Source: an uncultured Myxococcales bacterium
GTDB lineage: Bacteria > UBA10199 > 2-02-FULL-44-16 > JAAZCA01
NCBI GenBank assembly: GCA_964480565.1
Contig: CAYZSU010000002.1
Location: forward strand, 3,367 to 67,366
Direction of reading: 5' to 3'
DNA length: 64,000 bases
This document shows positions 1 through 64,000 of this stretch, one piece after another. How positions within the stretch are numbered: the stretch's first letter is position 1; the number at the start of each line of letters is the position of its first letter. A program made the translations under genes and the position numbers. The notes beneath the pieces were generated by a model. It searched no databases. It was given only the letters and a program-made list of their open reading frames with translations, and had not been told where the DNA came from.

Positions 1-1
1 A

Positions 2-820
2 CATACGCCAGAAGGAAAGACCATATTAATTGACACTGGCCCGATGGATAATGCGCATATCATCCAATCCTATCTATATGCGCAAGGCATTCACACATTG
101 GATGCGATATTTATCACACATTATCATGCCGACCACATCGGCGGCCTAAGATCTATTTTAATTGGACCGGATAATACCATGCACACAGACGATGATATGG
201 CGATTACACTTGGCATTATTGATCGCGGCCATGATAGTCGCGCAAATGCACTATCACTGTATTCCACATATGATGACAGTGCCCATGAGTATCGTCATAC
301 CGCTTATAGTGGTGACACCTATACATTTGGCAATATGCTTATCTCAGTAATCGCTGTAAATGGACAGGTTGTTAATAATGATCTACGGATGGATATGGCA
401 TTGGATGAAAATGCCAAAAGCCTTTGCTTACGCATTACTATCAATGATCGCCATATTTTTATTGGCGGCGATATTACAGGTGGCAATGATTTACCGCCTG
501 ATCAAACACTGGACATGGAAACACCCATAAGCATTGAACTTGGTGACATTGATATACTCAAGGTGTCACATCATGGAAGTATCACCAGTACCAATGCCAC
601 ATTTTTAGCCAATACACAGCCAGAGCTGGCTATTATTTCCGCTGGCAATGAAAATGATTATGGCCATCCTCATTTTACAGTCATCGATCGACTGCATGCC
701 AATGACATTGACATCCATGCCACTCAAGCCGGGCATTTATCCGAATTACACCCAGCAACCGTGCATAATGATAATATTCATTTATATATTTCTAGCTCAG
801 GAAATTATTGGATTGAGTAG
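2..820 (+). CDS. MBL-fold metallo-hydrolase, ComEC/Rec2 C-terminal-domain type. It is 5'-truncated by the window edge; the reading frame is open back to nt 2.
   Basis: Motifs HYHADHIGG (HxHxDH), KVSHHGSITS and AIISAGNENDYGHP match the ComEC MBL domain. The in-frame upstream codons encode ...GKTILIDTGP. Stop codon at 818-820. Confidence 0.6.
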   Translation, partial: HTPEGKTILIDTGPMDNAHIIQSYLYAQGIHTLDAIFITHYHADHIGGLRSILIGPDNTMHTDDDMAITLGIIDRGHDSRANALSLYSTYDDSAHEYRHTAYSGDTYTFGNMLISVIAVNGQVVNNDLRMDMALDENAKSLCLRITINDRHIFIGGDITGGNDLPPDQTLDMETPISIELGDIDILKVSHHGSITSTNATFLANTQPELAIISAGNENDYGHPHFTVIDRLHANDIDIHATQAGHLSELHPATVHNDNIHLYISSSGNYWIE

Positions 821-829
821 AGCATCCTA

Positions 830-2227
830 TTAATAAGGATATACGGGTGTCTCATAGGATGAATGGATCACTTCTTTTTGACTATCTTTGGAAGTCGTGT
901 CATTGGGTGTATCTTTTGAATTTTCTTTTAAAGATGGTTTTGTCGTATCACTAGTTTTTGACTTGCTCATTTCTTTTGGCAATGCAGGTTTTTTATCGGG
1001 CGACTCATAGGATGATGCCACGATAGGTTTTTCTTCTGCACGAATTTTTTTGGCCCGAGGCACATGATGCGCACCTGACAAAGGGGGTTGATAATTCTGA
1101 TACCGATATCCAGCTACATTGAAAATAACTCGGCGATTTAATGCCCTGCCTGTTTCAGTGTCATTCGATGCAATGGGATTGGATGCACCATAGGAAATAG
1201 GAGTTAATTTTACATTGGCGCGCACATTCATTTTTTTCATATACTGAATGACAATACGCGCACGATGTTTGGAAATAATCTGATTGGCAGAAAAGCTCCC
1301 CACTGCATCTGCATTTCCACCCACACGAATTTCCTGAATCCACGTATTTTTATTCACTGTATCCACAACTTGAGAAATACCCTCTTTGGCCGCATTGTTT
1401 AAAGACGCACTATTAAATCCAAAGTATACCGGCTGTATGGTTTTAATTTCACCGCCCGATACAACACCTTTGCCTGTTTCTGGACATCCATCCTGGTCGG
1501 CAAAGTTATTAATTGTTTCTTTGATGCGCGGACATTTATCCAAATAATCATTAATGCCATCTGCATCTGTATCTAGTTTAGCCAACTCCATCATGGCCAT
1601 CCACTGTTGATCGCCATAATTATCGCGAAGCACATAAAATTTTGGGCACGATGCACTATCCACGCCATGCACATAGTTATCCGCATTGGCAGGACATTCA
1701 TCTACCATAGAAATAGCCGTCTTTAAATCATAATACTTGGGACATGCCGTATCATGATATTCATGCCGAAAATCAGCCGCATTATCCGGACAGCGCATTT
1801 CCATTTCTGACACGCTTAATGTATAAATCGAATGAATTTCACTCATTGAAAAATTATCGCTTAATTGAAAAACCTTGGGACATGCGGCATCATGGCGCGC
1901 TGGATCAAACTGATTTTCATCCGCTGGGCAGCGTAACACAAGATCCGATAAATCACGCAATTCATAGTATTTTAAGCATGATTCTTCATGAACCGATTTA
2001 TTATAATGATTGGGATCATCCGGACAATTGGTTTTTAAATCCTGCAATTCCACATAATTCATTTGCGGTGAAAATTTTAGCTGACAGGTAAATGCATCGG
2101 CTTGCGCCTTAGTTTTAAATTCATTAGTCATAAATCGATAGGATAATCCCAAATTTCCACGCACTTTTGCGCCCTTCACTCCACAAACCAAACACGTTCC
2201 TGCCCCTGCCACCATGGATAATCCCAA
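830..2227 (-). CDS. OmpA-family protein, C-terminal part. It has Cys-rich and thrombospondin-type-3-like Asp repeats, an OmpA_C peptidoglycan-binding domain and a Lys/Ser/Thr-rich tail. It probably continues from the upstream beta-barrel ORF through a frameshift.
   Basis: Repeats DTDADGINDYLDKCP and DQDGCPE. OmpA_C-like block NSASL...GGNADAVGS...NRRVIF. The frame opens only at 2242, there is no signal peptide, and the N-terminal residues GNLGLSYRF look like a terminal OMP beta-strand. Confidence 0.65.
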   Translation of the reverse strand: MGLSMVAGAGTCLVCGVKGAKVRGNLGLSYRFMTNEFKTKAQADAFTCQLKFSPQMNYVELQDLKTNCPDDPNHYNKSVHEESCLKYYELRDLSDLVLRCPADENQFDPARHDAACPKVFQLSDNFSMSEIHSIYTLSVSEMEMRCPDNAADFRHEYHDTACPKYYDLKTAISMVDECPANADNYVHGVDSASCPKFYVLRDNYGDQQWMAMMELAKLDTDADGINDYLDKCPRIKETINNFADQDGCPETGKGVVSGGEIKTIQPVYFGFNSASLNNAAKEGISQVVDTVNKNTWIQEIRVGGNADAVGSFSANQIISKHRARIVIQYMKKMNVRANVKLTPISYGASNPIASNDTETGRALNRRVIFNVAGYRYQNYQPPLSGAHHVPRAKKIRAEEKPIVASSYESPDKKPALPKEMSKSKTSDTTKPSLKENSKDTPNDTTSKDSQKEVIHSSYETPVYPY

Positions 2228-3182
2228 TTTTTTTATCTGATATCAGAGCCTCTGCTGGCGCTAAATCACGATCTCTAAAAAACTTATCATTAACCGATGT
2301 CATGGCATTCACTTCAGCAGCCACATGCCATGCTTGACTTAACTGTCCTGAAACACCCGCACCCAATGACAATAGATGTTGATAATTGATATTTTGAATA
2401 CTTACTTTTTTGCCTGTACGAAAACCCAGATTCACAGCAATACCCAGTTTAGAATGTGGATAGATATCCAGTGCAGCCTTCATACCACCGGTAATACCTG
2501 CATCACCAGTATAGTGAGTATCGCTACCTGTTGGAACAGTAATAAATGGCATTAATGCCACACCAATGGGTGATTTACATGCGCCTAGCAACTTACTCTT
2601 CAACTCAATGCGCAAATCCCCCACATCAATCTGTGTATTAAGCGATGTAGTTGACCTGTCCAAAGGCGATTTAAATGAATTATATAGTACAAATGGCATA
2701 TCAATGCCCAATTGCAACCACGGCATAATGCCCACCGCAGCGGTTAAATCACTGACCAGTAAATGATCGATTACCCCACGGGCACGAAAGTTACTGCTTT
2801 TTACCTGCATGGGTTTAAATGCATAGGAATGATGCATACCCACTAAAAACTGTTTGGCATACAAACTCTCTGATCCGCTAAGCATGGAATATGATGATGG
2901 ACCAATCACAGGTTGATGGAAAATACCATTAAATGTTTGCGAAGCTGCAAATGCATGGCCATGCATTATTGCAAGCATGCCAAAGGTCAAACAAATGAGA
3001 TTGTTGAAAAGCACCCATCTTCGGTGTTTCCCGCTACACCCGTAATCCTTAACAACTCGCATGGTCGCTCGGCCCACGGATTTACGGGCGCCTTGAATCT
3101 GGGCATTTTTGAATAACCCCACAAATTGTCCATTTTTCAATAGTCCCCAAATGAATAGGATTTTTCGATATGAATATGTCAC
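2124..3182 (-). CDS. Beta-barrel-like N-terminal part of the OmpA-family protein. Its signal-peptide region carries an in-frame MITE insertion; the ancestral start is GTG at 3182 with an AAGAGG Shine-Dalgarno sequence. Alternative internal starts at 3062 (ATG inside the MITE) or 2978.
   Basis: Alternating amphipathic beta-strand pattern (KAALDIYPHSKLGIAVNLGFRTG; LSLGAGVSGQLSQAWHVAAEVNAM). Residues 12-61 are a translation of repeat copy A. The reconstructed pre-insertion N-terminus VTYSYRKILFICLTFGMLAIMHGHAFA|AS is a clean signal peptide. Confidence 0.5.
   Translation of the reverse strand: MTYSYRKILFIWGLLKNGQFVGLFKNAQIQGARKSVGRATMRVVKDYGCSGKHRRWVLFNNLICLTFGMLAIMHGHAFAASQTFNGIFHQPVIGPSSYSMLSGSESLYAKQFLVGMHHSYAFKPMQVKSSNFRARGVIDHLLVSDLTAAVGIMPWLQLGIDMPFVLYNSFKSPLDRSTTSLNTQIDVGDLRIELKSKLLGACKSPIGVALMPFITVPTGSDTHYTGDAGITGGMKAALDIYPHSKLGIAVNLGFRTGKKVSIQNINYQHLLSLGAGVSGQLSQAWHVAAEVNAMTSVNDKFFRDRDLAPAEALISDKKIGIIHGGRGRNVFGLWSEGRKSAWKFGIILSIYD
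2999..3147 (+). mobile_element. MITE-like dispersed repeat, copy A (core type 1). Flanked by a direct duplication CAAATGA (2992-2998 and 3148-3154).
   Basis: Shares GATTGTTGAAAAG-CACCCATCTTCGGTGTTTCCCGCTACACCCG...TCTGGGCATTTTTGAA...CAATAGTCCC with copies at 27861, 31693 and 32744. Termini are inverted; flanks are target-site-duplication-like. Confidence 0.8.
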
Positions 3183-3250
3183 TCAAACCTCTTACTTAAG
3201 GAAAACATATTTTTTTTATCAAATTCACGATTGAAAGACAAGGAATTGCC

Positions 3251-4885
3251 CTAATCTTTCTTTTGATGCATTGATTTCAACTTACCTATTTTCTGCTGAA
3301 TAGTGACGATATGGGTTTTAGCGCTTTTTGTCCTAGATACAATATTTAAAATAGCATCCTTATAATAACGAAGCGCTTCGGAATACTCTTTTTGATGCGC
3401 ATATACATCACCCAAATGATCCAGCACAGCTGCAGACTGCGGTGATAATTGATGTGCTTTTTTCAAATAAACCAATGCCCGCACATAATCGCCCATTTTA
3501 AAATACACCCATCCCAATGAATCGACTATAAAACTATTATTTGGCCGAATCACCATTGCTTTTTTGATCATGGCCAAAGCCTTTTCCAAATGAATATCAT
3601 GTTCCGCATATAAATATCCTACAAAATTCAATGCATCCGCATTATTGGGATTTAATACAAGTACCTGCTGCATCGTTTGCAACGCATTTTCAGATTGATC
3701 GTTTTTTTCATATAACACTGCAAGAAGAACAGCTAAGCGCTCATTGTTAGGTAATTGTTTGCGGCCATTTTTTAATATACCAATACCCTTTTGAAGTTGA
3801 CCACGCCCTTCAAGCAATGCGGATAATAATTCATAGTAATCCACAATATTGGGCTGATTTGCAATGGCGTCATTGAGTGCATCAATGGCCTTTTGAGTTT
3901 GTTTGCTATTTTGATACAAGCTCGCTAAATGCAATCTAGCATCCCTATAAAAACTCGATTGATGCGATATCACCTTCATATGCATAATAGCGTGATCAAT
4001 ATCCTTTCGATTCTCATACAATAAACCCAAGTAAAATCGAATTTTATCCGCTTCCGGATGATCGATTAAAATCGCTTCAAATACCTTTGTGGCATGATCA
4101 TATTGTTTGAGTTCATAATGAATTAATGCCATCCGCAACATGGCCGACAGATTGTCGGGCTCTGATTCCGTTATTATTTTATAGTATGTTAACGCTTTTT
4201 CATATTCTTTATCATGCAGATATATAGTGGCGAGTGCAATTAATGCATTTTTATTTTGTGAATCTACACGCAAAGCTTCTTGATATGCATGCATTGCCAT
4301 GGTTATTTTCTTATCAATCTTCTCATATATATTTCCTAAAAGCACCCAGCCTGCGACATAATCCGGATACTCATTTAAGAGTTGCTTCAATATACGTACT
4401 GCTATTTTATGCTGCCCTAAGTACACATGGGATTGAATTAAAAAAACCGTGGCTTCATGATGATTTGAATTTTTTTTCAAAAATGAGTTAAATATATCAA
4501 TGGCTTTTTTATGTTGATTGGTAGCTGCAAATAACTTCCCTAGCAGCAATATCGCGGGTTTAAGCGATTCATCCAAACCAATCGCATGCTGGCAGGATTC
4601 AATAGCAGCATAGTGTTTTTTAGAAATTGCATCATTTAATGCAGACATATAATAAAAATATGCGGTATTTGGATGTGCATCGATCAAGTCCAATATGATT
4701 TTTTTTGCCTGATTGGATTGCCCACTTTGGCTGAGCAAATCAGCGTGAAGCAACTGATAATAAGGCATTTCATCGGATTCTCTTATCACAGGCCGCGCAT
4801 TTTTTTTACCTGCACAAGATATCATAATTGACATCAGACAGATAGCCATACCCCTAATATGCCATAATTTAAAAAACTGTCTCAT
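3251..4885 (-). CDS. TPR-repeat lipoprotein
   Basis: Multiple 34-aa TPR-like repeats. N-terminus MRQFFKLWHIRGMAICLMSIMISCAGKK has a lipobox (MISC). ATG at 4885 verified (plus-strand cat at 4883-4885). The longer ORF, back to 5014, would overlap tlyA. Confidence 0.6.
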   Translation of the reverse strand: MRQFFKLWHIRGMAICLMSIMISCAGKKNARPVIRESDEMPYYQLLHADLLSQSGQSNQAKKIILDLIDAHPNTAYFYYMSALNDAISKKHYAAIESCQHAIGLDESLKPAILLLGKLFAATNQHKKAIDIFNSFLKKNSNHHEATVFLIQSHVYLGQHKIAVRILKQLLNEYPDYVAGWVLLGNIYEKIDKKITMAMHAYQEALRVDSQNKNALIALATIYLHDKEYEKALTYYKIITESEPDNLSAMLRMALIHYELKQYDHATKVFEAILIDHPEADKIRFYLGLLYENRKDIDHAIMHMKVISHQSSFYRDARLHLASLYQNSKQTQKAIDALNDAIANQPNIVDYYELLSALLEGRGQLQKGIGILKNGRKQLPNNERLAVLLAVLYEKNDQSENALQTMQQVLVLNPNNADALNFVGYLYAEHDIHLEKALAMIKKAMVIRPNNSFIVDSLGWVYFKMGDYVRALVYLKKAHQLSPQSAAVLDHLGDVYAHQKEYSEALRYYKDAILNIVSRTKSAKTHIVTIQQKIGKLKSMHQKKD

Positions 4886-4889
4886 ACCT

Positions 4890-5681
4890 TTAACTTTCAT
4901 TTGTTGAAATTGTATCGGACACAATATCAAATGCAATGAGGTATTCTTTATTCCCTTTAGATCCACAAATAGGTGATTTTGAAACACCTTTACAAATCCA
5001 ATGACATTGCTCACCTTGTTTTTTTATCGATTCAATCACTCGCTGATGCACTGACAAATCACGCACTATACCTTTTTTGCCGATAAATTGACGACCTGCT
5101 TCAAATTGTGGTTTAATTAAGGCAATGAGTTGACAAGGCTTGGTAATAAAGCGCGCTATTTCTGGAAATATATGTGCCAAGGAAATAAAAGACACATCAA
5201 TCACAAATAAATCAATTGGATCCGTCAGTGATTGAACATTTAAATCACGAATATCTGTTTTTTCCATGGATATAATACGTGAATCACTACGCAAACTATC
5301 GGCCAATTGATCACGGCCAACATCAATGGCAATCACTTTTTGCGCATGATGTTGAACTAAGCAATCGCTAAAACCACCCGTTGATGCACCAATATCCATG
5401 CATATAAAACTTTTCGGATTAATTTTAAAAAAATCAAGCGCATGCGCGAGTTTTATTCCAGCACGGCCTACATAGGGATGATCACTACCTTGTATTGTAA
5501 TTAGCGCATCATGGGATACCGCATAACTGGGTTTTGTAATACATTGATTGTCAACAAATACACATTCCGATTGAATCAACGATTTTGCCCGCTGGCGCGA
5601 CAATGCCAATTTTTTAGCAACCAACATATTATCAATACGTTCTTTATAATTGGATTGTGCCATGGCATTCAGATCAATCAA
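4890..5681 (-). CDS. tlyA: TlyA-family rRNA 2'-O-methyltransferase (hemolysin A)
   Basis: N-terminal S4-like domain plus FtsJ-like methyltransferase block GRAGIKLAHALDFF...CMDIGASTGGFSDCL...VIAIDVG. Confidence 0.8.
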   Translation of the reverse strand: MIDLNAMAQSNYKERIDNMLVAKKLALSRQRAKSLIQSECVFVDNQCITKPSYAVSHDALITIQGSDHPYVGRAGIKLAHALDFFKINPKSFICMDIGASTGGFSDCLVQHHAQKVIAIDVGRDQLADSLRSDSRIISMEKTDIRDLNVQSLTDPIDLFVIDVSFISLAHIFPEIARFITKPCQLIALIKPQFEAGRQFIGKKGIVRDLSVHQRVIESIKKQGEQCHWICKGVSKSPICGSKGNKEYLIAFDIVSDTISTNES

Positions 5682-6539
5682 TTATAATGCATTTAGGATT
5701 TCTTGCCGCTTCTTTGCATATTCTTTATCTGAAATTAGTTTTTTATCGTGAAGCGATTTCAACTGAAGCAAGCGCATTTCTATATTTTTTGTAGATGCCA
5801 TATCACTCGTATCTGCCTGAGAACTAGCAATCACTTGTGTATGCGGTTTTACCTTCGCATCATCAGTACCTGGTGTAAATTCAGGTAAAATATCCGTAGA
5901 AGGTGGTACTGGCTGCACACTGCCACGCATTGCATAACCCTCATAGGGATGGTCCAACTTAAAAACCACTTCTCGATTGCTAGCCCCTAAAGACTGCCCA
6001 GGGGAAAGTTCTAGCTGTACGCGAAGTCCACGCGCACGATTCATGGCACCTCGTTCTGTTCCACGACGATCCGTATCGCCACTGATTTTGGCAAATAATT
6101 TACGAAACTCCATGTGCAACTCATTATCGCTAATCCAACATTTGACAATATGCACATAATCATTACGCACAATAAATCGCGGATTTTTGGATAAATAGGA
6201 AAAATTAATTTCTTCCAATGAATTGGCTTGCTCAAAAGCAGTAATAATAGCAGGTGCTAAATAATCAATCGCCGCATCATTAAAAATTTGCTGTGTATGT
6301 ACTTTACGCTTAACTAAAAATGATTTGGACAGCTTTAGTGATTTTAATGCCGCACGCACACCCATTTCATTTAATGTTACTGGATGCGTCATATGCCTAG
6401 AGGTGGATACAGATGGTTTGACTTCACGAAGCTTTACCGCATTAAATCGCCCATCATTAACAATATAAGTGGTTTTAGCGGCTAAGGCAACCATGGGCAT
6501 GCACATAGATATTATCATTATATAGATCAATTGTTTCAT
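5682..6539 (-). CDS. Secreted hypothetical protein with C-terminal SHOCT-like motif. Abuts tlyA and is probably co-transcribed with it.
   Basis: Signal peptide MKQLIYIMIISMCMPMVALA. C-terminus LKSLHDKKLISDKEYAKKRQEIL is SHOCT-like. GGAGG Shine-Dalgarno sequence 5 nt upstream of the ATG at 6539. Confidence 0.5.
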   Translation of the reverse strand: MKQLIYIMIISMCMPMVALAAKTTYIVNDGRFNAVKLREVKPSVSTSRHMTHPVTLNEMGVRAALKSLKLSKSFLVKRKVHTQQIFNDAAIDYLAPAIITAFEQANSLEEINFSYLSKNPRFIVRNDYVHIVKCWISDNELHMEFRKLFAKISGDTDRRGTERGAMNRARGLRVQLELSPGQSLGASNREVVFKLDHPYEGYAMRGSVQPVPPSTDILPEFTPGTDDAKVKPHTQVIASSQADTSDMASTKNIEMRLLQLKSLHDKKLISDKEYAKKRQEILNAL

Positions 6540-6776
6540 TATTTCCTCCAATGGCCATGGGATTTATATCAGAAATACACGCTTGTCCATAAAAATGCTA
6601 GTTTGCCCCAGGACTTTTCGCATTTAAAATTATTACAAAAAACAGCTATTGTGAGGTTTTTGATTGGACAATTGAAATGCATATTTTCTATTTTTAGGAG
6701 ATTTTCGTTGATACTTCCATCGGTAAAAATCGGCAGAGCCTCCCCATCTAACTCACTTTGTTCGCTCAAATCGAGA

Positions 6777-7136
6777 TTATTTTTGAACAAATAATGCTTC
6801 AAACATGGGATCTACCTCTGCAGCATTGACAATTTGATTAGCGATCTTTAGAGCCATAGCCTCGTCAACAATATCAAATGAATCGCCGATAATCTCCCAA
6901 ACACGCTTTGTAATCGCTTGTTTAAGCTTTTCACGCCGCAATGTCCCCTGATTACCCCCCTTGGTCAGTTCATTCAACCATGCCGCACGATCTGCAAGCA
7001 CATGATTGGGCACATCAATGGATGGTGTTTTTTGTACTATTTTTTCCTTTTGATGTTTATCTGTCTCAATGCTGCCTTGTTGCAAGGCTTCCACAGATAC
7101 TTTATCCGCTAGATATTTAATTAAATCTGCTACCAT
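6777..7136 (-). CDS. Hypothetical protein
   Basis: ORF with GGGAGGAG Shine-Dalgarno sequence upstream of the ATG at 7136/7142. No recognisable domain. Confidence 0.35.
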   Translation of the reverse strand: MVADLIKYLADKVSVEALQQGSIETDKHQKEKIVQKTPSIDVPNHVLADRAAWLNELTKGGNQGTLRREKLKQAITKRVWEIIGDSFDIVDEAMALKIANQIVNAAEVDPMFEALFVQK

Positions 7137-7228
7137 AGTCATCTCCTCCCAAAGTATTACTATGCAGTTGTTACTTATTATTGTTATCGCACTTTTCAAC
7201 CAAAAAGTTGCTAATTTTTTTAATTATT

Positions 7229-7258
7229 TTAAAAAAAAGAGCGATTTATATCGCTCTT
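7229..7258 (-). terminator. Rho-independent terminator downstream of mltD
   Basis: Perfect hairpin AAGAGCGAT-ttata-TCGCTCTT (7237-7258), followed on the minus strand by T8 (7229-7236). Confidence 0.6.
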
Positions 7259-7287
7259 TTAAATCAAAACAAGGGTAATACTTATGT

Positions 7288-9420
7288 TTATGGTGTTATC
7301 TGTAATGTCGTTCCCGGCGTTACTTTGGATGGATCATGCAGTTTATTCCATTTTTGTAATTGCGCAATGCTCACATTATGTTTTCTCGCAATATTCCATA
7401 ATGTATCACCTGCTCGCACTTGATAATACATATTTTGCTCTACCTTATCCGCATCTGCGACCAGTTGATCACGCACAGATGCCAGCTCTAAAGCAGATGA
7501 TTGCTTACCACGGATACGAAGGGACTTGCCTGCACGAACGGATTTGGCATGCCGAATATTATTCCAGACCATCAACTGTTTGATACTCACATTATGCCGA
7601 TTGGCAATACCGCCCAAGGTTTCTCCAGGCTTGACTGTATACTGATAGGATTTAGTTGCAGATATTGTTGATGAGGATATATTATTATCCGCCATGCGCA
7701 CTGATGAACGGCTACTGCGTTGACCGCTCCCCTGTCGTCCCACTTGCTCACCATAGATACGAAGGGACTTGCCTGCACGAACAGATTTTGCATTCCGAAT
7801 ATTATTCCATGCCATCAGCTGTTTAATACTCACATTATGTCGGTTGGCAATACCACCCAATGTCTCTCCAGATTTAATTGTATATTTATAGGACTTACTC
7901 GTATTTCTTTTAGAATTAGCCGTATTCTTTGCAATTGATAGTTGTGGACGAATTTTTATTTTCTGCCCTGCCCGAATGCGTTTTGGATTTTTAATATTAT
8001 TCCATGTCATAATATCCGCGCTAGTCACATGGTACTTTTTAGCAAGGCCTGACAATGTATCCCCGGATTTTAATATATGTATTTTAGACTTTGCTTTGGA
8101 TGATGTATTTGTAGCTATACGCGATGATGAATATATTTTTAATTTCTGGCCCAATCGTACTGTATTTCGTTTATTCAATTTATTCCATTTTTGTAAATTC
8201 GTTAATGAGACATGATATTTCCTGGCAATATGCCCAGCAGTCTCCCCCTTTTTTACACGATGATATACGGCTTGCTGACGTTTGGAAGTGCGCGACCGGC
8301 CATGCGATGCAACCGATGATGGCATTTTCCCATTTAGAGGTATAATTAGTTTTTTTCCCAACTTTAAATGACGATAATTTCGAATGTGGTTGGCACGTGC
8401 AATGGTCTTTACTCCTACATTATATTTTCTAGCAATACCTGATAGTGTATCCCCACGTTTGACACGGTGGTACGCCATGCGAATACGCTTGGACTTAGGC
8501 AATTTGGCATATTTTTGATTAAAAATAGCCGCTGTCCCTTTGGGCAAACGCACTTTATAATTACGCACTGGTGGTGTAATTTTACGATATAAATGCGGGT
8601 TTAGAATAAGAATGTTTTTATTTGTACTACCTGTTAAGTCTGCAATCACACTTAAATCAGTCTGAGTACCCACCATACTCACATCATAATCAAAGGGTGC
8701 TGCATAGTTGATATTTGTAAATCCAAATTTTTCAGGCATTTTTGCAATAATTGCTGCCGCTATATACTTTGGCACATAATTACGGGTTTCCGCACGAAGT
8801 GCACGCTTATGCGCTGCCCACGTCCAAAAATCTTTCACACCTGTCATTTTATATGCTTTGTTAATGCGACCAGGCCCTGCATTATATCCCACCATCGCCA
8901 CATACCAATCGCCATGCTTATCATATAAATCACGGAAAAATCTGGCAGCCGCACGTGTAGACTTATACACGTCTCGGCGTTCATCCACCCAATGACCCAC
9001 TTTTAAATCATAAATACGTGCAGTAGATGCAATAAATTGCCAAAAACCAACTGCGCTCGCATGTGAATAGGCCTGTGAATTGAACCCACTTTCAATCATA
9101 GCAATATATACTAAATCCAGAGGTAATCCTTCTTCTTTTAATATGCTGCGCATAATTGATATATATCGACCTGAACGTTCTAAATATCGTTGAAATGATT
9201 TTCGACCTGGACCTTGGAAATACTCTAACCACGCCACCACACGCTCATTAATAGTAATAGGCATATCAAATTTTGGCAAATATTTTAGATTATGTTCTTT
9301 AATATAACGATGTGAATACTTGGATGATCGTACTTTTGGCGTTTTCAAACAGGAAATACTTCCAACCGCGTAAATAACAACTAGAATGATCAAGAGTGCA
9401 TATCGAAAAGAATGTCGCAT
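7288..9420 (-). CDS. mltD: Membrane-bound lytic murein transglycosylase D-like lipoprotein (SLT domain plus five or six LysM repeats)
   Basis: SLT catalytic region ...ESGFN...VGFWQF.... Repeated LysM modules (YxVKxGDTLxxIAxKYxV...WN). Lipobox GSISC. Start at 9420, so that the ftsZ terminator hairpin (9445-9486) lies upstream of the CDS. Confidence 0.8.
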   Translation of the reverse strand: MRHSFRYALLIILVVIYAVGSISCLKTPKVRSSKYSHRYIKEHNLKYLPKFDMPITINERVVAWLEYFQGPGRKSFQRYLERSGRYISIMRSILKEEGLPLDLVYIAMIESGFNSQAYSHASAVGFWQFIASTARIYDLKVGHWVDERRDVYKSTRAAARFFRDLYDKHGDWYVAMVGYNAGPGRINKAYKMTGVKDFWTWAAHKRALRAETRNYVPKYIAAAIIAKMPEKFGFTNINYAAPFDYDVSMVGTQTDLSVIADLTGSTNKNILILNPHLYRKITPPVRNYKVRLPKGTAAIFNQKYAKLPKSKRIRMAYHRVKRGDTLSGIARKYNVGVKTIARANHIRNYRHLKLGKKLIIPLNGKMPSSVASHGRSRTSKRQQAVYHRVKKGETAGHIARKYHVSLTNLQKWNKLNKRNTVRLGQKLKIYSSSRIATNTSSKAKSKIHILKSGDTLSGLAKKYHVTSADIMTWNNIKNPKRIRAGQKIKIRPQLSIAKNTANSKRNTSKSYKYTIKSGETLGGIANRHNVSIKQLMAWNNIRNAKSVRAGKSLRIYGEQVGRQGSGQRSSRSSVRMADNNISSSTISATKSYQYTVKPGETLGGIANRHNVSIKQLMVWNNIRHAKSVRAGKSLRIRGKQSSALELASVRDQLVADADKVEQNMYYQVRAGDTLWNIARKHNVSIAQLQKWNKLHDPSKVTPGTTLQITP

Positions 9421-9435
9421 GACGACCTCATTAGT

Positions 9436-9486
9436 AAAAACTATATCGCACAACAATAATAACTACTATCATTACTGCTGTGCGAT
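9436..9486 (-). terminator. Candidate terminator after ftsZ (end of the dcw operon)
   Basis: Inverted repeat ATCGCACAaCAa...tgCTGTGCGAT (9445-9486), 5 nt after the ftsZ stop. Followed on the minus strand by TTTTTA. Confidence 0.4.
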
Positions 9487-9490
9487 TTAA

Positions 9491-10819
9491 TTAGTCCGCT
9501 TGTTTGCGTAGAAAAGTTGGAATATCATACTCATCATTTTGATATTCAATTACACCAATATCACGTGCCATCCCTTTCATTTCTTCACGAAATTCATCAT
9601 TATGAATGACTGATGGCTCAACAACTGCTTTTTGTGATGGTGCGCTGCGAGTGGCACCACTCGGATATGAAAATGTTCGTGCAGGTGCATCATCTATAAG
9701 AGGTTTGACTGTTTTTGTCACTGATTCCAAAATATTACTTCCTGATGAGGTTGTTCCTATTTTCGATGACCCTGCGATATTTTTTTGTGCATTAGCTTGA
9801 TTGGCCCGGCCTGCAATACCAATCGATTGTGTGGAATGTACTGGTCGATGCGCACGATTTAATGGCTTATTAAATCCAGTAGCAATCACTGTCACACGCA
9901 TTTCATCTTTCATGGATTCATCAATCACTGCACCAAAAAGTATATTGGCATCTTCATGGGCTTCCTCTTGAATAATCTTGGATGCTTCACTGATTTCAAC
10001 CAATGTCATATCTGAACCACCAGTAATATTGATGAGAATACCAGTCGCTCCTTTAATGGATGTATCCTCCAAAAGTGGACTAGAAATCGCATGTGTCGCA
10101 GCATCAATAGATCGACCCTCACCAACAGCAGAACCGGTACCCATAAGAGCCATACCCATTTCATTCATTACTGTACGTACATCTGCAAAGTCTAAATTGA
10201 TTAAGCCATGAACAATAATTAAATCTGAAATCCCTTTAACCGCTTGATGAAGAACTTGATCCGCCTGTTTAAACGCATCAACGACTGTCATATCAGGCGT
10301 AACAACACTAAGCAGCTTTTCATTTGGAATAGTAATTAATGTATCCACTGCATTTCGAAGTTCTGCCAAACCACGTTCAGCTTGCATATTACGATGACGG
10401 CCTTCGAAGGTAAATGGCTTGGTAACCACACCCACAGTCAATGCACCCATTTCTTTGGCAATTTTAGCAATGACAGGTGCGCCGCCAGTACCTGTACCAC
10501 CGCCCATACCTGCGGTAATAAAGACCATATCAGCGCCTTCCAAATGTTCTGCAATATTACGCTGATCTTCTAATGCCGCATTTTTACCTACATCTGGATT
10601 AGCACCTGCACCCAAACCTTTGGTGAGCTCGCGACCAATTTGAATCTTGGTTCCTGCTAAATTGGCATGAAGCGCCTGCATATCTGTATTTGCTGCGATA
10701 AAATCCACACCATCTAATCCGCATTCAAGCATTGTATTAACCGCATTTCCACCGCCACCGCCAATACCAATCACTTTTATTTTCGCATTCTGTGAATGAC
10801 TTTCTACTAATTCAAACAT
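9491..10819 (-). CDS. ftsZ: Cell division protein FtsZ
   Basis: GGGTGTG tubulin signature, NTDMQAL, and the C-terminal DIPTFLRK peptide. Confidence 0.95.
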
Positions 10820-10891
10820 GATTTTCCCCTTTCCTTTTCCCTTAAAGGTCCAAAGCTCACAATGTAAGCCTTAAAAAAGCGTATTTTGTAT

Positions 10892-12118
10892 TTAAAATAT
10901 TTCTCCCAACCACTCTCTCATGCGACCTTTTACTTTTGAATATACATTGCGTTCTTTGACTTTAAATCGTTTTTCATGATTGCTATTTGCACCTGCAAGA
11001 ACAAGCCCCACACCTGTGGAATACATTGAATTACGTACAACATCAACCAAACCACCAATACGCGTTGGTACACCTTTTCGAATTGGCATATTAAATACTT
11101 GCTCAGCAAGTTCTGCTGCACCATCCAACATTGAGGTGCCACCGGTTAATACAATCCCTCCGGCAATCATATCCTCATATCCGGATTTGGCAATTTCCTG
11201 CTGCGCTAAGCTGAAAATTTCTTCCATACGGGGCTCTAAAATTTCTGCCAAAATTTGTCGGGATAATACACGAGGTGCACGACCACCAACCGAAGGAACT
11301 TCGATCGTCTCATCCTTGTGAACCAAACCAGCTGTACAACAACCATATTTCTGTTTAATTTTCTCTGCTTCATGTGCAGGTGTTCGTAAACCCACAGCCA
11401 CATCATTCGTTAAGTGATTTCCACCCAATGTAAGAACAGCCGTATGCATAATCGATCCATTGGAGAAAATGGCAATATCCGTAGTACCACCGCCAACATC
11501 AATCAATGCAACACCCAATTCTTTTTCATCGGAAGATAAAACAGATTCTGAAGACGCCAACTGCTGCAGGATAATATCATTCACATTTAACCCAGCTCGA
11601 TTGCAACACTTGATAATATTTTGCGCTGACGTAACCGCCCCTGTAACAATATGCACTTTGGATTCCAAGCGAATACCGCTCATACCAATTGGATCTCGCA
11701 CACCATCTTGATCATCGACAATATATTGTTGAGGAATTACGTGAATGACTTCACGATCCAAAGGAATGGATACAGCCTGTGCCGCATCGATCACTCGGTC
11801 CACATCCAGCTGTGTTACTTCTTTTTCCTTAATTGCCACAATACCATGGCTATTAATTCCCTTGATATGACCACCCGCAATGCCTGCAAAAGCACTGCTA
11901 ATCTCACAACCCGCCATAAGTTCTGCCTCTTCTACCGCTTTACGAATAGAAGATACAGTGCTTTCAATATTTACTACCACGCCTTTTCGTAGTCCCTTGG
12001 ATGGATAAGTTCCAATACCGACAATATCAATGCCCTCATTACTAATCTCTCCTACTATAGCACAAATTTTTGTCGTACCAATATCGATCCCGACTACCAA
12101 GTCATCTCGTCTCGCCAT
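10892..12118 (-). CDS. ftsA: Cell division protein FtsA
   Basis: Actin-fold motifs VGIDIGTTKICAIV and DVGGGTTDIAIF. Position upstream of ftsZ. Confidence 0.9.
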   Translation of the reverse strand: MARRDDLVVGIDIGTTKICAIVGEISNEGIDIVGIGTYPSKGLRKGVVVNIESTVSSIRKAVEEAELMAGCEISSAFAGIAGGHIKGINSHGIVAIKEKEVTQLDVDRVIDAAQAVSIPLDREVIHVIPQQYIVDDQDGVRDPIGMSGIRLESKVHIVTGAVTSAQNIIKCCNRAGLNVNDIILQQLASSESVLSSDEKELGVALIDVGGGTTDIAIFSNGSIMHTAVLTLGGNHLTNDVAVGLRTPAHEAEKIKQKYGCCTAGLVHKDETIEVPSVGGRAPRVLSRQILAEILEPRMEEIFSLAQQEIAKSGYEDMIAGGIVLTGGTSMLDGAAELAEQVFNMPIRKGVPTRIGGLVDVVRNSMYSTGVGLVLAGANSNHEKRFKVKERNVYSKVKGRMREWLGEIF

Positions 12119-12195
12119 GTTCTTCTCCCCTCAGACTCATCCTTCTACATATATTTAACGTCTATTTTCTCTATATAGTTAATAATTTTTTTTAT

Positions 12196-12987
12196 TTATG
12201 CATTAAATCGTTTATATTTTATTATTAGTCGCGCTAAGTCATTCGCAAGTATATATTGAATCTTACCTCGCTGCTTGTTAATGCGTTTTTTTAAACGATC
12301 AATCTTAGCAAACTTGGCACGATATGCCCCTTGACCAAGCAATATTTGTATTGGCTCTTTATCCGTAATTACCGAATACCCTTTAATTGCATCATAATGA
12401 ATTTCAGCCAATGGGTAATCGCTCCCAAATATAGATTTATTATATATTTCCAACAAATCCAACATATGGGCTAATACCTGTTTTCTTTTTGACTCTTCCA
12501 ATCCCATAATACCTGTAAATATAGGAAAAGACACATTGTCACCTGAATCTAGTGATTTAAATAGCTGCCCATTATCATCAATAAATTGCATACTGGTATT
12601 CAGCACAATGGCTTTTGGATTATACTCATCGGCATAAATCAATAATGCATGAGGTAGATGCCGCCTAACTGACACATTTTTAATCCACTTATTCAGATTT
12701 AACTGCTCATGTACATTTTCCATGGATATCCAAAACAAATTATCACCTTTTCTGGCACTAACATGCTGCAACAATGCTTTTGATGTCGTATATTTAAAAT
12801 CCCCTTTAACGATAATATCCGTTAATGTAAAACTCGACCCAAATACAATGAGGTAATATATTCCATACAAACTAAATAAACCCACAATAAGAATAACAAT
12901 TGAAATCACTGCACGCTCAATACGCATCAGCTGTTTAAGCCAATGACGCTTTTTTTTCACCTGCTGTCTTTTCTTAAAAATACTCAT
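12196..12987 (-). CDS. ftsQ: Cell division protein FtsQ (POTRA)
   Basis: Single transmembrane helix, then POTRA-like region. Position between ddl and ftsA. Confidence 0.75.
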   Translation of the reverse strand: MSIFKKRQQVKKKRHWLKQLMRIERAVISIVILIVGLFSLYGIYYLIVFGSSFTLTDIIVKGDFKYTTSKALLQHVSARKGDNLFWISMENVHEQLNLNKWIKNVSVRRHLPHALLIYADEYNPKAIVLNTSMQFIDDNGQLFKSLDSGDNVSFPIFTGIMGLEESKRKQVLAHMLDLLEIYNKSIFGSDYPLAEIHYDAIKGYSVITDKEPIQILLGQGAYRAKFAKIDRLKKRINKQRGKIQYILANDLARLIIKYKRFNA

Positions 12988-12999
12988 TTATTCATCTCT

Positions 13000-13929
13000 T
13001 CATATATTTGCAGACATTAATAACTGCTCACATACATCTAAAAAGCAAAATCCATCATATGTAGCGGCTTGTGGCACTAAACTCAAGTCAGTCATACCCG
13101 GCATAGTATTGATTTCCAAAAAATAAGGATCATCATTTTTCACAATAAAATCAGCTCTAGCAATACCCTTACAGCCGATATAATCATAGAGCATCGTTGT
13201 AAACTGACGGGCTTTTTTTTCTGCTTGCGCAGATATGCGCGCGGGTAAAATATAATCTGTCATGCCTTCTGTGTATTTTGATTGATAATCATAAATACCT
13301 CCAGAGGGTACAATCTCTAATGGTGTCAATGTATTGCCATTCATGCTCACCACTGTAATCTCAATACCTGCGACATACTCTTCAGCAATCACTCGATTAT
13401 CCGATTGAAATGCCTTATCCAGCAATGCACTGTATTCATCATGATTGCACGCTTTTCCACTATTAATACTCGACCCTTCCTGTACTGGCTTTACAAATAT
13501 TGGATACGATAAAGCATGGGAAATACTTTTTGGATTATCTTGATGAATCACATGCTGAGTCGTACAAGTCACCCCTAGATGACGCGCAATATCGCTGCAC
13601 AACACTTTATCCATAGCAATTGCTGATGCCATAACATTACTACCTGTGTATGGAATATCTAGCGTCTCCAGTAAGCCCTGAATACACCCATCCTCACCAT
13701 ATTTACCATGAAGTGCTAATAGCACAATATCTGGATTCATCTGTGTCAAGGTGTCGAGCCATTTTAAATCCGTAGTCACATCCACTTGAGAAATACGATA
13801 CCCATGGTCCGCTAAACAATTGGCAATGGCCGCGCCTGTTTTAAGTGAAATATCCCTTTCAGGAGACACTCCACCCATCAGAACAACGATATGCGTGTTA
13901 TGAAACTGTGGTATCACTATTTTCTCCAT
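13000..13929 (-). CDS. ddl: D-alanine--D-alanine ligase
   Basis: ATP-grasp ligase motifs (HGKYGEDGCIQGLLE; EINTMPGMT). Confidence 0.9.
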   Translation of the reverse strand: MEKIVIPQFHNTHIVVLMGGVSPERDISLKTGAAIANCLADHGYRISQVDVTTDLKWLDTLTQMNPDIVLLALHGKYGEDGCIQGLLETLDIPYTGSNVMASAIAMDKVLCSDIARHLGVTCTTQHVIHQDNPKSISHALSYPIFVKPVQEGSSINSGKACNHDEYSALLDKAFQSDNRVIAEEYVAGIEITVVSMNGNTLTPLEIVPSGGIYDYQSKYTEGMTDYILPARISAQAEKKARQFTTMLYDYIGCKGIARADFIVKNDDPYFLEINTMPGMTDLSLVPQAATYDGFCFLDVCEQLLMSANI

Positions 13930-14079
13930 ATTTCTTACTGATTAGAAATGCCCTACGGTTGCTAAGTGCCAGTCACGTTTATACCTGAAACCTTTAGCAA
14001 TTCTATAGAGGCTCAAACAATCTGAATATTTTTAAACACTTCCTAAAAACAAAAAATGACAATTATTACAATCAATGCA

Positions 14080-15003
14080 TCATTTGCCAACTATCTTCAA
14101 ACGTGGCTCCAATACAATCCCTGCATACTGCTTAATGCGATCTCTGACCAAATTCATCAAGACGACAATATGATTGGCTGTGGCCTGACCTTCATTGATA
14201 ATAAAATTTCCATGCGTATCACTGACTCGTGCACCACCAATACGTATTCCGCATAAATTCATATCGTCAATAAGTGCCGCAACATTACTGCGTCCTACAT
14301 TTTGAAATAGAGGACCAATTGAAATAACACCATCCTCTAGCAATGCTTTCTTTTTTTCTGTTGCTAAACAAATATTTTTTTTCACTGTCGCTGAATCACT
14401 TTTTTTAAGCATTACACAAACATGAGACAAATATGATGTCTGTGGTATTTTAAGACGCTTATCATCGAACTTCAGTGATTTTCTTCTAATCGAAATTTCT
14501 TTACCCGCTCTATTTATTACACTCACTCCCGTTACATAGGTATCTATTTTTTCTGAATCACTAATATCCACCTTTTGCATCACAGCACCACCAATTGACC
14601 CCGCATACAATGCCAAACCTTCAATACCTGTTAATGCATGTGTATCACAAAAATTTAATACATCCGAAATTTTCATGCTCGATGTAATACGAAGACTGAC
14701 AAAATCATCGCCATTTTCAATAATATGACAATCACTATCCAAATCCTCCAAATCCACTACCAAACCATTTAATCCGCCATCCCGTATAATGGACTTGGAT
14801 CCATAGCAGATAAAATGATAATCAATAGCATGCTCATTGGCCCAGCGTACAGCGGATTTCACATCATCTATGGTCTTAACTCGAATATAACTTTCTGCAC
14901 ATCCACCAATATGTGTGACTGTCTTTTCAGACATTGGCACATTAAATGACACATCATTAGCCACAAACAATGTTGACAAGGATCGCTTTTGATCACGAGT
15001 CAT
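14080..15003 (-). CDS. murB: UDP-N-acetylenolpyruvoylglucosamine reductase MurB. The start is chosen at the ATG at 15003; the longer ORF back to 15234 overlaps the murC 3' end.
   Basis: FAD-binding region THIGGCAESYIRV and a MurB C-terminal domain. A 308-aa product matches typical MurB length. Confidence 0.8.
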   Translation of the reverse strand: MTRDQKRSLSTLFVANDVSFNVPMSEKTVTHIGGCAESYIRVKTIDDVKSAVRWANEHAIDYHFICYGSKSIIRDGGLNGLVVDLEDLDSDCHIIENGDDFVSLRITSSMKISDVLNFCDTHALTGIEGLALYAGSIGGAVMQKVDISDSEKIDTYVTGVSVINRAGKEISIRRKSLKFDDKRLKIPQTSYLSHVCVMLKKSDSATVKKNICLATEKKKALLEDGVISIGPLFQNVGRSNVAALIDDMNLCGIRIGGARVSDTHGNFIINEGQATANHIVVLMNLVRDRIKQYAGIVLEPRLKIVGK

Positions 15004-15062
15004 ATGTATGACTTCTTCCTGTTGGCGTTCAAAACGCGCTTTTTCACGTGCACTAAATGCGC

Positions 15063-16451
15063 TTAAATCAAGCTCTTCGCAAACATCTTCGCTACATTGG
15101 TGACGTTGCCCGCTCCCAAAAATAGTATCAGATCCGTTTTCAGGTACAGAGGCGCTAGCACTTCCATCACCGCTTGCATTGTCGGTGCAAATTGAATCGT
15201 TTTCTTTGGATAAGTCCTGCATACGTCTTTCCATAATTTTTCTCCTGAAAACTGTTTATCCTGTTTTTCCCCTGCAGCATAAACATCCATAATAATTATT
15301 ATATCCGCTAATTTTAATGAATCGATAAATTCATTATAAAACTGCTTGAGCCTGGAATATCGATGCGGCTGCATAACCACTACACGGCGTTTACGCGGCC
15401 AGCCTTTTTTTACAGCCACAAGTGTTGCATCTATTTCCACGGGATGATGTGCATAATCATCCACCACAATAGGGTTTGCATGATGCAAAATATCAAAACG
15501 TCGCTTAATGCCGCTAAAACTTTTTAACGCCAATCGAATAGCGCTAAAAGATACATCCAAATGCCTGGCAGCCGCAATGGTTGCTAGTGCATTTTGAATA
15601 TGATGCATTCCGCACATACACAAATCAATACGGCCCAAGCATTGAGTTTGAAAATAGGCATCAAAATGTACAGATGCCCCATTTTGCTCTATATTTTTTG
15701 CATGATAATCCGAATGCGCACGACCATAGGTAATCACCGGGGTTTGAATGCGTTTTATAATTCGTCTAATCACAGGATGTGCATCGCATACAATAGCTGC
15801 GCCATAAAAGGGTACTTTGTTCGCAAAGTCAATATATGCCTGCTGCATATCGTCAAAATTCGTATAATTTTCCATATGTTCGGGATCTATATTGGTAATT
15901 ATCCCAATTGTTGGCGTTAATTTCAGAAAAGATCGATCCGATTCATCCGCTTCTGCTACTAGAAAATCACCTTGCCCCAGCTTGGCATTGGATTGAAAAT
16001 TATTCACCTTGCCGCCGATAATAACCGTAGGATCCACATCCGATTTATGCAATACATGTCCAATCATTGATGTTGTGGATGTTTTTCCATGTGTCCCAGC
16101 AACAGCAATGCCATATTTTAATCGCATCAACTCTGCCAACATCGCGGCTCGTGGTACAACGACGATATTTTGTTTTTTCGCAGCCATCACTTCAGGGTTA
16201 GTCTTTGATATTGCAGAAGACACCACTATCACATGTGCATTGGCTATATTTACCTCATCATGCCCGCTAAAAATTTGCGCGCCCATGTGTTTTAACCGCG
16301 CAGTAGTATCACTCAAACAAGCATCAGAGCCACTCACATGATAGCCCAAGTTAATTAGCACTTCCGCAATACCGCTCATGCCGATACCACCGATGCCAAT
16401 AAAGTGAATATGTCTATATTTTTTAAACATAATTTTATACGGTCTCATCAA
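15063..16451 (-). CDS. murC: UDP-N-acetylmuramate--L-alanine ligase
   Basis: Mur ligase motifs FIGIGGIGMSGIA and GTHGKTSTTSMI. Confidence 0.9.
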   Translation of the reverse strand: MMRPYKIMFKKYRHIHFIGIGGIGMSGIAEVLINLGYHVSGSDACLSDTTARLKHMGAQIFSGHDEVNIANAHVIVVSSAISKTNPEVMAAKKQNIVVVPRAAMLAELMRLKYGIAVAGTHGKTSTTSMIGHVLHKSDVDPTVIIGGKVNNFQSNAKLGQGDFLVAEADESDRSFLKLTPTIGIITNIDPEHMENYTNFDDMQQAYIDFANKVPFYGAAIVCDAHPVIRRIIKRIQTPVITYGRAHSDYHAKNIEQNGASVHFDAYFQTQCLGRIDLCMCGMHHIQNALATIAAARHLDVSFSAIRLALKSFSGIKRRFDILHHANPIVVDDYAHHPVEIDATLVAVKKGWPRKRRVVVMQPHRYSRLKQFYNEFIDSLKLADIIIIMDVYAAGEKQDKQFSGEKLWKDVCRTYPKKTIQFAPTMQAVMEVLAPLYLKTDLILFLGAGNVTNVAKMFAKSLI

Positions 16452-16541
16452 TCAAATTATAATTACCCCTTAAACATTAAGGGTTTTGGGTATATAGTTA
16501 TCTAATGGCTAATCCTGTATTCATCAAGGATAAAGCTCCTT

Positions 16542-17654
16542 CTATCTTTCTTTTTTTTCATTAAAAACACATTCTTGAACTATTACTTTAGAAGCATGTT
16601 CTAACTTACATTTTGAAAATGCAGCATGCATTTTTTGCAATTCATCATTGTTATCCACAAATCGCTTCAAATACATTGTCACACAATGTTCATCAAATTC
16701 ATAATCTGAAATTGTTATTGCCGCACCTATTGCATCAAGCGCACGCGCATTGGCAAGCTGATGATTATCCGCTGCATGCGGGTATGGAATTAACAGTGAT
16801 GGCCGCTTAATCACCTTAAGCTCTGCAATAGTCCCCGCACCTGAACGCGCAATTACAAGATGCGCCTGTTCATATCCATTCCACATACATTCTATAAAAT
16901 CAGACACCGTCGCTTCAAATCCATACTGATGATAGGCCTCTCTCAACTCCCTAGTATCTTTTGAGCATCCTGTCTGATGAATGAATTTGATCGACTGACT
17001 ATAATCAGAAAGCAAGGGAAGTGCATTTTTTATAGATTGATTAATCCGTCGTGCACCTTGAGATCCACCAAACACTAAAATAGTCAACGGCATTTGCATT
17101 TGATATGGCGAATTCAATCGATCCCAAATTTCCGTACGCACAGGGTTTCCAATGCACTTTATATTATTATTTTTAAAATACTCTTTGGCCTCATCAAATG
17201 CTGTAAATACAATTTTTGCAAACTTCGATACTAATCTATTGGATAATCCAGGAATTGCATTGGGCTCTACCAAGTAGAGAGGCACGCGTAATATTGCGGC
17301 TGCCAATGCTACAGGTCCTGCAGCATACCCACCGATACTTAAAATAAAATCAGGTGGATCTGAACGAATAATAGCCATTGATTTTAGAATCGATTTTGGC
17401 AATTTAATCATTGTTTGTAATTTACCAACAAGCCCTTGCCCCTTTAATTTATATTTATTCGCGCATACTAATTCTAATGTCCACCCAAGCGCTGGCAACA
17501 ATGTTGACTCCATACCCTTCTCTGTTCCCAAAAAAGTAATACGATGATTATCGCTTAACCGACTAAATTGCTGAGCAATGGCAATACCTGGAAATACATG
17601 CCCGCCAGATCCGCCTGCCACAATCATCATATGCATGCGATTACTCATCCCCAT
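16542..17654 (-). CDS. murG: Undecaprenyldiphospho-muramoylpentapeptide beta-N-acetylglucosaminyltransferase MurG
   Basis: MIVAGGSGGHVFPG N-terminal motif. GT28 C-terminal domain. Confidence 0.9.
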   Translation of the reverse strand: MGMSNRMHMMIVAGGSGGHVFPGIAIAQQFSRLSDNHRITFLGTEKGMESTLLPALGWTLELVCANKYKLKGQGLVGKLQTMIKLPKSILKSMAIIRSDPPDFILSIGGYAAGPVALAAAILRVPLYLVEPNAIPGLSNRLVSKFAKIVFTAFDEAKEYFKNNNIKCIGNPVRTEIWDRLNSPYQMQMPLTILVFGGSQGARRINQSIKNALPLLSDYSQSIKFIHQTGCSKDTRELREAYHQYGFEATVSDFIECMWNGYEQAHLVIARSGAGTIAELKVIKRPSLLIPYPHAADNHQLANARALDAIGAAITISDYEFDEHCVTMYLKRFVDNNDELQKMHAAFSKCKLEHASKVIVQECVFNEKKER

Positions 17655-18769
17655 ATCCGATCAATTCGTTTATATGTTGAAATATTTAATAATACTCCTA
17701 CAGCCAATAGTGACATCACCAAAGATGACCCCCCATAGCTGATAAATGGCAATGTCAATCCCTTTGTAGGCAGCATTCCCATCACAACGCCCATATTAAA
17801 AATAGCTTCCGCACCAATTAAAAGAGTACATCCAAGCGCAATATATCGACCAAATAAATCCGGCGCTTTAAGTGAAATTCGAAGCCCTCGATAGCAGAAT
17901 AAACCAAATAAAAATACAACAAAGAATACTCCCATCAATCCCAACTCTTCACCAATCACAGAGAAAATAAAATCAGTATGCGCTTCAGGAAGGTAGAATA
18001 ATTTTTGTTGTCCCTGACCCAGACCACGTCCAAACCAACCACCCTCATTAAATGCCACAAATGACTGAATCATTTGAAATCCTGACCCATACTGGTCACT
18101 CCATGGATTTAAAAAAGAAAAAATACGACGTTGGCGATACGGCGAGTTAACAATCAGTATAATCGCAATCGGTATTATGCCACCGACCATGCCTAGTAAA
18201 TACGACAATCGCACGCCTGCAACAAACATCATCACCCATGTAATCAACGCAATAATTGCAGCAGAGCCAAAATCACGCTGAATCAAGATGCACGCGGCAA
18301 CCACACACATAAAGAAAATATGCGGCACAAATCCCACTGAAAATGTTTTAATTAAATGGGATTTTTTCTCCAATGAATAGGCAAGAAAAACAATCATTGC
18401 AATTTTAGCCGCTTCTGATGGCTGAAATGAAACTAATCCAAAATTTAACCATCTGGTAGCACCACCAATTTTTTTTCCTATCCCTGGTATAAATACGGCC
18501 CCCACCAATACAAGTGCCCCTAAAAGAATCAAATATGCATATTTGCGATATACTACATAGGGCATTCGGGATGCGATTGTCAGCGCTATAAATCCTGTTA
18601 TTGAAAATATCAATGATCGCTTTAAAAAGTAATAGCTATCATTAAATCGCTCACTGGACAGTACTGCACTGGCACTATAATTCATAGTAATGCCAATGCC
18701 TACGAGAAGCACCACACAAAAAAGTAACATCGTATCCATATGTCCGCGCTCATAATCAACAGCAGTCAT
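17645..18769 (-). CDS. ftsW: SEDS-family cell division protein FtsW
   Basis: Ten-transmembrane-helix SEDS pattern. Position between murD and murG. Confidence 0.9.
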   Translation of the reverse strand: MTAVDYERGHMDTMLLFCVVLLVGIGITMNYSASAVLSSERFNDSYYFLKRSLIFSITGFIALTIASRMPYVVYRKYAYLILLGALVLVGAVFIPGIGKKIGGATRWLNFGLVSFQPSEAAKIAMIVFLAYSLEKKSHLIKTFSVGFVPHIFFMCVVAACILIQRDFGSAAIIALITWVMMFVAGVRLSYLLGMVGGIIPIAIILIVNSPYRQRRIFSFLNPWSDQYGSGFQMIQSFVAFNEGGWFGRGLGQGQQKLFYLPEAHTDFIFSVIGEELGLMGVFFVVFLFGLFCYRGLRISLKAPDLFGRYIALGCTLLIGAEAIFNMGVVMGMLPTKGLTLPFISYGGSSLVMSLLAVGVLLNISTYKRIDRIWG

Positions 18770-18771
18770 AA

Positions 18772-20151
18772 TTAGTCCTCACAAGTTCCCTCACCACATA
18801 ATTCATATACACTTTGCAGAAAAGACCTGCCCCGATCGGCATAATCACTAAACATATCAAAACTCGCACATGCTGGAGATAGCAGCACCGTATCGCCATC
18901 AACGGACTGACTCACCGCTTCACGCACCGCTTTTTGCATACTGCTTACTTTTTTCACACTAACCACTTTGGAAAAAATAGATTTCATTTCTGATGCAGCA
19001 TCACCCATTAGAACCAGATGTTTGACTTTCTTATGAATAATATCAGTCAATACAGAAAAATCAGTTCCCTTACTCACACCACCAGCGATCAATACAATCG
19101 GCCCTTGAACTTGTTCCAATGCCGCATATGTTGCACCTGTATTAGTCCCCTTAGAATCATTGATATAAGTAATACCATGTTTTTTCAAAATAACTTCCAT
19201 ACGATGGGGAAGACCTTTAAATGTTAGCATTGCCTGTTGAAGGCATTTTGAGTCACATCCCATATGCCTGGCAGCTAACAATGCAGCCATCATATTTTCC
19301 ATATTTGCAGAACCATACAAATGAGCATCTTGTATATCATAATGCTCCACAATATCATTTATTTTCAGACTAATATTACCATTTTGAATGCATGCACCAA
19401 CACCAATATCATCTAGGATATCTGTCAATCCGCAAAAAGGGCTTGGCAATGCATCGATATCACCCAACAATTGCCTAATCATCTTATCCGCTGCATTGTA
19501 TATCGCAAATCCATCTGAACGCGATTGAGTTAATACACGCATTTTACTCTTCGCATACTCATCAAATCCCGCATATCGATCCAAATGATCCGGACTAATA
19601 TTAAGCAACACACTGATATATGGACGCAATGATGGCGTAGTATCCAGCTGAAAGCTCGACACTTCCAAAAGCACAACCTGCGCATGCATGATGTGATCAT
19701 GCATATCCAAAATAGGCGTTCCAATATTACCGCCTGTCACAACACTCAATCCTGCTGAGTTTAATAAATGGCTTAATAAAGCTGTTGTTGTTGTTTTACC
19801 ATTGGTACCTGTCACAGCAATAATAGGTTTATCCATCATAGTAACTGCAAGTTCCATGTCTCCCACAATTGGAATATTTTTTTCTTTTGCAGCAATAATA
19901 CCTGGATGCGACATCGCCACGCCAGGACTCGCAACAACCATATCCGCATGATAAAAAATATCGTGCATATGAGTGTTAAAATAATAATCCACATCTACAC
20001 CCTGTAAAATGAGTTGACTCTCATACATATCTTCTTTTGGCCTAGCCTCTACAACACTCACTTTCGCCCCATGCATAGTTAAAAACCGGCCAGCAGATAT
20101 GCCGGATTTCCCTAGGCCAATAATCACAATATGTTTATTCGTATAGTTCAT
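18772..20151 (-). CDS. murD: UDP-N-acetylmuramoylalanine--D-glutamate ligase
   Basis: IGLGKSG Rossmann motif and GTNGKTTTT P-loop. Confidence 0.9.
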   Translation of the reverse strand: MNYTNKHIVIIGLGKSGISAGRFLTMHGAKVSVVEARPKEDMYESQLILQGVDVDYYFNTHMHDIFYHADMVVASPGVAMSHPGIIAAKEKNIPIVGDMELAVTMMDKPIIAVTGTNGKTTTTALLSHLLNSAGLSVVTGGNIGTPILDMHDHIMHAQVVLLEVSSFQLDTTPSLRPYISVLLNISPDHLDRYAGFDEYAKSKMRVLTQSRSDGFAIYNAADKMIRQLLGDIDALPSPFCGLTDILDDIGVGACIQNGNISLKINDIVEHYDIQDAHLYGSANMENMMAALLAARHMGCDSKCLQQAMLTFKGLPHRMEVILKKHGITYINDSKGTNTGATYAALEQVQGPIVLIAGGVSKGTDFSVLTDIIHKKVKHLVLMGDAASEMKSIFSKVVSVKKVSSMQKAVREAVSQSVDGDTVLLSPACASFDMFSDYADRGRSFLQSVYELCGEGTCED

Positions 20152-20157
20152 ATAATT

Positions 20158-21294
20158 TTATCGCAATTTTAATGTCATTAAGCTCAATAACGCTAACACA
20201 ATGGATACAATCCAAAAACGTACAATCACTTTAGGCTCTGCCCATCCTTTTAATTCAAAATGATGATGCAGCGGTGCCATTTTAAAGATACGCTTTCCTG
20301 TCAGTTTAAATGAAGCCACTTGCATCATTACGGACAAGGCTTCAACAACAAAGACACCGCCAATAAGCACAAGTAAAATTTCTTGTTTTGTAATAATAGC
20401 AATATAACCGAGTAATGCACCAAGTGGCAATGAACCCACATCCCCCATAAAAATAGAGGCAGGATGCGTATTAAACCATAAAAAACCAATGCTCGCACCA
20501 ATCACCGCACAGCTAACTATCGCCAATTCACCACTACCCGTCACATATTCAATTCCAAGATAGCCCGCAATATGGGCATGACCCACAAAATAGGCGAATA
20601 CCGCATATGCAAAAAATGAAACAATTGCAGGCACTGTGACCAAACCATCCAAGCCATCCGTAATATTAATTGCATTGGATGCACCAACCATCACTAAAAC
20701 AAAAAATGGAATATAATAATTACCTAAATCGGGTCGAAATAGCTTAAAAAATGGAACGCTCATAGTCGTAGATAAACCAATAAATTGAAATACAATGATC
20801 GCTGCAATCAATGAAAATCCCACTTGCAGTACTAACTTCCATCGTCCAGCAAGACCTTTTGGGTTTTTTAGAATTACTTTCAAATAATCATCTAAAAAAC
20901 CAATTAGAGAAAAACAAACAATCACACTCAAACCAATATATACCAACGGTTCATCAAACTTAGTCCATAAAAATGAAGAGATCAGCACAGAAATCCAAAT
21001 TAACACCCCCCCCATCGTAGGCGTCCCGATTTTTTCAAGATGCGTACTCGGACCACAATCGCGAATCGCCTGCAAAAACTGAAATCGAGACAATAGACGA
21101 ATGAATGGACGACCAAAGACCAAATAAATAATCATTGCAGTAAATAGCGCCATAAGCATACGAAATGTAATATAACGAAATACATTAAAACCAATAAACT
21201 CCGTATGTAATGGATATAGTAAATAATAAAGCACGTATCTTCCTCTTTTCTTAAATGGGGCTACAAAATGCCCTAAACGCTCATCCCATTCCAA
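20158..21294 (-). CDS. mraY: Phospho-N-acetylmuramoyl-pentapeptide transferase
   Basis: Conserved NAINITDGLDGL motif. Confidence 0.95.
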   Translation of the reverse strand: MEWDERLGHFVAPFKKRGRYVLYYLLYPLHTEFIGFNVFRYITFRMLMALFTAMIIYLVFGRPFIRLLSRFQFLQAIRDCGPSTHLEKIGTPTMGGVLIWISVLISSFLWTKFDEPLVYIGLSVIVCFSLIGFLDDYLKVILKNPKGLAGRWKLVLQVGFSLIAAIIVFQFIGLSTTMSVPFFKLFRPDLGNYYIPFFVLVMVGASNAINITDGLDGLVTVPAIVSFFAYAVFAYFVGHAHIAGYLGIEYVTGSGELAIVSCAVIGASIGFLWFNTHPASIFMGDVGSLPLGALLGYIAIITKQEILLVLIGGVFVVEALSVMMQVASFKLTGKRIFKMAPLHHHFELKGWAEPKVIVRFWIVSIVLALLSLMTLKLR

Positions 21295-22669
21295 TCATGT
21301 GTTTTAAATCATCAACAATGCGTTCCATACGCATACCACGAGAACCTTTAATTAACACAATATCCCCTACTTTGATCTGAGATAAAAGCTGATCCCGAAT
21401 ACTACTCACATTTGAATATTCCTTTGCATGCAAGCGATTAAGACCAGAACGCATACTCCCTTTTATAATATCACATGAAAATTCACCCAGCGCATAAACA
21501 TAGTCTGCACCCATCTGAACAGATTCTTCGCCAATGCGTTGATGCCACATTGACGCACTTTTTCCTAACTCCAACATATCGCCAAGGACCACAATAAAGT
21601 CACCCGCACGCTTAGCTGCACCCACTGTACGAAGCGCTGCTAATACGGATTCTGGATTGGCATTATAGCTATCATTGACCACGCATACACCATTTGCCAG
21701 CTGTACTCTCTCAAAGCGCATAGTCATGGGAGTAAATCCCGACAAACGCCTCATAATATCGCATTCATCCACATTCAATGCCAAGCATGCACCAATCGCG
21801 GCCATCGCATTCATCACATTATGCGTACCCGGCACTGGCAATACAGTTTCATAGGTTTTACCAAATATATTTACGGCTAATGCCATATTATTTAACCCGT
21901 CAGTGCTCATATTTAAAAACTGCACATCGCAATTATTCTGCATTCCAAATGTAATTTTTTTACAAGATAGATCGCTGGATAGTTTTGATATCAGCTCATC
22001 TTCCTTATTAACGATAATATATCCCTGAGCAGGTATAGCCTCAAACAGCTCAAACTTTGCTTTTGCCACAGCATCGACTGTTTGCAAATGCTCTAAATGA
22101 GCCGCAGTCACATTGGTAATCACTCCAATGGAAGGTTTGGCAATTTCCGCCAAACGCTTAATTTCATTAATACGATTCATACCCATTTCAAAAATAGAAA
22201 TATCATGCGTATCGTTTAAGCCAAAGGTGGTTAGTGGCAATCCAATCAGATTATTAAAATTACCTGTTGTAGCCAATACATTTCCTTTTCCCTTTGCCGC
22301 AGCACTGATCATTTCTTTTGTTGTAGATTTCCCATTGCTTCCTGTAATGCCAATGCATTCCACATTAAATTGATTTCGCCAATACTGTGCCAGATCGCCC
22401 AATGCGACTTCCGTACGATTCACTCGAATAATTGCCATTTCAGAGGAAGCCCTAACGTCCTTATGTACAATTGCAGCAATCGCACCTTTTTCCTTGGCAT
22501 CTGCAATAAAATCGTGACCATCAAAATGTGCACCACAAATAGCAATAAATAGCCCATTTGCGATGGAATGCCTGGCATCTATACCAACACAGGTCACTAC
22601 ATCCGACATATTTCCAGAAAGCAATTGCCCATTTACAGCCTGGCAAATTTGTTCAAGTGTGAGTCTCAT
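21281..22669 (-). CDS. murF: UDP-N-acetylmuramoyl-tripeptide--D-alanyl-D-alanine ligase
   Basis: GITGSNGKSTTKEMI P-loop. Mur ligase architecture. Confidence 0.9.
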   Translation of the reverse strand: MRLTLEQICQAVNGQLLSGNMSDVVTCVGIDARHSIANGLFIAICGAHFDGHDFIADAKEKGAIAAIVHKDVRASSEMAIIRVNRTEVALGDLAQYWRNQFNVECIGITGSNGKSTTKEMISAAAKGKGNVLATTGNFNNLIGLPLTTFGLNDTHDISIFEMGMNRINEIKRLAEIAKPSIGVITNVTAAHLEHLQTVDAVAKAKFELFEAIPAQGYIIVNKEDELISKLSSDLSCKKITFGMQNNCDVQFLNMSTDGLNNMALAVNIFGKTYETVLPVPGTHNVMNAMAAIGACLALNVDECDIMRRLSGFTPMTMRFERVQLANGVCVVNDSYNANPESVLAALRTVGAAKRAGDFIVVLGDMLELGKSASMWHQRIGEESVQMGADYVYALGEFSCDIIKGSMRSGLNRLHAKEYSNVSSIRDQLLSQIKVGDIVLIKGSRGMRMERIVDDLKHMIGMG

Positions 22670-24156
22670 ATATATTTTTCCACAATCTTAACATCATCGA
22701 AATAAATGCGCTCAGTTCCTAAAAGTTGATAATCCTCATGCCCTTTACCTGCAATTAAAAGAACATCATTGCTACGAAGATCTGAAATACTATGTGCAAT
22801 GGCATCTTCACGATCGAGAATAATATCATAGCGAGCCACAGAATTATTTTTATCTTTAAGCGCTTGAATGCCCATGACAATATCATCGATAATAGCACTT
22901 GGATTTTCTGTCCGCGGATTATCATTGGTGATAATAACATGATCTGCCAATGTAACCGCACTTGCACCCATGAGCGGACGCTTTACTTTATCGCGATCCC
23001 CACCACAGCCAAAAACAACAATCAAACGCCCTGAACGACTAGCAGCTATTTTCTGTAAATCAGTCAGCACATTATCCAATGCATCGGATGTATGCGCATA
23101 ATCCACAAAAATAAGTGCATTTTTATTATTTGATATGGATTCGAGTCGACCTGGCGCAGAATAAATAGACGTAAATGCCGCAAGCATATCACTTAATGAC
23201 CAACCAAAACCAAGCCCCACAGAAATTGCAGCCAACACATTACGCACATTAAATTGGCCATATAAGTTCGTATGGCAGATACCGCATTCATCAAATGCAT
23301 GAACCATAAATGACAATCCATTTTCTGTCTCATAGATATCACTGGCATAGCACGCACATTGATTGGATAGTCCATAAGAAATAATACGAGAGGTACACAT
23401 ATCACTTAATTGCCGACCATAGGGATCATCGTAATTAATTACTGCAAACGCATTCTCCTTCTTAGTATTGCTTAAATAATCAGTAAACAACTTGGCTTTA
23501 CTTAAAAAATAATCATCCATGTTTAAATGATAGTCCAGGTGCTCCGGTGTTAAATTTGTAAATACCGCACAGTCAAATTCACAACCCATCACACGATATT
23601 GTTTTAATGAATGCGAACTTACTTCCATGGCACATAAATCTACTTTTTTCTCAGTTAATGTATGCAATACAGACTGCAACTTAATGGATTGCGGTGTTGT
23701 ATGGGATGCAGACTCACTATACCCCTTACATCGATAGGCAATTGTTCCAATAACACCGGGGTTAAAACCGCAGGCATTTGCTAGTTTTTCCAATAAATAG
23801 GTAATGGTTGTTTTTCCATTTGTCCCTGTAATACCTGCTATTTTCATAGCCATTGATGGGCAATCATAATATGCAGCCGCCATCAAACCCATGGTAACAG
23901 CGACATCATCGACACATAACCATGCAATATCATCACGATCAATCGGTATATTACTGATGATACATGCTGCACCTTTGGCTATTGCGTCCTCAATATAATT
24001 ATTTCCATTCAATTGATTACCTGAAATTGCAAAAAAACAATCCCCCGCTTTAACAAGCCGCGAGTCCAAACAAAGTCCGGATATTTCAGTATCCAAGATA
24101 TGTTTAGGACCATTCATACAGTGCAATAACTTAAGTAATTTCACGACAGCCTCCAC
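22666..24156 (-). CDS. murE: UDP-N-acetylmuramoyl-L-alanyl-D-glutamate--2,6-diaminopimelate ligase
   Basis: AGITGTNGKTT P-loop. Mur ligase C-terminal domain. Confidence 0.9.
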   Translation of the reverse strand: MEAVVKLLKLLHCMNGPKHILDTEISGLCLDSRLVKAGDCFFAISGNQLNGNNYIEDAIAKGAACIISNIPIDRDDIAWLCVDDVAVTMGLMAAAYYDCPSMAMKIAGITGTNGKTTITYLLEKLANACGFNPGVIGTIAYRCKGYSESASHTTPQSIKLQSVLHTLTEKKVDLCAMEVSSHSLKQYRVMGCEFDCAVFTNLTPEHLDYHLNMDDYFLSKAKLFTDYLSNTKKENAFAVINYDDPYGRQLSDMCTSRIISYGLSNQCACYASDIYETENGLSFMVHAFDECGICHTNLYGQFNVRNVLAAISVGLGFGWSLSDMLAAFTSIYSAPGRLESISNNKNALIFVDYAHTSDALDNVLTDLQKIAASRSGRLIVVFGCGGDRDKVKRPLMGASAVTLADHVIITNDNPRTENPSAIIDDIVMGIQALKDKNNSVARYDIILDREDAIAHSISDLRSNDVLLIAGKGHEDYQLLGTERIYFDDVKIVEKYI

Positions 24157-26198
24157 TACAATAATGATTTAAACATTACTTTGCATATTCGCCCTGAGGG
24201 TATAATGCTACCTGGCACAGGATCCTGGTGATATGCCAAACCACTGCCTTCAAACTCCCATACAATATCCATATCCGCAGACAATGATAAAATTGACTTC
24301 ATTGTCATTCCCGTTAAATTTGGAATGCGCCACAAGCCATCTTTATCTTTTTTAAAATATTTTTTCTTTACTTGAGCAGCATCTGCAACTTTTAACTGAT
24401 CCGCGTCATTAATCGACCACAGCCCAACCACATCATTCTTTGGTTTTGGCGGTGGCAATTGTCTAATCGCGTCATCAGACATTGCAGTCAATGTTCCAGG
24501 CACTTTCAGATAGTGAAGTGTTGATTCCGTTATTTCTCGAAATACAGGCGCTGCGACTTGCCCCCCATAATAATGACGTCCGCTAGGCTCGTCCAACCCT
24601 ACATATACTGCGATCAATGGATTACTTGCAGGCGCAAACCCCACAAATGACGAGTGATATTTGCCAACCGCATATCCACCCACTTTGTGATCTGCTTTTT
24701 GTGCAGTACCTGTTTTTCCAGCCACATCATATTCCATACTTGCAGCTAAAGTACCTGTTCCACCTGCAGATACAACACCCTCTAATATAGCACGCATTGT
24801 TTTGGATGTATGTCGACTAATCGGATAACTCACAATTGTTGGTGTATTAATTGTTCGCACAGAATCATCGCCCATAACAACTTCCTTAACAAGATACGGT
24901 TTCAGTAATTTTCCTCCATTGGCAATAGCTGAAAAAGCCATCACCATCTGCAGCGGCGTTGCTGCAATACCCTGTCCAAATGCAATTGTCGCATATTGCA
25001 ATACAGACCATTTATTTGGTTTTGATAAAATACCCGATGATTCACCAGGCAAATCAATGCTTGTTTTTGAGCCAAAACCAAATGCTCGAATTGACTCATA
25101 AAGCAAATCCCTGCCCATTTTATTTTCAATTTTATATGTTCCAATATTGCTGGACACTTTAATGATCTCAGATACTCCCAAATCGCCATAGGGATGAGTA
25201 TCTTTAACAATATGATCTGCGATTTGAATCTTGCCATTTTCACAATTAAATTCATCATCCAATGTTATAATGTCCCTATCCAATGCAGATGCAACGACAA
25301 TCACTTTAAATGTTGAGCCAGGCTCATAGGCATTAACAACCGCACGGTTTGTCCAATGCGATAATGGGTACTTAGAGTAATGATTTGGATTAAACATAGG
25401 ATAACTTGCCATAGCAAGAATCTCCCCTGTATTTACATTAACAACAATAGCTGTTCCATCCTTGGCATCAGATGATTCAACAGCTTTAAGCAATTCCCGT
25501 TCCACAATATACTGCAGTGTTTTATCAATTGTTAATACAATATCCGATATATTAATAGATTGTATATCTGTCGGAGATAAGTATAAATACCCTCTTGCAT
25601 CGCGCTTTAAATTGCCATAACTCAACTGCATTGCCAGAACATCATTATAGGATAATTCAATACCACCGAGCGGCTTTGAGTCATAACCCACAGCGCCTAA
25701 TACAGATCCTGCAAGAAGCCCACTGGGATATTGACGTTTACTCTCATCCATCAAATTAATACCAGGAATATTCAATGATTTAATACGCATTGCCAGATCT
25801 TCATCAATCCGACGCTTGACCCATACAAATTTACGCTTACTTGAAAAACGATCCAATAGTGTTCGTCGTTCTACATCCAGTAAATCTGATAATTTTTGTG
25901 CAGCCTCTACGGGTGTTTTTAATTTTGATGGATTGGCGTATACAGACTTAACTTTAATATCAATGGCCAATTCACGCCGTTCTACATCCAAAATACGCCC
26001 GCGCAAACTGCTCGTACGAACAGCTGTTTTATATTGCCGAAGGGCCACTTCATCCAACTGATTGCTATTGGTTAAACGAAAAAATGCCGCACGGCAAAAG
26101 AGCGCTCCCAGGCAAAATGCAATAACACCACCCACCGTAAAAATGCGTCTGGCAGTTTTTACTTCCTCATTATGTTCCTCTAAACGATATCGTGGCAT
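24156..26198 (-). CDS. ftsI: Penicillin-binding protein 3 (FtsI) with C-terminal PASTA domain
   Basis: Transpeptidase STFK, SSN and KTGT motifs. C-terminal ~60 aa (IPNLTGMTMKSILSL...GSIIPSGRICKVMFKS) is PASTA-like. Confidence 0.9.
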   Translation of the reverse strand: MPRYRLEEHNEEVKTARRIFTVGGVIAFCLGALFCRAAFFRLTNSNQLDEVALRQYKTAVRTSSLRGRILDVERRELAIDIKVKSVYANPSKLKTPVEAAQKLSDLLDVERRTLLDRFSSKRKFVWVKRRIDEDLAMRIKSLNIPGINLMDESKRQYPSGLLAGSVLGAVGYDSKPLGGIELSYNDVLAMQLSYGNLKRDARGYLYLSPTDIQSINISDIVLTIDKTLQYIVERELLKAVESSDAKDGTAIVVNVNTGEILAMASYPMFNPNHYSKYPLSHWTNRAVVNAYEPGSTFKVIVVASALDRDIITLDDEFNCENGKIQIADHIVKDTHPYGDLGVSEIIKVSSNIGTYKIENKMGRDLLYESIRAFGFGSKTSIDLPGESSGILSKPNKWSVLQYATIAFGQGIAATPLQMVMAFSAIANGGKLLKPYLVKEVVMGDDSVRTINTPTIVSYPISRHTSKTMRAILEGVVSAGGTGTLAASMEYDVAGKTGTAQKADHKVGGYAVGKYHSSFVGFAPASNPLIAVYVGLDEPSGRHYYGGQVAAPVFREITESTLHYLKVPGTLTAMSDDAIRQLPPPKPKNDVVGLWSINDADQLKVADAAQVKKKYFKKDKDGLWRIPNLTGMTMKSILSLSADMDIVWEFEGSGLAYHQDPVPGSIIPSGRICKVMFKSLL

Positions 26199-26201
26199 TG
26201 A

Positions 26202-26585
26202 TCAGTTTATCTTTCCTTTTTTCTCAACATTTGTTTTGACGTATACAATTTCATCACCCAAAGGCAGACGCATATAATAATGTTTCTTTGCAATTTTCTC
26301 TAATCGCTCTGGTGATTTTAATTCCGCTACTTTCGCCTGTAATTTATTTTTTTGCTCAGATAATTCATGCACTTCTTTTCTAAGCTGACTAACACCATAA
26401 CCCAACTGAATCATCTGAATTCGCATCCAAACAAAGAGCATGGCAATACTCACAGCAACAATAATTAAACTCACTACTTGGCGAATATGTTTGCGACGTT
26501 TAGCCAGATTTTTTTGTGCAACCGGCTGTTTTCGCACAACACTAAATGATGAATACCCAGTACTTGAACGACCAACATCCATCAT
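26202..26585 (-). CDS. ftsL: Cell division protein FtsL
   Basis: Small bitopic protein with a coiled-coil region (QLRKEVHELSEQKNKLQAKVAEL). Position between rsmH and ftsI. Confidence 0.7.
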   Translation of the reverse strand: MMDVGRSSTGYSSFSVVRKQPVAQKNLAKRRKHIRQVVSLIIVAVSIAMLFVWMRIQMIQLGYGVSQLRKEVHELSEQKNKLQAKVAELKSPERLEKIAKKHYYMRLPLGDEIVYVKTNVEKKGKIN

Positions 26586-27469
26586 ACACCCCTTACCAAC
26601 ACTCGCATCTTTGCACTACGCGATCTAGGATTTTGAGCAATCTCATCATCACCTGCACAAATAATTTTTTTATATGCCAAATGATAGTCTTCATCCTTAG
26701 CCAATCGTTTAAATGTATGCTTTACCAGTCGATCTTCCAATGAATGATAGCTAATCATAATCATTTTACCACTCACTGCTAACAACTTTGGAGCTGTATT
26801 TAGAAGTATATTTATCTGCGCTAATTCCTGATTAACTTCAATACGAATAGCCTGGAATGTACGTGTTGCAGGATGAATCCGACCATAGCGCATCTTCGGT
26901 GGATAGCATGCTGCAATAATTTGAGATAATACCAATGTACTATCAATTGGACGCGCCTTACAGATGGCACGTGCAATACGCCTAGCAAATCGGTCCTGCC
27001 CATAGTCTTTAATGATAATAGCCAGCGCATCCTCTTCCATTTCATTAATCACAATACCTGCATGATATGCATCCGATTGATTCATACGCATATCCAGCGG
27101 TGCATCTTTTTGAAAACTAAATCCACGCTTTGCAGTATCCAATTGAAAGCTAGACACACCAAAATCTGCCAATATCCCTACTATATTTAATTGTCTAAGA
27201 TCAGGTAATGATGACACATCTTTCATATCTGCATGAATGGCATTAAATCGATTGCCAAAACATTTAAGACGTTCAGATGCTGCTATAATTGCATCCATAT
27301 CCCTATCAATCCCAACAATATTAATACCTGGCATTGACTCCAGCAATGCATGACTATGCCCGCCACCACCCAATGTCACATCCAATATACTACCCGCCAT
27401 ATTTATGGATGAAAATTCGTCTAGCACTTCCTTGCACAGTACCGGCACATGATAGGATTCGTCGATCAC
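26582..27469 (-). CDS. rsmH: 16S rRNA (cytosine1402-N4)-methyltransferase RsmH/MraW
   Basis: HVPVLCKEVL N-terminus; SAM-binding DVTLGGGGHS. Confidence 0.9.
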   Translation of the reverse strand: MIDESYHVPVLCKEVLDEFSSINMAGSILDVTLGGGGHSHALLESMPGINIVGIDRDMDAIIAASERLKCFGNRFNAIHADMKDVSSLPDLRQLNIVGILADFGVSSFQLDTAKRGFSFQKDAPLDMRMNQSDAYHAGIVINEMEEDALAIIIKDYGQDRFARRIARAICKARPIDSTLVLSQIIAACYPPKMRYGRIHPATRTFQAIRIEVNQELAQINILLNTAPKLLAVSGKMIMISYHSLEDRLVKHTFKRLAKDEDYHLAYKKIICAGDDEIAQNPRSRSAKMRVLVRGV

Positions 27470-27846
27470 TGCATGACCTCTGGCCTATAATCGCCAGCAA
27501 AACTAATCAATGCCTCTTCTACGGATGTATATAAGTTCTCATTCCATCCCATAGCCTGAAAAATATAGCGAATATAATCACTGACTGCGGCCATCTTTAA
27601 ATCACCGCCATCACATTTAAATGCAATAATTTGATCGACTATCTTACGAACTAACTTGTAGTCAAGATGCGTCAGTCCAGAGAAATTAAGCACTACATTA
27701 TTCTGTTCACACTGAGCCAGAGACATAAATACATTTTCCAGCACATGTATATTATGACTCGACAATTCTCCATTTACGCCAACAATAGATACATCATGAC
27801 ATCTGGTAACTTCAAACATATCTCTCTCCCCAAAGATCCCTCGCAA
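27466..27846 (-). CDS. STAS-domain protein (anti-sigma-factor-antagonist-like), inserted between mraZ and rsmH
   Basis: SpoIIAA-like pattern (VSIVGVNGELSSHNIHVLEN...VVLNFSGLTHLDYKLVRKIVDQI). 4-nt overlap with rsmH. Confidence 0.55.
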   Translation of the reverse strand: MRGIFGERDMFEVTRCHDVSIVGVNGELSSHNIHVLENVFMSLAQCEQNNVVLNFSGLTHLDYKLVRKIVDQIIAFKCDGGDLKMAAVSDYIRYIFQAMGWNENLYTSVEEALISFAGDYRPEVMQ

Positions 27847-27860
27847 TTATTTCAATAGTG

Positions 27861-28009
27861 GGGCTGTTGAAAAATGCCCATCTTCGGTGTTTCCCGCTAC
27901 ACCCGCAATCCTCACGTACTCGCATGTACGCTCCGGTTACGGGTTTGCGGAAGCCTAGAATCTGGGCATTTTTGAACAACCCCTAAAATTGCTATTTCTC
28001 AACAGTCCC
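27861..28009 (+). mobile_element. MITE-like dispersed repeat, copy B (core type 1). Perfect 6-bp direct duplication ATAGTG (27855-27860 and 28010-28015).
   Basis: GGGCTGTTGAAAAATGCCCATCTTCGGTGTTTCCCGCTACACCCGCAATCC...TCTGGGCATTTTTGAACAACCCCTAAAATTGCTATTTCTCAACAGTCCC. Termini are mutual reverse complements. Confidence 0.85.
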
Positions 28010-28058
28010 ATAGTGAAAGCGCCTAAAAAACATCCCTTCCTTAGGCCAGTCTGCCCAC

Positions 28059-28499
28059 TTACAATCCCAAATCAGCCAAGCGACTACCTAAATTTTCTAA
28101 TGTACTTTGCGCATCATTAAATACAAGATCCCAACGATCTTTGGCCCAAATCTCAAATCGTTTTGTCATGCCCACAATAATGACATCACGCGACATTCCA
28201 GCATAATCACGCAATGATGCGGGAATGATAATCCGACCCTGCTTATCAATAGGGCATTCCACTGCAGCGGATATAAATACGCGCTGCAATGCTTTAACTT
28301 CTTCCATGAATTGCGGCAATGCGCTGACTTTTCCTTCCAACACCTGCCATTCACTCACTGGATAAGCCCATAAACATTGATCAAAATTGGTAATAATCAC
28401 ACGCTCATCATAATTGGAGCCCAATGTATCGCGAAAACGCGATGGCACTGATAATCGCCCTTTTGCATCAATTTGATGATTATATCGCCCTCGAAACAT
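28059..28499 (-). CDS. mraZ: Transcriptional regulator MraZ
   Basis: Duplicated MraZ/SpoVT-AbrB-like halves (IDAKGRLSVPSRFR; IDKQGRIIIPASLR). Confidence 0.9.
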   Translation of the reverse strand: MFRGRYNHQIDAKGRLSVPSRFRDTLGSNYDERVIITNFDQCLWAYPVSEWQVLEGKVSALPQFMEEVKALQRVFISAAVECPIDKQGRIIIPASLRDYAGMSRDVIIVGMTKRFEIWAKDRWDLVFNDAQSTLENLGSRLADLGL

Positions 28500-28830
28500 G
28501 AATACTCCCTAAGCATGGCCATCCATACCACTTCATACCACCATATGGGATACATACTGATATAACATGGATATCGTCAAGGTCTTTGCAGGCTAATTCA
28601 TTGAAATATCATTACTTTTTTCAAAATGGACTTATTCTTGCGATAAAAAAAGTCGATTAAAAAACAAGACGTTAATACGACGCATAAAAGCATTATATTG
28701 ATAAGCGCCGCAACTGCTTGTTTTTTATACTCTTTTTGAAATGATTATTTTACATGGTGGAACTGTTAAAAAACACCCATTTACTCAATAGAATTGAAGA
28801 TTGTGGTAATTTATACATCAAAGGAAAACC

Positions 28831-29922
28831 TTATGATCGTATCAACTCCTGATAGATTAAATCATGAAGCTGCGGTCGAAATGCACGAATTGCAGTATTG
28901 GTAGAGGTGGGATGAATTCGATTACTGAGTAATATAACATGATACTTATTATCCAAATCAATCCACAGCGAACATCCTGTATACCCCAAATGCCCGATGG
29001 AATTGGCTGAAAAAAATCGACCCGAAGATGAATTCACAGAGGAAGGCCTCATCCAGCCTAGTACATATTGATCATTCTCCGGTTTATTTTCATCCGTATG
29101 CAAAAAATCATAGACTGTTTGTTGGGGCAACCAAGAACAATTTTTATGATAGCTACAGGCCAATGCCGCAGCAAATGCATCCAAATCCAAAGCACATGAA
29201 AACAAACCGGCATGCCCAGCCACTCCACCCAATGCATAGGCATTGGGATCATGCACCTGCGCATGAATGATTCGTTTGCGCCACGGGCAATCCTCTGTAG
29301 GGGCAAATCGACGGTTTTGCGCTAATATATCAGCCTGCTGTTTGGATATTTGCCCAATATTGCGAATGAAAAATGTATGATGCAATCCTAATGGCTGTGC
29401 AATATGATGACTAAAGAGCACATCTAACGGTGCATTCCCCGCTTCTTCTAAAATTCGACCCAATAAAATATACCCAATATCACTATAAATTATTTGATCT
29501 CCTGCCAAAGCAATCGCAGGCTCCTGATAGCAGGCATCCAACACCCATGCACGCCCTTCATCCGTACCCACCAAACTTCGCGGCAATTCTCGATAAAACG
29601 GTTGCCATGCGGCAAGCCCTGATACATGGGATAATAATTGCTGAACAGTCATCTGGCTATGAATTGACAAATCAGCTTTACCCAACCATTGCCCCACTGT
29701 ATCAGACAAACGAAGCAACCCAGAAGAGCATAGTTCCATTGCAACACTCGCAGTACAAACAGCCTTACTCAACGATGCAATATCGAACAATGTCCCATTT
29801 CTGGCATCACCAAAATAAGAATGAAATACAATTTGATCTTCATGCCTAACCAATACTTCAGCTGCAGGAAAGACATTATCCCGAATCGCATGTTCACATA
29901 ATTGTATAATGGCCTGATTCAT
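28831..29922 (-). CDS. Beta-lactamase-family serine hydrolase (class C / PBP4*-like)
   Basis: SxxK active-site motif FDIASLSKAV. Beta-lactamase-family length and composition. Confidence 0.7.
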   Translation of the reverse strand: MNQAIIQLCEHAIRDNVFPAAEVLVRHEDQIVFHSYFGDARNGTLFDIASLSKAVCTASVAMELCSSGLLRLSDTVGQWLGKADLSIHSQMTVQQLLSHVSGLAAWQPFYRELPRSLVGTDEGRAWVLDACYQEPAIALAGDQIIYSDIGYILLGRILEEAGNAPLDVLFSHHIAQPLGLHHTFFIRNIGQISKQQADILAQNRRFAPTEDCPWRKRIIHAQVHDPNAYALGGVAGHAGLFSCALDLDAFAAALACSYHKNCSWLPQQTVYDFLHTDENKPENDQYVLGWMRPSSVNSSSGRFFSANSIGHLGYTGCSLWIDLDNKYHVILLSNRIHPTSTNTAIRAFRPQLHDLIYQELIRS

Positions 29923-30881
29923 ATCGCATCCATAAGATAAAGCGTGCTATCTTGCGCTGTCATTGCAGATAGTGTACATGCTCGGTTTAGTGCAACAGTA
30001 AATGTATTTGCACAATGCCCGAATGGGCAACTCATCACAATTGGACCAGAAAACCCGGACAAACAATCCAGAATCATCTCCTTCATGTCATGGGTATCGT
30101 CCGCTCTATTTTCAAGAGTTCCAAATAAAATTGCTTTAGCGTTTAATAGCTGGCTCGAATTAATTAAATGCATTAGCATACGGTCAAGTGCATAGACATG
30201 CTCATTCACATCTTCAAGCATCACAATTTTTCCAGGTAAATCACTATGATATGCAGTCCCGACACTGGTGCTGAGCATACTAATACAGCCACCTGCTGTA
30301 CGACCCTCACAGTTACCAGATTGAATAATATCTGCCTGTTGCAAGGAAATCGTGTATGATTTTGAGGGTGATAGCAATGCACGTAAAAAAGATCCCTTTG
30401 CATCCATATCTGTACCTTGTGCAAGTTGTGTTAATACAGGACCATAATAAACATGGCATTTAGTGTGTTTGGCAATCATATTAAGCAATGGTGTTAAATC
30501 AGACAATCCAACAATCGTTTTGCTGATATGCGCATATTGCGCCCAATTTATTTGAGTTAATAAACGTTGCACACCATAGCCACCACGCGCAAACAAAATA
30601 ATATCAATGGAATCATCCGTAAGCAGTCGATTGATTTCATTCAAACGACGTTGATCATCACCCGCAAAATAGCGATATTGATCAAATATACTATTATCAT
30701 ATATAACGTCAAAACCATGTGCATGTAATTTTTGAATACCTACTTGAAATAAATCACGAGAAAAATGCCCAGAAAGCGCAGCAATACCCACACGTTTTTT
30801 TTCAGATCTTAATTTATCCCCCAACATGTATTTACTATACCCGCGTCCATCAAAAATCGCTAGTATTATATGACAATACAA
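29919..30881 (-). CDS. ldcA: LD-carboxypeptidase (peptidase S66, muramoyltetrapeptide carboxypeptidase-like). Alternative start ATG at 30827.
   Basis: S66 family blocks (IGIAALSGHF, FARGGYG) and a C-terminal catalytic region. Confidence 0.75.
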   Translation of the reverse strand: MYCHIILAIFDGRGYSKYMLGDKLRSEKKRVGIAALSGHFSRDLFQVGIQKLHAHGFDVIYDNSIFDQYRYFAGDDQRRLNEINRLLTDDSIDIILFARGGYGVQRLLTQINWAQYAHISKTIVGLSDLTPLLNMIAKHTKCHVYYGPVLTQLAQGTDMDAKGSFLRALLSPSKSYTISLQQADIIQSGNCEGRTAGGCISMLSTSVGTAYHSDLPGKIVMLEDVNEHVYALDRMLMHLINSSQLLNAKAILFGTLENRADDTHDMKEMILDCLSGFSGPIVMSCPFGHCANTFTVALNRACTLSAMTAQDSTLYLMDAI

Positions 30882-31155
30882 TTTACATCATGTAATTGTT
30901 AACAATCCAATATTTCTTCCCGTTTAAGAGAAATTTTCTATCTTCTGATAAAATACAGCCATCATCAGCTAACACATGTATACAAAGGAGTTATCAGTGT
31001 TAGTAAAAAAAATAATTTTAGTAATCGAGAATTAAAAAAAAAGAAATATCTTCCAACCTATTGATATCTTTCATATTTAAGTTTGGCATATCATTTGCGA
31101 ATTCCCTTGATCACAATATCTGAAATCATAGTGATTATCAAAAAAAGGAGAAAAA

Positions 31156-31665
31156 ATGACACGTACTTGGCTTATCGCACTCACAGCACTTATCACAACT
31201 TGCATGGTATCACCTCTTGTATATGCATTAAATGACTGCTACCATTCAGGGGAACAATTACTCATACATGATAATAGTACAGGACATGTTCGTTATGAAC
31301 GTACTGAGACAATTTATCAGCAACCTGATAATTTTTTACTCGCCACAATTGAAGATGAACGTATTATTTTCACACCCATTGTTGAAGTTTTCAAAAATGA
31401 GCTTACCAATCGTTTACTTCGCATTGAATTATCCACTGGCCATAGTTTGATGATCACAGAATCCCATCCAGTATGGGTGAATGACACATTTATCACAGCT
31501 GGCACATTAAGCATCGATGATACATTAACCAGTATTACTGGCGAATCCGTAAGCATCATGGATGTCAAGGTGATGAATTATGATGGATTTGTATATAATT
31601 TTGCTATCAATGGTTCAGGCATACAAATCAGCGATGGCATCCGCCTAGGCGGATCAGACATATAA
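31156..31665 (+). CDS. Small secreted protein consisting essentially of a Hint (Hedgehog/intein / bacterial intein-like) domain
   Basis: Strong AGGAG Shine-Dalgarno sequence. Signal peptide MTRTWLIALTALITTCMVSPLVYA. Hint-like blocks: LTGHSLMITESHPVWV, AGTLSIDDTLTSITGESVSI and the terminal VYNF. Confidence 0.45.
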   Translation: MTRTWLIALTALITTCMVSPLVYALNDCYHSGEQLLIHDNSTGHVRYERTETIYQQPDNFLLATIEDERIIFTPIVEVFKNELTNRLLRIELSTGHSLMITESHPVWVNDTFITAGTLSIDDTLTSITGESVSIMDVKVMNYDGFVYNFAINGSGIQISDGIRLGGSDI

Positions 31666-31692
31666 AACCAACTCAACAACTAATTACACTAT

Positions 31693-31843
31693 GGGACTGG
31701 TGAAAAATAGCAATTTGTGGGGTTGTTCAAAAATGTCCAGATTCAAGGCCTCCCGCAAACTCGTAACCGGAGCGTACATGCGAGTACGTGAGGATTGCGA
31801 GTGTAGCGGGAAACACAGAAGATGGGCGTTTTTCAACAACCCC
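31693..31843 (-). mobile_element. MITE-like dispersed repeat, copy C (core type 1, inverted orientation). Direct duplication (C)ACTAT at 31687-31692 and 31843/31844-31848.
   Basis: Reverse complement of copy B along its whole length (GGGACTGGTGAAAAATAGCAATTTGTGGGGTTGTTCAAAAATGTCCAGATTC...GAAGATGGGCGTTTTTCAACAACCC). Confidence 0.8.
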
Positions 31844-31868
31844 ACTATCAATACACTATGATTTCACA

Positions 31869-31899
31869 AAAGCGCCAGCATAATGCTGGCGTTTTTTAT
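31869..31899 (+). terminator. Rho-independent terminator for the Hint-like gene, located beyond the inserted MITE
   Basis: Hairpin CGCCAGCA-taa-TGCTGGCG followed by TTTTTTAT. Confidence 0.6.
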
Positions 31900-31910
31900 A
31901 AGAGAATAAA

Positions 31911-32040
31911 TCCAGATGGCATCCGTCTAATTTGGAATTTTCTGTATGCGCCCTCATTGAAATTTGCTGTTTAGCGAAGTGACAGCGTAATGAGTGTTAA
32001 TGCAATTATTACATTGATCAAGCGCTTATGCATTACAGAA
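31911..32040 (+). repeat. Internal fragment of the long (mosaic) MITE variant; related to the core of the element at 62391-62610
   Basis: Shares ...TGCGCCCTCATTGAAATTTGCTGTTTAGCGAAGTGACAGCGTAATGAGTGTT...GATCAAGCGCTTATGCATTAC with 62450-62555. Confidence 0.6.
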
Positions 32041-32130
32041 TTAAAAAACTGAATCTATACAACTTTCTTCAAAAATCAAATTTCTACTGGACAATCTCAT
32101 AAACTCATTATATTTAGTAAAACTCTATTT

Positions 32131-32217
32131 GGGGAGGTGGCCGAGTGGCTGAAGGCGGCACCCTGCTAAGGTGTTATACGGGAGACCGTATCGAGGGTTC
32201 AAATCCCTCCCTCTCCG
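32131..32217 (+). tRNA. tRNA-Ser (anticodon GCU), long variable arm. CCA not encoded.
   Basis: Folded by hand. Acceptor stem GGGGAGG/CCTCTCC (one G-U pair). D-arm GCCGAGTGGCTGAAGGC. Anticodon loop CTGCTAA. T-arm GAGGGTTCAAATCCCTC. Discriminator G. Confidence 0.9.
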
Positions 32218-32225
32218 CAACAAAA

Positions 32226-32252
32226 AACCCTCACTAATGTGAGGGTTTTTTA
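32226..32252 (+). terminator. Rho-independent terminator after tRNA-Ser
   Basis: AACCCTCAC-taat-GTGAGGGTT followed by TTTTTAT. Confidence 0.7.
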
Positions 32253-32354
32253 TTGCGGCAAAGGGTCGGTGAGAACGCTCACGTTCAAACAGGAATGGCC
32301 TATAAAAACAGAAATCCTAAAAATAACTGTGTAATTGCATAGGAAAAGACCTAT

Positions 32355-33565
32355 ATGAATAAAAAGGGACTCCAAAAAATCGGATACGATGAACGAATAG
32401 ACAGTGTAAGCGGTGAATACCTTCAGGACGGGTTTACGATTGCCAGAATAATCGAGGTAAAAATAGCTATACCGTATCAAATGGTCGTCATGAGATGCCG
32501 GCAGAACTCTGCGGTAAATTTCTATTTGATATAGAGAATACAAGCAATTTTCCGACTGTCGGTGACTGGGTAACAATACAGGCCCTTTCTGATAATGCAC
32601 TTGCCCTTATCCACTCTGTCTTGCCGCGCAAGACGCTATTGAAGTGTAAAGAAGCTGGCAGAAAAATAGCATTCCAGCTGATTGCTGCCAATATAGACAT
32701 CGGATTAATCGTACAACCAGCAGATCAGATTAACCTGCTGGATGGGACTGTTGAAAAACGCCCATCTTCGGTGTTGTTCAGCAAATTCAATTCAGTTACA
32801 TACTCGTATGTATGCGCCTTCATTGAATTTGCTGTCCGCCTAGAATCTGGGCATTTTTGAACAGCCCCTAAAATACCTATTTCTCAACAGTCCCTGGATA
32901 GGTATTGCGCGATGCTATAATGAGAGCGATATACAACCTATAGCGGTATTTACGAAAAAAGATCTGATCCCACCTGATGAGATCTCATCCATACAAAATG
33001 ACCTTGCCATGTTACACATGCAATATGTGTTTATCAGCAATGCCGTCAAAGGTGGAGAAACGGATCTATCCAAAAATCTCGTTTCAGGTAAAACATATTG
33101 TTTACTTGGCAAATCCGGAGTCGGCAAGACATCCCTTCTCAATCGATTGCTTCATAGTGATGAGTTCAAAGTAAATAATGTTCGAAAAAAAGATGGAAAA
33201 GGAAAGCATACCACTACAAAACGACAGCTGGTGTGTCTTGATTCCGGCAGCATCTTCATTGATACACCAGGCATGCGAGAACTTGGAAATTTTAAAATAA
33301 ACAAAGGCATCGATGAAACGTTTGAAGAGTTCTCTTTGCTAGCATTATCCTGTCGCTTCAAAAATTGTACCCATAACCACGAAGAGGGATGCGCAGTTCT
33401 TGACGCTATCTCACGGGGAAAATCGAACAAACTAGATATGATAATTTTTTAAAGCTCAAACGAGAGGCAGAATTCTATGACATGTCATATCATGAAAAGC
33501 GCCATAAGGATAAATCCTTTGGAAAAATGATAAAACAGTACAAAAAATTTAAAAATCAGCAATAG
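32355..33565 (+). pseudogene. rsgA: rsgA (ribosome small-subunit-dependent GTPase A) pseudogene, split by MITE copy D and at least three frameshifts
   Basis: RsgA blocks recovered in three different frames: OB domain (...CGKFLFDI...PTVGDWV), IAANIDIGLIV / LDRY / IAVFTKKDL, G domain (GKSGVGKTSLLN, GKGKHTTT, DTPG), zinc finger (CRFKNCTHNHEEGCAV) and tail RYDNFLKLKRE. Confidence 0.75.
32744..32893 (+). mobile_element. MITE-like dispersed repeat, copy D (core type 2), inserted inside rsgA. Direct duplication (C)TGGAT at 32738-32743 and 32894-32899.
   Basis: GGGACTGTTGAAAAACGCCCATCTTCGGTGTTGTTCAG...TCTGGGCATTTTTGAACAGCCCCTAAAATACCTATTTCTCAACAGTCC. Same termini as copies A-C but a different core. 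Confidence 0.8.
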
Positions 33566-33660
33566 CGCTTATCCGGCAACCGATTGACCCGCTGCTCGTG
33601 TACAAGCAACGCACACACATATATATTATTGCGATTAATCTTTAGATTGCCCTCACAAAC

Positions 33661-34662
33661 CTACCTCACATGTACATCCACTATTTGAAATCGACTTGGA
33701 TTTTTTGTCGTATGCGGATCATTATCATAGGTGATCATCAGTCGCAGTGTATCATCATGATCATACGGTAGTACACAAATGCCTTCGGCTTTCATACCAT
33801 AACCAAAACTAGTGATTTCTCGCAATACATGCGGTGTATCTTTTGAAACCAACCATAGTTTATTCTCAAAAAAATTATTTTCATCATCCTCGCTGGCTGT
33901 TGTTACTAAAAAACCTTTTAGCCGAGGCACGTATTCCAAAGAGGATAATTCAAATCGTGTACCTGAGCTGGCTACACCTGCTTCAAAATCCAGTTGTTTT
34001 ACAAATGCAAGTTGATCGCCATTTTTTGCAGACGTTAAATCATCTGACAAATAGATGCGAAATGATTTTTTCAAATCCACAGCCTGCCGCACACCAATGG
34101 CGAGTCTCCCATCCCATATAGCAAGGCCTTCCAACTTCACAAGATCCCCATTTTTATCCGGTGGATATACACCTTTCCTCGTTAAGGCCTGATCCAAGTA
34201 AAACCTACTCACATCCATTATTTTATTTGGAATACCCTTTTTATTAAATGATGTAAGCGCAAAACGGATTAAATAGGAATTCACCTGATAGTATTTTAAT
34301 CCACCCGTATGCGAACTGAGCAGATAATAATAATGTCCATCATAGGCCATGGCTTCCCATTTAATGAATGGATTTTTCTTTATTGATGCAGATAGTTTAA
34401 AATTACCGTTATAAATGCGCGCCACTTCCTTACCCGTACGGACATTCACCACAAACACCCCTTTAGTTCGATCATCCGCAACCAACACATAGTTTCCTTG
34501 CCCAATGGGCGCAACTGCCGATGCCTCCAATGCAGTATCCACTTTATTTTTTGATTTCATGAATGGCCATGTGGGCGATGACAATTCATATGAATCCGCC
34601 CATGCAGTGGTTATTGCGCATATGCATATAATGATATAACCGACAAATGATTGAATTTTCAT
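33661..34662 (-). CDS. Secreted hypothetical protein (possibly beta-propeller-like)
   Basis: Signal peptide MKIQSFVGYIIICICAITTAWA. No confident domain assignment. Confidence 0.4.
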   Translation of the reverse strand: MKIQSFVGYIIICICAITTAWADSYELSSPTWPFMKSKNKVDTALEASAVAPIGQGNYVLVADDRTKGVFVVNVRTGKEVARIYNGNFKLSASIKKNPFIKWEAMAYDGHYYYLLSSHTGGLKYYQVNSYLIRFALTSFNKKGIPNKIMDVSRFYLDQALTRKGVYPPDKNGDLVKLEGLAIWDGRLAIGVRQAVDLKKSFRIYLSDDLTSAKNGDQLAFVKQLDFEAGVASSGTRFELSSLEYVPRLKGFLVTTASEDDENNFFENKLWLVSKDTPHVLREITSFGYGMKAEGICVLPYDHDDTLRLMITYDNDPHTTKNPSRFQIVDVHVR

Positions 34663-34786
34663 AAATATAATCCCATCTATAAAAAATAATGGAGCAAATT
34701 CACTATTAAAAATAATTATATATCAATGAGTTACAAATATATATCGATTTTCTGAGGTATAGCTCGAAAAGACTACCAGTTCCAAT

Positions 34787-35476
34787 TTAATCTTTTTTCA
34801 TAATGAATAAATAATTAAATCCGCGCAAATAAAAATTGCCCTTCACCGCCTCATCCAAAAAATTCTTTCGTTTGAGTTTTTTATTATGGCGCACCACAGA
34901 AACAATATCGAGTGCCCGGAAGTATTTTTGTAATATTCCAAACAACTCAAAACCAATAGGTACAAACCCTTTTTTATTTTGATAGGTGTCGGACACATAC
35001 AATGCCATACAGCGCTTAGGCCGCATGATACGGTGAATTTCAGCAATCACCCGATGCATGGATTTAAAATAGTCCACCTCAAATGCAGATAGTTTACCAA
35101 TACATCGCTTATCATCGGAATAATCAATATGCGTGGAATATGGCGGATCGATAAATACAAAATCCGCTTTTTCATCCTCTAAAGGTAGCTTTCTTGCATC
35201 GGATCGAAAAATATCCTTTCGCGTGGGATTTAAGTCATAGCCCAATGCGCGCCGATTTAAGTCCCTAGCCACATCCAATGTCGTCCCGCTGCCACACATG
35301 GGATCCACGATTAAATCTTTTTTTCTTGTATAACGATTTAACAAGTTCCAAATAATATAGGATGGTGTTGCTCCTTCATAGTCTTTACTACCCTGTATTT
35401 CCCCACCATAATGTTGAGAAGGATAATCCCACAAAGTGGTACCATGCATGGGCACATTGTTTCTAGTATTATTCAT
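34787..35476 (-). CDS. Small SAM-dependent nucleic-acid methyltransferase (N6-adenine / N2-guanine amino-methyltransferase family; UPF0020-like)
   Basis: Motif I LIVDPMCGSGTTLDVA and motif IV FVFIDPPYS. No adjacent restriction endonuclease. Confidence 0.55.
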   Translation of the reverse strand: MNNTRNNVPMHGTTLWDYPSQHYGGEIQGSKDYEGATPSYIIWNLLNRYTRKKDLIVDPMCGSGTTLDVARDLNRRALGYDLNPTRKDIFRSDARKLPLEDEKADFVFIDPPYSTHIDYSDDKRCIGKLSAFEVDYFKSMHRVIAEIHRIMRPKRCMALYVSDTYQNKKGFVPIGFELFGILQKYFRALDIVSVVRHNKKLKRKNFLDEAVKGNFYLRGFNYLFIMKKD

Positions 35477-35492
35477 ACAATCCTCTTTGTTA

Positions 35493-37619
35493 TTAATACG
35501 ATTTTTTTCCGTAAATCCGCTGATAATTCCAATAGGCTGTCATGACTTTTTTCACATATAAATTTGTTTCTGCATACGGTATTTCCTCGATCCATTCATC
35601 AATACTTTGTTTTTTATTTGACTGAACCCAGCGTCCAGCTGCTTGCTCGCCTGCATTATAAGAAGCAATCATCGCAATTGGGTGGTCGGGAAACATCGTA
35701 TTCAATGTATGAATATAATGCATGCCCAATGTAATATTGAGCGTTGGGTTCATCAATTGCTTTCGCGATATGGCGCGATTATTCGCATACTGTTTAAATC
35801 GGTTGGCAGTGTAAGGCATGAGCTGCATAAGCCCCACTGCCCCTGCAGACGACACAACCTTTTCTTGGAAAAAAGATTCTGTGCGCATCAACGACCAAAT
35901 GAGTATGGGGTTAATCTGCAATAGTCGACTTAGCGGCATGATCACCAAGTCATAGGCAGGAGGAAATCGACTTGCAACCGAACGATGCGCCTGATAATTC
36001 GTATAGGCATTTTTCACAGATCCTTTATAATATAGACCTGCCACTTTAACGCCAAAATAATAGGCATTATTTTTCTCAGCTAAACTCCGCAGCACATCGG
36101 CATAGTCTTTTTTTCCGGCAATTGTCACATGCGCCAATTCCTTTTGCACCAAATCGGATAGCCCCATAGCATCAAATATAATCGCACGATTCACATGAAT
36201 CGCATAGGTATCATTGGGTGCAAATCGGATTGATGAATTATTTAACTTAATGCGCTTTAACTTCCGAGAAAACAATGTATGCATATTTATAGGTCTGCGC
36301 TTTAAGCGAAGTCTCGCCAACTGAGCATAATATCCATAGGGATATTTTTGAATGAGCGTTTGAAACAATGCCTTGCCTGTTTGTCGCTGTTTTATCCTCG
36401 TTAATGCAACTGCCTTCCAATACATGATGCGATCATTGATATGATATTTTTTAGCACTCCCTTTTAGCAATTGATCGAATATACGCACTGCCTTTGCATA
36501 ATTCTTCGTTTGATAATAACACCATGCCAAATACCAATTGGCCATGGTACGGAGTTTTCCCCGAAGCTTATACTTTGCCAATACATTCGTCCACTTGGCT
36601 ATTGCAAAGCGGTAGGCCCCTTTATCCATATGCAAATAAGCAATTCGGTAAGCAGTTAGACCTGCCAAACGTGACTTTGGATTTAATTTTTTCAACTGTT
36701 TTTTTCGTATTGCAAGCGCTTTTGAGTATTCACTTTTCTTGGCATATAAATTCACCATCAGCGATGGAATTGCATCCAAGTATGAAAATGTTCGCGCATA
36801 TTGCTTTATCTCGTGCAACAATGCCAATGCCTGATCATAATCATGCAACCATCGATAACTCTGCGCCAACAACCATTTCATCTTCACGCGATGGGCATGC
36901 GTGATATTTTTTGATACCAATGGTTTAAGCCGCAACACAATATCATCCCATTGTGAATACTCAGCAAATGATTCGCATAATGTGATTTGACGAGATGTAC
37001 TATCTGCCAGCCAAGCCATCACATCCACCTTAAATCGCTTGCGAATGGCGCTCGTCCATTCGGTTAACTGCATTAGCTCTGCTTCAGAACGACTGGACAG
37101 CATCAATTTCTTTGCCAATGCAATGCTTGCAGATTTCTTTTTAGCCGAAAGATATAGCTGCAATCGTTTGATATCCATATCGCGATGATTTATTTCCGGT
37201 AAATGTGACTTTGCGGACTCATACATATCTTCTGATTGCTGATATTTTTTATGATATGCATAAATCTCAGCCAAACCCTGATACGCATTTGCCTTCCATA
37301 TACTATCCAGGCTGTTTTGCAATATGGCTTGAAAAAGAATTTCCGATTGATTCCATTTTTTCGTATGCAGTGCAATAAGACCTTGATAATATAGCAATGT
37401 ATCATCAATTTGCCATAAATCTGGAAAAGCATCTTTCAACCAATACTCTGCCAAACGATATTCTTTATTTACAATTGCCTGATGCGCTTTTTGAAATTTT
37501 TTCACTGATTGTTTAGACGGAAAACCCATGGACGCACTGCCATAGGCATTAGCAGTCAGAAAAAAAATGATTAGAGAAATCCCTAAAAATAATTGTTTAA
37601 TCATAATGAGTAATTTCAT
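35493..37619 (-). CDS. slt: Soluble lytic murein transglycosylase (Slt70-like)
   Basis: Signal peptide, TPR-like superhelical N-domain, and C-terminal SLT catalytic block ...ESFFQEKVVSSAGAVGLMQLMPYTA...YNAGE. Confidence 0.8.
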   Translation of the reverse strand: MKLLIMIKQLFLGISLIIFFLTANAYGSASMGFPSKQSVKKFQKAHQAIVNKEYRLAEYWLKDAFPDLWQIDDTLLYYQGLIALHTKKWNQSEILFQAILQNSLDSIWKANAYQGLAEIYAYHKKYQQSEDMYESAKSHLPEINHRDMDIKRLQLYLSAKKKSASIALAKKLMLSSRSEAELMQLTEWTSAIRKRFKVDVMAWLADSTSRQITLCESFAEYSQWDDIVLRLKPLVSKNITHAHRVKMKWLLAQSYRWLHDYDQALALLHEIKQYARTFSYLDAIPSLMVNLYAKKSEYSKALAIRKKQLKKLNPKSRLAGLTAYRIAYLHMDKGAYRFAIAKWTNVLAKYKLRGKLRTMANWYLAWCYYQTKNYAKAVRIFDQLLKGSAKKYHINDRIMYWKAVALTRIKQRQTGKALFQTLIQKYPYGYYAQLARLRLKRRPINMHTLFSRKLKRIKLNNSSIRFAPNDTYAIHVNRAIIFDAMGLSDLVQKELAHVTIAGKKDYADVLRSLAEKNNAYYFGVKVAGLYYKGSVKNAYTNYQAHRSVASRFPPAYDLVIMPLSRLLQINPILIWSLMRTESFFQEKVVSSAGAVGLMQLMPYTANRFKQYANNRAISRKQLMNPTLNITLGMHYIHTLNTMFPDHPIAMIASYNAGEQAAGRWVQSNKKQSIDEWIEEIPYAETNLYVKKVMTAYWNYQRIYGKKSY

Positions 37620-37633
37620 GAACCTTCCACGGC

Positions 37634-40600
37634 TTAAAAAGATGATCCGAATGATAGAATCAGCATTCCATATTTCACATTACCGCCGGTAATTGGATCT
37701 GCGAGTGCAGATACGCGATCTCGGTTTAAGACAACAATACCATAGCCCAAACGCCCATGAATTGGCAAGCCATGGCCAACAATAAAATCCCCTTTTAGTT
37801 CCGCACCCACACTTAATAAAAAGTGATCAAAGAAGTCAGAAGCACGATCGCAGCTCCCTGATGTAGAACTACAATGCGCATACCAGGCATTGCCATAGTC
37901 CGCAAATACAGCAGCACTAACACTTTTCAAAAAAAATGGCATAGTGCCTAGCCCTCGCTGAGGCGATACAATTGGAATACGAAATTCGGATGAAAATAAC
38001 ATGGCCCGCGTTGCAGAAAATGTAGATAAAGGAATACCCCTTAGTGGAAAATAGTGTAATGAACCTGAACTTGCCAACGTACCTTCGCCTAAATCGCCAC
38101 CCATGCCAAATGTGCCCTGCACTAGCGTATCTCCCCACGTAATGCCACCTGCACCACGAAGTGCGACAACATAATGATGTCCCAAAGAAATATACTCCCG
38201 CCAGTCACCTGCAAAGATAATCTGCTCATTGCGTGCACCGCTACCAAAGACCTCATTGCTAATCGATGTGCTCAACTTGATAGATCGTCCTTTTTCTGAA
38301 CTAATAGATGCTGCATAGCGCCGTGCATTATTATAGCCATATCGCAAACGAAAACCTGTAAAATAGCCCAAGTTCAACAAGTTTCGATTCGCAGCTGTTA
38401 AGTTATTTTTCACCTTATGATGCTCCAAAAAATAACTTAACGTAAATCCATGGCCTTTAAAACTTTGTGATGCAAAAACAGTGGCTGCTCGACGATGTTC
38501 ATATAAATGGACAATGCCTGTGCTTCCACCAAAGTTTCTATTTCCAAAATCCACGGCATAGTCCATCACTCTAAATCCGAAACGCGGACGAAACTGACTA
38601 TAAGTATATTGAAAACTACCCCCTATATGGCTGATATCGCTTCGATACTGCACACCGCCTATCCAAGTATGCCACCGCAGCGGATCCATACCGCCTGTAT
38701 TTAACCCCATAAACATGGTATCGCCAAAAATAAACATCGGCGCAATAAAGCGAGGTAATAGAAGGGATTTTCCAAACGGACGATAGGATTTTGTATCTTC
38801 AAATACATGGTCAATTTTTTCCTGATCTTGCTTGGATAATGTTAATTGTTTATAATCAATAATCGCGTCGCGTGACTCTGACCGATTGTGATGCAACTGT
38901 GCAAGCATTGGTGTTGCAGATTTTTTTGGCATTACCCATCTTGCAATTTCATAACCACCCGAATGATATCGCCTGCCAATAATGCTGCTTCCATATGGAC
39001 GCGTGGGCTGAAATATCCCGGTAAGTGTATTGGTAAGTGCTTTTTCATTTTCCCCCTTATAGGAAATCCGATATAAATTATTAACCCCATTTTGATCGGA
39101 GCTAAACACAATATATTGCCCATCTGCATTCCACATAGGCCGTGACTGAATAATACGCCCTTTGGCGGAACTTAGTGCCATTGGCATCTTACCATCACTA
39201 TTATATCGATATATTCGCCATCCCTTATCTGCCTGCCATTTGGATGCTACAATGTATTTTCCATCTGGCGACAACCGTGGATAGGCCAATTGCGTATAAT
39301 CTTCATCCGATGTTAAATACGTTACTTTGCGTGTTTTACGATCAAATACAGCTAGCCGATCAATCATAGCGCCTGATTTAACGAATAATACATGATCGGT
39401 ATCATGATAAAATTCAGGATCCTTCGCACGCATGCCAAATGTTAGACGCTTTATTTCATGAGACTCGCCATCAAATTTAATGGCATATATATCGGATACA
39501 AAACGATGCTTTAATCGACGCATTGTTGAGTAGAGCAATTGTGTCCCATCTGCACTCCATGAAAAATAATTGGCCTTGTGACCGCGTTTTAACATTTTTA
39601 TTTTTTTTGTTTCAAAATCATACAAACGTATTTCACTGGATTGATGCGGTGTTTGCACGCTATACACCAGCTTCTTTGCATCCGGCGACAATGTGGGTGC
39701 ATTCAGCTGCTCATCTTTTCCTTGCTCAATAATAGTTTGGTATGCAGATATCGGATTTTTTGACAATTCATCACGTTGAATTAAATAGCGATGCTTTAAA
39801 AAAGCATACCATTCATACCATAAATCATAGACACTTTTCCCATAAATACGCTTGGCATGATGGTTAATCATCGTTAACAATAAGGATGATCGAATTTGTT
39901 TATCCCATTTTAGAAAATTATCTTCACCATAAGCGTCGACCAACCAATGCACAAATCGCACACCATAAATATATGCTGCTGCACTCCCTGGATGACGATA
40001 CCCCAACCCATCTGCTTGATCAATTTTAGGGAATTTTTTCTCTAATACTGCGCTTCGCACCACCATATCACTATAAGTTCCTCGCCCTCGCCCTGCTTTT
40101 GTATAAATTGTTTCATCGTATTGTGCCAAACCTTCACGCAACCATATGGGATTTAAACCAGACGGTGCCGTTGTTTTACCAAGAAGATAACGAAAGGGCG
40201 TCCATAAACCACCATAAGCATCAATTTGTACAATGTGAGTAAACTCGTGAGTCAGCAATGTGCGCAACCAATCATCGTAATGGGCCAGTGATGATTCTGG
40301 ATCTGGCGGACCTGCATAAATGATCATCCAATTATATGGCAAGACACTCGCAATGCCATTGGAATCATCATGACTATCAATAAGAACCACTTCCGTGCGT
40401 CCCCATGGCTCAAACGACCATTTTTTTGTAATCTCCGGATAGATTTCTTCCAAAATAATGGCCGACTGTTTTGCAATCTGCTCAATTGATTTGGGATAAT
40501 TAATTTTAAAATGCTCTGTCTGCACACTTTGCCATGAAAGCGTTGGATCAAATATGCCTGCAATGGATGGCGAAGAAAAGAATAGTACGGATAATAAAAT

Positions 40601-40648
40601 TAACACTACAACAACCAGGTATAATTTAAATATTTTTCGCATGTCCAT
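37634..40648 (-). CDS. Large outer-membrane protein: N-terminal HExxH metallopeptidase-like region, TolB-like PD40 beta-propeller repeats, and C-terminal beta-barrel
   Basis: HEFTHIVQ...EGLAQYDET (HExxH plus downstream Glu). PD40-type repeats (LSPDAKKLVYSV, WSADGTQLLYST, LSPDGKYIVASK, WNADGQYIVFSSD). C-terminal ~350 aa of alternating amphipathic strands ending ...GMLILSFGSSF. Signal peptide from the ATG at 40648. Confidence 0.55.
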   Translation of the reverse strand: MDMRKIFKLYLVVVVLILLSVLFFSSPSIAGIFDPTLSWQSVQTEHFKINYPKSIEQIAKQSAIILEEIYPEITKKWSFEPWGRTEVVLIDSHDDSNGIASVLPYNWMIIYAGPPDPESSLAHYDDWLRTLLTHEFTHIVQIDAYGGLWTPFRYLLGKTTAPSGLNPIWLREGLAQYDETIYTKAGRGRGTYSDMVVRSAVLEKKFPKIDQADGLGYRHPGSAAAYIYGVRFVHWLVDAYGEDNFLKWDKQIRSSLLLTMINHHAKRIYGKSVYDLWYEWYAFLKHRYLIQRDELSKNPISAYQTIIEQGKDEQLNAPTLSPDAKKLVYSVQTPHQSSEIRLYDFETKKIKMLKRGHKANYFSWSADGTQLLYSTMRRLKHRFVSDIYAIKFDGESHEIKRLTFGMRAKDPEFYHDTDHVLFVKSGAMIDRLAVFDRKTRKVTYLTSDEDYTQLAYPRLSPDGKYIVASKWQADKGWRIYRYNSDGKMPMALSSAKGRIIQSRPMWNADGQYIVFSSDQNGVNNLYRISYKGENEKALTNTLTGIFQPTRPYGSSIIGRRYHSGGYEIARWVMPKKSATPMLAQLHHNRSESRDAIIDYKQLTLSKQDQEKIDHVFEDTKSYRPFGKSLLLPRFIAPMFIFGDTMFMGLNTGGMDPLRWHTWIGGVQYRSDISHIGGSFQYTYSQFRPRFGFRVMDYAVDFGNRNFGGSTGIVHLYEHRRAATVFASQSFKGHGFTLSYFLEHHKVKNNLTAANRNLLNLGYFTGFRLRYGYNNARRYAASISSEKGRSIKLSTSISNEVFGSGARNEQIIFAGDWREYISLGHHYVVALRGAGGITWGDTLVQGTFGMGGDLGEGTLASSGSLHYFPLRGIPLSTFSATRAMLFSSEFRIPIVSPQRGLGTMPFFLKSVSAAVFADYGNAWYAHCSSTSGSCDRASDFFDHFLLSVGAELKGDFIVGHGLPIHGRLGYGIVVLNRDRVSALADPITGGNVKYGMLILSFGSSF

Positions 40649-40812
40649 AAAATACTCAAACATAGTTAAAACCTCAACGTCTAAATAAAATAATATACGC
40701 CGATCCAATCATTTTTTTGATTGATGGATGCGGTATGTATTTGTGTTTTTTAAAAAACATTTCTACTATACGAAAACAATTATTTTATATCATAATGTAC
40801 GGGGGAAATAGA

Positions 40813-42558
40813 ATGACAATTGCAATCCATGTCACCCATGAAGCCATTGGAAAAATCGGCGGCATTGGGGCTGTACTTGAAGGCTTATTGCCTACTCCCA
40901 TATATCAAAAAACATTTCCAACAACCCTGCTCTATACGCCTTTATTCACAAAAGATGCCTTGCTTGAAAATCGCTTGGGCGATAATGCAGAGGTTCTATA
41001 TTCCAGCATTGACAAGTATGATAGCGATCACTGGTCTGATATATTTGCCCCCATTCAATCCATGTATGGCATTCATATTGTCTATGGTAAAAAAACATAT
41101 CAGCCTGCAGGGTCGCAATTGCAAACAGTCACTGATATTTTAGCGGTGGACATCGCTGATATGACGCCAAAATCCATCGATGCATTTAAGTATGCACTTT
41201 GGCAGCATTTTCAATTTCGCTCAGATAAATACAGCGCAGACACTGACTTTGAGCAGTTCTTACGCTTAGGAATTCCATTAACAGCCATTTTAGACAGCCT
41301 TTATCCAGAGCAGGCCGCACACATATTCTCACACGAATACATGGGTATGCCATCGGCATTGGCCATTAAGATCGCTCAAAAAAATAACTGCCGCATGCAG
41401 GATAAAACAATCTTCTATGCACATGAAATATGTACAGCCAGATCCATTGTTGAAAACCATCCTGGGCATGATCTATCATTTTATAATCTTTTGAATGCAG
41501 ATACTAGCGATGGCATTTCTATGGAAGATGAGTTTGAATCCTTTGCGCATTACTCGCGTAGCGAATTGGTCAAGCTTGCCTGCGAACTCGATCATATCTA
41601 TGCAGTAAGTGATATTACCAAACGCGAGTATCAATATCTTTGTCCTCATGTGGATATAGATAAAATTCATACTGTCTACAATGGCATTTCATACAATCAT
41701 ATTCCTTATAAGGAAAAACAAAAAAGCCAGCGATTGATCAAAACATATTGCGAATCATTGTTTAACTTTAAACCGGATTTTATTTTCACCCATGTCACGC
41801 GCCTGGTGCCGAGTAAAGCAATTTGGCGAGATATCCGTTTACTAGAGAGCCTCGACAAACACTTTGCAGCCAATCGTAAAAAGGGAGTTTTCATTTTACT
41901 CTCTACATTGATGGGTAATGGCCGCTGCAATGACGATGTACATCAAATGGAATTTGAATACGGTTGGCCCGTACTTCATAAAGAAGGATGGCCCGATCTT
42001 GTTTATTCTGAAGTTGACATCTACCGCTCACTGGAAATTTTCAATGCGCGATCGCAAGCCATCAAAGGAGTTTTCTTAAATCAATTTGGTTTTGATCGTT
42101 TACGCTGTGGCATGCGTATTCCAGAAAAAGCCAATTTTCTCCATTTACGCCAAGCCTCGGACCTTGAATTTGGAATGTCCATTTATGAACCTTTTGGCAT
42201 TGCCCAACTGGAAACACTTCCTTATGGAGGACGACCCGTAGTAAGCAGTGTATGTGGTTGTGCCTCCCTATTAAAACAGCATATGGAAAACAATGATCAC
42301 TTTATTATTGATTTCACCAAAGTGCCGGCCAAATTACAAAATGCCTTTCAGCATAAAAATGACTATAAACATATTTCAACTCAGCTACGTGATTTAGTAG
42401 AAACAGAAATTTGTAATGATGTTAGCGGGCAGTTATTTGAGGCATTGCCACACAATCAAATCAGCCGTCAAGCCATCTATGAACATATGCAGGATTATGC
42501 CAAACGATTGGATTGGAACGAAATCGCAGTCAATGTATGCAGCCCTTTTTCCAAATAA
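40813..42558 (+). CDS. Glycogen synthase, eukaryotic-type (GT3 family). Start ATG at 40813 with a GGGGGA Shine-Dalgarno sequence.
   Basis: N-terminal IHVTHEAIGKIGGIGAV matches the GT3 FEVAWEVANKVGGIYTV block. FGMSIYEPFGIAQLETLPYGGRPVVSSVCG matches GYS YYEPWGYTPAEC...G.PSVTTNLSGFG. Confidence 0.65.
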   Translation: MTIAIHVTHEAIGKIGGIGAVLEGLLPTPIYQKTFPTTLLYTPLFTKDALLENRLGDNAEVLYSSIDKYDSDHWSDIFAPIQSMYGIHIVYGKKTYQPAGSQLQTVTDILAVDIADMTPKSIDAFKYALWQHFQFRSDKYSADTDFEQFLRLGIPLTAILDSLYPEQAAHIFSHEYMGMPSALAIKIAQKNNCRMQDKTIFYAHEICTARSIVENHPGHDLSFYNLLNADTSDGISMEDEFESFAHYSRSELVKLACELDHIYAVSDITKREYQYLCPHVDIDKIHTVYNGISYNHIPYKEKQKSQRLIKTYCESLFNFKPDFIFTHVTRLVPSKAIWRDIRLLESLDKHFAANRKKGVFILLSTLMGNGRCNDDVHQMEFEYGWPVLHKEGWPDLVYSEVDIYRSLEIFNARSQAIKGVFLNQFGFDRLRCGMRIPEKANFLHLRQASDLEFGMSIYEPFGIAQLETLPYGGRPVVSSVCGCASLLKQHMENNDHFIIDFTKVPAKLQNAFQHKNDYKHISTQLRDLVETEICNDVSGQLFEALPHNQISRQAIYEHMQDYAKRLDWNEIAVNVCSPFSK

Positions 42559-42618
42559 ATTGCATTATATCTAATGAGATTACCTACAAAACAGCCATGT
42601 TGTAGGCAGTTCCATTAT

Positions 42619-42668
42619 GTGCAATCATGTGCAATCATGTGCAAAAGTGTGCAAAAGTGTGCAAAAAT
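42619..42668 (+). repeat. Five tandem 10-bp repeats GTGCAA(T/A)(C/A)(A/G)T, about 80 bp upstream of the TPR lipoprotein start
   Basis: GTGCAATCAT GTGCAATCAT GTGCAAAAGT GTGCAAAAGT GTGCAAAAAT. One helical turn per unit. Confidence 0.8.
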
Positions 42669-42748
42669 CAGTACAATTATCATTTTTTCTTGCCAAAAAA
42701 TCTCCATAGTCTATGACTCAAGAAACGACGAATAACGATGGAGAAACT

Positions 42749-43828
42749 ATGAACACTCATTATGCATGGATTGGCATTATTATCGCAATATTATGCAGCG
42801 TAACAGCATGCAATAGTGATAAAATTTTAGGAGATCAATCACGTATTGCAGGTACTAATAAAGGTTATCAAGAAAATGACAAATATCAATATGCAAAATC
42901 CTTATATGAGCAAGAGCAATATGCAGAAGCACTGGATTCATTTATAGAACTCGGGCACATATATCAAAAAAATGCGACTATTTTTAACTATATCGGCTTA
43001 TGCTACTATCATCTGGATAATTACGATCACGCATTAAAAAATTATAATCGCGCTAGCAGCTTATCACCCTTTTATGCAACACCGCTTCACAATATGGGGG
43101 TAATTTACCTTGAAAAAAATAATTATGAAACAGCCCTTGAGTATTTTTCAAAAGCAATTGCATGTGAAAAAGAAGATGATCCTTATACAGGAACTTATAT
43201 ATTGCGTGCGCGCGTTTTTTATTACTTGGAACAGTCTGTTAATGCACTCTCGGATTTAAGCACAGCAATTGAATTAGACCCAACATCCATACACGCCTAT
43301 GCATCACGTGCTGGCATATATCGACGCATGGGAGATTTTAACTCCGCACTCAATGATGCAAATACAATTATTCAAATGGATGATACGGAGATTGATGGTT
43401 ATATTTCCAGGGCATGGATCTATGCCAGCATGGATGATATTGATCAAGCAATCGATGAATTTGATATTGTTTACTCACATGCATCACCCAGTAAAATCCC
43501 AGTTCACAAATTGGCGCTTGTTGAAATGTTGATCATATTCAATCACTATGACAAAGCAATAGAGCAATTATTGTCACTTGAGCAAGAAAGCAACTTAGCT
43601 GAGAAAATAAACATTTTAATCAACTATCATCACGCCATACTTGCAAAAGTACAAAATAAAGACACAACACCATATGATCAATATTTAAATGATATGGCGA
43701 CAACCCCCATTACTCTTCACTGGAACTTTCATCTTATTGAAGAATGGTTAGACACTGTAAACTTACCAGAACACACCATTGACTATATTCGCGACAAAAC
43801 AGAGTGGATGCAGCATAAATTTTACTAG
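42749..43828 (+). CDS. TPR-repeat lipoprotein
   Basis: Lipobox ILCSVTAC. Several TPR units. GGAG Shine-Dalgarno sequence upstream of the ATG at 42749. Confidence 0.55.
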   Translation: MNTHYAWIGIIIAILCSVTACNSDKILGDQSRIAGTNKGYQENDKYQYAKSLYEQEQYAEALDSFIELGHIYQKNATIFNYIGLCYYHLDNYDHALKNYNRASSLSPFYATPLHNMGVIYLEKNNYETALEYFSKAIACEKEDDPYTGTYILRARVFYYLEQSVNALSDLSTAIELDPTSIHAYASRAGIYRRMGDFNSALNDANTIIQMDDTEIDGYISRAWIYASMDDIDQAIDEFDIVYSHASPSKIPVHKLALVEMLIIFNHYDKAIEQLLSLEQESNLAEKINILINYHHAILAKVQNKDTTPYDQYLNDMATTPITLHWNFHLIEEWLDTVNLPEHTIDYIRDKTEWMQHKFY

Positions 43829-44040
43829 GGCGTGTCCTCAATTCGTTTAAGAATCCACTAAATGCGTATAAATAGGCAAAAAAAGAAATTAATTCCCTAA
43901 TGCCATACATTTTTTGTCATCATCGGACTTGATCCGATGATCCATGAAACAACTGTAAACACTGGATTATCGGGTCAAGCCCGATAATGACAGATATTTA
44001 GATGTTCAATTGAGGATACGCCTTAAACCATCACTTAAAA

Positions 44041-44085
44041 TAAAAAAACCGCCATATATAATCATTCATATATGACGGGTTTTAT
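44041..44085. terminator. Bidirectional rho-independent terminator between convergent genes
   Basis: AAAAAAA-CCGCCATATAT...ATATATGaCGG-GTTTTATTT: imperfect palindrome flanked by an A-tract and a T-tract. Confidence 0.5.
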
Positions 44086-44102
44086 TTATAAAAGTAAAAT
44101 TA

Positions 44103-46700
44103 TTACCCCTTCCATTTCACATATTCAGGAAATACATGATGAAACAATGCATCGTTTGGCACAATTCGAACACCCGTTTCCTGCAATCCTGATCCTTTTA
44201 TATCTAGCTCAATATTATATTTCGCAACTTTATCATCATATGTTTCAACATATGTCATGGGCATATATTTATAGTCATTTAGACCTGCTCCATACTGATA
44301 AAACAGCTCTACATTAAATAAAGACATATCTGTATCACCTGTAAACACATAGCTATCAATCACAAGATGACCCTCTGTATGCAAACTCTTTTCATCCAAA
44401 ATTGGGAAAAAATCACGAATATGAACATCTGACCAATAGCGATCAATCAGTTCTTTATGCGCGAGTAAACGCTTTAATAGCTCCCCCTTATTATGGGTAA
44501 TGCGACTAGCCATATCCATCTGTGGCAAGTAAAAGCGATACAAATAATCTCGCACTGCGCGATGCATATTAAAACCCGACGATACTGTGGCAATAGATCG
44601 CTTCATCATGGATATCCACTTTGTCGGCACATCACCTTCACCACGATCATAGTATGTGGATGTAATATCATTTTCCAATAATTCGTAAATTTGATTGGCT
44701 TCCGCTTCATCAGCAATGTCATTATTGCAACACTCTTCACCCGCATTAATTGCCCAACCATTACTACCATCATAGGCTTCTGGCCACCAGCCATCAAGCA
44801 CACTAAAGTTCAATACACCATTAATACCGGCCTTCATCCCAGATGTACCGCTTGCTTCCATGGGTTTACGTGGATTATTCAACCATACATCCACACCCTG
44901 AACTAAATGACGACCAATATTAATATCATAATCTTCTACAAAAACGACATGATTCTCTACTGGATAGTCATTGATAAATTGAAAAATACGTTTAATTAAA
45001 TCCTTGCCAATACCATCTGCAGGATGTGCTTTCCCCGCAAATACAAGTTGCACAGGCCGTTCAGGGTTAGTTAGGATAGCGGCCAATCGCTCTGGGTCCA
45101 TAAAAATTAAATTCGCCCGTTTATATGCGGCAAAACGCCTTGCAAAACCAATGGTTAAATATTCTGGATTCAAGATACTACTGATATCCATTCGTTTGCC
45201 CTTACCAATGCCACGGTGCTTCGCCATTTTACGAAGTCGCCTACGAATAAATGATACATTTTGTTCTTTTCGACGTCGATGCGCATTCCATATTTCATTA
45301 TCTGGAATTGTATCCACCTTTTCCCATAATGAATCACTTTCCGCATTATGTAGATAATCAGGCCCCACATAGCGATCAAATAATTCAGCAAGCTGCAAAC
45401 TCAGCCAACTTTGAATATGCACACCATTGGTCACGCCTTCAATTGGATACTCCGTAGTATGGCGATTGGGATATAAGCCCTTCCACATACCCCGCGATAC
45501 TTCGGCATGCAATTCAGATACGGCATTGGCTTTTCGTGAAAATTGAAGCGCCAATGCAGATAATGAAAATGAGGCATCCTTAAAGACAATTTTCTTTGTC
45601 TTTTTATCATCTGAAACCATCTCTATTTTTTCTGTATTAACTTTTCCAAAGCATAATAAATCGTTCATGGAGATATGCAGCTCATTCGCAACAGGAGCTA
45701 AGTAATCTTGAATCAATTCATCATCAAAACTTTCATTTCCAGCAATTACCGGCGTATGCGTGGTAAACACAGTGCTGTATTGAATAGTCAGCTTTGCTTC
45801 TTCCATGGAATAACCTTTTTTGGTTAAACTCAATAATCGCTCAAAAATACTAAATGCCGTATGCCCTTCATTTAAATGATAGACTTTAGGAGTAATACCC
45901 AATGCGTTCATCGCAATGATACTACCACGCCCCACCAAGAGCTCCTGCTCTAAGCGCACACGACGATCCGAATCATACAACCGTGATGTAATATAACGAT
46001 GTTCAGGCTTATTTTTTTGAATATTCGTATCCAGTAAATACAGTGGCACTCGACCTACCTGAATCTTCCAGACCTTTGCATATATAATATCTTTTTTAAG
46101 AGGCACTTCAATTATAAGTGGCGTTTGATCGTCATTGAATACCTCTGAAATCGCCCGAAGATACCATTGTTGATCTTGATATTCCTCTACCTGAGTACCG
46201 TCTACAGAAATTTGCTGACCAAAATACCCCACGCCATACTTCAATCCAAAGCTCACCATATTACAACCAATATCAGAAGCTGCCTTTAAATGGTCCCCAG
46301 CTAAAATTCCTAAACCGCCAGAATATCCTGGAATCGATTCATGCAATCCATACTCCATACATAAATAGACGATCACATCATCGGATGAAAATGGTTTTGT
46401 TTCGCCATTTTCTTTGTATACACCTTCAAAGTTCATATAGCGTTTAAATTTATCATAGACGCTATTAACCTCATATATAAATCCTTCATCCTGAGCTATT
46501 TCATTTAAGCGCATTTCACCCACATTAAAGAGTACATCGATGGGACTATGATTGTGCTCCCGAAACAACTGCGGATTAATACGGTGAAACAATCGCTGAG
46601 CATCTTTATCCCAGCAAGACCATACATTCATTGCAATTTCGCACAATGGATTTAGTGAATCAGGTATGGTGGGCTTTACAAAAAAAGAGCATAAATCCAT
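44103..46700 (-). CDS. glgP: Alpha-glucan family phosphorylase (GT35, with DUF3417-type N-terminus)
   Basis: PLP-site block ASGTSGMKAGINGVLNFSVLDGWW. GT35 length and conserved blocks. Confidence 0.85.
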   Translation of the reverse strand: MDLCSFFVKPTIPDSLNPLCEIAMNVWSCWDKDAQRLFHRINPQLFREHNHSPIDVLFNVGEMRLNEIAQDEGFIYEVNSVYDKFKRYMNFEGVYKENGETKPFSSDDVIVYLCMEYGLHESIPGYSGGLGILAGDHLKAASDIGCNMVSFGLKYGVGYFGQQISVDGTQVEEYQDQQWYLRAISEVFNDDQTPLIIEVPLKKDIIYAKVWKIQVGRVPLYLLDTNIQKNKPEHRYITSRLYDSDRRVRLEQELLVGRGSIIAMNALGITPKVYHLNEGHTAFSIFERLLSLTKKGYSMEEAKLTIQYSTVFTTHTPVIAGNESFDDELIQDYLAPVANELHISMNDLLCFGKVNTEKIEMVSDDKKTKKIVFKDASFSLSALALQFSRKANAVSELHAEVSRGMWKGLYPNRHTTEYPIEGVTNGVHIQSWLSLQLAELFDRYVGPDYLHNAESDSLWEKVDTIPDNEIWNAHRRRKEQNVSFIRRRLRKMAKHRGIGKGKRMDISSILNPEYLTIGFARRFAAYKRANLIFMDPERLAAILTNPERPVQLVFAGKAHPADGIGKDLIKRIFQFINDYPVENHVVFVEDYDINIGRHLVQGVDVWLNNPRKPMEASGTSGMKAGINGVLNFSVLDGWWPEAYDGSNGWAINAGEECCNNDIADEAEANQIYELLENDITSTYYDRGEGDVPTKWISMMKRSIATVSSGFNMHRAVRDYLYRFYLPQMDMASRITHNKGELLKRLLAHKELIDRYWSDVHIRDFFPILDEKSLHTEGHLVIDSYVFTGDTDMSLFNVELFYQYGAGLNDYKYMPMTYVETYDDKVAKYNIELDIKGSGLQETGVRIVPNDALFHHVFPEYVKWKG

Positions 46701-46741
46701 AACAATCTCCCCTGTTATTTTTTTAAATTATATCTATATAA

Positions 46742-47935
46742 TTATAAGCGCTCGCGCAAATAGGCCACTGCATTCATGAAGAACATATAGGCTTGATGTG
46801 GTGTTTGATATGGTGAAAAGTATTTATGCACATCGCCATCTTGAAAATATTTTGTACACATATAATAGTAATGATCGGATGTGGATAGTCGACGCGCTGA
46901 TTCCATTAAATCGGTACGTCCTTTTTCTTTAATTTCACGAAATACATCATAAAATGATTCAATGGCATTATGCTGTAAATCATTTTCCAACCATGCCGAT
47001 AAATCACGTTCTGTATCTGCCCATGATACTGGATAGGGATAAGATAGCACTTCAGGCGCATAATTAAGAATATCAATAGCATCCGAAGGCCAAGCAAATG
47101 ACATATGCGGGTATTTAAATACCTGTTTGGGTAAATCACGCATAAAATCAAAAATACCTGTTTCTGCCCATTGATGCTCACCAAAGGTTTCATAATCCAT
47201 AAATAAGTTAGCAAATAAATGTTTATCCCCATGCTCAACCAAACTTAATTTAGATAGCCATTGTGAAAATTTATCCGCAGTTAACGGAAATTCTGGCCAC
47301 GCACGATTTGAAAATCGAAATGCAATATCATCTGCTAAACTATAATATTTTAACATCAGCAGCATATGATGATTTTGTGCCATATACGCATATAATGGTG
47401 AACGCCAGCCTAAAATTTTCTCCACACCTTCTGCTAAAATGACTTTAAAATCAGCCTCTTCCCACACTAAATTTGAAATTGCATCCTGATAAATCAGCTC
47501 TGTATTTCGAAATACAACAGGATCATATCCGAATTCATCCTGCATCAATTGTTTGTGCATACGGACTTGTGTTAAAAATTCTTCTTGATCATAAAAAAAT
47601 GACAATGAATGATAATATGTTTCACCAATAAATTCCACACATCCTGTACGTGCCAATTCTTTGAAAGATTCTAGCACTTCTGGATAATATTTTCGAAATT
47701 GCTCAATCGCCACACCTGTCACTGAAAATGCGATTTTTACACGCCCTTCATAACGATCGATGAGCTCTTTTAATAATTTATTAGTAGGTAAATAGCACTT
47801 ATCACCAACTTTTCGAACCACAGAAGCATTTAGCTTCTCATCGAATAAATCTGTATCTCGTCCAATATCCAATACATTTAAATGTCTGACTCGATAGGGT
47901 TGGTGAACTTGAAAGTAAAAGACTATATGGAGCAT
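46742..47935 (-). CDS. Glycoside hydrolase family 57 protein
   Basis: N-terminal FQVHQPYR signature of GH57. Confidence 0.7.
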   Translation of the reverse strand: MLHIVFYFQVHQPYRVRHLNVLDIGRDTDLFDEKLNASVVRKVGDKCYLPTNKLLKELIDRYEGRVKIAFSVTGVAIEQFRKYYPEVLESFKELARTGCVEFIGETYYHSLSFFYDQEEFLTQVRMHKQLMQDEFGYDPVVFRNTELIYQDAISNLVWEEADFKVILAEGVEKILGWRSPLYAYMAQNHHMLLMLKYYSLADDIAFRFSNRAWPEFPLTADKFSQWLSKLSLVEHGDKHLFANLFMDYETFGEHQWAETGIFDFMRDLPKQVFKYPHMSFAWPSDAIDILNYAPEVLSYPYPVSWADTERDLSAWLENDLQHNAIESFYDVFREIKEKGRTDLMESARRLSTSDHYYYMCTKYFQDGDVHKYFSPYQTPHQAYMFFMNAVAYLRERL

Positions 47936-49233
47936 ATGGTTTCCTTGTATACATCAATGGCTTTCACTGCAGCATCATACCAACCAATGGACAATGCTTC
48001 TTGTTGACCTGCTAGTGCAACGCTTTCTCTTTGTTTTGGATTTTCTAAAAGTTCTAAAATAACATTAGTCATCCGATCAATATCCCAGAAATCGATTTTA
48101 TAGGCATTGTGAATCACTTCTGACACACCGGACTGTTTTGACACAACAGCCACAGCGCCATAGGCCATAGCCTCTAAAGGAACGATCCCAAAAGGCTCTG
48201 AAACAGATGGCATAATAAAAATATCCGTTCCTGATAAAATCTCTTCCACTTGATCCCGATTTAAAAACCCACTAAACAGAAATCGATCTTTCAATCGCTT
48301 TGATGCTGAATTGTGTACCATACGATTAAACATATCACCACTACCTGCCATGACAAAACGCACATTGGGATATTTATCAAGCACGCGTCTGGCAACTTCT
48401 AAGAAATAGTCCGGTCCTTTTTGAATGGTGACTCGACCTAAAAAGAGCACCATGAGATCTTTAAATACTTTTCGCCGTTTTTTTCGAAGCGGTGACATCG
48501 AATAGGCATTATATACCACACGCACTTTTTTAGGATGAACCACATATCGATCCATAATCATTCGTGATGTATATTGTGACACTGAAATCACACGATCCGC
48601 AGAGGTTAGGCCCGCATATTCAATTTTATGAATTCGATCATCCCCCTCGCCACCAGAGCGATCAAATTCTGTGGCATGAATATGGGAAATCAATGGGATT
48701 TCCAATAGATCCTTTAACGGAACTGCGGCCGGATATGTCAACCAATCATGTGTATGAATCAAATCATACCCCAACAAGTTGTGCGCATTTTTCAATACTC
48801 GCTCTGTAAAAAATCGTACCTGCTTAAAAATATCCTCTTCGCCATATATATGTTCACTTAAATCATCGACCGCTTCCACTTTCCAATTAATTCGTTTATT
48901 TAAAATGCGATCTACTTTTTTTCGAATTTGTTGGGCAGGCGTCACATATGAATCAGGATACTGTTTATAGCCTAAATTAATCATGCGTTCCTGAACATCT
49001 TCACTCCAATTTTCTTCACAAATAGATTCCATTCGCTTGTCCATCGCAACATATGGCAAGTTATCCACATCATCCGGTGTACGTAATTGAAAAATGACAT
49101 TTTTTTCCGTGGGCAGTAGCATATCCACTTCCACGCCCAACTCCAAAAGTGCTCGGATTAATCCATAACATGCCATCCCCAATCCACCGGAAATAAATGG
49201 CGGAAATTCCCATGTTAGTAGCAGTATTTTCAT
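47923..49233 (-). CDS. Glycosyltransferase family 4 (GT-B), alpha-glucan-synthase-like
   Basis: MKILLLTWEFPPFISGGLG N-terminus and a C-terminal E-x7-E-like GT4 region. Confidence 0.7.
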   Translation of the reverse strand: MKILLLTWEFPPFISGGLGMACYGLIRALLELGVEVDMLLPTEKNVIFQLRTPDDVDNLPYVAMDKRMESICEENWSEDVQERMINLGYKQYPDSYVTPAQQIRKKVDRILNKRINWKVEAVDDLSEHIYGEEDIFKQVRFFTERVLKNAHNLLGYDLIHTHDWLTYPAAVPLKDLLEIPLISHIHATEFDRSGGEGDDRIHKIEYAGLTSADRVISVSQYTSRMIMDRYVVHPKKVRVVYNAYSMSPLRKKRRKVFKDLMVLFLGRVTIQKGPDYFLEVARRVLDKYPNVRFVMAGSGDMFNRMVHNSASKRLKDRFLFSGFLNRDQVEEILSGTDIFIMPSVSEPFGIVPLEAMAYGAVAVVSKQSGVSEVIHNAYKIDFWDIDRMTNVILELLENPKQRESVALAGQQEALSIGWYDAAVKAIDVYKETICSI

Positions 49234-49246
49234 GAATTCCCCTTAC

Positions 49247-51253
49247 CTATACATCCAATAGTAGATGTTCAATTTCCAATAGTGCAAATACATTTCTCGC
49301 ATATGCGCTACAACCTTTAGGCATGTATGGATCAATGCCATCCCATAGTTCTGCAACACTTGCCATCTCACCCTTTAAAAACCCATCCCGAAATACCCAT
49401 ACATATTCAGATAGGCGACGAATAATCAATTCTCGTTCCATTGTATTGGATAGCGCTTTTAATGCGAGCTTTACAAAGGGCAACATTAAAAATGGCCATA
49501 CAGTTCCTTGATGACATGCCAAGTTGCGTTGCCGCTCTCCACCCACATAGCGTTGCTTAAATGACGCATGATTTGGTTCTAAACTGCGAAGGCCATATGG
49601 CGTTAATAATCGCTCTTCTGCCAATTGCCAAATACGCTGCAGTTGATCTTTTTCTAAAAAATCAAACGGCAATGATGCTGCAATCACTGCATTTGGCCGA
49701 ATATCCCAAATCACACCTGTATTATCTATTCGATCCGCTAAGTAGTCATCTCCCATAAATCGCTGTAAGGACTGACGAACTTGATCACGAAGTTTTACAA
49801 TATCATCATATGTGGCATGAAGTGCATTGGATTGAAAGTCGGATAGTGTTAATGCGTCCGCCATCTCAATAAATGCACATAATCCATTATACCACAATGC
49901 ATTCACTTCAACAGGCTTGCCGCTACGCGGTGTCACTGGTTTTCCATTAATATCTGCATCCATCCATGTTAAAGCAAGATCATTATTGCGAATGCAGAGC
50001 AATCCATCCTCATCACAGAAAAATGGCAATGTCGCATCCAAATAATAATGAAGTACAATATCAACCATTGTTTGAAATAAAGCGCTATTTTTCAATTCAA
50101 ACGCGTGACTATGAATCAAAAACCATAGAGAAGCATCAATACTATTATAATTCCGTACTAAATTCTCTGATGCCAATTCATGTGGAATCAAACCATTTTT
50201 CTGTAAAGCCGCATATTTCTTTAATATCTGATGTGCAACCACTTTACCATTGGACGTATATTTCAAGCCACTCATACAGGTCATTGTATTCCGACCACTA
50301 AATGAATACCATGGATATCCCTTGGCAATATCACTCTTATTTACAATAAAATCATTGGCTGCAACCTCAAGCAATTGATAATAATCGGTTCGCTTAAAGG
50401 GCTCATTGTGCATAGCATTATGCGTTTCCAAATACGCATGCGCAGATGTGTTCTCAGGATGATCTTCCGGAGCAATCAATGATTTATAATGATGCTGCGC
50501 TTTTGCCACTTCAACCGCACAGTCTGTGACAGATGTATCAGAAAATAGCATCCACCGACTGGTATGTGGCTCCAAATGAATCATAATACGTACCGGTGAA
50601 ATTAAATCTTCAACAGATTGATAGCCGCGAGCAGCCTCAGTTGGGTAATAGATGGATTCGTAAATAGCCTTATCTTCCCATAGCTGCCCATCTTCAATAT
50701 ATCCAAATGCATTTATTTGATTATCTTCACGGCTTATTTGAAATGAATTTTCCTGAGCCTCATACGACAACTGTGTCCGATGCCATGTACCAGATAAGTT
50801 AATATCATAATGATTGCGCAAACTAAACTTTGGCCGGACAACTAAATCAATCGCTTGATCGCCAAGATTATTATATTTAACAACCACCGCATTTTTTCCC
50901 GGCACCATAAACAATTCACGTGAAATCATTAGATCCGGCATTGGCGGTGTTGTTGAATACACGGTACACGGATAGGGTCGCAACCATGTTTTTAATATTT
51001 GTGCATAGCCATGTGGAAAAATACAATTTGCATAATGGTTGGAATCCAAATGAAAGTTACTTCCTTCCAACTCAACCAACTCTTCCATACAGGATAAAAT
51101 ATGATGTTTATTTTCACTGTCCGTCGCTGCAATCAATAAACCATTATACTTTCGTTTATTGAGCATATTCCCAAAGCCAAGCGCATACCCGCCAATACCA
51201 TTGGTCAGCAGCCATTCTCTATCAGAAATTTTCTGAAAAGAACCACTTTTCAT
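49247..51253 (-). CDS. Amylo-alpha-1,6-glucosidase / glycogen debranching enzyme (archaeal type). Start ATG at 51253; the alternative ATG at 51271 runs through the poly-C/G tract.
   Basis: GDE N-terminal block EWLLTNGIGGYALG...RKYNGLL. C-terminal (alpha/alpha)6 barrel blocks. Confidence 0.8.
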   Translation of the reverse strand: MKSGSFQKISDREWLLTNGIGGYALGFGNMLNKRKYNGLLIAATDSENKHHILSCMEELVELEGSNFHLDSNHYANCIFPHGYAQILKTWLRPYPCTVYSTTPPMPDLMISRELFMVPGKNAVVVKYNNLGDQAIDLVVRPKFSLRNHYDINLSGTWHRTQLSYEAQENSFQISREDNQINAFGYIEDGQLWEDKAIYESIYYPTEAARGYQSVEDLISPVRIMIHLEPHTSRWMLFSDTSVTDCAVEVAKAQHHYKSLIAPEDHPENTSAHAYLETHNAMHNEPFKRTDYYQLLEVAANDFIVNKSDIAKGYPWYSFSGRNTMTCMSGLKYTSNGKVVAHQILKKYAALQKNGLIPHELASENLVRNYNSIDASLWFLIHSHAFELKNSALFQTMVDIVLHYYLDATLPFFCDEDGLLCIRNNDLALTWMDADINGKPVTPRSGKPVEVNALWYNGLCAFIEMADALTLSDFQSNALHATYDDIVKLRDQVRQSLQRFMGDDYLADRIDNTGVIWDIRPNAVIAASLPFDFLEKDQLQRIWQLAEERLLTPYGLRSLEPNHASFKQRYVGGERQRNLACHQGTVWPFLMLPFVKLALKALSNTMERELIIRRLSEYVWVFRDGFLKGEMASVAELWDGIDPYMPKGCSAYARNVFALLEIEHLLLDV

Positions 51254-51491
51254 ATTCCCCCCCCCGTACACCTCTTCATATGCAAATCACATAATTGAAA
51301 TAAAATATCATTAGCTTTAATTTTTAATCGAGTAATTATGATACTTAATTTGGATATTAATATCAGTACTTGATCATGAAAACAATATAGAAACACACAC
51401 TTATAACTTTTTTTTCAATTGAGTCACTTTTGTTTTGCGTCATTGTTCAAGAACGTGTACAAGACTTTTAAATAATTCATGGAGGAGAAAT

Positions 51492-51845
51492 ATGGCAAAG
51501 AAAATCGTAAAAAAAGTAGCTAAAAAAACAACAGCAAAAACAAAGAAAACAACGACACCAACAAAACGTACAACCAAAGCCAGCACGACTAAAACTGCTA
51601 CGAGCAAAACAGCTGTCACAAAACGGACACCCACAAAGCGAACAGTTAAAGCATCTACAAAGAATCAACGTCGCTTCACACTAACCGAAATTAATGCCTT
51701 AACACAAGTTCGTGCATTTGAGTTATACCAAAGCCGCACCAATACAGATGGCAATGAAAACTCTGATTGGCAAAGAGCTCAAGAACAAATCTGCATAGAA
51801 TTTGGAATTGATCTTAACACTGTATTAAATAAAAATTTCAAGTAA
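51492..51845 (+). CDS. Histone H1-like Lys/Thr-rich DNA-binding protein with C-terminal DUF2934-like motif
   Basis: GGAGGAG Shine-Dalgarno sequence. KK(V/T)AKKTTAKTKKTTTPTKRT... low-complexity basic region. C-terminal VRAFELYQSRTNTDGNENSDWQRAQEQI. Confidence 0.6.
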   Translation: MAKKIVKKVAKKTTAKTKKTTTPTKRTTKASTTKTATSKTAVTKRTPTKRTVKASTKNQRRFTLTEINALTQVRAFELYQSRTNTDGNENSDWQRAQEQICIEFGIDLNTVLNKNFK

Positions 51846-51873
51846 GCATATACCATTACATATTTATTTATAC

Positions 51874-52350
51874 TTAACACCTAAGCAATGCTTGGGTGTT
51901 TTTTCGTTTACCCACAAAAAACTGTTTTAACAACTGACCACACTCTTTTGCCATTACACCACCTGTAATATCCACCTGATGATTGAGACGTTTATCCGTC
52001 AACACATTGTATAATGACTCAACAGCACCTGCTTTTGGATCATAACAACCAAATACAATACGAGATATACGTGATTGATAAATAGCACCCGCACACATTA
52101 CGCACGGTTCACATGTCACAATCAATTCAACACCATCCAGTCGCCATGACTTTATTTTTTTTGAAACATCGCTGATTAAAAGTATCTCCGCATGCCCTAT
52201 TGGATTTTGATCACATTCACGACGATTATGTGCACGTGCAATAATTTGATTGTCTTTCACCGCAATGGCCCCAATGGGCACTTCATCCATTGCCATTGCT
52301 TTTTTGGCTTCATCAATGGCTTGCTTCATTAAAGCTTGACTAGCTATCAT
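51874..52350 (-). CDS. tadA: tRNA-specific adenosine deaminase
   Basis: Zinc-binding HAEILLI and CEPCVMCAGAI motifs. Confidence 0.85.
   Translation of the reverse strand: MIASQALMKQAIDEAKKAMAMDEVPIGAIAVKDNQIIARAHNRRECDQNPIGHAEILLISDVSKKIKSWRLDGVELIVTCEPCVMCAGAIYQSRISRIVFGCYDPKAGAVESLYNVLTDKRLNHQVDITGGVMAKECGQLLKQFFVGKRKNTQALLRC
51877..51905 (+). terminator. Rho-independent terminator of the histone-like gene, overlapping the last codons of convergent tadA
   Basis: ACACCTAAGCA-atg-CTTGGGTGT followed by TTTTTT. Confidence 0.6.
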
Positions 52351-52422
52351 TGGTAATTATCCTTCCAAAAAAAATAAAATAACTATTGCATTTTAAATGA
52401 CATTTCTACATTATCCGGCACT

Positions 52423-53394
52423 ATGCTACTACAATATATTCCTTTAAAAAATTTGAATGTTGCTGATGACAGCTACCGAATTACCTTTGCACCTGAATTG
52501 GATAACTTAAAACGTTCTATCAAGTCCGTAGGCGTTATTCAACCAATCAATATCAGGCACACAGCTGAAGGTACATTCCAAATCGTCACTGGGTATAAAC
52601 GCGTGCTTGTCATGCAAGAGATTGAACGTCAATCAGTACCAGCGCTCATTCACGAACCTGGAGATTTATCGCCCACACAAGCATTTTTGTGGAACCTTCA
52701 TGACAATGCAATCACACGCTCATTAAATCTAGTTGAAAAAAGCATTGCACTCAATAAGCTTCAGCAATTTTATTCCATTGCTGAAGATGATTTGGCCAAA
52801 CAATTCTTACCATTGCTTGGCATTGAGCCAAGCTATAAAATTTTACATCAGTTATGCGCGCTAGATCAACTTATTGAGCCACTCAAAACTCATATTGTTG
52901 AATCACAAATGGCATTATCATCTGCAGCTCGTATTGCTGACTTCTCACCAACGACGCAACAAGCACTATTAGCAGTGCTCTTACATATTAGACCCTCTAC
53001 AAGCAAGCTAAATGAATTACTATCCTTACTCCGTGAAATTTCAGCTCGCGATGGAATTACAGTGGAAGACATTTTAAGTCGTTATAAATTACTACAAGTA
53101 GTGGCCAATCCAGAGGCCACATCTGGTGAAAAAGTGGGCGCGCTCAGACAAGCATTGCGCGGCATTCGACTTCCACAACTCACACAACGCCAAAAGGAAT
53201 TGGCCAATCTCATACAAAATCTAGAATTACCTGATTCCGCAAAAGTAGTGGCAGACCCATACTTTGAAAACAATAATATGAAATTGGAATATCGATTTTC
53301 CAATCCAAAGGAATTGGATAGTTTAGTTAAAAAGATTCAAGATGCATTTTCAAAGCAAAAATGGCAGCAAATATTTGAATGGTATCGCAATTAA
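52423..53394 (+). CDS. ParB/Srx-fold (ParB-like) DNA-binding protein; no ParA partner in the window
   Basis: ParB N-domain pattern IPLKNL...YRIT...SIKSVGVIQPINIR...FQIVTGYKRVLVMQEI, followed by an HTH-like region. The arginine patch is GYKRV rather than GERRxRA. Confidence 0.5.
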   Translation: MLLQYIPLKNLNVADDSYRITFAPELDNLKRSIKSVGVIQPINIRHTAEGTFQIVTGYKRVLVMQEIERQSVPALIHEPGDLSPTQAFLWNLHDNAITRSLNLVEKSIALNKLQQFYSIAEDDLAKQFLPLLGIEPSYKILHQLCALDQLIEPLKTHIVESQMALSSAARIADFSPTTQQALLAVLLHIRPSTSKLNELLSLLREISARDGITVEDILSRYKLLQVVANPEATSGEKVGALRQALRGIRLPQLTQRQKELANLIQNLELPDSAKVVADPYFENNNMKLEYRFSNPKELDSLVKKIQDAFSKQKWQQIFEWYRN

Positions 53395-53507
53395 TAATAA
53401 GTTCAATAAAGTATTATTCTAACTGATACAATACTCAATTGAATTTATTCCCAACTCAGCAGATGGGTCATTTTTTAGCCCCCATAATGCGTCAGGGGAT
53501 AACAAGT

Positions 53508-54686
53508 ATGCATTCCCAAACCTCATCATTTTCTGTACAACCCTTAAAAACGCGACACCGTAAAAAGAAAACACTATTTCCTTTTTTACCAGAGCAAGTT
53601 TGGGTGGATCGAAATATAGTATCACATCCACAAACCATCCGTATTCTCAATCAATTACAAGATGCAGAAATAGACATCGTTGATAATATTCGTTCATTAA
53701 AAACACCCGCAAGCCTCAATATAGCCAAAAAACAACTTGTTCTCACTGAACACAAAGGGCATGCCTTTAAAGAATGCCAGGGTATCACTCCCAACCACCT
53801 GTGCTGTAATTACCGCACATTGGACTTAGTATCTGGCTGTCCCATGGATTGCAGTTATTGCATTTTGCAATCCTATCTAGCAAACAACCCCATCACCACT
53901 GTATATGTGAATTTGGAACAAATTCTCGACCAAGTGGCAAGCTTTCTAAAGTCAAACAAGGGTACCCATTTTCGTATTGGCACAGGTGAATTAGGAGATA
54001 GCCTCGCATTAGATCCAATCATCGATTATGCGAGTATTTTAATTCCCTTTTTTGCACAGCAAGACAATGCTGTATTAGAATTAAAGACAAAAACAAATTT
54101 TGTCGATCATATCCTAAAATTACGCCATCGCAATCGAACCATTATTGCATGGTCGATAAATACACCTGATTATATTCAAACAGAAGAAAGTCATACTGCC
54201 AGCTTAGAAAAACGGATTGAAGCGGCACAAAAAGTCATTCAAGCAGGATATCGTGTGGCATTTCACTTTGACCCCATTTTTATACTTAAGGACATTGATA
54301 CTGAGATGGCGGCATATCAAGATGTCATTGCCACTATATTCGAGCATATTGATCCACAGTATATTGCCTGGATCAGCTTAGGGCTACTTCGCTATCCAAA
54401 AAATTTACCTCAAATCGCAGAAAAACGATTTCCAAATACCCGTATTTATACGGGCGAACTCGTACCATCGGATTCAAAAGTCAGGTATTTGCGATTTATT
54501 CGTGAACACGCATATAAATTACTTTGGAATACCTTTCAAAAATATATTACCACCAACAAACTATACCTTTGCATGGAAACTCACACAGTTTGGCAAAAAG
54601 TAGATACATCCATTAACAGCAATGAATGCATTGATAAACGACTGTGCACACAGGAAAATGTTTTGTTTGATTTTAAAAATTTTTAG
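53508..54686 (+). CDS. Spore-photoproduct-lyase-family radical SAM protein (SplB-like)
   Basis: CxxxCxxC cluster VSGCPMDCSYCILQSY. Blocks YVNLEQILDQ and KRIEAAQKVIQAGYRVAFHFDPIF align closely with Bacillus SplB. The alternative start at 53439 is less likely. Confidence 0.65.
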   Translation: MHSQTSSFSVQPLKTRHRKKKTLFPFLPEQVWVDRNIVSHPQTIRILNQLQDAEIDIVDNIRSLKTPASLNIAKKQLVLTEHKGHAFKECQGITPNHLCCNYRTLDLVSGCPMDCSYCILQSYLANNPITTVYVNLEQILDQVASFLKSNKGTHFRIGTGELGDSLALDPIIDYASILIPFFAQQDNAVLELKTKTNFVDHILKLRHRNRTIIAWSINTPDYIQTEESHTASLEKRIEAAQKVIQAGYRVAFHFDPIFILKDIDTEMAAYQDVIATIFEHIDPQYIAWISLGLLRYPKNLPQIAEKRFPNTRIYTGELVPSDSKVRYLRFIREHAYKLLWNTFQKYITTNKLYLCMETHTVWQKVDTSINSNECIDKRLCTQENVLFDFKNF

Positions 54687-54702
54687 ATAATGGGATTGCC
54701 AT

Positions 54703-54726
54703 CAAAATGCCCATCTTCGGTGTTTC
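54703..54726 (+). repeat. Solo fragment of the MITE left terminus
   Basis: CAAAATGCCCATCTTCGGTGTTTC matches the left end of copies A and B. Confidence 0.5.
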
Positions 54727-54744
54727 AAAGATAATCCATAACTA

Positions 54745-55596
54745 TCACTCTAACATATTCGAAATAGATACAACTTGATTGAATTCTGGATATGACACAA
54801 TCCATTGATTTTGATTCTTATGATATCTAATATGATATGCAGGATAATGCGTATGCATTGCATGCTGCATGATATTACTGGAATTAACTTGAAAGACACC
54901 CGTCAATGCAGATGATGTAATAAATAATGATTCATCATGAACCACACAATCATATGCATTTTGAACCATTATTTCTGAAAGAAATTGCCGTTTCCCTTGC
55001 TTGTCATACATAAACAATGATGCACTTTGTGATGACGTAATATAATAGACTTTTTGTTGCTCATGCCAGCACATATTTTGGGGCTGATTTAATCTTACAT
55101 TCGCAATATATACTTGGGTTTGTTTTTTTTCTCGATCATATACCCAAATCGTATTTCTACCACTATCCACCAAAAGAATTTGCTGTTTTCCAACTGTTTT
55201 CACAGATTTAATATGCCCAAAATTAATATTCTCAGTCGATTGAATGGCATATAAGAATTTTTTTCGTTTTAAATTATAGACAAGAACACGATCAATATCA
55301 GCAATAATCAATTTATTCCCTGAAATGGCCATTCCCTTTGGTGCATGAAGTACATTATGTTTGTTGGATGATATAAAATACATATCATCGATTTTCCCAG
55401 AAGGATGAATGCGAGAAATAAATCCATTTTTATCCTTTGCATCAACGTCACCATTTACATTGGACACATAAATATACCCCTCCGCATCAATCACTAACCC
55501 CATAGGCCTGGAAAAGCCATTCAATTCAAATGACATTGCTTGCAATGATATAGCCATCAAAACTAGCCATAAACCAATACTACTGCACAGTCCCAT
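54745..55596 (-). CDS. Secreted NHL/SGL-like beta-propeller repeat protein (hypothetical)
   Basis: Signal peptide. Repeated blocks GLVIDAEGYIYVSN, MAISGNKLIIADID and YYITSSQSASLFMYD. Confidence 0.4.
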   Translation of the reverse strand: MGLCSSIGLWLVLMAISLQAMSFELNGFSRPMGLVIDAEGYIYVSNVNGDVDAKDKNGFISRIHPSGKIDDMYFISSNKHNVLHAPKGMAISGNKLIIADIDRVLVYNLKRKKFLYAIQSTENINFGHIKSVKTVGKQQILLVDSGRNTIWVYDREKKQTQVYIANVRLNQPQNMCWHEQQKVYYITSSQSASLFMYDKQGKRQFLSEIMVQNAYDCVVHDESLFITSSALTGVFQVNSSNIMQHAMHTHYPAYHIRYHKNQNQWIVSYPEFNQVVSISNMLE

Positions 55597-55607
55597 AAGA
55601 AACCCTC

Positions 55608-56111
55608 TTACCAATACCGATTGACTCGATACCAATCATTATTAATCGATTTATAACTCACCTTGCTATTATTACTCACTGGCAAGGGCCCATAATTTGG
55701 AATATATACATATGTAATATCATAAAACCAACCCTGTTTAACAAATTCCGCACGCACTATTTGTCGACCACGGCCAAAAACAATGCGGATATTCGAAATA
55801 TTATATACCATCAAGTATGAGCCTAATCTGTCATATATTTTTTTTGATGTTGGGCGAAATGACGACAATGATAGATGTAATGCATTTTCCACACACGATC
55901 TCTTTAATGAACTCGCATAGGATCCTTTATTATAGGCAATTATTTGACAGTTTTGATCGTGATAATAATAGCGAATATAGTGGGGTTTAATTGCCGTAAA
56001 AGAACGTTCGAACATAAATGTATGCCCATGATCACTTAATACACCTGCCACAAGCGCAATAAACACTGCAAATAACAATAAAACCAGGTACTGCTGTCTT
56101 TTTTTGGACAT
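55608..56111 (-). CDS. Hypothetical exported/membrane-anchored protein
   Basis: N-terminal hydrophobic segment LVLLLFAVFIALVAGV. No known domain. Confidence 0.3.
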   Translation of the reverse strand: MSKKRQQYLVLLLFAVFIALVAGVLSDHGHTFMFERSFTAIKPHYIRYYYHDQNCQIIAYNKGSYASSLKRSCVENALHLSLSSFRPTSKKIYDRLGSYLMVYNISNIRIVFGRGRQIVRAEFVKQGWFYDITYVYIPNYGPLPVSNNSKVSYKSINNDWYRVNRYW

Positions 56112-56233
56112 ATTTTAAAATAAATCATTCACAATAGAATTGCAAAATGAATTTCAGAAATATGGAATTGTCTATAAAATAAGTAATCGGCTTAGCTGGA
56201 AATTGCTTGTAAGTTCCAAAGTGGATATATTTT

Positions 56234-56836
56234 TTAAAAGCCAATCTGCATGCTCAAACGAGCTGGCAGCGCATATACATTTGCCCCACTCTGCGATAAA
56301 TTCCTGCCCATATAACGAATGTATCGCAATGGCAATTGAAAAGAAATTGCACCTGTAAATTTCTCTGTGCGTTTAAAAAAGTATGTAATCCCAGGACCTG
56401 CATTCACAACAATCCCTATAGAACGAGAATTATTATTTACTTGCCCTTCCATCAAATAGGTCCATCCCCCACCAAAAAGCACATGAATATCCAAGCCATT
56501 AGGCCATTCACGCAAATGCACAATCCCTTCCAATGTATTCGTAATGGAATTAATCCACTCTTCGCGATTTAATTTCATTCGATGAAACTCACCCAGCAGC
56601 TGCATACCAAAACGTTTACCACGAAAATCATAGCCCAGTGTCAAATTACCACCAAAACCAGGGCTAAAATGTATTTTCTGTGTGGAATTATCACTATTAC
56701 GATAATTGGACGTGTACATCACTAATGGAGCACCTCCCAATCCCACATACATTCCCTCATGACCACATGCAAATACATTATTTTGCATCAACAATACTGC
56801 TATTAAAATAGCGATACTATATATTAATCGTTTCAT
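56234..56836 (-). CDS. Small outer-membrane beta-barrel protein (OmpA-TM / opacity-porin-like)
   Basis: Signal peptide MKRLIYSIAILIAVLLM. Alternating hydrophobic strands. C-terminal ...ARLSMQIGF. GGGAGA Shine-Dalgarno sequence before the ATG at 56836. Confidence 0.5.
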   Translation of the reverse strand: MKRLIYSIAILIAVLLMQNNVFACGHEGMYVGLGGAPLVMYTSNYRNSDNSTQKIHFSPGFGGNLTLGYDFRGKRFGMQLLGEFHRMKLNREEWINSITNTLEGIVHLREWPNGLDIHVLFGGGWTYLMEGQVNNNSRSIGIVVNAGPGITYFFKRTEKFTGAISFQLPLRYIRYMGRNLSQSGANVYALPARLSMQIGF

Positions 56837-57042
56837 ATTCGAATCTCCCTTACGATTACTACGTATAAAGTGTTGCGCAGCACACTTCAAGATTTTTTTA
56901 CAAAATATTACTTAAACCGCTCACAAATACCCATATGTATTGTTGTAAGAGCATTCCTATATTTGATTTTTATATATTATTCCTATAAAACCGCTTCATT
57001 CAAATGAATAATGATGGAACGCATTGAAAAATAGGAATTTCC

Positions 57043-57684
57043 ATGACGCATTTCGCTTTCATACTAATCTATCTATGTGCATTTTGTTTTACCCTAACCA
57101 CTCATGCAAATGCATTACCTGGTTTTCATACTGGCCCATACCTCACATTATCCATGGGGATAAGCCAATCCAATCATGATTATAATCATGTGGAACAACG
57201 TAATTTTGGCAATAACTTTGAGCCTAATTTTGGATTTATCTTTGGTTGGAATATTAATGATCAGATTGCAACTGAACTGTCAGGTACATATACAACCAAT
57301 CTTACTAGTAATGCCAGGCAACACCTAGTCAGCTCTGCTATTTCAGGAAAATATAGCTTTGTTATTCCAGCGCTCACATCCTTTCGTACAATAGCGATAC
57401 TACCGTTTTTTAAAGTAAGCTTAACGAGTAAACTCAATGTACTTCCCTTTAATTTTACCAACTCATCCTCCAATGTATTTCAATATGCAATTGGTCCCAG
57501 CATAGGTACAGGCATATCTTTTTTATGGAAAAAATATGTGTATTTTGGCGTACTCATCCAAGAGGACATACTGTATTATTCAAGCTGCCAAAGAACAGTC
57601 AACACAGTCCCTGATACATTACTTTACAATGGTGGATGGAAAGGAAGCATTAATAGCTCTTTTTTTATCGGTGTTCACTATTAG
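57043..57684 (+). CDS. Small outer-membrane beta-barrel protein (OmpW/OmpA-TM-like), divergent from the previous one
   Basis: Signal peptide MTHFAFILIYLCAFCFTLTTHA. C-terminal aromatic ...FIGVHY. Confidence 0.5.
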   Translation: MTHFAFILIYLCAFCFTLTTHANALPGFHTGPYLTLSMGISQSNHDYNHVEQRNFGNNFEPNFGFIFGWNINDQIATELSGTYTTNLTSNARQHLVSSAISGKYSFVIPALTSFRTIAILPFFKVSLTSKLNVLPFNFTNSSSNVFQYAIGPSIGTGISFLWKKYVYFGVLIQEDILYYSSCQRTVNTVPDTLLYNGGWKGSINSSFFIGVHY

Positions 57685-57716
57685 GAAAAACACCCTTAAA
57701 AAATAGATAGTCCCGA

Positions 57717-58589
57717 TTAAGCTGATCTCATTTTATTTTGAATTTCAATCATTTCATGAGTAAGCACTCTATTATTGCGTTTAGATGCACCCTTTCGCAC
57801 AATTTCAGCTCTAGCCACAATTTGTTGCTTAATCATCGCGTGGTAGGATATATTGCATTTACTATCCAATAGTATTTTCTGAAGGGCATTAATTCGATAT
57901 CGATCCAATTTACTTTGTTTGGATAATTGATCTGCATGACCGCCGTACTTAATAATCAATGCATCTGGCATGGTTAAAATAGGATACCGAAGTGCCGCTC
58001 GCAACCACAACTCATAGTCTTCACAGGCTAAAAATGTATTATCAAAACCACCCAATTCACAAAAGGTTGATCGTGTCATCATTACTGCAGAGGGTGATAC
58101 AATACACAATGGCACACATTTTAAAAATATCCAGCCTGATTGTTTCACATGTTTTTTCTTGGCATTAACACGTTTATTATTTCGAATCCAAATTTCTTCA
58201 GTTTGGCATATACAGGCGCGCGAATAATCCGCCATATACTGTACTTGTTTTTCCAACTTTTCAGACAACCATTCATCATCCGAGTCTAAAAATGCAATTA
58301 AATCGCCAGATGATTTTTCAACACCCACGTTCCGTGCATTTGCCACACCTTGATTCTGTATATAAAAATATGAAATGCGCGAATCGAGCAATGAATGAAC
58401 ATATGTATCAGTATGATCATCACTACCATCATCAATGACAATTAACTCAAAATTACTGTAAGTTTGATTTAGAACAGACTCAATTGCACGGGGAAGTGCT
58501 GTTATACGATTATATGTAGGAATAATAATGCTAATTAAGGGAACAGAGGGCATATCAAAAAGGCGGGGGTTCATGCATGCTTGGATCAT
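57717..58589 (-). CDS. Glycosyltransferase family 2. Start uncertain; ATGs at 58553 or 58574 would avoid the overlap with dnaB.
   Basis: LISIIIPTYNR ... IVIDDGSDD ... DSDDEW (DxD region). Confidence 0.7.
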   Translation of the reverse strand: MIQACMNPRLFDMPSVPLISIIIPTYNRITALPRAIESVLNQTYSNFELIVIDDGSDDHTDTYVHSLLDSRISYFYIQNQGVANARNVGVEKSSGDLIAFLDSDDEWLSEKLEKQVQYMADYSRACICQTEEIWIRNNKRVNAKKKHVKQSGWIFLKCVPLCIVSPSAVMMTRSTFCELGGFDNTFLACEDYELWLRAALRYPILTMPDALIIKYGGHADQLSKQSKLDRYRINALQKILLDSKCNISYHAMIKQQIVARAEIVRKGASKRNNRVLTHEMIEIQNKMRSA

Positions 58590-59982
58590 TCATATCCGCA
58601 GGCAATGTAGCTGCATCCATATAATCATCCGCACTATGCGCATAATCATCAAAGCGTGTAATACTACCACGAAAAGCCAATGTTACTTTACCTGTTGGGC
58701 CATTACGCTGTTTACCAATAATAATCTCTGCCTTACCCTTATCAGGACTTTCTTTATTATACATTTCATCCCGATAGACAAAACCAATGACATCCGCATC
58801 CTGCTCAATAGCACCGGACTCACGCAAATCAGATAACTGTGGTCGCTTATCCTGCCTTGATTCCACGCCTCGATTTAACTGCGATAATGCAATTACAGGC
58901 ACATGCAATTCCTTAGCAAGTGCTTTCAAAGCCCTAGAGATTTCAGATATTTCACGTTCTCTACTCTCAATACGACCCACACCACGCATCAACTGCAAGT
59001 AATCCACAATAATCATATCCAAGCCATGATTGCGTTGTAGGCGCCTGGACTTCGCTCTTAGCTCCAAAACATTAATTGCCGGCGTATCATCAATAAATAT
59101 AGGGGCTTCAGAAAGCAATCCTGCAGCACGTGTTAGTTTTGGCCAGTCACTCTCACCCAAGAAACCTCCGCGAAGCTTAGAAGCATCCACTTCTGCACGC
59201 GAACATAGCATTCGTTGTACCAATTGCTCTTTTGACATTTCCAAGGAAAAAATAGCACATACTGCATTATGGTCAATTGCGGCGCGCTCAGCCATATTTA
59301 ATGCAAATGCAGTTTTTCCCATACTTGGACGACCGGCAATAATGATTAAATCTGAAGGCTGTAATCCACATGTCATCTTATCCAAATCTTTAAATCCACT
59401 GGATACACCTGTAATCAATTCTTTGCGCTCATACAATTCTTCTATTGCCTTAAAGCTATCCTTCACCACATCTTTAACGCTTGCAAAACCTTGTTTTAAT
59501 CGACGTTCTGAGATATCAAATATAATTTTCTCAGCTTCATCAACAAAGGCATCCACTTCACCTTCACCCTTAAAACCACGGTCAATAATTTCAGTGGCAC
59601 CTTCGATTAAGCGCCTTAACACTGATTTTTCACGAACAATTTTTGAATATGCTGAAATATTAGCTGCACTTGGCACGGCATCCACTAGTTTTGCCAAATA
59701 GGATGCGCCGCCCACTTCATCCAAATCACCTTTAGATTTTAAATGAGTACTTAATGTCACTAAATCTGCAGGTTCATTTTTTTGATATAAATCAATAATT
59801 CCCTGAAATATTTTTCGATGAGCACCACGGTAAAAATCATCAAAGGATACTTCCTCAACAGCACGGTTAATGGCATCATTATCCAATAACATACCGCCCA
59901 AAACAGATTGCTCTGCCTCTTGATTTTGAGGTGGAATTTTAAGTGATTCTATATTGGTTAATGTATTCATAGTAAATGTCAT
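58555..59982 (-). CDS. dnaB: Replicative DNA helicase DnaB
   Basis: Walker A IIIAGRPSMGKTAFALN, Walker B and arginine-finger blocks, and the N-terminal DnaB domain. Confidence 0.95.
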   Translation of the reverse strand: MTFTMNTLTNIESLKIPPQNQEAEQSVLGGMLLDNDAINRAVEEVSFDDFYRGAHRKIFQGIIDLYQKNEPADLVTLSTHLKSKGDLDEVGGASYLAKLVDAVPSAANISAYSKIVREKSVLRRLIEGATEIIDRGFKGEGEVDAFVDEAEKIIFDISERRLKQGFASVKDVVKDSFKAIEELYERKELITGVSSGFKDLDKMTCGLQPSDLIIIAGRPSMGKTAFALNMAERAAIDHNAVCAIFSLEMSKEQLVQRMLCSRAEVDASKLRGGFLGESDWPKLTRAAGLLSEAPIFIDDTPAINVLELRAKSRRLQRNHGLDMIIVDYLQLMRGVGRIESREREISEISRALKALAKELHVPVIALSQLNRGVESRQDKRPQLSDLRESGAIEQDADVIGFVYRDEMYNKESPDKGKAEIIIGKQRNGPTGKVTLAFRGSITRFDDYAHSADDYMDAATLPADMNDPSMHEPPPF

Positions 59983-60082
59983 TCAATAAATTATCATCAA
60001 TACAGCAATTATTTGATCTATACCCATATAAAAAAAGCCCAAGACAGATTGATTGCTGCCTTGGACTTTTCTAGCCAACAAT

Positions 60083-60526
60083 TTATTTTTTTACAACTGA
60101 AACTTTAATATTGCCGGACACCTCTGAATGTAAACGTACTGTTACATCATAGTTTCCTATTTCCTTTAAGGGTGATTCCATGCGAATTTTATGACGATCC
60201 ACATCCACACCTTGCTTGCTCAGCATACTCGCAATATCACTGCTCGTTACGGAACCAAAAAGTTTTCCTTCATCACCAGATTCACGTTCCAATGATATAG
60301 AAATACCTTTTAATTTCTTAGCAATACTTTCTGCAGCAATTTTTACCTTTTGCTGTTTTGCAGCAACAACGCGCTTATTATGCGCCAATTGTTTCATATT
60401 ACCTTGATCAGCAATCACTGCTTTCTCATTTGGAAGTAAAAAATTACGGCCATAGCCATCTTTTACAGTGACAATATCACCTGCATCTCCCAAATTTGGA
60501 ATATCTTCTTGTAAAATAACTTGCAT
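60083..60526 (-). CDS. rplI: 50S ribosomal protein L9
   Basis: MQVILQEDIPNLGDAGDIVTVKDGYGRNFLLP. Confidence 0.9.
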   Translation of the reverse strand: MQVILQEDIPNLGDAGDIVTVKDGYGRNFLLPNEKAVIADQGNMKQLAHNKRVVAAKQQKVKIAAESIAKKLKGISISLERESGDEGKLFGSVTSSDIASMLSKQGVDVDRHKIRMESPLKEIGNYDVTVRLHSEVSGNIKVSVVKK

Positions 60527-60540
60527 ACTATCCTCCTAAA

Positions 60541-61563
60541 CTATGATTCATATTGCGTTGTCTGAACAAGTCGCATCCGAAGATTTAACCAGACATCGGC
60601 AATTCCCAGCCCAATAACCAATATGGACATGGTGCTAAAAAAAATAATAATTGTAAAATACACAATTAATCGCAAAAATGGCATTGGTCGCTTTGAGAAA
60701 AAATAAGCGATCACAGCAATGCCTTGTAAAAAATATACACCTAATAAAATAAGTACACCGTTGATAGCAATGGATGCAAGCACTGGCAACGAAAGAAGAA
60801 AGGTTGACCCCGCATAAATGAAACCGCTTAGAATCAGTCCCCAAATTATTATATCTGGCACGCGATATGTCATTAAATCCGGCATTTGACCTATCTTAAT
60901 TCGTTTAAACAAATACGTACTCACAGTTGCATTGACGGATATAACCAACAATCCTGACAAACAAATAAATGCTGGCAGTATATGCATCACCTGCACGGCA
61001 AGTAAGCGATGATTATTTTTAATAAATTCAAAAATAGTATCATTGCTTGTTTTTGTTTGCACTATCGCAATCATATCGATCAGCATTCTATCAATATATT
61101 CAATCATTTGAGATAGCACATCCGGCTGTATAGCAATGGCTAAAATACCAATGACAGCACTTATACTAATTGAAACAAATGAAATACGCATGCATGTATT
61201 GAAAATATCACACTTATCCTTTAATGCATCGGCAAGCATCAATCCAATAAGCATATAACATAGAAATACGGCCATATTGCTTAAGATTAAAAAAGGAATT
61301 GAAAAAAAGTCTATAATATTGGGAGTATTTTGAAATACCGCCTGACTTTCCTGAGTGAAATTTGACAAACTCATTACCTGCAAACCAAGAACAATACTCA
61401 TGGCAATCCCTACAGCTATTCGTGCAGATTTTGCCCCATATTTAAGGCTTACATAAATAATAGGCAGCGGAGCAAGTATAGACAGAAGTCCTGTCATATA
61501 CATCATCGCTGAAATACTTATGCTAACGATAAACAGTGCTTTATTGTAATGTCCATTGCGCAT
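60541..61563 (-). CDS. Polytopic membrane protein, DUF2232 (YybS-like)
   Basis: About 8 transmembrane segments. Position between rpsR and rplI mirrors yybS in Bacillus. Confidence 0.45.
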   Translation of the reverse strand: MRNGHYNKALFIVSISISAMMYMTGLLSILAPLPIIYVSLKYGAKSARIAVGIAMSIVLGLQVMSLSNFTQESQAVFQNTPNIIDFFSIPFLILSNMAVFLCYMLIGLMLADALKDKCDIFNTCMRISFVSISISAVIGILAIAIQPDVLSQMIEYIDRMLIDMIAIVQTKTSNDTIFEFIKNNHRLLAVQVMHILPAFICLSGLLVISVNATVSTYLFKRIKIGQMPDLMTYRVPDIIIWGLILSGFIYAGSTFLLSLPVLASIAINGVLILLGVYFLQGIAVIAYFFSKRPMPFLRLIVYFTIIIFFSTMSILVIGLGIADVWLNLRMRLVQTTQYES

Positions 61564-61583
61564 TTTTTTATCTCACCATATAT

Positions 61584-61835
61584 CTACAGCAATGGTAGCT
61601 GCGTTGCTGTAAATGGAATAATTGCTAATACGCGTGCACGTTTAATCGCAATAGTAACTTGACCTTGATGATAGCGGCAATTACCTGTAATACGTCTGGG
61701 TATGATTTTACCGCGCTCAGTCAAATATGGTTTTAAGACCTTGGCATCTTTGTAATCAATAGTTAAATCTTTTTCAGAACAAAATCGGCAACAACGACCG
61801 CGTGCATTCTTATGATTTTTCTTTTTGAATGACAT
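61584..61835 (-). CDS. rpsR: 30S ribosomal protein S18
   Basis: ...CRFCSEK...[26 protein letters not shown]... Confidence 0.9.
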
Positions 61836-62312
61836 TTATGCCTCCTTACTTTCTAACTCAGCAACAGCTTTGGGACGTATTTCAGAAGTAGTTTCTTCTT
61901 TTTTAACGTCATTGGTGCTATCGCTCATTTTTTTTGCACTTACATTCACAGCACTTGTTTCCACTGCATCAGCAGCCTCACCTTTGGCTGCAATTTCTGT
62001 CTGACGTACATTGACATCCACTGTTTCTGCTTTAACAACTGTTAAAAAACGCAATACTGTTTCATCCAAACGAAACATGCGTTCAAGTTGATTTACCACT
62101 TGTGTATTGGCAGCTGCATAGTTGATGCAGGTATACACACCCTTATTTTTCTTATTGATGGGATATGCAAGTGATTTTTGCCCCATACTGCGCGCATAAA
62201 ACAAATGCCCATCATGTTGCTTAATCAAGCCTGCAACCTTATCCTTCATGTCGGATTTTTCCTGCTCAGATAAATTAGGGGTGGTAATTAAAACAGTCTC
62301 ATACTCTCTCAT
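61836..62312 (-). CDS. rpsF: 30S ribosomal protein S6 with acidic C-terminal extension
   Basis: MREYETVLI... S6 fold. AGGAGG Shine-Dalgarno sequence 5 nt upstream. Confidence 0.85.
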   Translation of the reverse strand: MREYETVLITTPNLSEQEKSDMKDKVAGLIKQHDGHLFYARSMGQKSLAYPINKKNKGVYTCINYAAANTQVVNQLERMFRLDETVLRFLTVVKAETVDVNVRQTEIAAKGEAADAVETSAVNVSAKKMSDSTNDVKKEETTSEIRPKAVAELESKEA

Positions 62313-62390
62313 AGATCCTCCTTCCGGGTCTTAAAAATAAGCTCTGGGCCAATCCCAGAACTAAGGAGACTGATAAGTCTTTAATTTAAT

Positions 62391-62610
62391 GGGTTTTTTT
62401 AAAAACGCCCATCATCAGTGTTATTCAGTAAATTCAATTCAGTAGCATATTCTTATGGTTGCGCTCTCATTGAATTTTCTGTTTAGCGATGTGACAACCT
62501 GAGTGTTTGCATTCGCAAATAGCCAAGCTGATCAAGCGCTTATGCATTACTGACAGTGAAAATATAATAGTCGCTGTCTGCTTAAAACCTGGATATTTTT
62601 GAACAGTTCC
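62391..62610 (+). mobile_element. Long mosaic MITE variant (copy F). It has the type-2 left end plus a ~75-bp extra core module, and a truncated/divergent right end that abuts the pth stop codon.
   Basis: GGGTTTTTTTAAAAACGCCCATCATCAGTGTTATTCAG... matches copy D. The middle matches 31911-32040. The end is ...GGATATTTTTGAACAG. Confidence 0.65.
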
Positions 62611-63177
62611 TCAATTTGTATGAAATCGTTGTTGAACATCTGCAAGTGTCATATCGCTTACCAAACATTTAATTGCGCGACTTGCAGTATTAATCAACTC
62701 TTTCAATTGTATATCATCATTACTATCAAAGGCTTGCAATACATAATCCGCGGGATTCATATAATTTGGTGGTCTGCCAATGCCAAACCGAATGCGGTAT
62801 ATGTCCTTACTGCTAAGCATTTGATAAATTGACCGAATGCCATTGTGACCACCATGACCACGATTCGTATCAATTTTTATTTTTCCAAATGAAATATCTA
62901 GATCATCATGAATCACAATAATATCATGGCACTCTATTTTATAATACCCTGCAATACTAGCAACCGCTTCACCAGATAAATTCATAAATGTTTCTGGCTT
63001 AATCAATATGGCAGGCCGATTTTCAATTAGCCCTTTACCGATAAGTGACTTAAATTGCTTATTGCATACATCGATATTCCACTGACCTGCCAAGTAATCG
63101 ATTACATGAAAGCCAATATTATGGCGATGTCTAGAATATCGTCTACCCGGATTACCTAGTCCAACAATTAACTTCAT
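62611..63177 (-). CDS. pth: Peptidyl-tRNA hydrolase
   Basis: MKLIVGLGNPG...HNIGF... catalytic His/Asp blocks. Confidence 0.9.
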   Translation of the reverse strand: MKLIVGLGNPGRRYSRHRHNIGFHVIDYLAGQWNIDVCNKQFKSLIGKGLIENRPAILIKPETFMNLSGEAVASIAGYYKIECHDIIVIHDDLDISFGKIKIDTNRGHGGHNGIRSIYQMLSSKDIYRIRFGIGRPPNYMNPADYVLQAFDSNDDIQLKELINTASRAIKCLVSDMTLADVQQRFHTN

Positions 63178-63182
63178 TCAAC

Positions 63183-63800
63183 TTATGCCTTTGCTACATC
63201 TGCAGCATCATCAGCCTCTTCATCGCTTGAATCGGGTTGTTTAACTGCAGATACAATGGAGACAATCGTAAAATTATCATTATGTGGAAATTCCACACCG
63301 TCACTTAATGTTAAATCATCGGCATGAATACTTTCATGCACACCCAAATCACTGATATTTACTACAATCTCATTTGGAATTTTATCTGGCAATGCACGAA
63401 TGTGTAATGTACGACGCAATTGTTCCACAATACCGCCATCGTTTTTAACTCCCTTGGACAGACCTTCCAATACAACAGGTACTTCCACTTCCAGCTTATC
63501 TTCAGGGCTAACAGCTTGAAAATCCAGATGTCGGATTTCACGTTGAAATGGATCGGCTTGATAATCTCGAATTAATGCCAAACCAGAGTCAAAACCTTCC
63601 ACGCTTAAATCAACAAGCACATTGAGTTTATTATGTTTACGAGCAATTAAGTCCAAATCACCAGCACTTATTGAAATCGCTTTTGACTCAATTGTTTTTC
63701 CATACACAACTGCAGGAATGCGTTGTTCGACACGCGATCTACGTGCAAAGCCTTTACCTACATCTCTTAGCTGTGCTGTTAAGCTTACTTTTTCCATCAT
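63183..63800 (-). CDS. rplY: 50S ribosomal protein L25 / general stress protein Ctc (long form)
   Basis: L25 beta-barrel N-domain (RRSRVEQRIPAVVYGK) plus a Ctc-type C-terminal extension. Confidence 0.85.
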   Translation of the reverse strand: MMEKVSLTAQLRDVGKGFARRSRVEQRIPAVVYGKTIESKAISISAGDLDLIARKHNKLNVLVDLSVEGFDSGLALIRDYQADPFQREIRHLDFQAVSPEDKLEVEVPVVLEGLSKGVKNDGGIVEQLRRTLHIRALPDKIPNEIVVNISDLGVHESIHADDLTLSDGVEFPHNDNFTIVSIVSAVKQPDSSDEEADDAADVAKA

Positions 63801-63848
63801 ATCCTCCTAATAATCGCATTCTATATGCGTATGAATTTCAATATATAA

Positions 63849-64000
63849 TTATACAAATAGCAATGAAATCGAATCTGAATTATGAATTCGTCGAATTGCT
63901 TCTCCTAATAAATCTGCAACAGAAAGAACACGTATACGACCCAATTCTTTTGCTTCTTTTTTCAATGGAATTGTATCGCTTACAATAAGCTCACTCAGCT
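63849..64000 (-). CDS. prs: Ribose-phosphate pyrophosphokinase, C-terminal end only (gene continues past the window edge)
   Basis: Minus-strand translation ...VADLLGEAIRRIHNSDSISLLFV* matches the Prs C-terminus. Stop codon at 63849-63851. Confidence 0.65.
   Translation of the reverse strand, partial: LSELIVSDTIPLKKEAKELGRIRVLSVADLLGEAIRRIHNSDSISLLFV

Follow-up and report, generated by a model that had tools for sequence, protein, structure and literature searches.

Does a head-to-tail array of five 10-bp units, set in the spacer upstream of a TPR lipoprotein gene, serve as an operator for a transcription factor, or is it a young tandem repeat that lies near a promoter and has at most a passive effect on the gene? 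This question is raised by a locus in the window, by which is meant the whole stretch of DNA that was analysed (64,000 nucleotides). The five units, read directly from the sequence at 42619-42668, are GTGCAATCAT GTGCAATCAT GTGCAAAAGT GTGCAAAAGT GTGCAAAAAT; the array is thus borne out as described in the original prediction, and both of the pairs that had been called identical (units 1-2 and units 3-4) match in sequence. A more natural register is given by the invariant 7-mer TGTGCAA, which starts at 42618, 42628, 42638, 42648 and 42658, so that the feature occupies 42618-42668 of the forward strand as five cores followed by the 3-nt spacers TCA, TCA, AAG, AAG and AAA. Tandem Repeats Finder splits it into two perfect sub-arrays with one core in common: sub-array A (ATGTGCAATC x2.8, forward strand, 42617-42644, score 56) and sub-array B (TGTGCAAAAG x2.9, forward strand, 42638-42666, score 58), each with 100% matches, and these two are the top-scoring tandem repeats of the window. 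In 100 dinucleotide-preserving shuffles, three consecutive units were never found, not even at a tolerance of 3 mismatches. The last unit is a truncated copy that merges into the flank rather than a mutated copy, and all differences from unit to unit are confined to one contiguous 3-nt block, the spacer. As to the exact helical periodicity that had been ascribed to the array, the 10-bp period stands, while the exact match to the helix does not, since B-DNA has a repeat of about 10.5 bp and a 10-bp period therefore drifts by about 0.2 turn across five units.

The array is intergenic, lying between a stop codon that ends at 42558 and an ATG at 42749, and its last base (42668) falls 80 bp before that ATG, in agreement with the distance first proposed. 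A 10-bp period is not compatible with coding, as can be read from the sequence itself, and a small ORF that crosses the array (42574-42735) was rejected because it has no Shine-Dalgarno sequence, the period is read in three frames, and the ORF is left uncalled by gene callers. A known RNA family was likewise rejected: the sole Rfam match in the whole window is a tRNA at 32131, with nothing for the array at the gathering score, and a permissive local search around the array returned only matches at the level of chance.

The upstream neighbour (40813-42558, forward strand, stop codon TAA at 42556-42558) encodes a divergent GT-B glycosyltransferase belonging to a glycogen cluster, recognised through its homologues and through profile matches to the Glycos_transf_1, Glyco_transf_4 and GlgA models, all of them sub-threshold. 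It had been called a GT3 glycogen synthase; assignment to the GT-B glycosyltransferases is upheld, while GT3 identity is plausible and not established, the precomputed GT3 domain PF05693 being present on only a few of the homologues. The cluster continues on the opposite strand with an alpha-glucan phosphorylase (DUF3417), a GH57 protein, a GT5 synthase and a debranching enzyme. The downstream gene (42749-43828, forward strand) is an orphan TPR lipoprotein gene, and its earlier naming is confirmed by Pfam TPR_1 and TPR_2 matches (E=1.7e-26 for TPR_1) together with a lipoprotein-type signal peptide, MNTHYAWIGIIIAILCSVTAC, carrying the lipobox VTAC. Its start is most likely the ATG at 42749, which follows a GGAG Shine-Dalgarno sequence (42740-42743) and opens this signal peptide; gene callers chose another in-frame ATG, at 42713. 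The host is represented by a window of about 39% G+C whose replicative helicase has 70-81% identity to proteins from MAGs of uncultured bacteria, which carry the labels Deltaproteobacteria bacterium RIFCSPLOWO2_02_FULL_44_10, CG11_big_fil or Pseudomonadota bacterium. Elsewhere in the window are two ORFs that may be gene fragments: a short one at 31156-31665, whose match to Pretoxin-HINT scores 27.0 bits where the Pfam cutoff is 27.7, and one of 229 aa at 34787-35476, whose similarity to the N6_N4 DNA methylase model is confined to the C-terminal part of that model. Small imperfect tandem repeats are also present at 56953-56987 (13 bp x2.7) and 57201-57233 (12 bp x2.8), in and beside a divergent intergenic region of which both flanking ORFs have no Pfam match.

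Comparison with relatives places the array within a larger segment of 1.5 kb (42559-44102), which comprises the array, the TPR gene and a palindromic element, and which is flanked by the glycosyltransferase gene on one side and, on the other, by the gene for alpha-glucan phosphorylase, convergent to it. The segment is missing from L091, L092 and L093, the three nearest relatives that were examined; in each of them, a convergent phosphorylase or GH57 gene comes directly after the glycosyltransferase gene, across a gap of 2 to 168 bp. This synteny leads us to read the segment as an insertion peculiar to the lineage, into a glycogen-metabolism cluster that is otherwise conserved. Among 5.8 billion proteins, the glycosyltransferase has zero relatives between 57% and 100% identity, and the TPR lipoprotein has no true homologue, its matches being generic TPR matches of at most 35% identity and partial coverage. 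With array and gene missing in the three relatives and the TPR protein lacking a true homologue, the region must be regarded as evolutionarily recent. It also follows, from a lineage-specific segment with an orphan gene, that there is no orthologous promoter by which conservation of the sites could be judged; a search among homologues of the lipoprotein and the three relatives returned none.

Between the lipoprotein stop and a shared terminator, the segment carries a near-perfect long palindrome of 200 nt (43826-44025), with the 18-nt inverted repeats TAGGGCGTGTCCTCAATT and AATTGAGGATACGCCTTA at its two ends, which looks like a MITE or other palindromic insertion. Its only Rfam matches are sub-threshold ones to generic hairpins (miRNA precursors), and neither the palindrome nor the segment as a whole has a second copy within the window. 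A hairpin with A-rich, stem and T-rich parts (AAAAAAACCGCCATATAT ... ATATATGACGGGTTTTATTTAT, 44035-44092) follows between the convergent lipoprotein and phosphorylase genes and looks like a bidirectional intrinsic terminator, and the 276-nt RNA that takes in both the palindrome and this adjoining hairpin (43820-44095) has a folding energy of -92 kcal/mol (z = -11).

On the side of the array that faces the lipoprotein gene, two overlapping -10-like hexamers, TACAAT at 42672-42677 and TATCAT at 42678-42683, were picked up by a hexamer scan (8/12) on the forward strand and constitute one candidate promoter (42672-42683). The -35 position that goes with the hexamer at 42672 falls in unit 4, where GTGCAA has 3/6 matches to TTGACA; a standard promoter scan, under whose threshold these hexamers lie, returned no forward-strand promoter. 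An alternative promoter-like pair, TTGCCA at 42690 and TATGAC at 42712 with 16 bp between them (42690-42717, forward strand, 9/12 matches), has a putative -10 that is missing the final T. With respect to these two weak candidates, the array would lie at -35 to -66 or at about -60 to -110. Promoters of the sigma-70 type are a reasonable model for the organism, since the tRNA gene in the window has the pair TGGACA/TATATT upstream. On the other side, directly 3' of the glycosyltransferase stop, there is an imperfect stem-loop on the forward strand (42559-42625), detected both by RNA folding and as an inverted repeat, with an energy of -17.7 kcal/mol (z = -2.76, none of 200 shuffles being equally stable). 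The outer stem is formed by ATTGCAT (42559-42565) together with GTGCAAT, which belongs to unit 1. This stem-loop may be a 3'-end or terminator hairpin; it has no downstream U-tract, and a terminator scan found none.

The explanation that is tentatively preferred here sees in the array a decamer minisatellite of recent origin, which lies in DNA upstream of a promoter and is at most passive in its effect, and not a dedicated operator shaped by evolution. A decamer containing TGTGCAA would have lain in the spacer ahead of the orphan gene, the spacer being one that is not conserved and the gene a recent acquisition, and replication slippage would have multiplied this decamer on two or more separate occasions, leaving the ATGTGCAATC and TGTGCAAAAG sub-arrays. 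Any effect on the lipoprotein gene would then be passive and architectural: the array would provide the DNA in which the -35 of the likeliest promoter (the one with TACAAT at 42672) falls, together with the DNA upstream of that position, and its three in-phase A-tracts might bend the DNA or act in the manner of an UP element. Given that the unit is near one helical turn, gain or loss of a unit would keep the upstream DNA roughly in phase, and might be tolerated for this reason. In this scheme we infer the origin by slippage, the position of the promoter and the lack of a specific binding protein alike.

What carries this explanation is, in the first place, the perfection of the copies: two sub-arrays with 100% matches in non-coding DNA point to recent tandem duplication or slippage, and not to sites that evolved as a set. 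It could be argued that the core is under selection, and if the substitutions were independent, differences confined to the spacer would have a probability of about 0.01-0.03 by our own estimate. However, a single multi-base event could account equally well for differences in the spacer only, and the argument is weakened because the last unit is truncated, not mutated, and because sub-arrays A and B differ by one contiguous 3-nt block.

The distribution of such arrays in other genomes points the same way. A scan of 185,579 species-representative genomes for TGTGCAA arrays of three or more units gave 86 loci in very diverse taxa, and neither this locus nor its organism is among them; together with the absence from the three relatives, this is the pattern of a recent repeat that is not conserved outside its lineage. 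Adjacent spacers are identical in 60 of the 86 loci. The same pattern was found at no fewer than 120 loci in metagenomes, where some of the contigs look eukaryotic, with long GT-microsatellite flanks, and where no contig of the array's organism was among the matches listed. TGTGCAA decamer arrays thus arise independently and sporadically in unrelated taxa, and such scattered, independent occurrence is behaviour typical of slippage-born minisatellites and not of one conserved regulatory element. Two of the loci were considered as relatives of the present one and rejected: one comes from a MAG whose SI. label hints at a similar habitat and looks phage-like, with 27% GC (L034), and in the other, from UBP3 (L016), the likeness is limited to the 29-bp repeat itself.

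Some of these genomes show features of their own. A 3-unit TGTGCAA(A/T)AT array is common to Acinetobacter nematophilus, A. pragensis, Acinetobacter sp. ANC 4204 and A. chengduensis (L050, L051, L063 and L072, respectively). In A. chengduensis, whose locus alone was inspected closely, the array separates two small co-directional genes, coming after the stop of a 73-aa ORF and before the Shine-Dalgarno sequence of the next, and the surroundings, which include a divergent 218-aa ORF, seem to be an early region of a prophage. The Acinetobacter array could be a phage regulatory site; it was set aside as uninformative on the array upstream of the lipoprotein gene. Many separate arrays occur within each of two single genomes, the Bacteroidota MAG JBDROF01 (L005, L007, L033, L035, L066, L073-L075, L080 and L081) and the Bacteroidales MAG BS750m-G5 (L018, L029, L040 and L049). 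Their decamers are of the TGTGCAATGA type, with TGGCAATGA and TGCGCAATGA variants among them, and number up to 8 per array; these loci suggest a dispersed, genome-wide family of decamer repeats in some Bacteroidota.

Several points weigh against the minisatellite. Only 7 of the 86 genome loci have five perfect cores or more, which makes an array of this size a rarity, and a binding site born by slippage could still be functional. The other points are those on which the main rival explanation draws, namely that the array is an operator for a winged-helix response regulator of the OmpR/PhoB family or a similar direct-repeat binder, which is possible but doubtful. By analogy with such systems, monomers or dimers would occupy the five TGTGCAA decamers head-to-tail, roughly on one face of the DNA, and the promoter-proximal unit would stand in for the missing -35, so that RNA polymerase would be recruited to TACAAT and transcription activated; alternatively, the bound protein might occlude the promoter and repress it. 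The original prediction had called the geometry typical of operator arrays, and it does fit the direct repeats of winged-helix regulators in its 10-bp period, 7-bp core and variable spacer: five cores, perfectly conserved, follow one another at 10 bp on one strand, within the range of two or more direct repeats at 10-11 bp spacing that such an operator would have. Half-sites of OmpR/PhoB-family regulators are of the form TGTnCA followed by an A-rich stretch, to which the heptamer TGTGCAA is similar, and an invariant 7-mer of this kind speaks for an operator and against a minisatellite. The same is true of the promoter region, in which good -10-like hexamers without a -35 begin 4 bp past the array end, the layout of an activator-dependent promoter. 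Units 3-5, TGTGCAAAA(G/A), furthermore show a loose resemblance to the ArcA element ATGTTAAAAA (PMC4173790).

Against an operator stands the failure of the motif to recur, which had been named as a check on the idea. The 64 kb contain 17 copies of TGTGCAA where 20.6 would be expected, and 15 matches to two units (up to 3 mismatches being allowed) where 14.6 would be, with no excess of either; every exact pair spaced by 10 bp lies inside the array, and the twelve copies outside it are all in long ORFs except one at 26515. There is hence no second site at another promoter within the window, though in favour of an operator it must be said that this search covered about 64 kb of the genome only. 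Nor was a regulator gene recognised nearby, in that no transcription-factor domain was found in the 35 larger ORFs that were scanned, of the 48 ORFs of 150 aa or more in the window, and a literature search for TGTGCAA as a binding motif gave nothing relevant. The lack of an orthologous promoter in which the sites might recur counts against an operator too. Characterised arrays are moreover degenerate, whereas the perfect copies and pairwise-identical spacers seen here are those of very recent duplication, and the spacing is 10 bp as against 11 bp for ArcA, PhoB and PhoP. The operator mechanism of the original prediction is possible, but it gained support from none of the tests that were run.

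If an operator were nevertheless present, it would define a binding motif, TGTGCAA N3 in direct orientation with a 10-bp period, for a regulator in a lineage without genetics, and would provide a small example of cis-regulatory sites made by repeat amplification. The two views can be joined, in that a single site for a winged-helix activator might have been amplified in situ by slippage into five sites, wiring a new orphan gene into an existing two-component regulon, but this combination is unlikely. It would mean that a gene in the conserved glycogen cluster of an uncultured deltaproteobacteria-like lineage had gained a regulated promoter. Neither such a motif nor such an example would alter the current understanding of bacterial regulation, and the locus as found, one short tandem repeat beside one species-specific gene, matters little.

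An array that is intrinsically curved could also act as an UP-element-like enhancer, raising basal transcription without a specific factor, and this is unlikely. Sub-array B holds three A4-5 tracts at 10-bp phasing and is the only run of at least three phased A4+ tracts on the forward strand of the window (the reverse strand has one more, near 54684, and the mean over shuffles, both strands counted, is 0.12), it stands directly upstream of the candidate promoters, and phased A-tracts stimulate promoters. However, units 1-2, with the spacer TCA, have no A-tract, phasing is automatic in any tandem decamer that contains an A-run, and the position of the promoter is one that we infer.

It was also proposed at the outset that the array might be a promoter element of variable repeat number, and in its fullest form this would make it a contingency (phase-variable) repeat in which the number of units switches or tunes expression of the lipoprotein. 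A tandem repeat upstream of a surface-lipoprotein gene is what such a locus would look like, and copy number does differ between contigs for some unrelated TGTGCAA arrays (e.g., L102, L194 and L207). The locus was found in 8 contigs from 7 samples (JGI 3300009008, 3300007510 and 3300007511; ENA ERZ23498639 and ERZ23498660; Logan SRR8062320 and SRR8062321), and in all 8 the array has five units. The 221-bp intergenic stretch is present exactly in every one of them, and their alignments to the window, 2.8 to 21 kb long, show 100% identity with 0 differences. The comparison of repeat number that had been called for therefore yields an invariant five, but among 8 clonal assemblies that sample no strain diversity, and because these assemblies show no variation of any kind, the invariance says nothing about the stability of the array. 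More telling is the unit: contingency loci are long runs of 1-7-nt units, whereas here the unit is 10 nt and the identical runs stay under three copies (at most 2.9), and a unit of a whole turn would leave the -35/-10 spacing unchanged. On these grounds, and with no length variant among the 8 clonal assemblies, a variable promoter element is disfavoured, and phase variation appears very improbable. Very improbable, too, is the reading that the array is a relic of a mobile or integrative element (such as binding repeats of the recombinase arm type or the transposase sub-terminal type) which stayed behind when the 1.5-kb segment was inserted. The array does lie at the left edge of that insertion, the right part of which carries the 200-bp palindromic MITE-like element, but no integrase, transposase or target-site duplication in the window is tied to the segment, its other end has no matching repeat, and no second copy exists in the window.

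Other readings failed on the sequence. A sigma-54 promoter was rejected on the forward strand, where the GG element is missing, and on the reverse strand, where the TTGCAC/TTGCA pairs are one base too short and point away from the genes. CRP sites and DnaA boxes were rejected on sequence and unit length, and iterons of a replication origin because the unit is 10 bp as against 17-22 bp and the flanking genes encode a glycosyltransferase and a TPR lipoprotein, not a rep gene.

Among known systems, the minisatellites or VNTRs are those to which the array is compared first, as it is head-to-tail, consists of perfect copies, is non-coding and is missing in relatives, with equivalents scattered in unrelated genomes; unlike VNTRs, it shows no copy-number variation among the 8 clonal assemblies. 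Phase-variable promoter repeats, such as the tetranucleotide and dinucleotide tracts that precede adhesin and fimbrial genes, share with the array a position upstream of a surface-protein gene; the array departs from them in its much longer unit, in the small number of its identical copies and in showing no polymorphism of length among the 8 clonal assemblies.

Operators composed of direct repeats have been described for several response regulators, including ArcA, whose sites consist of 2-5 direct repeats of ATGTTAAAAA spaced by 11 bp, about one helical turn (PMC4173790), TorR, which uses 4-5 tor boxes (PMC9239176), and Mycobacterium tuberculosis PhoP, with a 7-bp motif and a 4-bp spacer (PMC4832192). 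The array is like the ArcA elements, the TorR boxes, the OmpR sites F1-F3 and the PhoB/PhoP boxes in having multiple direct repeats about one turn apart, and like the OmpR/PhoB-family operators in having a short core followed by an A/T-rich segment at or upstream of a putative -35. It differs from this family in that its copies are perfect as opposed to degenerate, its spacing is 10 and not 11 bp, and the 64 kb and the relatives examined yielded no regulon, regulator or conservation for it. Another comparison is offered by marine Beggiatoaceae and cyanobacteria, in which TAACTGA heptamers form abundant intergenic direct repeats, with about 169 sets per genome (PMC4679880). These are likewise short tandem repeats with no known binding factor, upstream of a gene in an uncultured bacterium of marine type, but they are 7-nt repeats in about 169 sets, as opposed to a single 10-nt array with no second in 64 kb. 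Taken against these systems, the array is best classed as an intergenic tandem repeat, possibly a direct-repeat operator, that is real but ordinary.

Follow-up and report, generated by a model that had tools for sequence, protein, structure and literature searches.

The stretch of DNA analysed here, the window (positions 1-64000, 64 kb), has a GC content of 38.7%, and a crude gene call divided it into 55 genes with a coding fraction of 92%. A cluster of four glucan genes lies on its minus strand. The first encodes a glycogen debranching enzyme of the bacterial/archaeal type (GDE, 49247..51253, 668 aa), in which the domains GDE_N (PF12439, 1.4e-46) and GDE_C (PF06202, 7.8e-67) were recognised; the protein is also similar to TIGR01561, but under the cut-off of that model. 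It is followed by a gene for a GlgA-like glycosyltransferase (47923..49233; Glyco_transf_5 N-domain and GT1) with the Shine-Dalgarno (SD) sequence AAGGGGAATTC-ATG, by a GH57 glycoside hydrolase gene (46742..47935) that overlaps the preceding gene by 13 nt, and by an alpha-glucan phosphorylase gene (44103..46700; DUF3417 and phosphorylase domains, TIGR02094 at 761 bits) with the SD CAGGGGAGATTGTT-ATG. A divergent gene of 117 aa with the SD GGAGGAGAAAT-ATG lies on the plus strand at 51492..51845 and encodes a basic Lys/Thr-rich tail and a DUF2934-like motif. This order of four genes was kept in the four closest orthologous loci, each with a small divergent DUF2934-like gene ahead of it. The co-orientation of GDE, glycosyltransferase, GH57 and phosphorylase genes described in an earlier note on this DNA was borne out as that of one conserved cluster, and the divergent 117-aa gene is a conserved partner of the glucan operon.

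The Lys/Thr-rich tail of the divergent gene product is N-terminal, and the motif RAFELY...DW..AE.Q, which is weakly DUF2934-like, is C-terminal. Its counterparts lie at 3428-3697 in locus L089, 5491-5736 in L090, 5445-5654 in L091 and 5373-5603 in L092. Upstream of the glucan cluster follow genes for a TadA-like deaminase (51874-52350) and a ParB_N-domain protein (52423-53394), the latter adjoined by a spore-photoproduct-lyase-like radical SAM gene (53508-54686, plus strand). The GC skew of the window is strongly negative throughout and uniform (about -0.1 to -0.26), with most genes on the minus strand.

Variants with at least 90% identity were found for none of six proteins (GDE, glycosyltransferase, phosphorylase, the 117-aa protein, FtsA and FtsZ) among 15 billion proteins, and relatives of FtsZ reached at most 75% identity, those with a name being MAGs labelled Deltaproteobacteria or Pseudomonadota. 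The window therefore belongs to a poorly sampled deep lineage. A GTDB scan with exact peptides returned no close relative, and a GTDB profile scan returned relatives of at most 42% identity; these were used for the survey of orthologous loci given below.

A homopolymeric tract ahead of the debranching enzyme gene

Nine consecutive C at 51257-51265 of the plus strand, exactly as given in the earlier note, form a G9 tract on the minus, coding strand (sense order 51265-51257), where the surrounding sequence reads ...CATATGAAGAGGTGTAC GGGGGGGGG AAT ATG AAA AGT GGT.... No other G/C run of nine or more was found in the window. The expectation for C runs of this length from a first-order Markov model was 0.09 per window. 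The counts of C runs of length 3 to 6 were 460, 83, 14 and 3, a drop of about five-fold per extra base, and extrapolation of this decay gave about 0.03 runs of nine or more per 64 kb window. The rarity of G/C homopolymers claimed earlier holds at the local scale, with no second run of this length and 0.03-0.09 expected. It does not hold for a whole genome, since the decay-based value corresponds to about one such run per 2-3 Mb genome. C6 runs lie at 6955, 17729 and 24561. A G8 tract at 21006..21013 (minus strand), the next longest run, served as a control; it falls within the mraY coding sequence (ATG GGG GGG GTG, PTMGGV motif; TIGR00445 at 397.6 bits, cut-off 192). This cell-wall gene is essential and belongs to a complete dcw cell-division and cell-wall cluster at about 9.5-28 kb. 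Long G runs are thus tolerated in this DNA and are not by themselves signs of a switch.

Homopolymer lengths are error-prone in sequencing, and two-colour chemistries produce spurious poly-G. The G9 tract could accordingly be an Illumina poly-G artefact, a miscalled homopolymer length or an error of assembly. The exact GDE protein was found on seven contigs, of which three were read: JGI 3300009008 (37 kb), JGI 3300007511 (19 kb) and Logan SRR8062321 (16 kb). Each matched the window at 100% identity over 5.3-8.0 kb and carried G9, so that the tract is present in four assemblies. Because identical G9 tracts in identical flanks occur on contigs that differ in length (16, 19, 37 and at least 64 kb), in sample and in assembler, the tract is no assembly artefact, and an artefact of any of these kinds is scarcely credible.

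None of the three assemblies that were read broke at the tract. The contigs of JGI 3300007511 break about 300 nt upstream of it, inside the Lys/Thr-rich gene, and two of them overlap there by about 125 nt (51562-51686). This split suggests a repeat or micro-heterogeneity in the low-complexity Lys/Thr-rich gene, not at the G tract.

Start codon of the debranching enzyme gene

The position of the tract relative to the coding sequence depends on the start codon. The mechanical longest open reading frame of the gene begins at GTG 51271-51269, which shares its frame with ATG 51253-51251, and translation from the GTG would read VYGGGNMKSG... with the tract encoding GGG. We compared the N-terminus with those of its 16 nearest homologues in alignment A1, which share 42-49% identity with the window protein. 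These start at the column of ATG 51253, the first methionine of the product from this codon is nearly invariant in the alignment, and an N-terminal extension with GGG was absent from every orthologue in it. The aligned N-termini are MKSASLRVTSDREW for the top orthologue P0003 and MKSGSFQKISDREW for the window; the proteins themselves begin with MKSASLRVTSDREWLLTNG in P0003 and MKSGSFQKISDREWLLTNG in the window GDE, and the orthologue N-termini align with MKSGSF.... Gene calls in the three other assemblies also gave the exact 668-aa product from ATG 51253. The true start codon of the GDE gene is therefore the ATG at 51251..51253 (minus strand).

With this start the G9 tract lies in the untranslated 5' leader, which excludes a frameshift switch. 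The earlier note had offered a coding reading of the tract, of which the in-frame translation was correct and the start codon was not; its statement that the gain or loss of one base would shift the frame of the enzyme falls with it, because the tract is non-coding. A coding ON/OFF switch, in which translation starts at GTG 51271 and slippage by one base in the GGG codons puts the enzyme out of frame, can point to the frame of this GTG and to its place at the head of the longest ORF. It is nonetheless very improbable, given the orthologue N-termini and the choice of the ATG by gene callers. The GTG is moreover embedded in a GAGGTG motif with no SD upstream of it, and the ATG 18 nt downstream, with an SD of its own, would still yield the full-length enzyme after a frameshift.

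The motif around the GTG belongs to an SD-like sequence AGAGGTG at 51269..51275 (minus strand), which contains GTG 51271-51269. Its GG core ends 17 nt before ATG 51253, and it is too far from this codon to be a working SD.

The tract as a probable ribosome-binding element

Relative to ATG 51253 the G9 tract (51257..51265, minus strand) covers positions -12 to -4 and lies within the SD range of about 4-13 nt, which bears out the earlier proposal that it would fall in the SD and spacer region if translation started at this codon. The closest orthologue locus, L089, which encodes P0003, reads TTGGAGGTGTTTC-ATG with GGAGG at -11 to -7, and in an ungapped alignment this GGAGG falls directly under the G9 of the window. 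The SDs of the four closest loci are of ordinary kinds, namely GGAGGTG, GGAG, AAAGGA and, if P0007 starts at its second methionine, AGGGGAG.

G-rich SDs are also the style of the window itself. Most of the 55 crude gene calls are preceded by GGAG, GAGG or GGGG motifs, many of them of the GGGG(A) type. Of the 128 G/C runs of at least four bases, 13 are G runs on the sense strand in the 20 nt that precede a start codon. The share of sequence space taken up by such positions predicts about 1.1 (about 12-fold enriched), and two of these 13 precede other genes of the glucan cluster. Examples of such G-run SDs are ACGGGGGAAATAGA-ATG at 40813 and AAGGGGAAAATC-ATG for ftsZ. Sites of the GGGG(A) type are seen at 40801-40805, 49234-49250, 46701-46720 and 10820-10843, among others. 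The organism's own 16S rRNA gene lies outside the 64 kb window, and pairing with the anti-SD was modelled with the generic 16S tail ACCUCCUUU. With this tail, which may not be the organism's own, the duplex with G9 had a modelled energy of -10.6 kcal/mol, the second strongest of the 55 genes.

Given the use of G-run SDs in the window and the position of the L089 GGAGG under G9, the tract is most simply read as the SD of the GDE gene, in an extreme form of the local G-run style. From its position and the modelled pairing, we consider it likely that G9 is the SD ribosome-binding element and part of the spacer of the GDE gene, homopolymeric and tolerant of register. It shares with canonical SD sites a G-rich sequence that is predicted to pair with the CCUCC core of a generic 16S 3' tail, a position at -12 to -4 in an SD-using genome, and the place held by GGAGG in the closest orthologue. 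It differs from them as a pure homopolymer of nine bases that also fills the spacer and has no single defined register. The tract probably arose from an ordinary SD of the GGAGGTG type through A-to-G and T-to-G substitutions, through expansion by slippage, or through both. The element is most likely an ordinary, lineage-specific homopolymeric SD.

We screened for comparable tracts in 84 homologous loci, made up of the four closest orthologous loci and 80 others from GTDB genomes. None of the 84 contained a G run longer than five within -60 to +30 of the start. The long G run is therefore specific to the lineage of the window, and its absence from orthologues speaks against the switch proposed in the earlier note.

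Alternatively, the tract might be a functionless run produced by chance or slippage, for example through an insertion of 12 nt (G9AAT) by which an older SD, AGAGGTG, was moved out of range, with GDE translation independent of the tract. Two observations lend this some support: the sequence AGAGGTGTAC directly upstream of the tract resembles the GGAGGTGTTTC-ATG of L089, and the run-length decay predicts that chance alone would give about one such run in each genome. Against it, the distal motif is 17 nt off, which leaves the tract as the sole SD-like sequence close enough to work; G-run SDs are the rule in the window, and the ungapped alignment sets the tract exactly over the orthologue GGAGG. 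This alignment is the simpler explanation, so we keep the insertion as a minor rival. We regard the functionless run as unlikely.

Effects of tract length

The earlier note had proposed that changes in tract length by one base would alter the spacing between SD and start codon and thereby toggle the expression of the glucan operon. If the tract itself is the SD, the first part of this proposal fails. The 3' edge of the G run is fixed by AAT-ATG at 3 nt from the start codon, so that a gain or loss of one G moves the 5' edge alone. The modelled anti-SD duplexes of G8, G9 and G10 had energies of -10.4, -10.6 and -10.7 kcal/mol (generic tail), and the modelled duplex energy fell below the typical range of other genes only from about G5. 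In the folded leader the mean unpaired probability from -13 to +3 was 0.72, 0.71 and 0.72 for G8, G9 and G10. These values come from a thermodynamic model of the leader with a generic anti-SD, in which kinetics, any trans-acting factors and the upstream ORF play no part. The 16S tail could pair with the homopolymer in any register, and a tract with one G more or less would keep a GGGGG block at the usual distance of 5-9 nt. In this model a change by one G would be neutral for GDE expression. At nine bases the tract is as long as homopolymers usually regarded as slippage-prone (G/C of 7-9 or more), and it may itself be prone to slippage. It could well be more mutable than its surroundings, with length changes that would be nearly neutral for expression.

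The comparison of assemblies agreed with a single tract length. No difference in tract length was seen among the four assemblies, which record the majority allele of a single clonal population without any SNP and, as consensus sequences, have low power for length variants. As far as four consensus assemblies go, the one length of G9 speaks against a switch. Public metagenome contigs were also scanned for alleles of other lengths, with the flanks separated by a variable gap and with the first 26 coding bases, and none were found; both scans were empty, which points to a collection without this organism. With modelled pairing and accessibility flat and one length in four assemblies, the toggling of the glucan operon by tract length was left unsupported, and the tract is probably not an ON/OFF switch.

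A scan of the leader for promoters found no sigma-70-like hexamer pair that spans the tract, and phase variation through promoter spacing was rejected on this ground. The scan gave one weak promoter-like match at 51366-51338, far upstream of the tract.

A further reading frame in the leader could make tract length matter. An upstream ORF of nine codons, MKRCTGGGI*, was read from the sequence at 51250..51279 (minus strand); it runs from ATG 51279 through the tract to TGA 51252-51250, and its stop codon overlaps the main start codon as ATGA. The ORF lacks an SD and is unlikely to be translated. Regulation through this ORF, with tract length setting its frame, is a route of low probability.

Poly-G/C contingency loci subject to phase variation are known from Neisseria, Campylobacter, Helicobacter and Haemophilus. 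In classical poly-G phase variation the tract lies in the reading frame or sets promoter spacing, and its length is polymorphic. The G9 of the window resembles such simple-sequence contingency loci in being a poly-G of typical length at the 5' end of a gene. It differs from them in lying outside the reading frame, in not lying between promoter hexamers and, in the leader model, in not setting a critical spacing. The gene is also a housekeeping gene for a storage carbohydrate, not one for surface structures or restriction-modification. No length polymorphism was seen in the four assemblies, a comparison of low power; the orthologues are without the tract, and no change in expression is predicted by the model.

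A graded effect is a different proposal from a switch. The tract might act as a slipped-strand rheostat of translation that tunes the expression of GDE or of the operon, through a change in SD strength or in the structure of the leader, through a shift in the frame of the upstream ORF, which G10 would fuse in frame to GDE and G8 would extend by 19 codons into GDE, or through altered binding of a C/U-rich sRNA or of a GGA-binding protein such as CsrA, comparable to the RepG-targeted tlpB repeat. The length of G9 above the usual thresholds of repeat instability, its rarity in the window and the ATGA overlap between the upstream ORF and the main start would fit such a role, as would the fact that the glycogen operon of E. 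coli is a classical CsrA target. There are also published precedents in which the length of a leader G tract controls translation (PMC11898584; PMC8295292). In the 5'UTR of M. tuberculosis espR, changes of a single G in a 7G tract alter translation (PMC11898584), and the length of the G repeat in the tlpB leader of H. pylori, the target of the sRNA RepG, sets translation (PMC8295292). These tracts are found at a distance from the SD, vary among isolates and exert their effect by way of an sRNA or a refolding of the leader (PMC11898584; PMC8295292). The tract of the window likewise consists of G alone and lies in an mRNA leader. Unlike them it is probably the SD itself, no refolding was predicted for it, no partner RNA was found in the 64 kb and no variation in the four assemblies.

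Several further results weigh against the rheostat. One length is seen in four consensus assemblies, the tract is lacking at all 84 homologous loci, modelled SD pairing and accessibility are flat with length, the upstream ORF has no SD, and glycogen metabolism would be an atypical contingency function. A search of the 64 kb window for C/U-rich partner RNAs returned nothing beyond a tRNA and sequences antisense to the SDs of other genes, and an E-value search of the leader gave no Rfam match; a repeat search of the leader also returned nothing. We consider a rheostat of this kind rather improbable. There is a decidedly small chance that G9 is a length-dependent rheostat of the storage-glucan operon that acts through coupling to the upstream ORF or through a RepG-like sRNA or CsrA-type binder, with heterogeneity at the level of reads masked by the consensus. 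If this were true, control by leader G repeats, seen in host-adapted pathogens, would extend to the central carbon storage of an environmental lineage. A real switch would likewise be an unusual case, in which a deeply branching uncultured bacterium controls its glycogen metabolism stochastically.

The preferred reading, a homopolymeric SD, has a bearing of its own on repeats of this type. Such an SD would be tolerant of register by construction, and slippage within it should be buffered and not switch-like. In genome scans, long G/C runs adjacent to start codons should be vetted, before they are taken for phase-variation switches, against the true start codon as shown by the N-termini of orthologues, the SD style of the genome and control tracts in essential genes such as the G8 of mraY. 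Locus L089 carries a sense-strand G9 of its own at 11628-11636, in the central part of a 584-aa ORF without a Pfam match that adjoins the glucan operon of this locus.

Follow-up and report, generated by a model that had tools for sequence, protein, structure and literature searches.

The forward-strand gene at 51492..51845 encodes a protein, P0001, which is a new and extreme member of the known but uncharacterised family DUF2934, and its linkage to a glycogen operon is a new observation. According to the reading that we prefer, and to which we give somewhat less than an even chance, P0001 would be a stand-alone, efficiently translated, cytoplasmic protein in which a cationic, disordered tail grown by duplication is joined to a conserved three-helix head, with the tail binding polyanions and expression being linked to that of glycogen genes. 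DUF2934 is a large family without assigned function (at least 1643 clusters by one profile search), the usual layout of which is a cationic disordered tail followed by a tiny helical head. One clade of this family stays beside a glycogen operon across deep divergence, another directly follows der/engA, and these adjacencies are the first genomic-context leads to a role of DUF2934. The finding reveals neither a bacterial histone nor a developmental nucleoid system. The term window is used here for the whole 64-kb stretch of DNA that was analysed.

The gene and its expression signals

The coding sequence starts with the ATG at 51492, ends with the TAA at 51843-51845 and specifies 117 amino acids plus stop (MAKKIVKKVAKKTTAKTKKTTTPTKRTTKASTTKTATSKTAVTKRTPTKRTVKASTKNQRRFTLTEINALTQVRAFELYQSRTNTDGNENSDWQRAQEQICIEFGIDLNTVLNKNFK). 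An identical P0001 sequence is present in an independent JGI contig (L001), which agrees with the window throughout 6.3 kb, and the GC content of the gene as well as its choice of Lys and Thr codons fit the rest of the window. The open reading frame is a real gene in the correct frame. From codon 2 up to the C-terminal domain, the sequence offers no in-frame start codon (ATG, GTG or TTG), so that the tail is translated whenever the domain is, and the sole alternative start is an upstream TTG without a Shine-Dalgarno sequence. Because of this lack of other usable starts, the basic region cannot be a mis-called frame, an outcome which the first-pass annotation had named as fatal to its own proposal and which is also contradicted by the homology of the C-terminus and by the syntenic orthologs described below.

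The Shine-Dalgarno sequence GGAGGAG (51481..51488, plus strand) is located 6 nt before the ATG and forms a duplex of -9.3 kcal/mol with the anti-Shine-Dalgarno sequence, which is rank 4 among the 45 ORFs of the window, alongside the rpsF and L25 genes. On the other side of the gene, an intrinsic terminator (51876..51910, plus strand) consists of an 11-bp stem and a 3-nt loop followed by TTTTTTCGTTT. Its hairpin (51876-51900, -14.8 kcal/mol, with a U-run after it) lies 30 nt past the stop codon and inside the last approximately eight codons at the 3' end of tadA (51874..52350, minus strand). This convergent gene encodes a tRNA adenosine(34) deaminase, as judged from a match to the NCBIfam model NF008113 (TadA) with 153.3 bits at a cut-off of 150. 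The first-pass annotation had described a strong Shine-Dalgarno sequence and an own terminator overlapping the end of tadA, and both descriptions proved to be accurate. It had also suggested that the protein is highly expressed, for which the strength of the Shine-Dalgarno sequence is the sole support.

A divergent intergenic region of 238 bp (51254..51491) separates the gene for P0001 from the glycogen operon on the minus strand, which is led by the gene for a debranching enzyme (GDE). Both promoters are presumably situated within this region, and a sigma-70 scan of it returned a single weak site on the minus strand (51366-51338).

A divergent DUF2934 domain forms the C-terminal head

Residues 64-115 (51681..51836, plus strand) are predicted to form a module of three helices (64-81, 89-104 and 108-115), which AF2 models with pLDDT values of 87-95 and of which the first two are linked by a Gly-containing loop. 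The DUF2934 core covers about residues 66-102 and the net charge of the head is about -2. The Pfam profile PF11154 matches residues 73-100 on its positions 8-35 of 37 with an E-value of 0.0018 and 18.3 bits, and P0001 thereby falls below the gathering threshold of 22 bits. Among its clear relatives, P0022 (21.5 bits) and P0025 (19.1 bits) also stay below this threshold and P0020 (22.4 bits) just passes it.

When the C-terminal 63 amino acids were searched exhaustively with phmmer against 1.84 billion representative proteins, 12 matches with E ≤ 1e-3 were obtained, the query included. One of these, P0002 (1883 aa), a protein with 'DGG.WTDWQ' repeats that is matched in 10 short stretches, was set aside as spurious. 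P0003-P0012 are matched with E-values of 5e-7 to 7.5e-4 in the whole library; all nine of P0003, P0004 and P0006-P0012 pass the DUF2934 gathering threshold with 30-92 bits, and P0005 contains six DUF2934 repeats (131.9 bits). A word-indexed homolog search with the single P0001 sequence returned the query itself as sole match, and a subfamily profile that includes P0001 retrieves at least 1643 proteins (clusters), nearly all of which are annotated with PF11154 and which comprise proteins named by NCBI from Acidobacteria-type and Pseudomonadota MAGs. In the 71-sequence family alignment the invariant residues R82, G87, D92, W93 and A96 are all present in P0001, as are the near-invariant residues A75, E77, L78 and Y79, the sole replacement being a Q in place of E97, which is conserved in at least 90% of the sequences. 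The sub-threshold Pfam match, the recovery of canonical DUF2934 proteins in the exhaustive search and the presence of the invariant residues together confirm the DUF2934-type C-terminus seen in the first-pass annotation, and by these sequence comparisons the C-terminal module of P0001 is a divergent DUF2934 domain.

Small DUF2934 proteins, for example P0021, P0010, P0048 and the NCBI MAG entries, have in common with P0001 a core of approximately 37 amino acids with the pattern RA[YF]ELY..R....G....DW..A, including the invariant R, G, D, W and A. Like P0001, they are encoded by small monocistronic genes and possess a single domain, a basic, disordered N-terminal tail rich in Thr, Ser, Ala and Lys, and a short C-terminal extension of the type [EK][ELY]G[ILM]. 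P0001 differs from the other DUF2934 proteins in its sub-threshold Pfam score, the Q for E97 and the extra C-terminal helix 108-115.

The predicted fold of the head is a generic helical hairpin for which the model has no informative structural neighbor, and neither a recognizable DNA-binding fold nor a carbohydrate-binding one is discernible in P0001. PDB sequence searches with P0001 and two family profiles gave no match, which leaves the family without a solved structure for comparison, and PHROGs gave no match either. The first-pass annotation had recommended a search for paralogs, and within the 64-kb window there is none.

The basic tail is partly built by duplication

The tail (residues 1-60; 51492..51671, plus strand) starts with the motif MAKKIVKKVAKK and is acid-free, rich in Thr and Lys and predicted to be disordered. 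It contains 19 Thr, 17 Lys, 7 Ala and 4 Arg but no Asp or Glu (32% Thr, 28% Lys, 12% Ala, 3% Pro), which amounts to a net charge of +21, and no other six-frame ORF of the window has a comparable acid-free polycationic stretch. AF2 places no secondary structure in these residues (pLDDT 50-60), with a 10-sequence and then with the 71-sequence alignment. The low-complexity Lys/Thr/Ala region recognized in the first-pass annotation is therefore present as a Thr/Lys-rich tail, but it ends near residue 60, and the 75 residues attributed to it are about 15 too many, because residues 64-81 already belong to the folded domain as its helix 1. P0001 shares the N-terminal motif M-x-[KR]-K-[IVLA]-[IVLA]-K-K with P0020 and P0021 only.

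Two internal repeat copies are found in the tail, residues 20-32 (TTTPTKRTTKAST; 51549..51587, plus strand) and residues 44-56 (KRTPTKRTVKAST; 51621..51659, plus strand), which match each other at 10 of 13 positions. A match of this quality was reached by 3 of 2000 composition-preserving shuffles (P about 0.0015), and several synonymous positions differ between the copies. In addition, TRF reports a 21-nt tandem repeat with two copies (KTTAKTK / KTTTPTK) in the tail-coding DNA (51525..51565, plus strand; 80% matches, score 54). To judge from these repeats, the tail of P0001 is partly built by internal duplication.

Tail and head are the usual layout of the family

Among 123 single-domain relatives, the tail preceding the domain measures 46 aa in the median, with a median net charge of +5; the net charge is at least +5 in 81 of them and zero or lower in seven, in a survey drawn from matches to a profile that includes tail columns, which may enrich basic tails. 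No tail in the sample is longer or more basic than that of P0001 (61 aa and +22 with the boundaries used in the survey), and the next most basic tail is that of P0021 with +17. P0021 begins with MIKKIAKKLAKKATTKK, which makes it a near twin of P0001 at the N-terminus, and carries a canonical DUF2934 domain (49.8 bits). Thr/Lys-rich tails of similar style are present in P0021, P0022, P0025, P0031, P0010 and P0015.

A moderately basic, disordered N-terminal tail followed by one DUF2934 domain is thus the usual layout of the family, and P0001 is the extreme of a continuum and no novel fusion. The word 'fused' in the first-pass annotation is misleading, as the same combination is the normal case, with the 81 basic-tailed relatives and the near twin P0021 as examples. 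Tails of the family change fast in length and charge, by way of internal duplication.

The gene keeps its position beside glycogen-metabolism genes

The glycogen operon of the window (44103..51253, minus strand) was assigned with Pfam and NCBIfam and is the conserved neighbor of the gene for P0001, from which it diverges. It comprises the genes for an archaeal-type debranching enzyme (GDE, 49247-51253), a glycogen-synthase-like transferase of the GT4/5 type (47923-49233), a GH57 protein (46742-47935) and an alpha-glucan phosphorylase (44103-46700), all on the minus strand. The combination of a divergent DUF2934 gene with this GDE-GT-GH57-phosphorylase operon occurs in the window and at the loci L031/L032 (P0010), L034/L038 (P0020) and L046/L047 (P0048), with GDE identities of 47-54% among the four syntenic lineages. 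At the P0010 locus, the small gene has the identical position beside the same four-gene operon in an organism with a GC content of 56% and a GDE that is 48% identical. P0010 is also the best single-domain match in the whole library of 1.84 billion proteins, which supports its orthology with P0001. The third case (L034) came from a metagenome scan with GDE and is the same protein as P0020 at L038, and the fourth (L046/L047, P0048) is from an NCBI MAG labelled Pseudomonadota.

On its far side, the small ORF is flanked by a different gene in each of the four loci, namely tadA, a gene for a hypothetical protein, GDPD or TauE, and Shine-Dalgarno sequences of the GGAGG type precede all four small genes (window, L031, L034, L046). 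tadA is not a conserved neighbor of the small gene, and none of 29 tadA loci from a collection of genome contigs without close relatives of the host has a DUF2934 gene nearby, the best tadA match among these loci (56%) being from a MAG labelled Slackia. An adjacency to another glycogen gene was observed for P0021 at L043, where 78 nt separate the small gene from glgC downstream of it, with both on one strand; the glgC fragment of 154 aa matches glucose-1-phosphate adenylyltransferase with an E-value of 6e-76. All three proteins with the N-terminal motif M-x-KK-hh-KK (P0001, P0020 and P0021) therefore adjoin glycogen genes. Two more distant copies of the operon, L035 and L036, do not include the small gene, and a comparison of the four divergent intergenic regions for a shared operator, inverted repeat or specific motif yielded A/T-rich k-mers alone. 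These loci show that the clade of P0001 has kept its place beside genes of glycogen metabolism over a deep divergence. One ancestral arrangement, inherited vertically, may underlie the four syntenic cases, as opposed to repeated selection.

In a sister clade, P0022, P0025 and P0015 are encoded downstream of der/engA and have a common C-terminal ending, K[EKS]KY[GN][IM]K. The genes for P0022 and P0025 start 1-4 nt past the stop codon of der, with the Shine-Dalgarno sequence inside der, and that for P0015 follows at a distance of approximately 100 nt. The Der proteins of two of these loci (L044 and L045) are 73% identical. Neither glycogen nor der neighbors were found for P0012, P0027, P0028 and P0031.

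Alternative explanations

It has next to no probability that the ORF is an artefact, be it a wrongly called frame or low-complexity DNA that does not code for protein. Two antisense ORFs of 63-64 aa are open in the A/C-rich sequence as well; their translations, runs rich in V and F, reflect the repeat. This reading is effectively refuted by the homology of the C-terminal domain to a large family of proteins and by the syntenic orthologs in four lineages, and the Shine-Dalgarno sequence and the terminator speak against it too. Very unlikely, although far less so, is the proposal of the first-pass annotation, according to which P0001 is a highly abundant, nucleoid-condensing protein of the H1 or Hc1/Hc2 kind, such as would mark bacteria that have a developmental or compacted-nucleoid stage. 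There is a loose likeness in composition, as the C-terminal tail of H1, Hc1 (HctA), Hc2 (HctB) and the tail of P0001 are all Lys-rich, nearly acid-free and disordered polycations, and the net charge of +21, two TPTK(R) elements in formal agreement with the pattern S/T-P-x-K and a Shine-Dalgarno sequence as strong as those of the ribosomal-protein genes in the window could be quoted in its favor. However, homology to H1, Hc1 or Hc2 had to be rejected: linker-histone, Hc1 and other nucleoid-protein models of Pfam do not match P0001 even at E ≤ 10, and the comparison to PDB chains gave no match and no winged-helix globular domain, the helical DUF2934 module being the sole folded part. Unlike the tails of H1 and the Hc proteins, that of P0001 is rich in Thr (32%, against 12% Ala and 3% Pro) and not in Ala and Pro, it is N-terminal and it is attached to a different folded domain. 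Hc2 is known for an array of pentamer repeats (PMC2848022), whereas no such array is present in P0001, where TRF detects the 21-nt repeat with its two copies and where one 13-aa duplication exists. A family-wide motif of the SPKK or TPTKR type found no support, as 3 of 69 tails contain TP.KR and [ST]P.[KR] shows no enrichment in tails of the family (5 observed, 9.6 expected). Moreover, the tails of the orthologs are much shorter and weaker (+5 to +17), which excludes a strong condensation as what the family has conserved. The host does not fit either: the window carries ftsZ, ftsA, ddl, murB, murG, a gene for a PBP and rsmH, and this full mur/dcw cluster with ftsZ and ftsA means that the host is not a chlamydia. 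With this cluster in the window, with no paralog there and with a family of at least 1643 members that is widespread in ordinary environmental bacteria, the idea that such proteins characterize developmental or compacted-nucleoid bacteria finds no support. According to the preferred reading, P0001 would be neither an H1/Hc1 homolog nor a developmental nucleoid condenser. A search for developmental-cycle genes had been advised, and nothing in the window points to such a cycle apart from one possible hint, a radical SAM gene of the spore-photoproduct-lyase family with a score far under the equivalog cut-off.

Two further explanations start from the genomic neighborhoods. P0001 might regulate the transcription or the translation of the divergent GDE-GT-GH57-phosphorylase operon, or be a tether or organizer of granules with the head at the granule or one of its enzymes and the tail at the nucleoid, which we regard as rather unlikely. 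The divergent pairing is kept in four lineages with GDE identities of 47-54% and unrelated far flanks, the adjacency to glgC at L043 is independent of it, and all three proteins with the M-x-KK-hh-KK motif adjoin glycogen genes. Conserved divergent gene pairs often couple a regulator with its target, as Korbel and colleagues are said to have found in 2004, and AlgP and PhaF could serve as precedents at polyP and PHA granules, respectively. Against this, most of the sampled family members are not located beside glycogen genes, the small gene is missing beside the operon copies L035 and L036, P0001 has no recognizable DNA-binding or carbohydrate-binding fold, the four intergenic regions contain no conserved operator-like motif, and E. 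coli GlgS is unrelated. The stronger version, in which the glycogen-linked clade (P0001, P0010, P0020, P0048 and P0021) would represent a previously unrecognized accessory factor, either a small operon regulator or a granule-to-nucleoid tether, seems still less likely to us. If it were true, the clade would do for glycogen what PhaF does for PHA and AlgP for polyP granules, and this would be the first function for the DUF2934 domain. It is also conceivable, though unlikely, that P0001 is a partner of RNA or of ribosomes and acts as a chaperone, a modulator of translation or a factor of the hibernation type. The position of the genes for P0022, P0025 and P0015 directly downstream of der/engA, the gene of a 50S-assembly GTPase, would agree with this, and so would the cationic disordered region of PhaF, which binds mRNAs and activates translation (PMC12818456). 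However, the linkage to der is not seen in the clade of P0001 itself, and the three der cases include at least one pair of relatives, L044 and L045, with a Der identity of 73%.

Comparison to proteins with cationic tails and a possible mode of action

Pseudomonas AlgP and PhaF are, like P0001, modular proteins with a folded domain and a cationic, intrinsically disordered region. PhaF is encoded among the PHA carbon-storage genes and binds the storage granule, and its position among these genes parallels the linkage of P0001 to the glycogen operon. In AlgP, the cationic region targets both DNA and polyP granules (PMC9239181), and the KPAA region of PhaF binds RNA (PMC12818456). The sequence of P0001 contains no KPAA/AAKP repeats, and unlike AlgP and PhaF it has neither a phasin domain nor the N-terminal domain of AlgP, its tail being N-terminal and Thr-rich. 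Its linkage is with glycogen genes and not with PHA or polyP genes. The order of parts is the same in DdbA from Streptomyces, which consists of an N-terminal H1-like region and a small C-terminal DksA-like domain (PMC3643593); in P0001, the small folded domain behind the basic H1-like region is DUF2934 and not DksA-like.

Another small helical protein with a connection to glycogen is GlgS (ScoR) of E. coli, which comprises 66 aa and has historically been linked to glycogen accumulation. A relationship to P0001 was rejected, since hhalign gave a probability of 0.2% when the 71-sequence family alignment was compared to GlgS of strain MG1655. Furthermore, GlgS differs from P0001 in having no cationic tail and in not being encoded beside glg genes in MG1655.

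According to the reading that we prefer, P0001 would work like other bacterial proteins in which a cationic disordered region is attached to a folded domain, such as AlgP, PhaF and DdbA. Its charge suggests that the tail may bind polyanions electrostatically and without sequence specificity, the likeliest target being nucleic acid, whether DNA or RNA. The head, being conserved, is probably the functional module and might serve self-association or the binding of a partner. The divergent promoter region shared with the glycogen operon could tie expression of P0001 to a carbon-storage or nutrient-limitation program. To judge from the pairing with the glycogen operon, P0001 may be co-expressed with carbon storage or take a direct part in it, and the pairing of the sister clade with der would fit contacts to RNA or ribosomes.

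In the portions of the literature that were accessible, DUF2934 is mentioned in tables alone and a functional study of any member does not appear; no paper citing PF11154 or IPR021327 was found. The tables list a DUF2934 protein in the outer-membrane-vesicle proteome of Chlorobaculum tepidum, another one among the proteins released by Asaia bogorensis and a DUF2934 gene of Sinorhizobium fredii that is induced next to stress genes. Their presence in these proteome and induction data indicates that members of the family are expressed.

Gene contexts of related DUF2934 proteins

The closest match to the N-terminus of the window protein is P0021, a DUF2934 relative encoded at L043:182-430. The gene glgC, encoding glucose-1-phosphate adenylyltransferase (L043:508-969), is located 78 nt downstream of it on the same strand; the source gene call for this glgC had begun at an internal methionine codon (position 766).

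Three further relatives, P0022, P0025 and P0015, constitute a sister clade of DUF2934 proteins with Lys/Thr-rich tails, and their genes (L044:356-595, L045:1563-1787 and L049:805-1011, respectively) are located directly 3' of der/engA. At L044 and L045, the Shine-Dalgarno sequence of the DUF2934 gene lies within the final codons of der and its ATG follows the der stop codon by 1-4 nt. This arrangement suggests that, at these two loci, the DUF2934 gene is translationally coupled to der, which encodes a GTPase of 50S subunit assembly. Another relative, P0028, is encoded immediately after a mutagenesis cassette composed of an imuA-like gene (RecA_N), imuB (IMS) and dnaE2, and the next gene belongs to the HIT family (L041:382-7225 and L042).

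The divergent intergenic region

A run of nine C residues is present on the plus strand at 51257-51265, corresponding to G9 on the coding strand of the gene for the archaeal-type debranching enzyme (GDE). Its position, 4-12 nt before the GDE ATG, is where a Shine-Dalgarno sequence would be expected, and a homopolymer in this position could constitute a slippage-prone translational switch. No variation in the length of this run was seen between the window and a second assembly, the independent and identical contig L001.

The same intergenic region (about 51320-51345) shares the exact 10-mer TTTTTAATCG with that of L031 (about 7222-7245), a locus with the same divergent pairing of a DUF2934 gene and a glycogen operon. 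In both regions, a TATAAT-like element follows the 10-mer, which is separated from the GDE start by about 66-70 nt. The 10-mer was not found in the intergenic region of L034 and is only partial in that of L046, two further loci with this pairing. The shared 10-mer could be a promoter element or could be due to chance.

Other features of the window

At 90% identity, each of the 11 window proteins that were looked up forms a singleton or near-singleton cluster, and the genome of the window was not found in the species-representative genome collection. The lineage of this bacterium is poorly sampled.

The minus strand carries a complete dcw (division and cell wall) cluster at 9491-27469, comprising rsmH, a PBP/FtsI-like gene, mur genes, murG, murB, ddl, ftsA and ftsZ. 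The gene that follows this cluster (7288-9456) encodes an MltD-like lytic transglycosylase of 722 aa that contains numerous LysM repeats.

The window contains a single tRNA gene, tRNA-Ser (GCT) at 32131-32218. Near it are a small ORF (31156-31665) that encodes a pretoxin-HINT domain and a short N6/N4 DNA methylase ORF (34787-35476). These two ORFs may represent a small mobile or polymorphic-toxin remnant.

A radical SAM gene of the spore photoproduct lyase (SPL) family (53439-54686) matches the Pfam SPL model with an E-value of 2.6e-37, and its NCBIfam score of 151.7 bits is far below the 400-bit equivalog cut-off. The adjoining gene (52423-53394) encodes a 323-aa protein, the sole domain of which is a ParB N-terminal domain. 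Both genes occur in a bacterium that possesses FtsZ and outer-membrane-type genes.

What the first reader, a model, noticed from the sequence alone, without database searches (positions are those of the whole stretch)
52423..54686. ParB-like protein paired with a genuine SplB-type radical SAM enzyme
The radical SAM protein aligns block-for-block with Bacillus spore photoproduct lyase (CxxxCxxC, YVNLEQILDQ, KRIEAAQKVIQAGY). This enzyme repairs the 5-thyminyl-5,6-dihydrothymine lesion typical of dehydrated/A-form spore DNA.

In place of the small SplA regulator, the upstream gene encodes a 323-aa ParB/Srx-fold protein with a degenerate arginine patch (GYKRV) and no ParA.

The pair is separated by 113 bp with no terminator. 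It may form a DNA-damage recognition and repair module, with the ParB-like protein acting as a DNA clamp or targeting factor.

The presence of SplB in an organism with outer-membrane proteins is itself unusual.
Basis: partly seen in the sequence, partly recalled or inferred. Interest (0 to 1): 0.65.

Follow-up and report, generated by a model that had tools for sequence, protein, structure and literature searches.

The report
Orphan ParB partnered with SPL-like enzyme
A ParB-type DNA-binding protein and a radical SAM enzyme built like spore photoproduct lyase form a conserved, undescribed gene pair in many uncultivated Gram-negative bacteria; the enzyme is not a true spore photoproduct lyase, and the pair's function, probably on DNA, is unknown.

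Summary
The pairing is far beyond chance. In 15 of 16 evaluable genome loci the SPL-like gene follows the ParB-like gene. In 50 of 60 informative metagenome loci the partner precedes the SPL-like gene, and one locus (L007) has the two genes divergently oriented.

The enzyme has the SPL fold (TM 0.84 to 4FHC) and belongs to Pfam SPL. It is not an SplB orthologue:
- It scores 152 bits against the 400-bit TIGR04070 cutoff and is about 25% identical to Bacillus SplB.
- Glu replaces the Cys140 H-donor, Ile replaces Tyr98, and thymine-binding Arg193 and Glu268 are lost.
- It carries four extra invariant cysteines.

The partner is an orphan ParB: a nucleotide-binding domain, a ParB-type DNA-binding domain, and an unannotated C-terminal domain. 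That C-terminal domain defines a family of about 2,100 clusters and sometimes occurs alone beside the enzyme. No ParA is present.

Outside this lineage a GT2 glycosyltransferase is a third conserved member. Its orthologue lies 3 kb downstream in the window.

SPL-like genes in Gram-negative bacteria are not unusual. The function is untested. My best guess is a ParB-targeted radical enzyme acting on DNA.

The parts
52423..53394 (+). Orphan ParB-like protein, 323 aa. It has a ParB/Srx nucleotide-binding domain, a ParB-type helical DNA-binding domain and a family-specific C-terminal domain.
52432..52671 (+). ParB_N nucleotide-binding domain (residues 4-83). Box I Arg19. Box II G57-Y-K-R60 at 52591-52602. 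Box III D94-N95 lies just downstream of this range.
   Evidence: Alignments to Noc and ParB chains. G57, R60, H93 and N95 are invariant in the lineage. G57 and R60 are at least 90% conserved in 107 distant representatives, consensus GFRR. TGYKRV translated directly.
52867..53391 (+). C-terminal domain (residues 149-323). It has no Pfam family and is the part that always accompanies the SPL-like enzyme.
   Evidence: No Pfam hit. A profile search found 2,098 representative clusters at E<=1e-3, mostly 315-335 aa with this domain at the C-terminus. Stand-alone versions of about 175 aa lie directly upstream of the SPL-like gene in L071, L076, L091 and L099. No structural match beyond weak helical hits.
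53396..53449 (+). Imperfect 20-nt inverted repeat in the spacer. It forms a stable RNA hairpin without a U-tract. Role unknown.
   Evidence: Arms are 85% complementary. Folding energy -14 kcal/mol, z -5.0 against shuffles. The sequence is not conserved in relatives.
53463..54686 (+). SPL-fold radical SAM enzyme. It is 407 aa from ATG 53463, or 392 aa from ATG 53508. Homology starts near residue 26 of the shorter form.
   Evidence: Pfam SPL, E 2.2e-37. TIGR04070 151.9 bits against a 400-bit cutoff. PDB best hit is SPL, E 1e-23. AF2 pLDDT 88; Foldseek to 4FHC E 1e-24, TM 0.84, next fold E 1e-5.
53838..53861 (+). Radical SAM cluster motif C111-PMD-C115-SY-C118 (numbering from M at 53508).
   Evidence: Translation. 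All three Cys are present in 86/86 clade members.
53775..53807 (+). Three extra invariant cysteines: C90 (at the position of Geobacillus SPL Ser76, the Clostridium-type H-donor position) and C99-C100, in an insertion absent from SPL.
   Evidence: Translation FKECQGITPNHLCCNY. Conserved in 85-86 of 86. Alignment to 4rh0, the S76C mutant. Role of Ser76/Cys77 from PMC3467042.
54570..54572 (+). Fourth extra invariant cysteine, C355, in 'YLCME'. It lies two residues after the Tyr that aligns with SPL Tyr339.
   Evidence: Translation. Conserved in 84/86. Alignment.
57717..58589 (-). GT2 glycosyltransferase, a candidate third component. It is detached by 3 kb in this window.
   Evidence: Pfam Glycos_transf_2, E 1.4e-35. 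It is 42-53% identical to the GT2 gene directly upstream of the partner gene in 27 of 30 loci outside this lineage that have room upstream, plus 4 partial cases. No GT2 hit was found elsewhere in any locus.
51874..52350 (-). tadA-type deaminase, divergently transcribed. It is a conserved neighbour only within this lineage and is probably not part of the module.
   Evidence: Pfam. Present upstream in nearly all window-lineage loci. Absent next to the pair in L007 and L009 and not recovered among recurrent neighbours outside this lineage.

Best explanation
This is a conserved chromosomal module, two genes here and three genes with a GT2 in most other lineages. An orphan ParB-type protein works together with an SPL-fold radical SAM enzyme on DNA.

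Proposed mechanism.
1. The ParB-like protein binds a nucleotide triphosphate in its ParB/Srx pocket and binds DNA through its ParB-type helical domain.
2. Its family-specific C-terminal domain docks the enzyme and brings it to DNA.
3. The enzyme reductively cleaves SAM and the 5'-deoxyadenosyl radical abstracts a hydrogen from a flipped-out base or base pair.
4. A cysteine in the pocket (C90, the Clostridium-type donor position) returns a hydrogen.
5. The substrate is probably not the classical spore photoproduct. A related methylene-bridged or other radical-type base lesion, or a base to be modified, is more likely.

Shown: gene linkage, folds, motif conservation and the clade-specific residue pattern.

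Inferred: NTP binding, DNA binding, physical contact between the two proteins, DNA as the substrate, and the chemistry.
For: Linkage.
- In 15 of 17 genome loci the SPL-like gene lies directly downstream. One of the two exceptions is cut by the contig end.
- In 50 of 60 informative metagenome loci the partner lies directly upstream on the same strand.
- The pairing is also seen in a Syntrophaceae MAG with different flanking genes (L009).
- It is seen in divergent orientation with a shortened 275-aa partner (L007).
- There is no terminator between the two genes.

The C-terminal domain is the constant element.
- Partners of about 175 aa consisting of the C-terminal domain alone occur next to the enzyme.
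- The domain defines about 2,100 representative clusters, nearly all with the ParB_N plus C-terminal domain architecture.

The partner is ParB-like in structure.
- Its N-terminal and DNA-binding domains match ParB/Noc/KorB/PadC.
- Box I Arg, Box II GxxR and Box III D/E-N are kept.

The enzyme.
- It has the full SPL fold.
- The cluster Cys and the SAM-binding Lys174, Ser195 and Tyr96 equivalents are conserved.
- So are the equivalents of phosphate-binding Arg273 and Lys309, and a Tyr aligned to Tyr339.

Family context. COG1533 splB-like genes are LexA-regulated in several phyla (PMC4951493, PMC8565304).
Against: No experiment exists for any member.

- Thymine-recognition residues Arg193 and Glu268 are lost, Tyr98 is lost, and the beta-hairpin is about 7 residues shorter.
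- The clade is much less basic than true SPL, median pI 7.15 against 9.26.
- The GT2 linkage fits a glycan or small-molecule pathway at least as well as DNA repair.
- In three loci of this lineage the radical SAM motif is destroyed (L014, L019, L028). In one locus the enzyme gene is absent (L025).
- In all four the ParB-like gene stays intact, so the ParB-like protein must also have a role that does not need the enzyme's catalysis.
- 10 of 60 SPL-like loci have no partner within 5 kb.
- The habitats of related MAGs, such as groundwater and digesters, make UV lesions an unlikely selective agent.
Confidence: 0.4

Rival explanations
1. The ParB-like protein is mainly an operon-specific transcriptional regulator, like KorB (an NTP-gated repressor) or SbnI (a ParB/Srx-fold regulator inside a biosynthetic operon). 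It controls the enzyme gene and perhaps tadA or GT2. The two proteins do not cooperate physically on a substrate.
For: - The protein sits first in the operon, next to a divergent promoter region in this lineage.
- It is retained and highly conserved where the enzyme is dead or lost. That suggests a DNA-binding role of its own.
Against: - Partners made of the C-terminal domain alone lack the ParB_N domain and most of the DNA-binding domain, yet keep the linkage.
- No conserved palindrome or operator-like repeat was found in the promoter or spacer regions.
- 55-77% identity over a fixed 323 aa is unusually strong conservation for a local regulator.
Confidence: 0.2
2. The module is a small-molecule or glycan pathway, not a DNA system. 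The GT2 transfers a sugar. The ParB/Srx-fold protein acts as an ATP-dependent kinase or nucleotidyl-transferase, like SerK, SbnI or sulfiredoxin. The SPL-fold radical SAM enzyme rearranges or cleaves the product.
For: - GT2 lies directly upstream of the partner in 27 of 30 loci outside this lineage, across several SPL-like clades and GC contents from 0.35 to 0.69.
- The GT2 resembles polysaccharide-type GT2 enzymes such as TuaG, EpsD and WcaA.
- Alpha-glucan genes lie nearby here and in L009.
- The enzyme clade has a near-neutral pI.
Against: - The equivalents of the SPL phosphodiester-binding Arg273 and Lys309 are conserved.
- The partner has a full ParB-type DNA-binding domain.
- The only characterised member of the fold family acts on DNA.
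- The GT2 is not adjacent in the 19 window-lineage loci with room upstream.
Confidence: 0.15
3. The module is a DNA hypermodification system for anoxic life. The radical SAM enzyme functionalises a base, for example at the thymine C5-methyl group, which is SPL-type chemistry. The GT2 then glycosylates the product, and the ParB-like protein targets or spreads the activity along DNA. This would be an oxygen-independent counterpart of TET/JBP plus glycosyltransferase systems.
For: - The three genes GT2, ParB-like and SPL-like are linked.
- The base-recognition residues are altered and four new invariant Cys sit in the pocket region.
Against: - There is no PADLOC match.
- No copies were found on phages, plasmids or viral contigs.
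- The GT2 looks like an ordinary polysaccharide GT2.
- No restriction or effector partner is seen.
- The GT2 is detached in this lineage.
Confidence: 0.12
4. One reading: the enzyme is a true spore photoproduct lyase repairing 5-thyminyl-5,6-dihydrothymine formed in desiccated or A-form DNA of a non-spore-former. The ParB-like protein acts as a damage-targeting clamp.
For: - SPL is the closest solved structure by far.
- A Cys occupies the Clostridium-type H-donor position (PMC3467042).
- Tyr96, Lys174, Ser195, Arg273 and Lys309 are kept.
- A UV-C-induced SPL-family gene has been reported in non-sporulating Curtobacterium (PMC12029717).
Against: - The enzyme scores 151.9 bits against the 400-bit TIGR04070 cutoff and is about 25% identical to SplB.
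- Arg193 and Glu268, which bind the dihydrothymine, are Ser/Ala and Gly.
- Glu replaces Cys140 in 119 of 120 sequences.
- Four extra invariant Cys are present.
- An SspA probe finds no SASP-like gene in the window or the loci.
- Relatives come from dark, anoxic habitats.
Confidence: 0.1

Closest known systems
Spore photoproduct lyase SplB (Bacillus subtilis, Geobacillus thermodenitrificans 4FHC/4FHD; the Clostridium variant with Cys77)
   Same: - Same overall fold over about 347 aligned positions (TM 0.84).
- Same CxxxCxxC motif and the same SAM-binding Lys174, Ser195 and Tyr96.
- Arg273 and Lys309 equivalents are kept.
- A Cys sits at the Ser76/Cys77 position, as in Clostridium SPL.
   Different: - About 25% identity, and 152 bits against the 400-bit equivalog cutoff.
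- Cys140 is Glu, Tyr98 is Ile/Val/Phe, Arg193 is Ser/Ala, and Glu268 is Gly.
- The hairpin is shorter.
- Three further invariant Cys are present (the CC insertion and C355), plus a C-terminal extension of about 35 aa.
- There is no SplA gene and no sporulation context.
- The partner gene is a ParB-like protein.
ParB/Noc/KorB CTP-dependent DNA clamps, and PadC
   Same: - ParB_N fold with Box I Arg, Box II GxxR and Box III acidic-Asn.
- A ParB-type helical DNA-binding domain.
   Different: - No ParA and no parAB operon.
- Below the TIGR00180 and Noc cutoffs.
- The Box II Glu is Tyr or Phe.
- The C-terminal domain is unrelated to the ParB dimerisation domain and has no Pfam family.
- It is encoded with a radical SAM enzyme.
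Orphan ParB-CTPase-fold proteins surveyed in bioRxiv 10.1101/2025.10.10.680097
   Same: It is encoded outside parAB, has a divergent nucleotide-binding motif and is fused to a lineage-specific domain. This is the general class that paper describes.
   Different: That paper's text contains no mention of radical SAM or photoproduct lyase partners. This particular family and its linkage are not described there.
COG1533 'SplB' radical SAM genes of the SOS regulon (Verrucomicrobia, Bacteroidetes, Actinobacteria, Proteobacteria; PMC4951493, PMC8565304)
   Same: These are SPL-like radical SAM proteins in non-spore-forming, mostly Gram-negative bacteria, presumed to act in DNA repair and biochemically uncharacterised.
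   Different: Those genes are reported as single LexA-regulated genes. No ParB-like or GT2 partner is reported. I could not test whether they belong to the same clade, or whether a LexA box is present here.
SbnI of Staphylococcus (ParB/Srx-fold serine kinase and regulator within the staphyloferrin B operon)
   Different: The structural match covers only part of the protein. The operon content is different, and the C-terminal domain is not shared.
Radical SAM plus uracil-DNA-glycosylase two-gene pair (COG1573-COG4277), a predicted DNA repair system
   Same: It is a conserved pairing of a radical SAM enzyme with a DNA-directed partner, inferred from gene linkage and SOS regulation (PMC4951493).
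   Different: Both components belong to different protein families.

Membership tests
Spore photoproduct lyase (SplB, TIGR04070 equivalog) | Scores above the curated equivalog cutoff (400 bits) | tested here: not met
   151.9 bits. tblastn identity to annotated Bacillus splB is 24-27%.
Spore photoproduct lyase (SplB, TIGR04070 equivalog) | Radical SAM CxxxCxxC motif and SAM-binding residues (Tyr96, Lys174, Ser195) | tested here: met
   CPMDCSYC. The Tyr96, Lys174 and Ser195 equivalents are conserved in at least 117 of 120 sequences.
Spore photoproduct lyase (SplB, TIGR04070 equivalog) | Fourth conserved Cys as H-atom donor (Cys140 in Bacillus type, or Cys77 position in Clostridium type) | tested here: inconclusive
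   The Cys140 position is Glu in 119 of 120. The Ser76/Cys77 position is Cys in 118 of 120. This Cys is one of four extra invariant Cys, so it may have another role.
Spore photoproduct lyase (SplB, TIGR04070 equivalog) | [quoted passage not shown] | tested here: not met
   Ile in 97 and Val in 18 of 120. Phe or Tyr in a few clades. The conservation statement is from PMC3467042.
Spore photoproduct lyase (SplB, TIGR04070 equivalog) | Dihydrothymine-binding residues Arg193, Glu268 and Tyr339 | tested here: not met
   Arg193 is Ser/Ala and Glu268 is Gly. A Tyr aligns with Tyr339 in one alignment but not in another. Residue roles are from PMC3467042.
Spore photoproduct lyase (SplB, TIGR04070 equivalog) | Phosphate-binding Arg273 and Lys309, and a beta-hairpin with Arg304/Tyr305 at its tip | tested here: inconclusive
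   Arg273 (119/120) and Lys309 (113/120) equivalents are kept. A hairpin is predicted but is about 7 residues shorter, and the tip residues align with gaps.
Spore photoproduct lyase (SplB, TIGR04070 equivalog) | Cleaves 5-thyminyl-5,6-dihydrothymine in DNA | not testable with these tools
   This needs reconstituted enzyme and an SP substrate.
Pfam SPL family PF20903 (fold-level family) | Scores above the Pfam gathering threshold and shares the SPL fold | tested here: met
   129.2 bits against a cutoff of 27. Foldseek to 4FHC E 1e-24, TM 0.84.
Canonical ParB / Noc (ParABS partition or nucleoid occlusion) | Scores above the TIGR00180 (58.45) or Noc TIGR04285 (315) cutoffs | tested here: not met
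   46.7 and 48.8 bits.
Canonical ParB / Noc (ParABS partition or nucleoid occlusion) | ParA partner encoded alongside | tested here: not met
   No Soj-like hit in the window or within +-5-8 kb in 28 loci. No deviant Walker A in the window.
Canonical ParB / Noc (ParABS partition or nucleoid occlusion) | ParB_N fold with Box I, II and III nucleotide-binding motifs | tested here: inconclusive
   ParB_N E 4.7e-12. Arg19, G57-x-x-R60 and D94-N95 are kept, but GERR is GYKR here and GFRR in the wider family. Nucleotide binding itself is untested.
Canonical ParB / Noc (ParABS partition or nucleoid occlusion) | Central helix-turn-helix DNA-binding domain | tested here: met
Canonical ParB / Noc (ParABS partition or nucleoid occlusion) | C-terminal ParB dimerisation domain | tested here: not met
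   No Pfam family on residues 149-323. No structural match to ParB C-terminal domains.
Known anti-phage defence or mobile-element systems | Matches a PADLOC model, or is carried on phages or plasmids | tested here: not met
   PADLOC gave only one weak MTase hit for the ParB-like protein and none for the enzyme. Plasmid and phage hits are true SplB-like at about 25% identity. No relative in viral contigs. The window is chromosomal, with a dcw cluster and dnaB.

The most novel reading that the evidence does not exclude
The ParB-like protein is an NTP-gated DNA clamp that carries an SPL-fold radical SAM enzyme along the chromosome. The enzyme has an auxiliary metal or Fe-S site built from the four extra invariant Cys.

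Together with the linked GT2, the module would do one of two things:
- repair radical-type methylene-bridged base cross-links without light or oxygen, or
- install an oxygen-independent glycosylated base modification.

Either would be a new class of DNA transaction enzyme system, widespread in anoxic bacteria.
Probability: 0.2. Interest if true: 0.9.

Novelty: new variant of a known kind. Interest (0 to 1): 0.66.

Why it matters
SPL is the only biochemically characterised enzyme of its fold and the textbook example of radical-based DNA repair. This work defines a large, distinct clade of that fold with a different active-site signature.

That clade is tied to an orphan ParB family of about 2,100 clusters whose role is unknown. 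If the two proteins cooperate on DNA, two things would follow:
- The ParB nucleotide-switch paradigm would extend from segregation and repression to delivery of a repair or modification enzyme.
- A concrete function could be tested for the long-unexplained 'SplB-like' radical SAM genes of non-spore-formers.

If instead the module is metabolic, it would show the SPL fold recruited away from DNA. Either result is directly testable with recombinant proteins.

Tried and rejected
- **Canonical ParB/Noc paralogue with ParA:** rejected.
- **Known defence system:** no PADLOC match.
- **Mobile element:** no close copies on plasmids, phages or viral contigs. A viral scan with the ParB alignment could not be run because no stretch was conserved enough.
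- **Operator or parS-like site:** no inverted repeat in the promoter region. The spacer hairpins are not conserved in sequence.
- **SASP or sporulation context:** an SspA probe (sequence recalled from memory) was negative in the window and in all loci. The rest of the genome is not available.
- **Fusion of the C-terminal domain to the enzyme (Rosetta-stone evidence):** none among the 150 best representatives, longest 380 aa. The N-terminal extension of the 466-aa SPL-like protein in L010 has no ParB-like or Pfam match.
- **Third homology search with a profile of distant partners:** it returned essentially the same close family.
- **tadA as a functional partner:** rejected. The linkage is confined to this lineage.
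- **The AFDB fold library was unavailable**.
- **Cys-Cys distances in the model could not be measured.** Coordinates are not exposed, so the auxiliary-cluster idea rests on sequence position only.
- **Overall charge as a DNA-binding indicator:** it gave no support. The clade's median pI is 7.15.
- **Literature searches** for ParB with SPL or radical SAM found nothing relevant.
Full report
**What is in the window**

Two same-strand ORFs lie at 52423-53394 (323 aa) and 53463/53508-54686 (407 or 392 aa).
- The first carries a ParB_N domain (Pfam E 4.7e-12).
- The second matches Pfam SPL (E 2.2e-37) and Radical_SAM.
- No terminator-like site separates the genes.
- The spacer is 113 bp from ATG 53508, or 68 bp from ATG 53463. 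It contains a stable AT-rich hairpin (-14 kcal/mol, z -5.0) without a U-tract.

The surroundings are chromosomal and Gram-negative.
- A dcw cluster (mur genes, ftsA, ftsZ) lies at about 9-26 kb, and dnaB at 58.5-60 kb.
- There is a weak outer-membrane beta-barrel hit, and relatives have BamA/TamB next door.
- A Soj probe (sequence recalled from memory) and a Walker A pattern search find no ParA/MinD-type ATPase anywhere in the 64 kb.

**Is the pairing more than chance?**

Yes. A genome scan with the ParB-like alignment returned 17 MAG loci labelled Deltaproteobacteria, Myxococcales or Pseudomonadota.
- In 15 of them an SPL-like gene lies directly downstream.
- One locus ends at the contig edge.
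- One (L025) has unrelated genes instead.

A metagenome scan with the SPL-like alignment returned 80 loci. I searched them with an HMM of the partner. Of 60 loci with enough upstream sequence to judge:
- 38 have a full-length partner directly upstream on the same strand;
- 8 have a partner cut by the contig end;
- 4 have a partner made only of the C-terminal half;
- 10 have none within 5 kb.

The pair also occurs in other settings.
- A Syntrophaceae MAG has it with different flanking genes (L009).
- L007 has it in divergent orientation. Its 275-aa neighbour is homologous to the window protein over its whole length (BLASTP E 5e-13).

The GC content of the loci runs from 0.35 to 0.73, so the association is not confined to one lineage.

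**The enzyme**

SPL is by far its closest solved relative.
- By sequence: E 1e-23.
- By predicted structure: pLDDT 88, Foldseek E 1e-24, TM 0.84 over about 347 columns. The next fold scores E 1e-5.

It is not an SplB orthologue.
- It scores 151.9 bits on TIGR04070 against a cutoff of 400, and 57 bits on the TIGR03886 SPL-family model against 437.
- It is 24-27% identical to annotated Bacillus splB genes.

I took the residue roles from the Geobacillus SPL structure paper (PMC3467042). I recovered the wild-type chain from the PDB search. That search used a B. subtilis SplB query recalled from memory, which the strong match (572 bits) supports. I then scored the key positions in 120 and in about 90 clade members.

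Kept:
- the three cluster Cys;
- Tyr96, Lys174 and Ser195 (SAM binding);
- Arg273 and Lys309 (phosphate of the lesion);
- probably a Tyr at the Tyr339 position.

Changed throughout the clade:
- Cys140 (H-donor) is Glu in 119 of 120;
- Tyr98 is Ile, Val or Phe;
- Arg193 is Ser or Ala;
- Glu268 is Gly;
- the beta-hairpin is about 7 residues shorter.

New features:
- A Cys at the Ser76 position, where Clostridium SPL keeps its donor Cys.
- Three further invariant Cys: a 'CC' pair in an insertion in the loop that holds the 3'-thymine in SPL, and C355, two residues after the Tyr339 equivalent.
- Invariant His253, Asp255, Trp215, Trp288 and Glu357.

Four extra invariant Cys around the substrate pocket suggest an auxiliary metal or Fe-S site, or a multi-Cys relay. 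I could not measure distances, so this is an inference from sequence position only. The clade is also much less basic than SPL (median pI 7.15 against 9.26).

**The partner**

The AF2 model (pLDDT 84) matches ParB, Noc and KorB over about 220 columns (Foldseek E 1e-9).
- It also gives sulfiredoxin, SbnI and serine kinase for the N-domain.

Box I Arg19, Box II G57-Y-K-R60 and Box III D94-N95 align with the CTP-binding motifs of Noc and ParB. In 107 distant representatives (median 26% identity) the Box II consensus is GFRR, with Gly and the last Arg at least 90% conserved. The 'degenerate' K is therefore a local substitution.

Residues 149-323 have no Pfam family and no structural match.
- A profile of this C-terminal domain finds 2,098 representative clusters at E<=1e-3 and 457 at E<=1e-10 among 1.84 billion.
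- They are mostly 315-335 aa with the domain at the C-terminus.
- All eight full-length (314-380 aa) representatives sampled carry ParB_N, six of them above the Pfam gathering cutoff.
- In a high-GC clade the partner is a stand-alone C-terminal domain of about 175 aa.

The C-terminal domain is thus the constant companion of the enzyme. This is the main reason to think it contacts the enzyme.

**Complications**

*Uncoupled conservation.* Within the window's lineage the ParB-like protein is better conserved than the enzyme: 55-77% identity and a fixed 323 aa, against a best of 62% for the enzyme.
- Three loci have an enzyme whose cluster Cys are destroyed. The motif positions read S..C..D in L014, N..L..C in L019 and A..C..S in L028.
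- Those enzymes have also diverged faster, yet sit next to an intact partner.
- L025 has lost the enzyme gene altogether.
- The ParB-like protein must therefore also do something that does not require catalysis by the enzyme.

*A third gene.* A GT2 glycosyltransferase is conserved in most other lineages.
- It lies directly upstream of the partner in 27 of 30 loci with room, plus 4 partial cases.
- This holds across several SPL-like clades, including the clade whose partner is the C-terminal domain alone, and once in divergent orientation.
- Other neighbours (Rho_N protein, GH57, SDR) are confined to one clade.
- In the window's lineage the GT2 is not adjacent (0 of 19). In the window itself the orthologue (42-53% identity) lies 3 kb downstream on the other strand, at 57717-58589.
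- The GT2 resembles ordinary polysaccharide GT2 enzymes and meets no equivalog cutoff.

**What is known**

- No paper in the library pairs ParB with SPL or radical SAM.
- The 2025 survey of ParB-CTPase-fold proteins describes orphan ParBs with lineage-specific fusions but does not mention radical SAM.
- COG1533 'splB' genes are reported as LexA-regulated in Verrucomicrobia, Bacteroidetes, Actinobacteria and Proteobacteria.
- A UV-C-induced SPL-family gene was noted in Curtobacterium.
- SPL-like genes in non-spore-formers are therefore known, though uncharacterised.
- The module is not in PADLOC and was not found on plasmids, phages or viral contigs.

**Verdict**

The enzyme, however, is a distinct SPL-fold clade rather than a genuine SP lyase, and its presence in a Gram-negative organism is not remarkable.

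My best explanation (confidence 0.4) is that the ParB-type protein binds NTP and DNA and docks the enzyme on DNA through its C-terminal domain. The enzyme would then carry out radical chemistry on a lesion or base other than the classical spore photoproduct.

The rivals are:
- a KorB- or SbnI-like local regulator (0.2);
- a GT2-linked small-molecule or glycan pathway (0.15);
- oxygen-independent DNA hypermodification (0.12);
- true SP repair (0.1).

All of these can be tested with recombinant proteins.

Noticed in passing
window 57717-58589 (-); L009 3010-3843; L033-L104: A GT2 glycosyltransferase orthologue (42-53% identity) sits immediately upstream of the partner gene in 27 of 30 loci outside the window's lineage, once in divergent orientation. 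In the window it lies 3 kb away on the other strand. It may be a third component of the module.
   Followed up: partly
L014 9001-10179, L019 7054-8241, L028 3878-4930, L025 8978-11449: In three close relatives the SPL-like gene has lost two of its three radical SAM cluster cysteines. In one relative the gene is replaced by unrelated genes. The adjacent ParB-like gene stays intact (56-71% identical to the window's).
   Followed up: partly
window 53775-53807 and 54570-54572: Four cysteines beyond the radical SAM motif (C90, C99, C100, C355) are invariant in 84-86 of 86 clade members and absent from Geobacillus SPL. They may form an auxiliary metal or Fe-S site. Distances in the model could not be measured.
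   Followed up: partly
window 53396-53449: A 20-nt imperfect inverted repeat lies in the spacer between the two genes. As RNA it folds at -14 kcal/mol (z -5.0 against shuffles) and has no U-tract. L004 has two GC-rich hairpins at the same place, but the sequences are not conserved.
   Followed up: partly
window 51435/51492-51845 (+): A small Lys/Thr/Ala-rich basic protein (117-136 aa) with a weak DUF2934 C-terminus lies next to tadA. It was not found in related loci. The L009-type loci carry a different small basic protein with a Rho_N domain upstream of the GT2.
   Followed up: partly
window 47923-51271 (-); L009 291-2426: Alpha-glucan metabolism genes lie close to the pair. In the window these are a starch-synthase-like GT and a glycogen debranching enzyme. 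In the distant L009-type loci it is a GH57 enzyme. This may be old synteny or a functional hint.
   Followed up: no
L071 174-704, L076 2000-2566, L091 1636-2172, L099 1314-2141: In a high-GC clade the partner of the SPL-like gene is a protein of about 175 aa that corresponds only to residues 150-320 of the ParB-like protein. It has no ParB_N domain.
   Followed up: partly
window 51874-52350 (-): A tadA-type deaminase is divergently transcribed from the ParB-like gene in nearly all loci of this lineage, but not in distant loci that carry the pair.
   Followed up: yes
L010 5001-6401 (P0094, 466 aa): An SPL-like protein without a ParB-like neighbour carries an N-terminal extension of about 107 aa. 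The extension has no Pfam or partner-profile match.
   Followed up: partly
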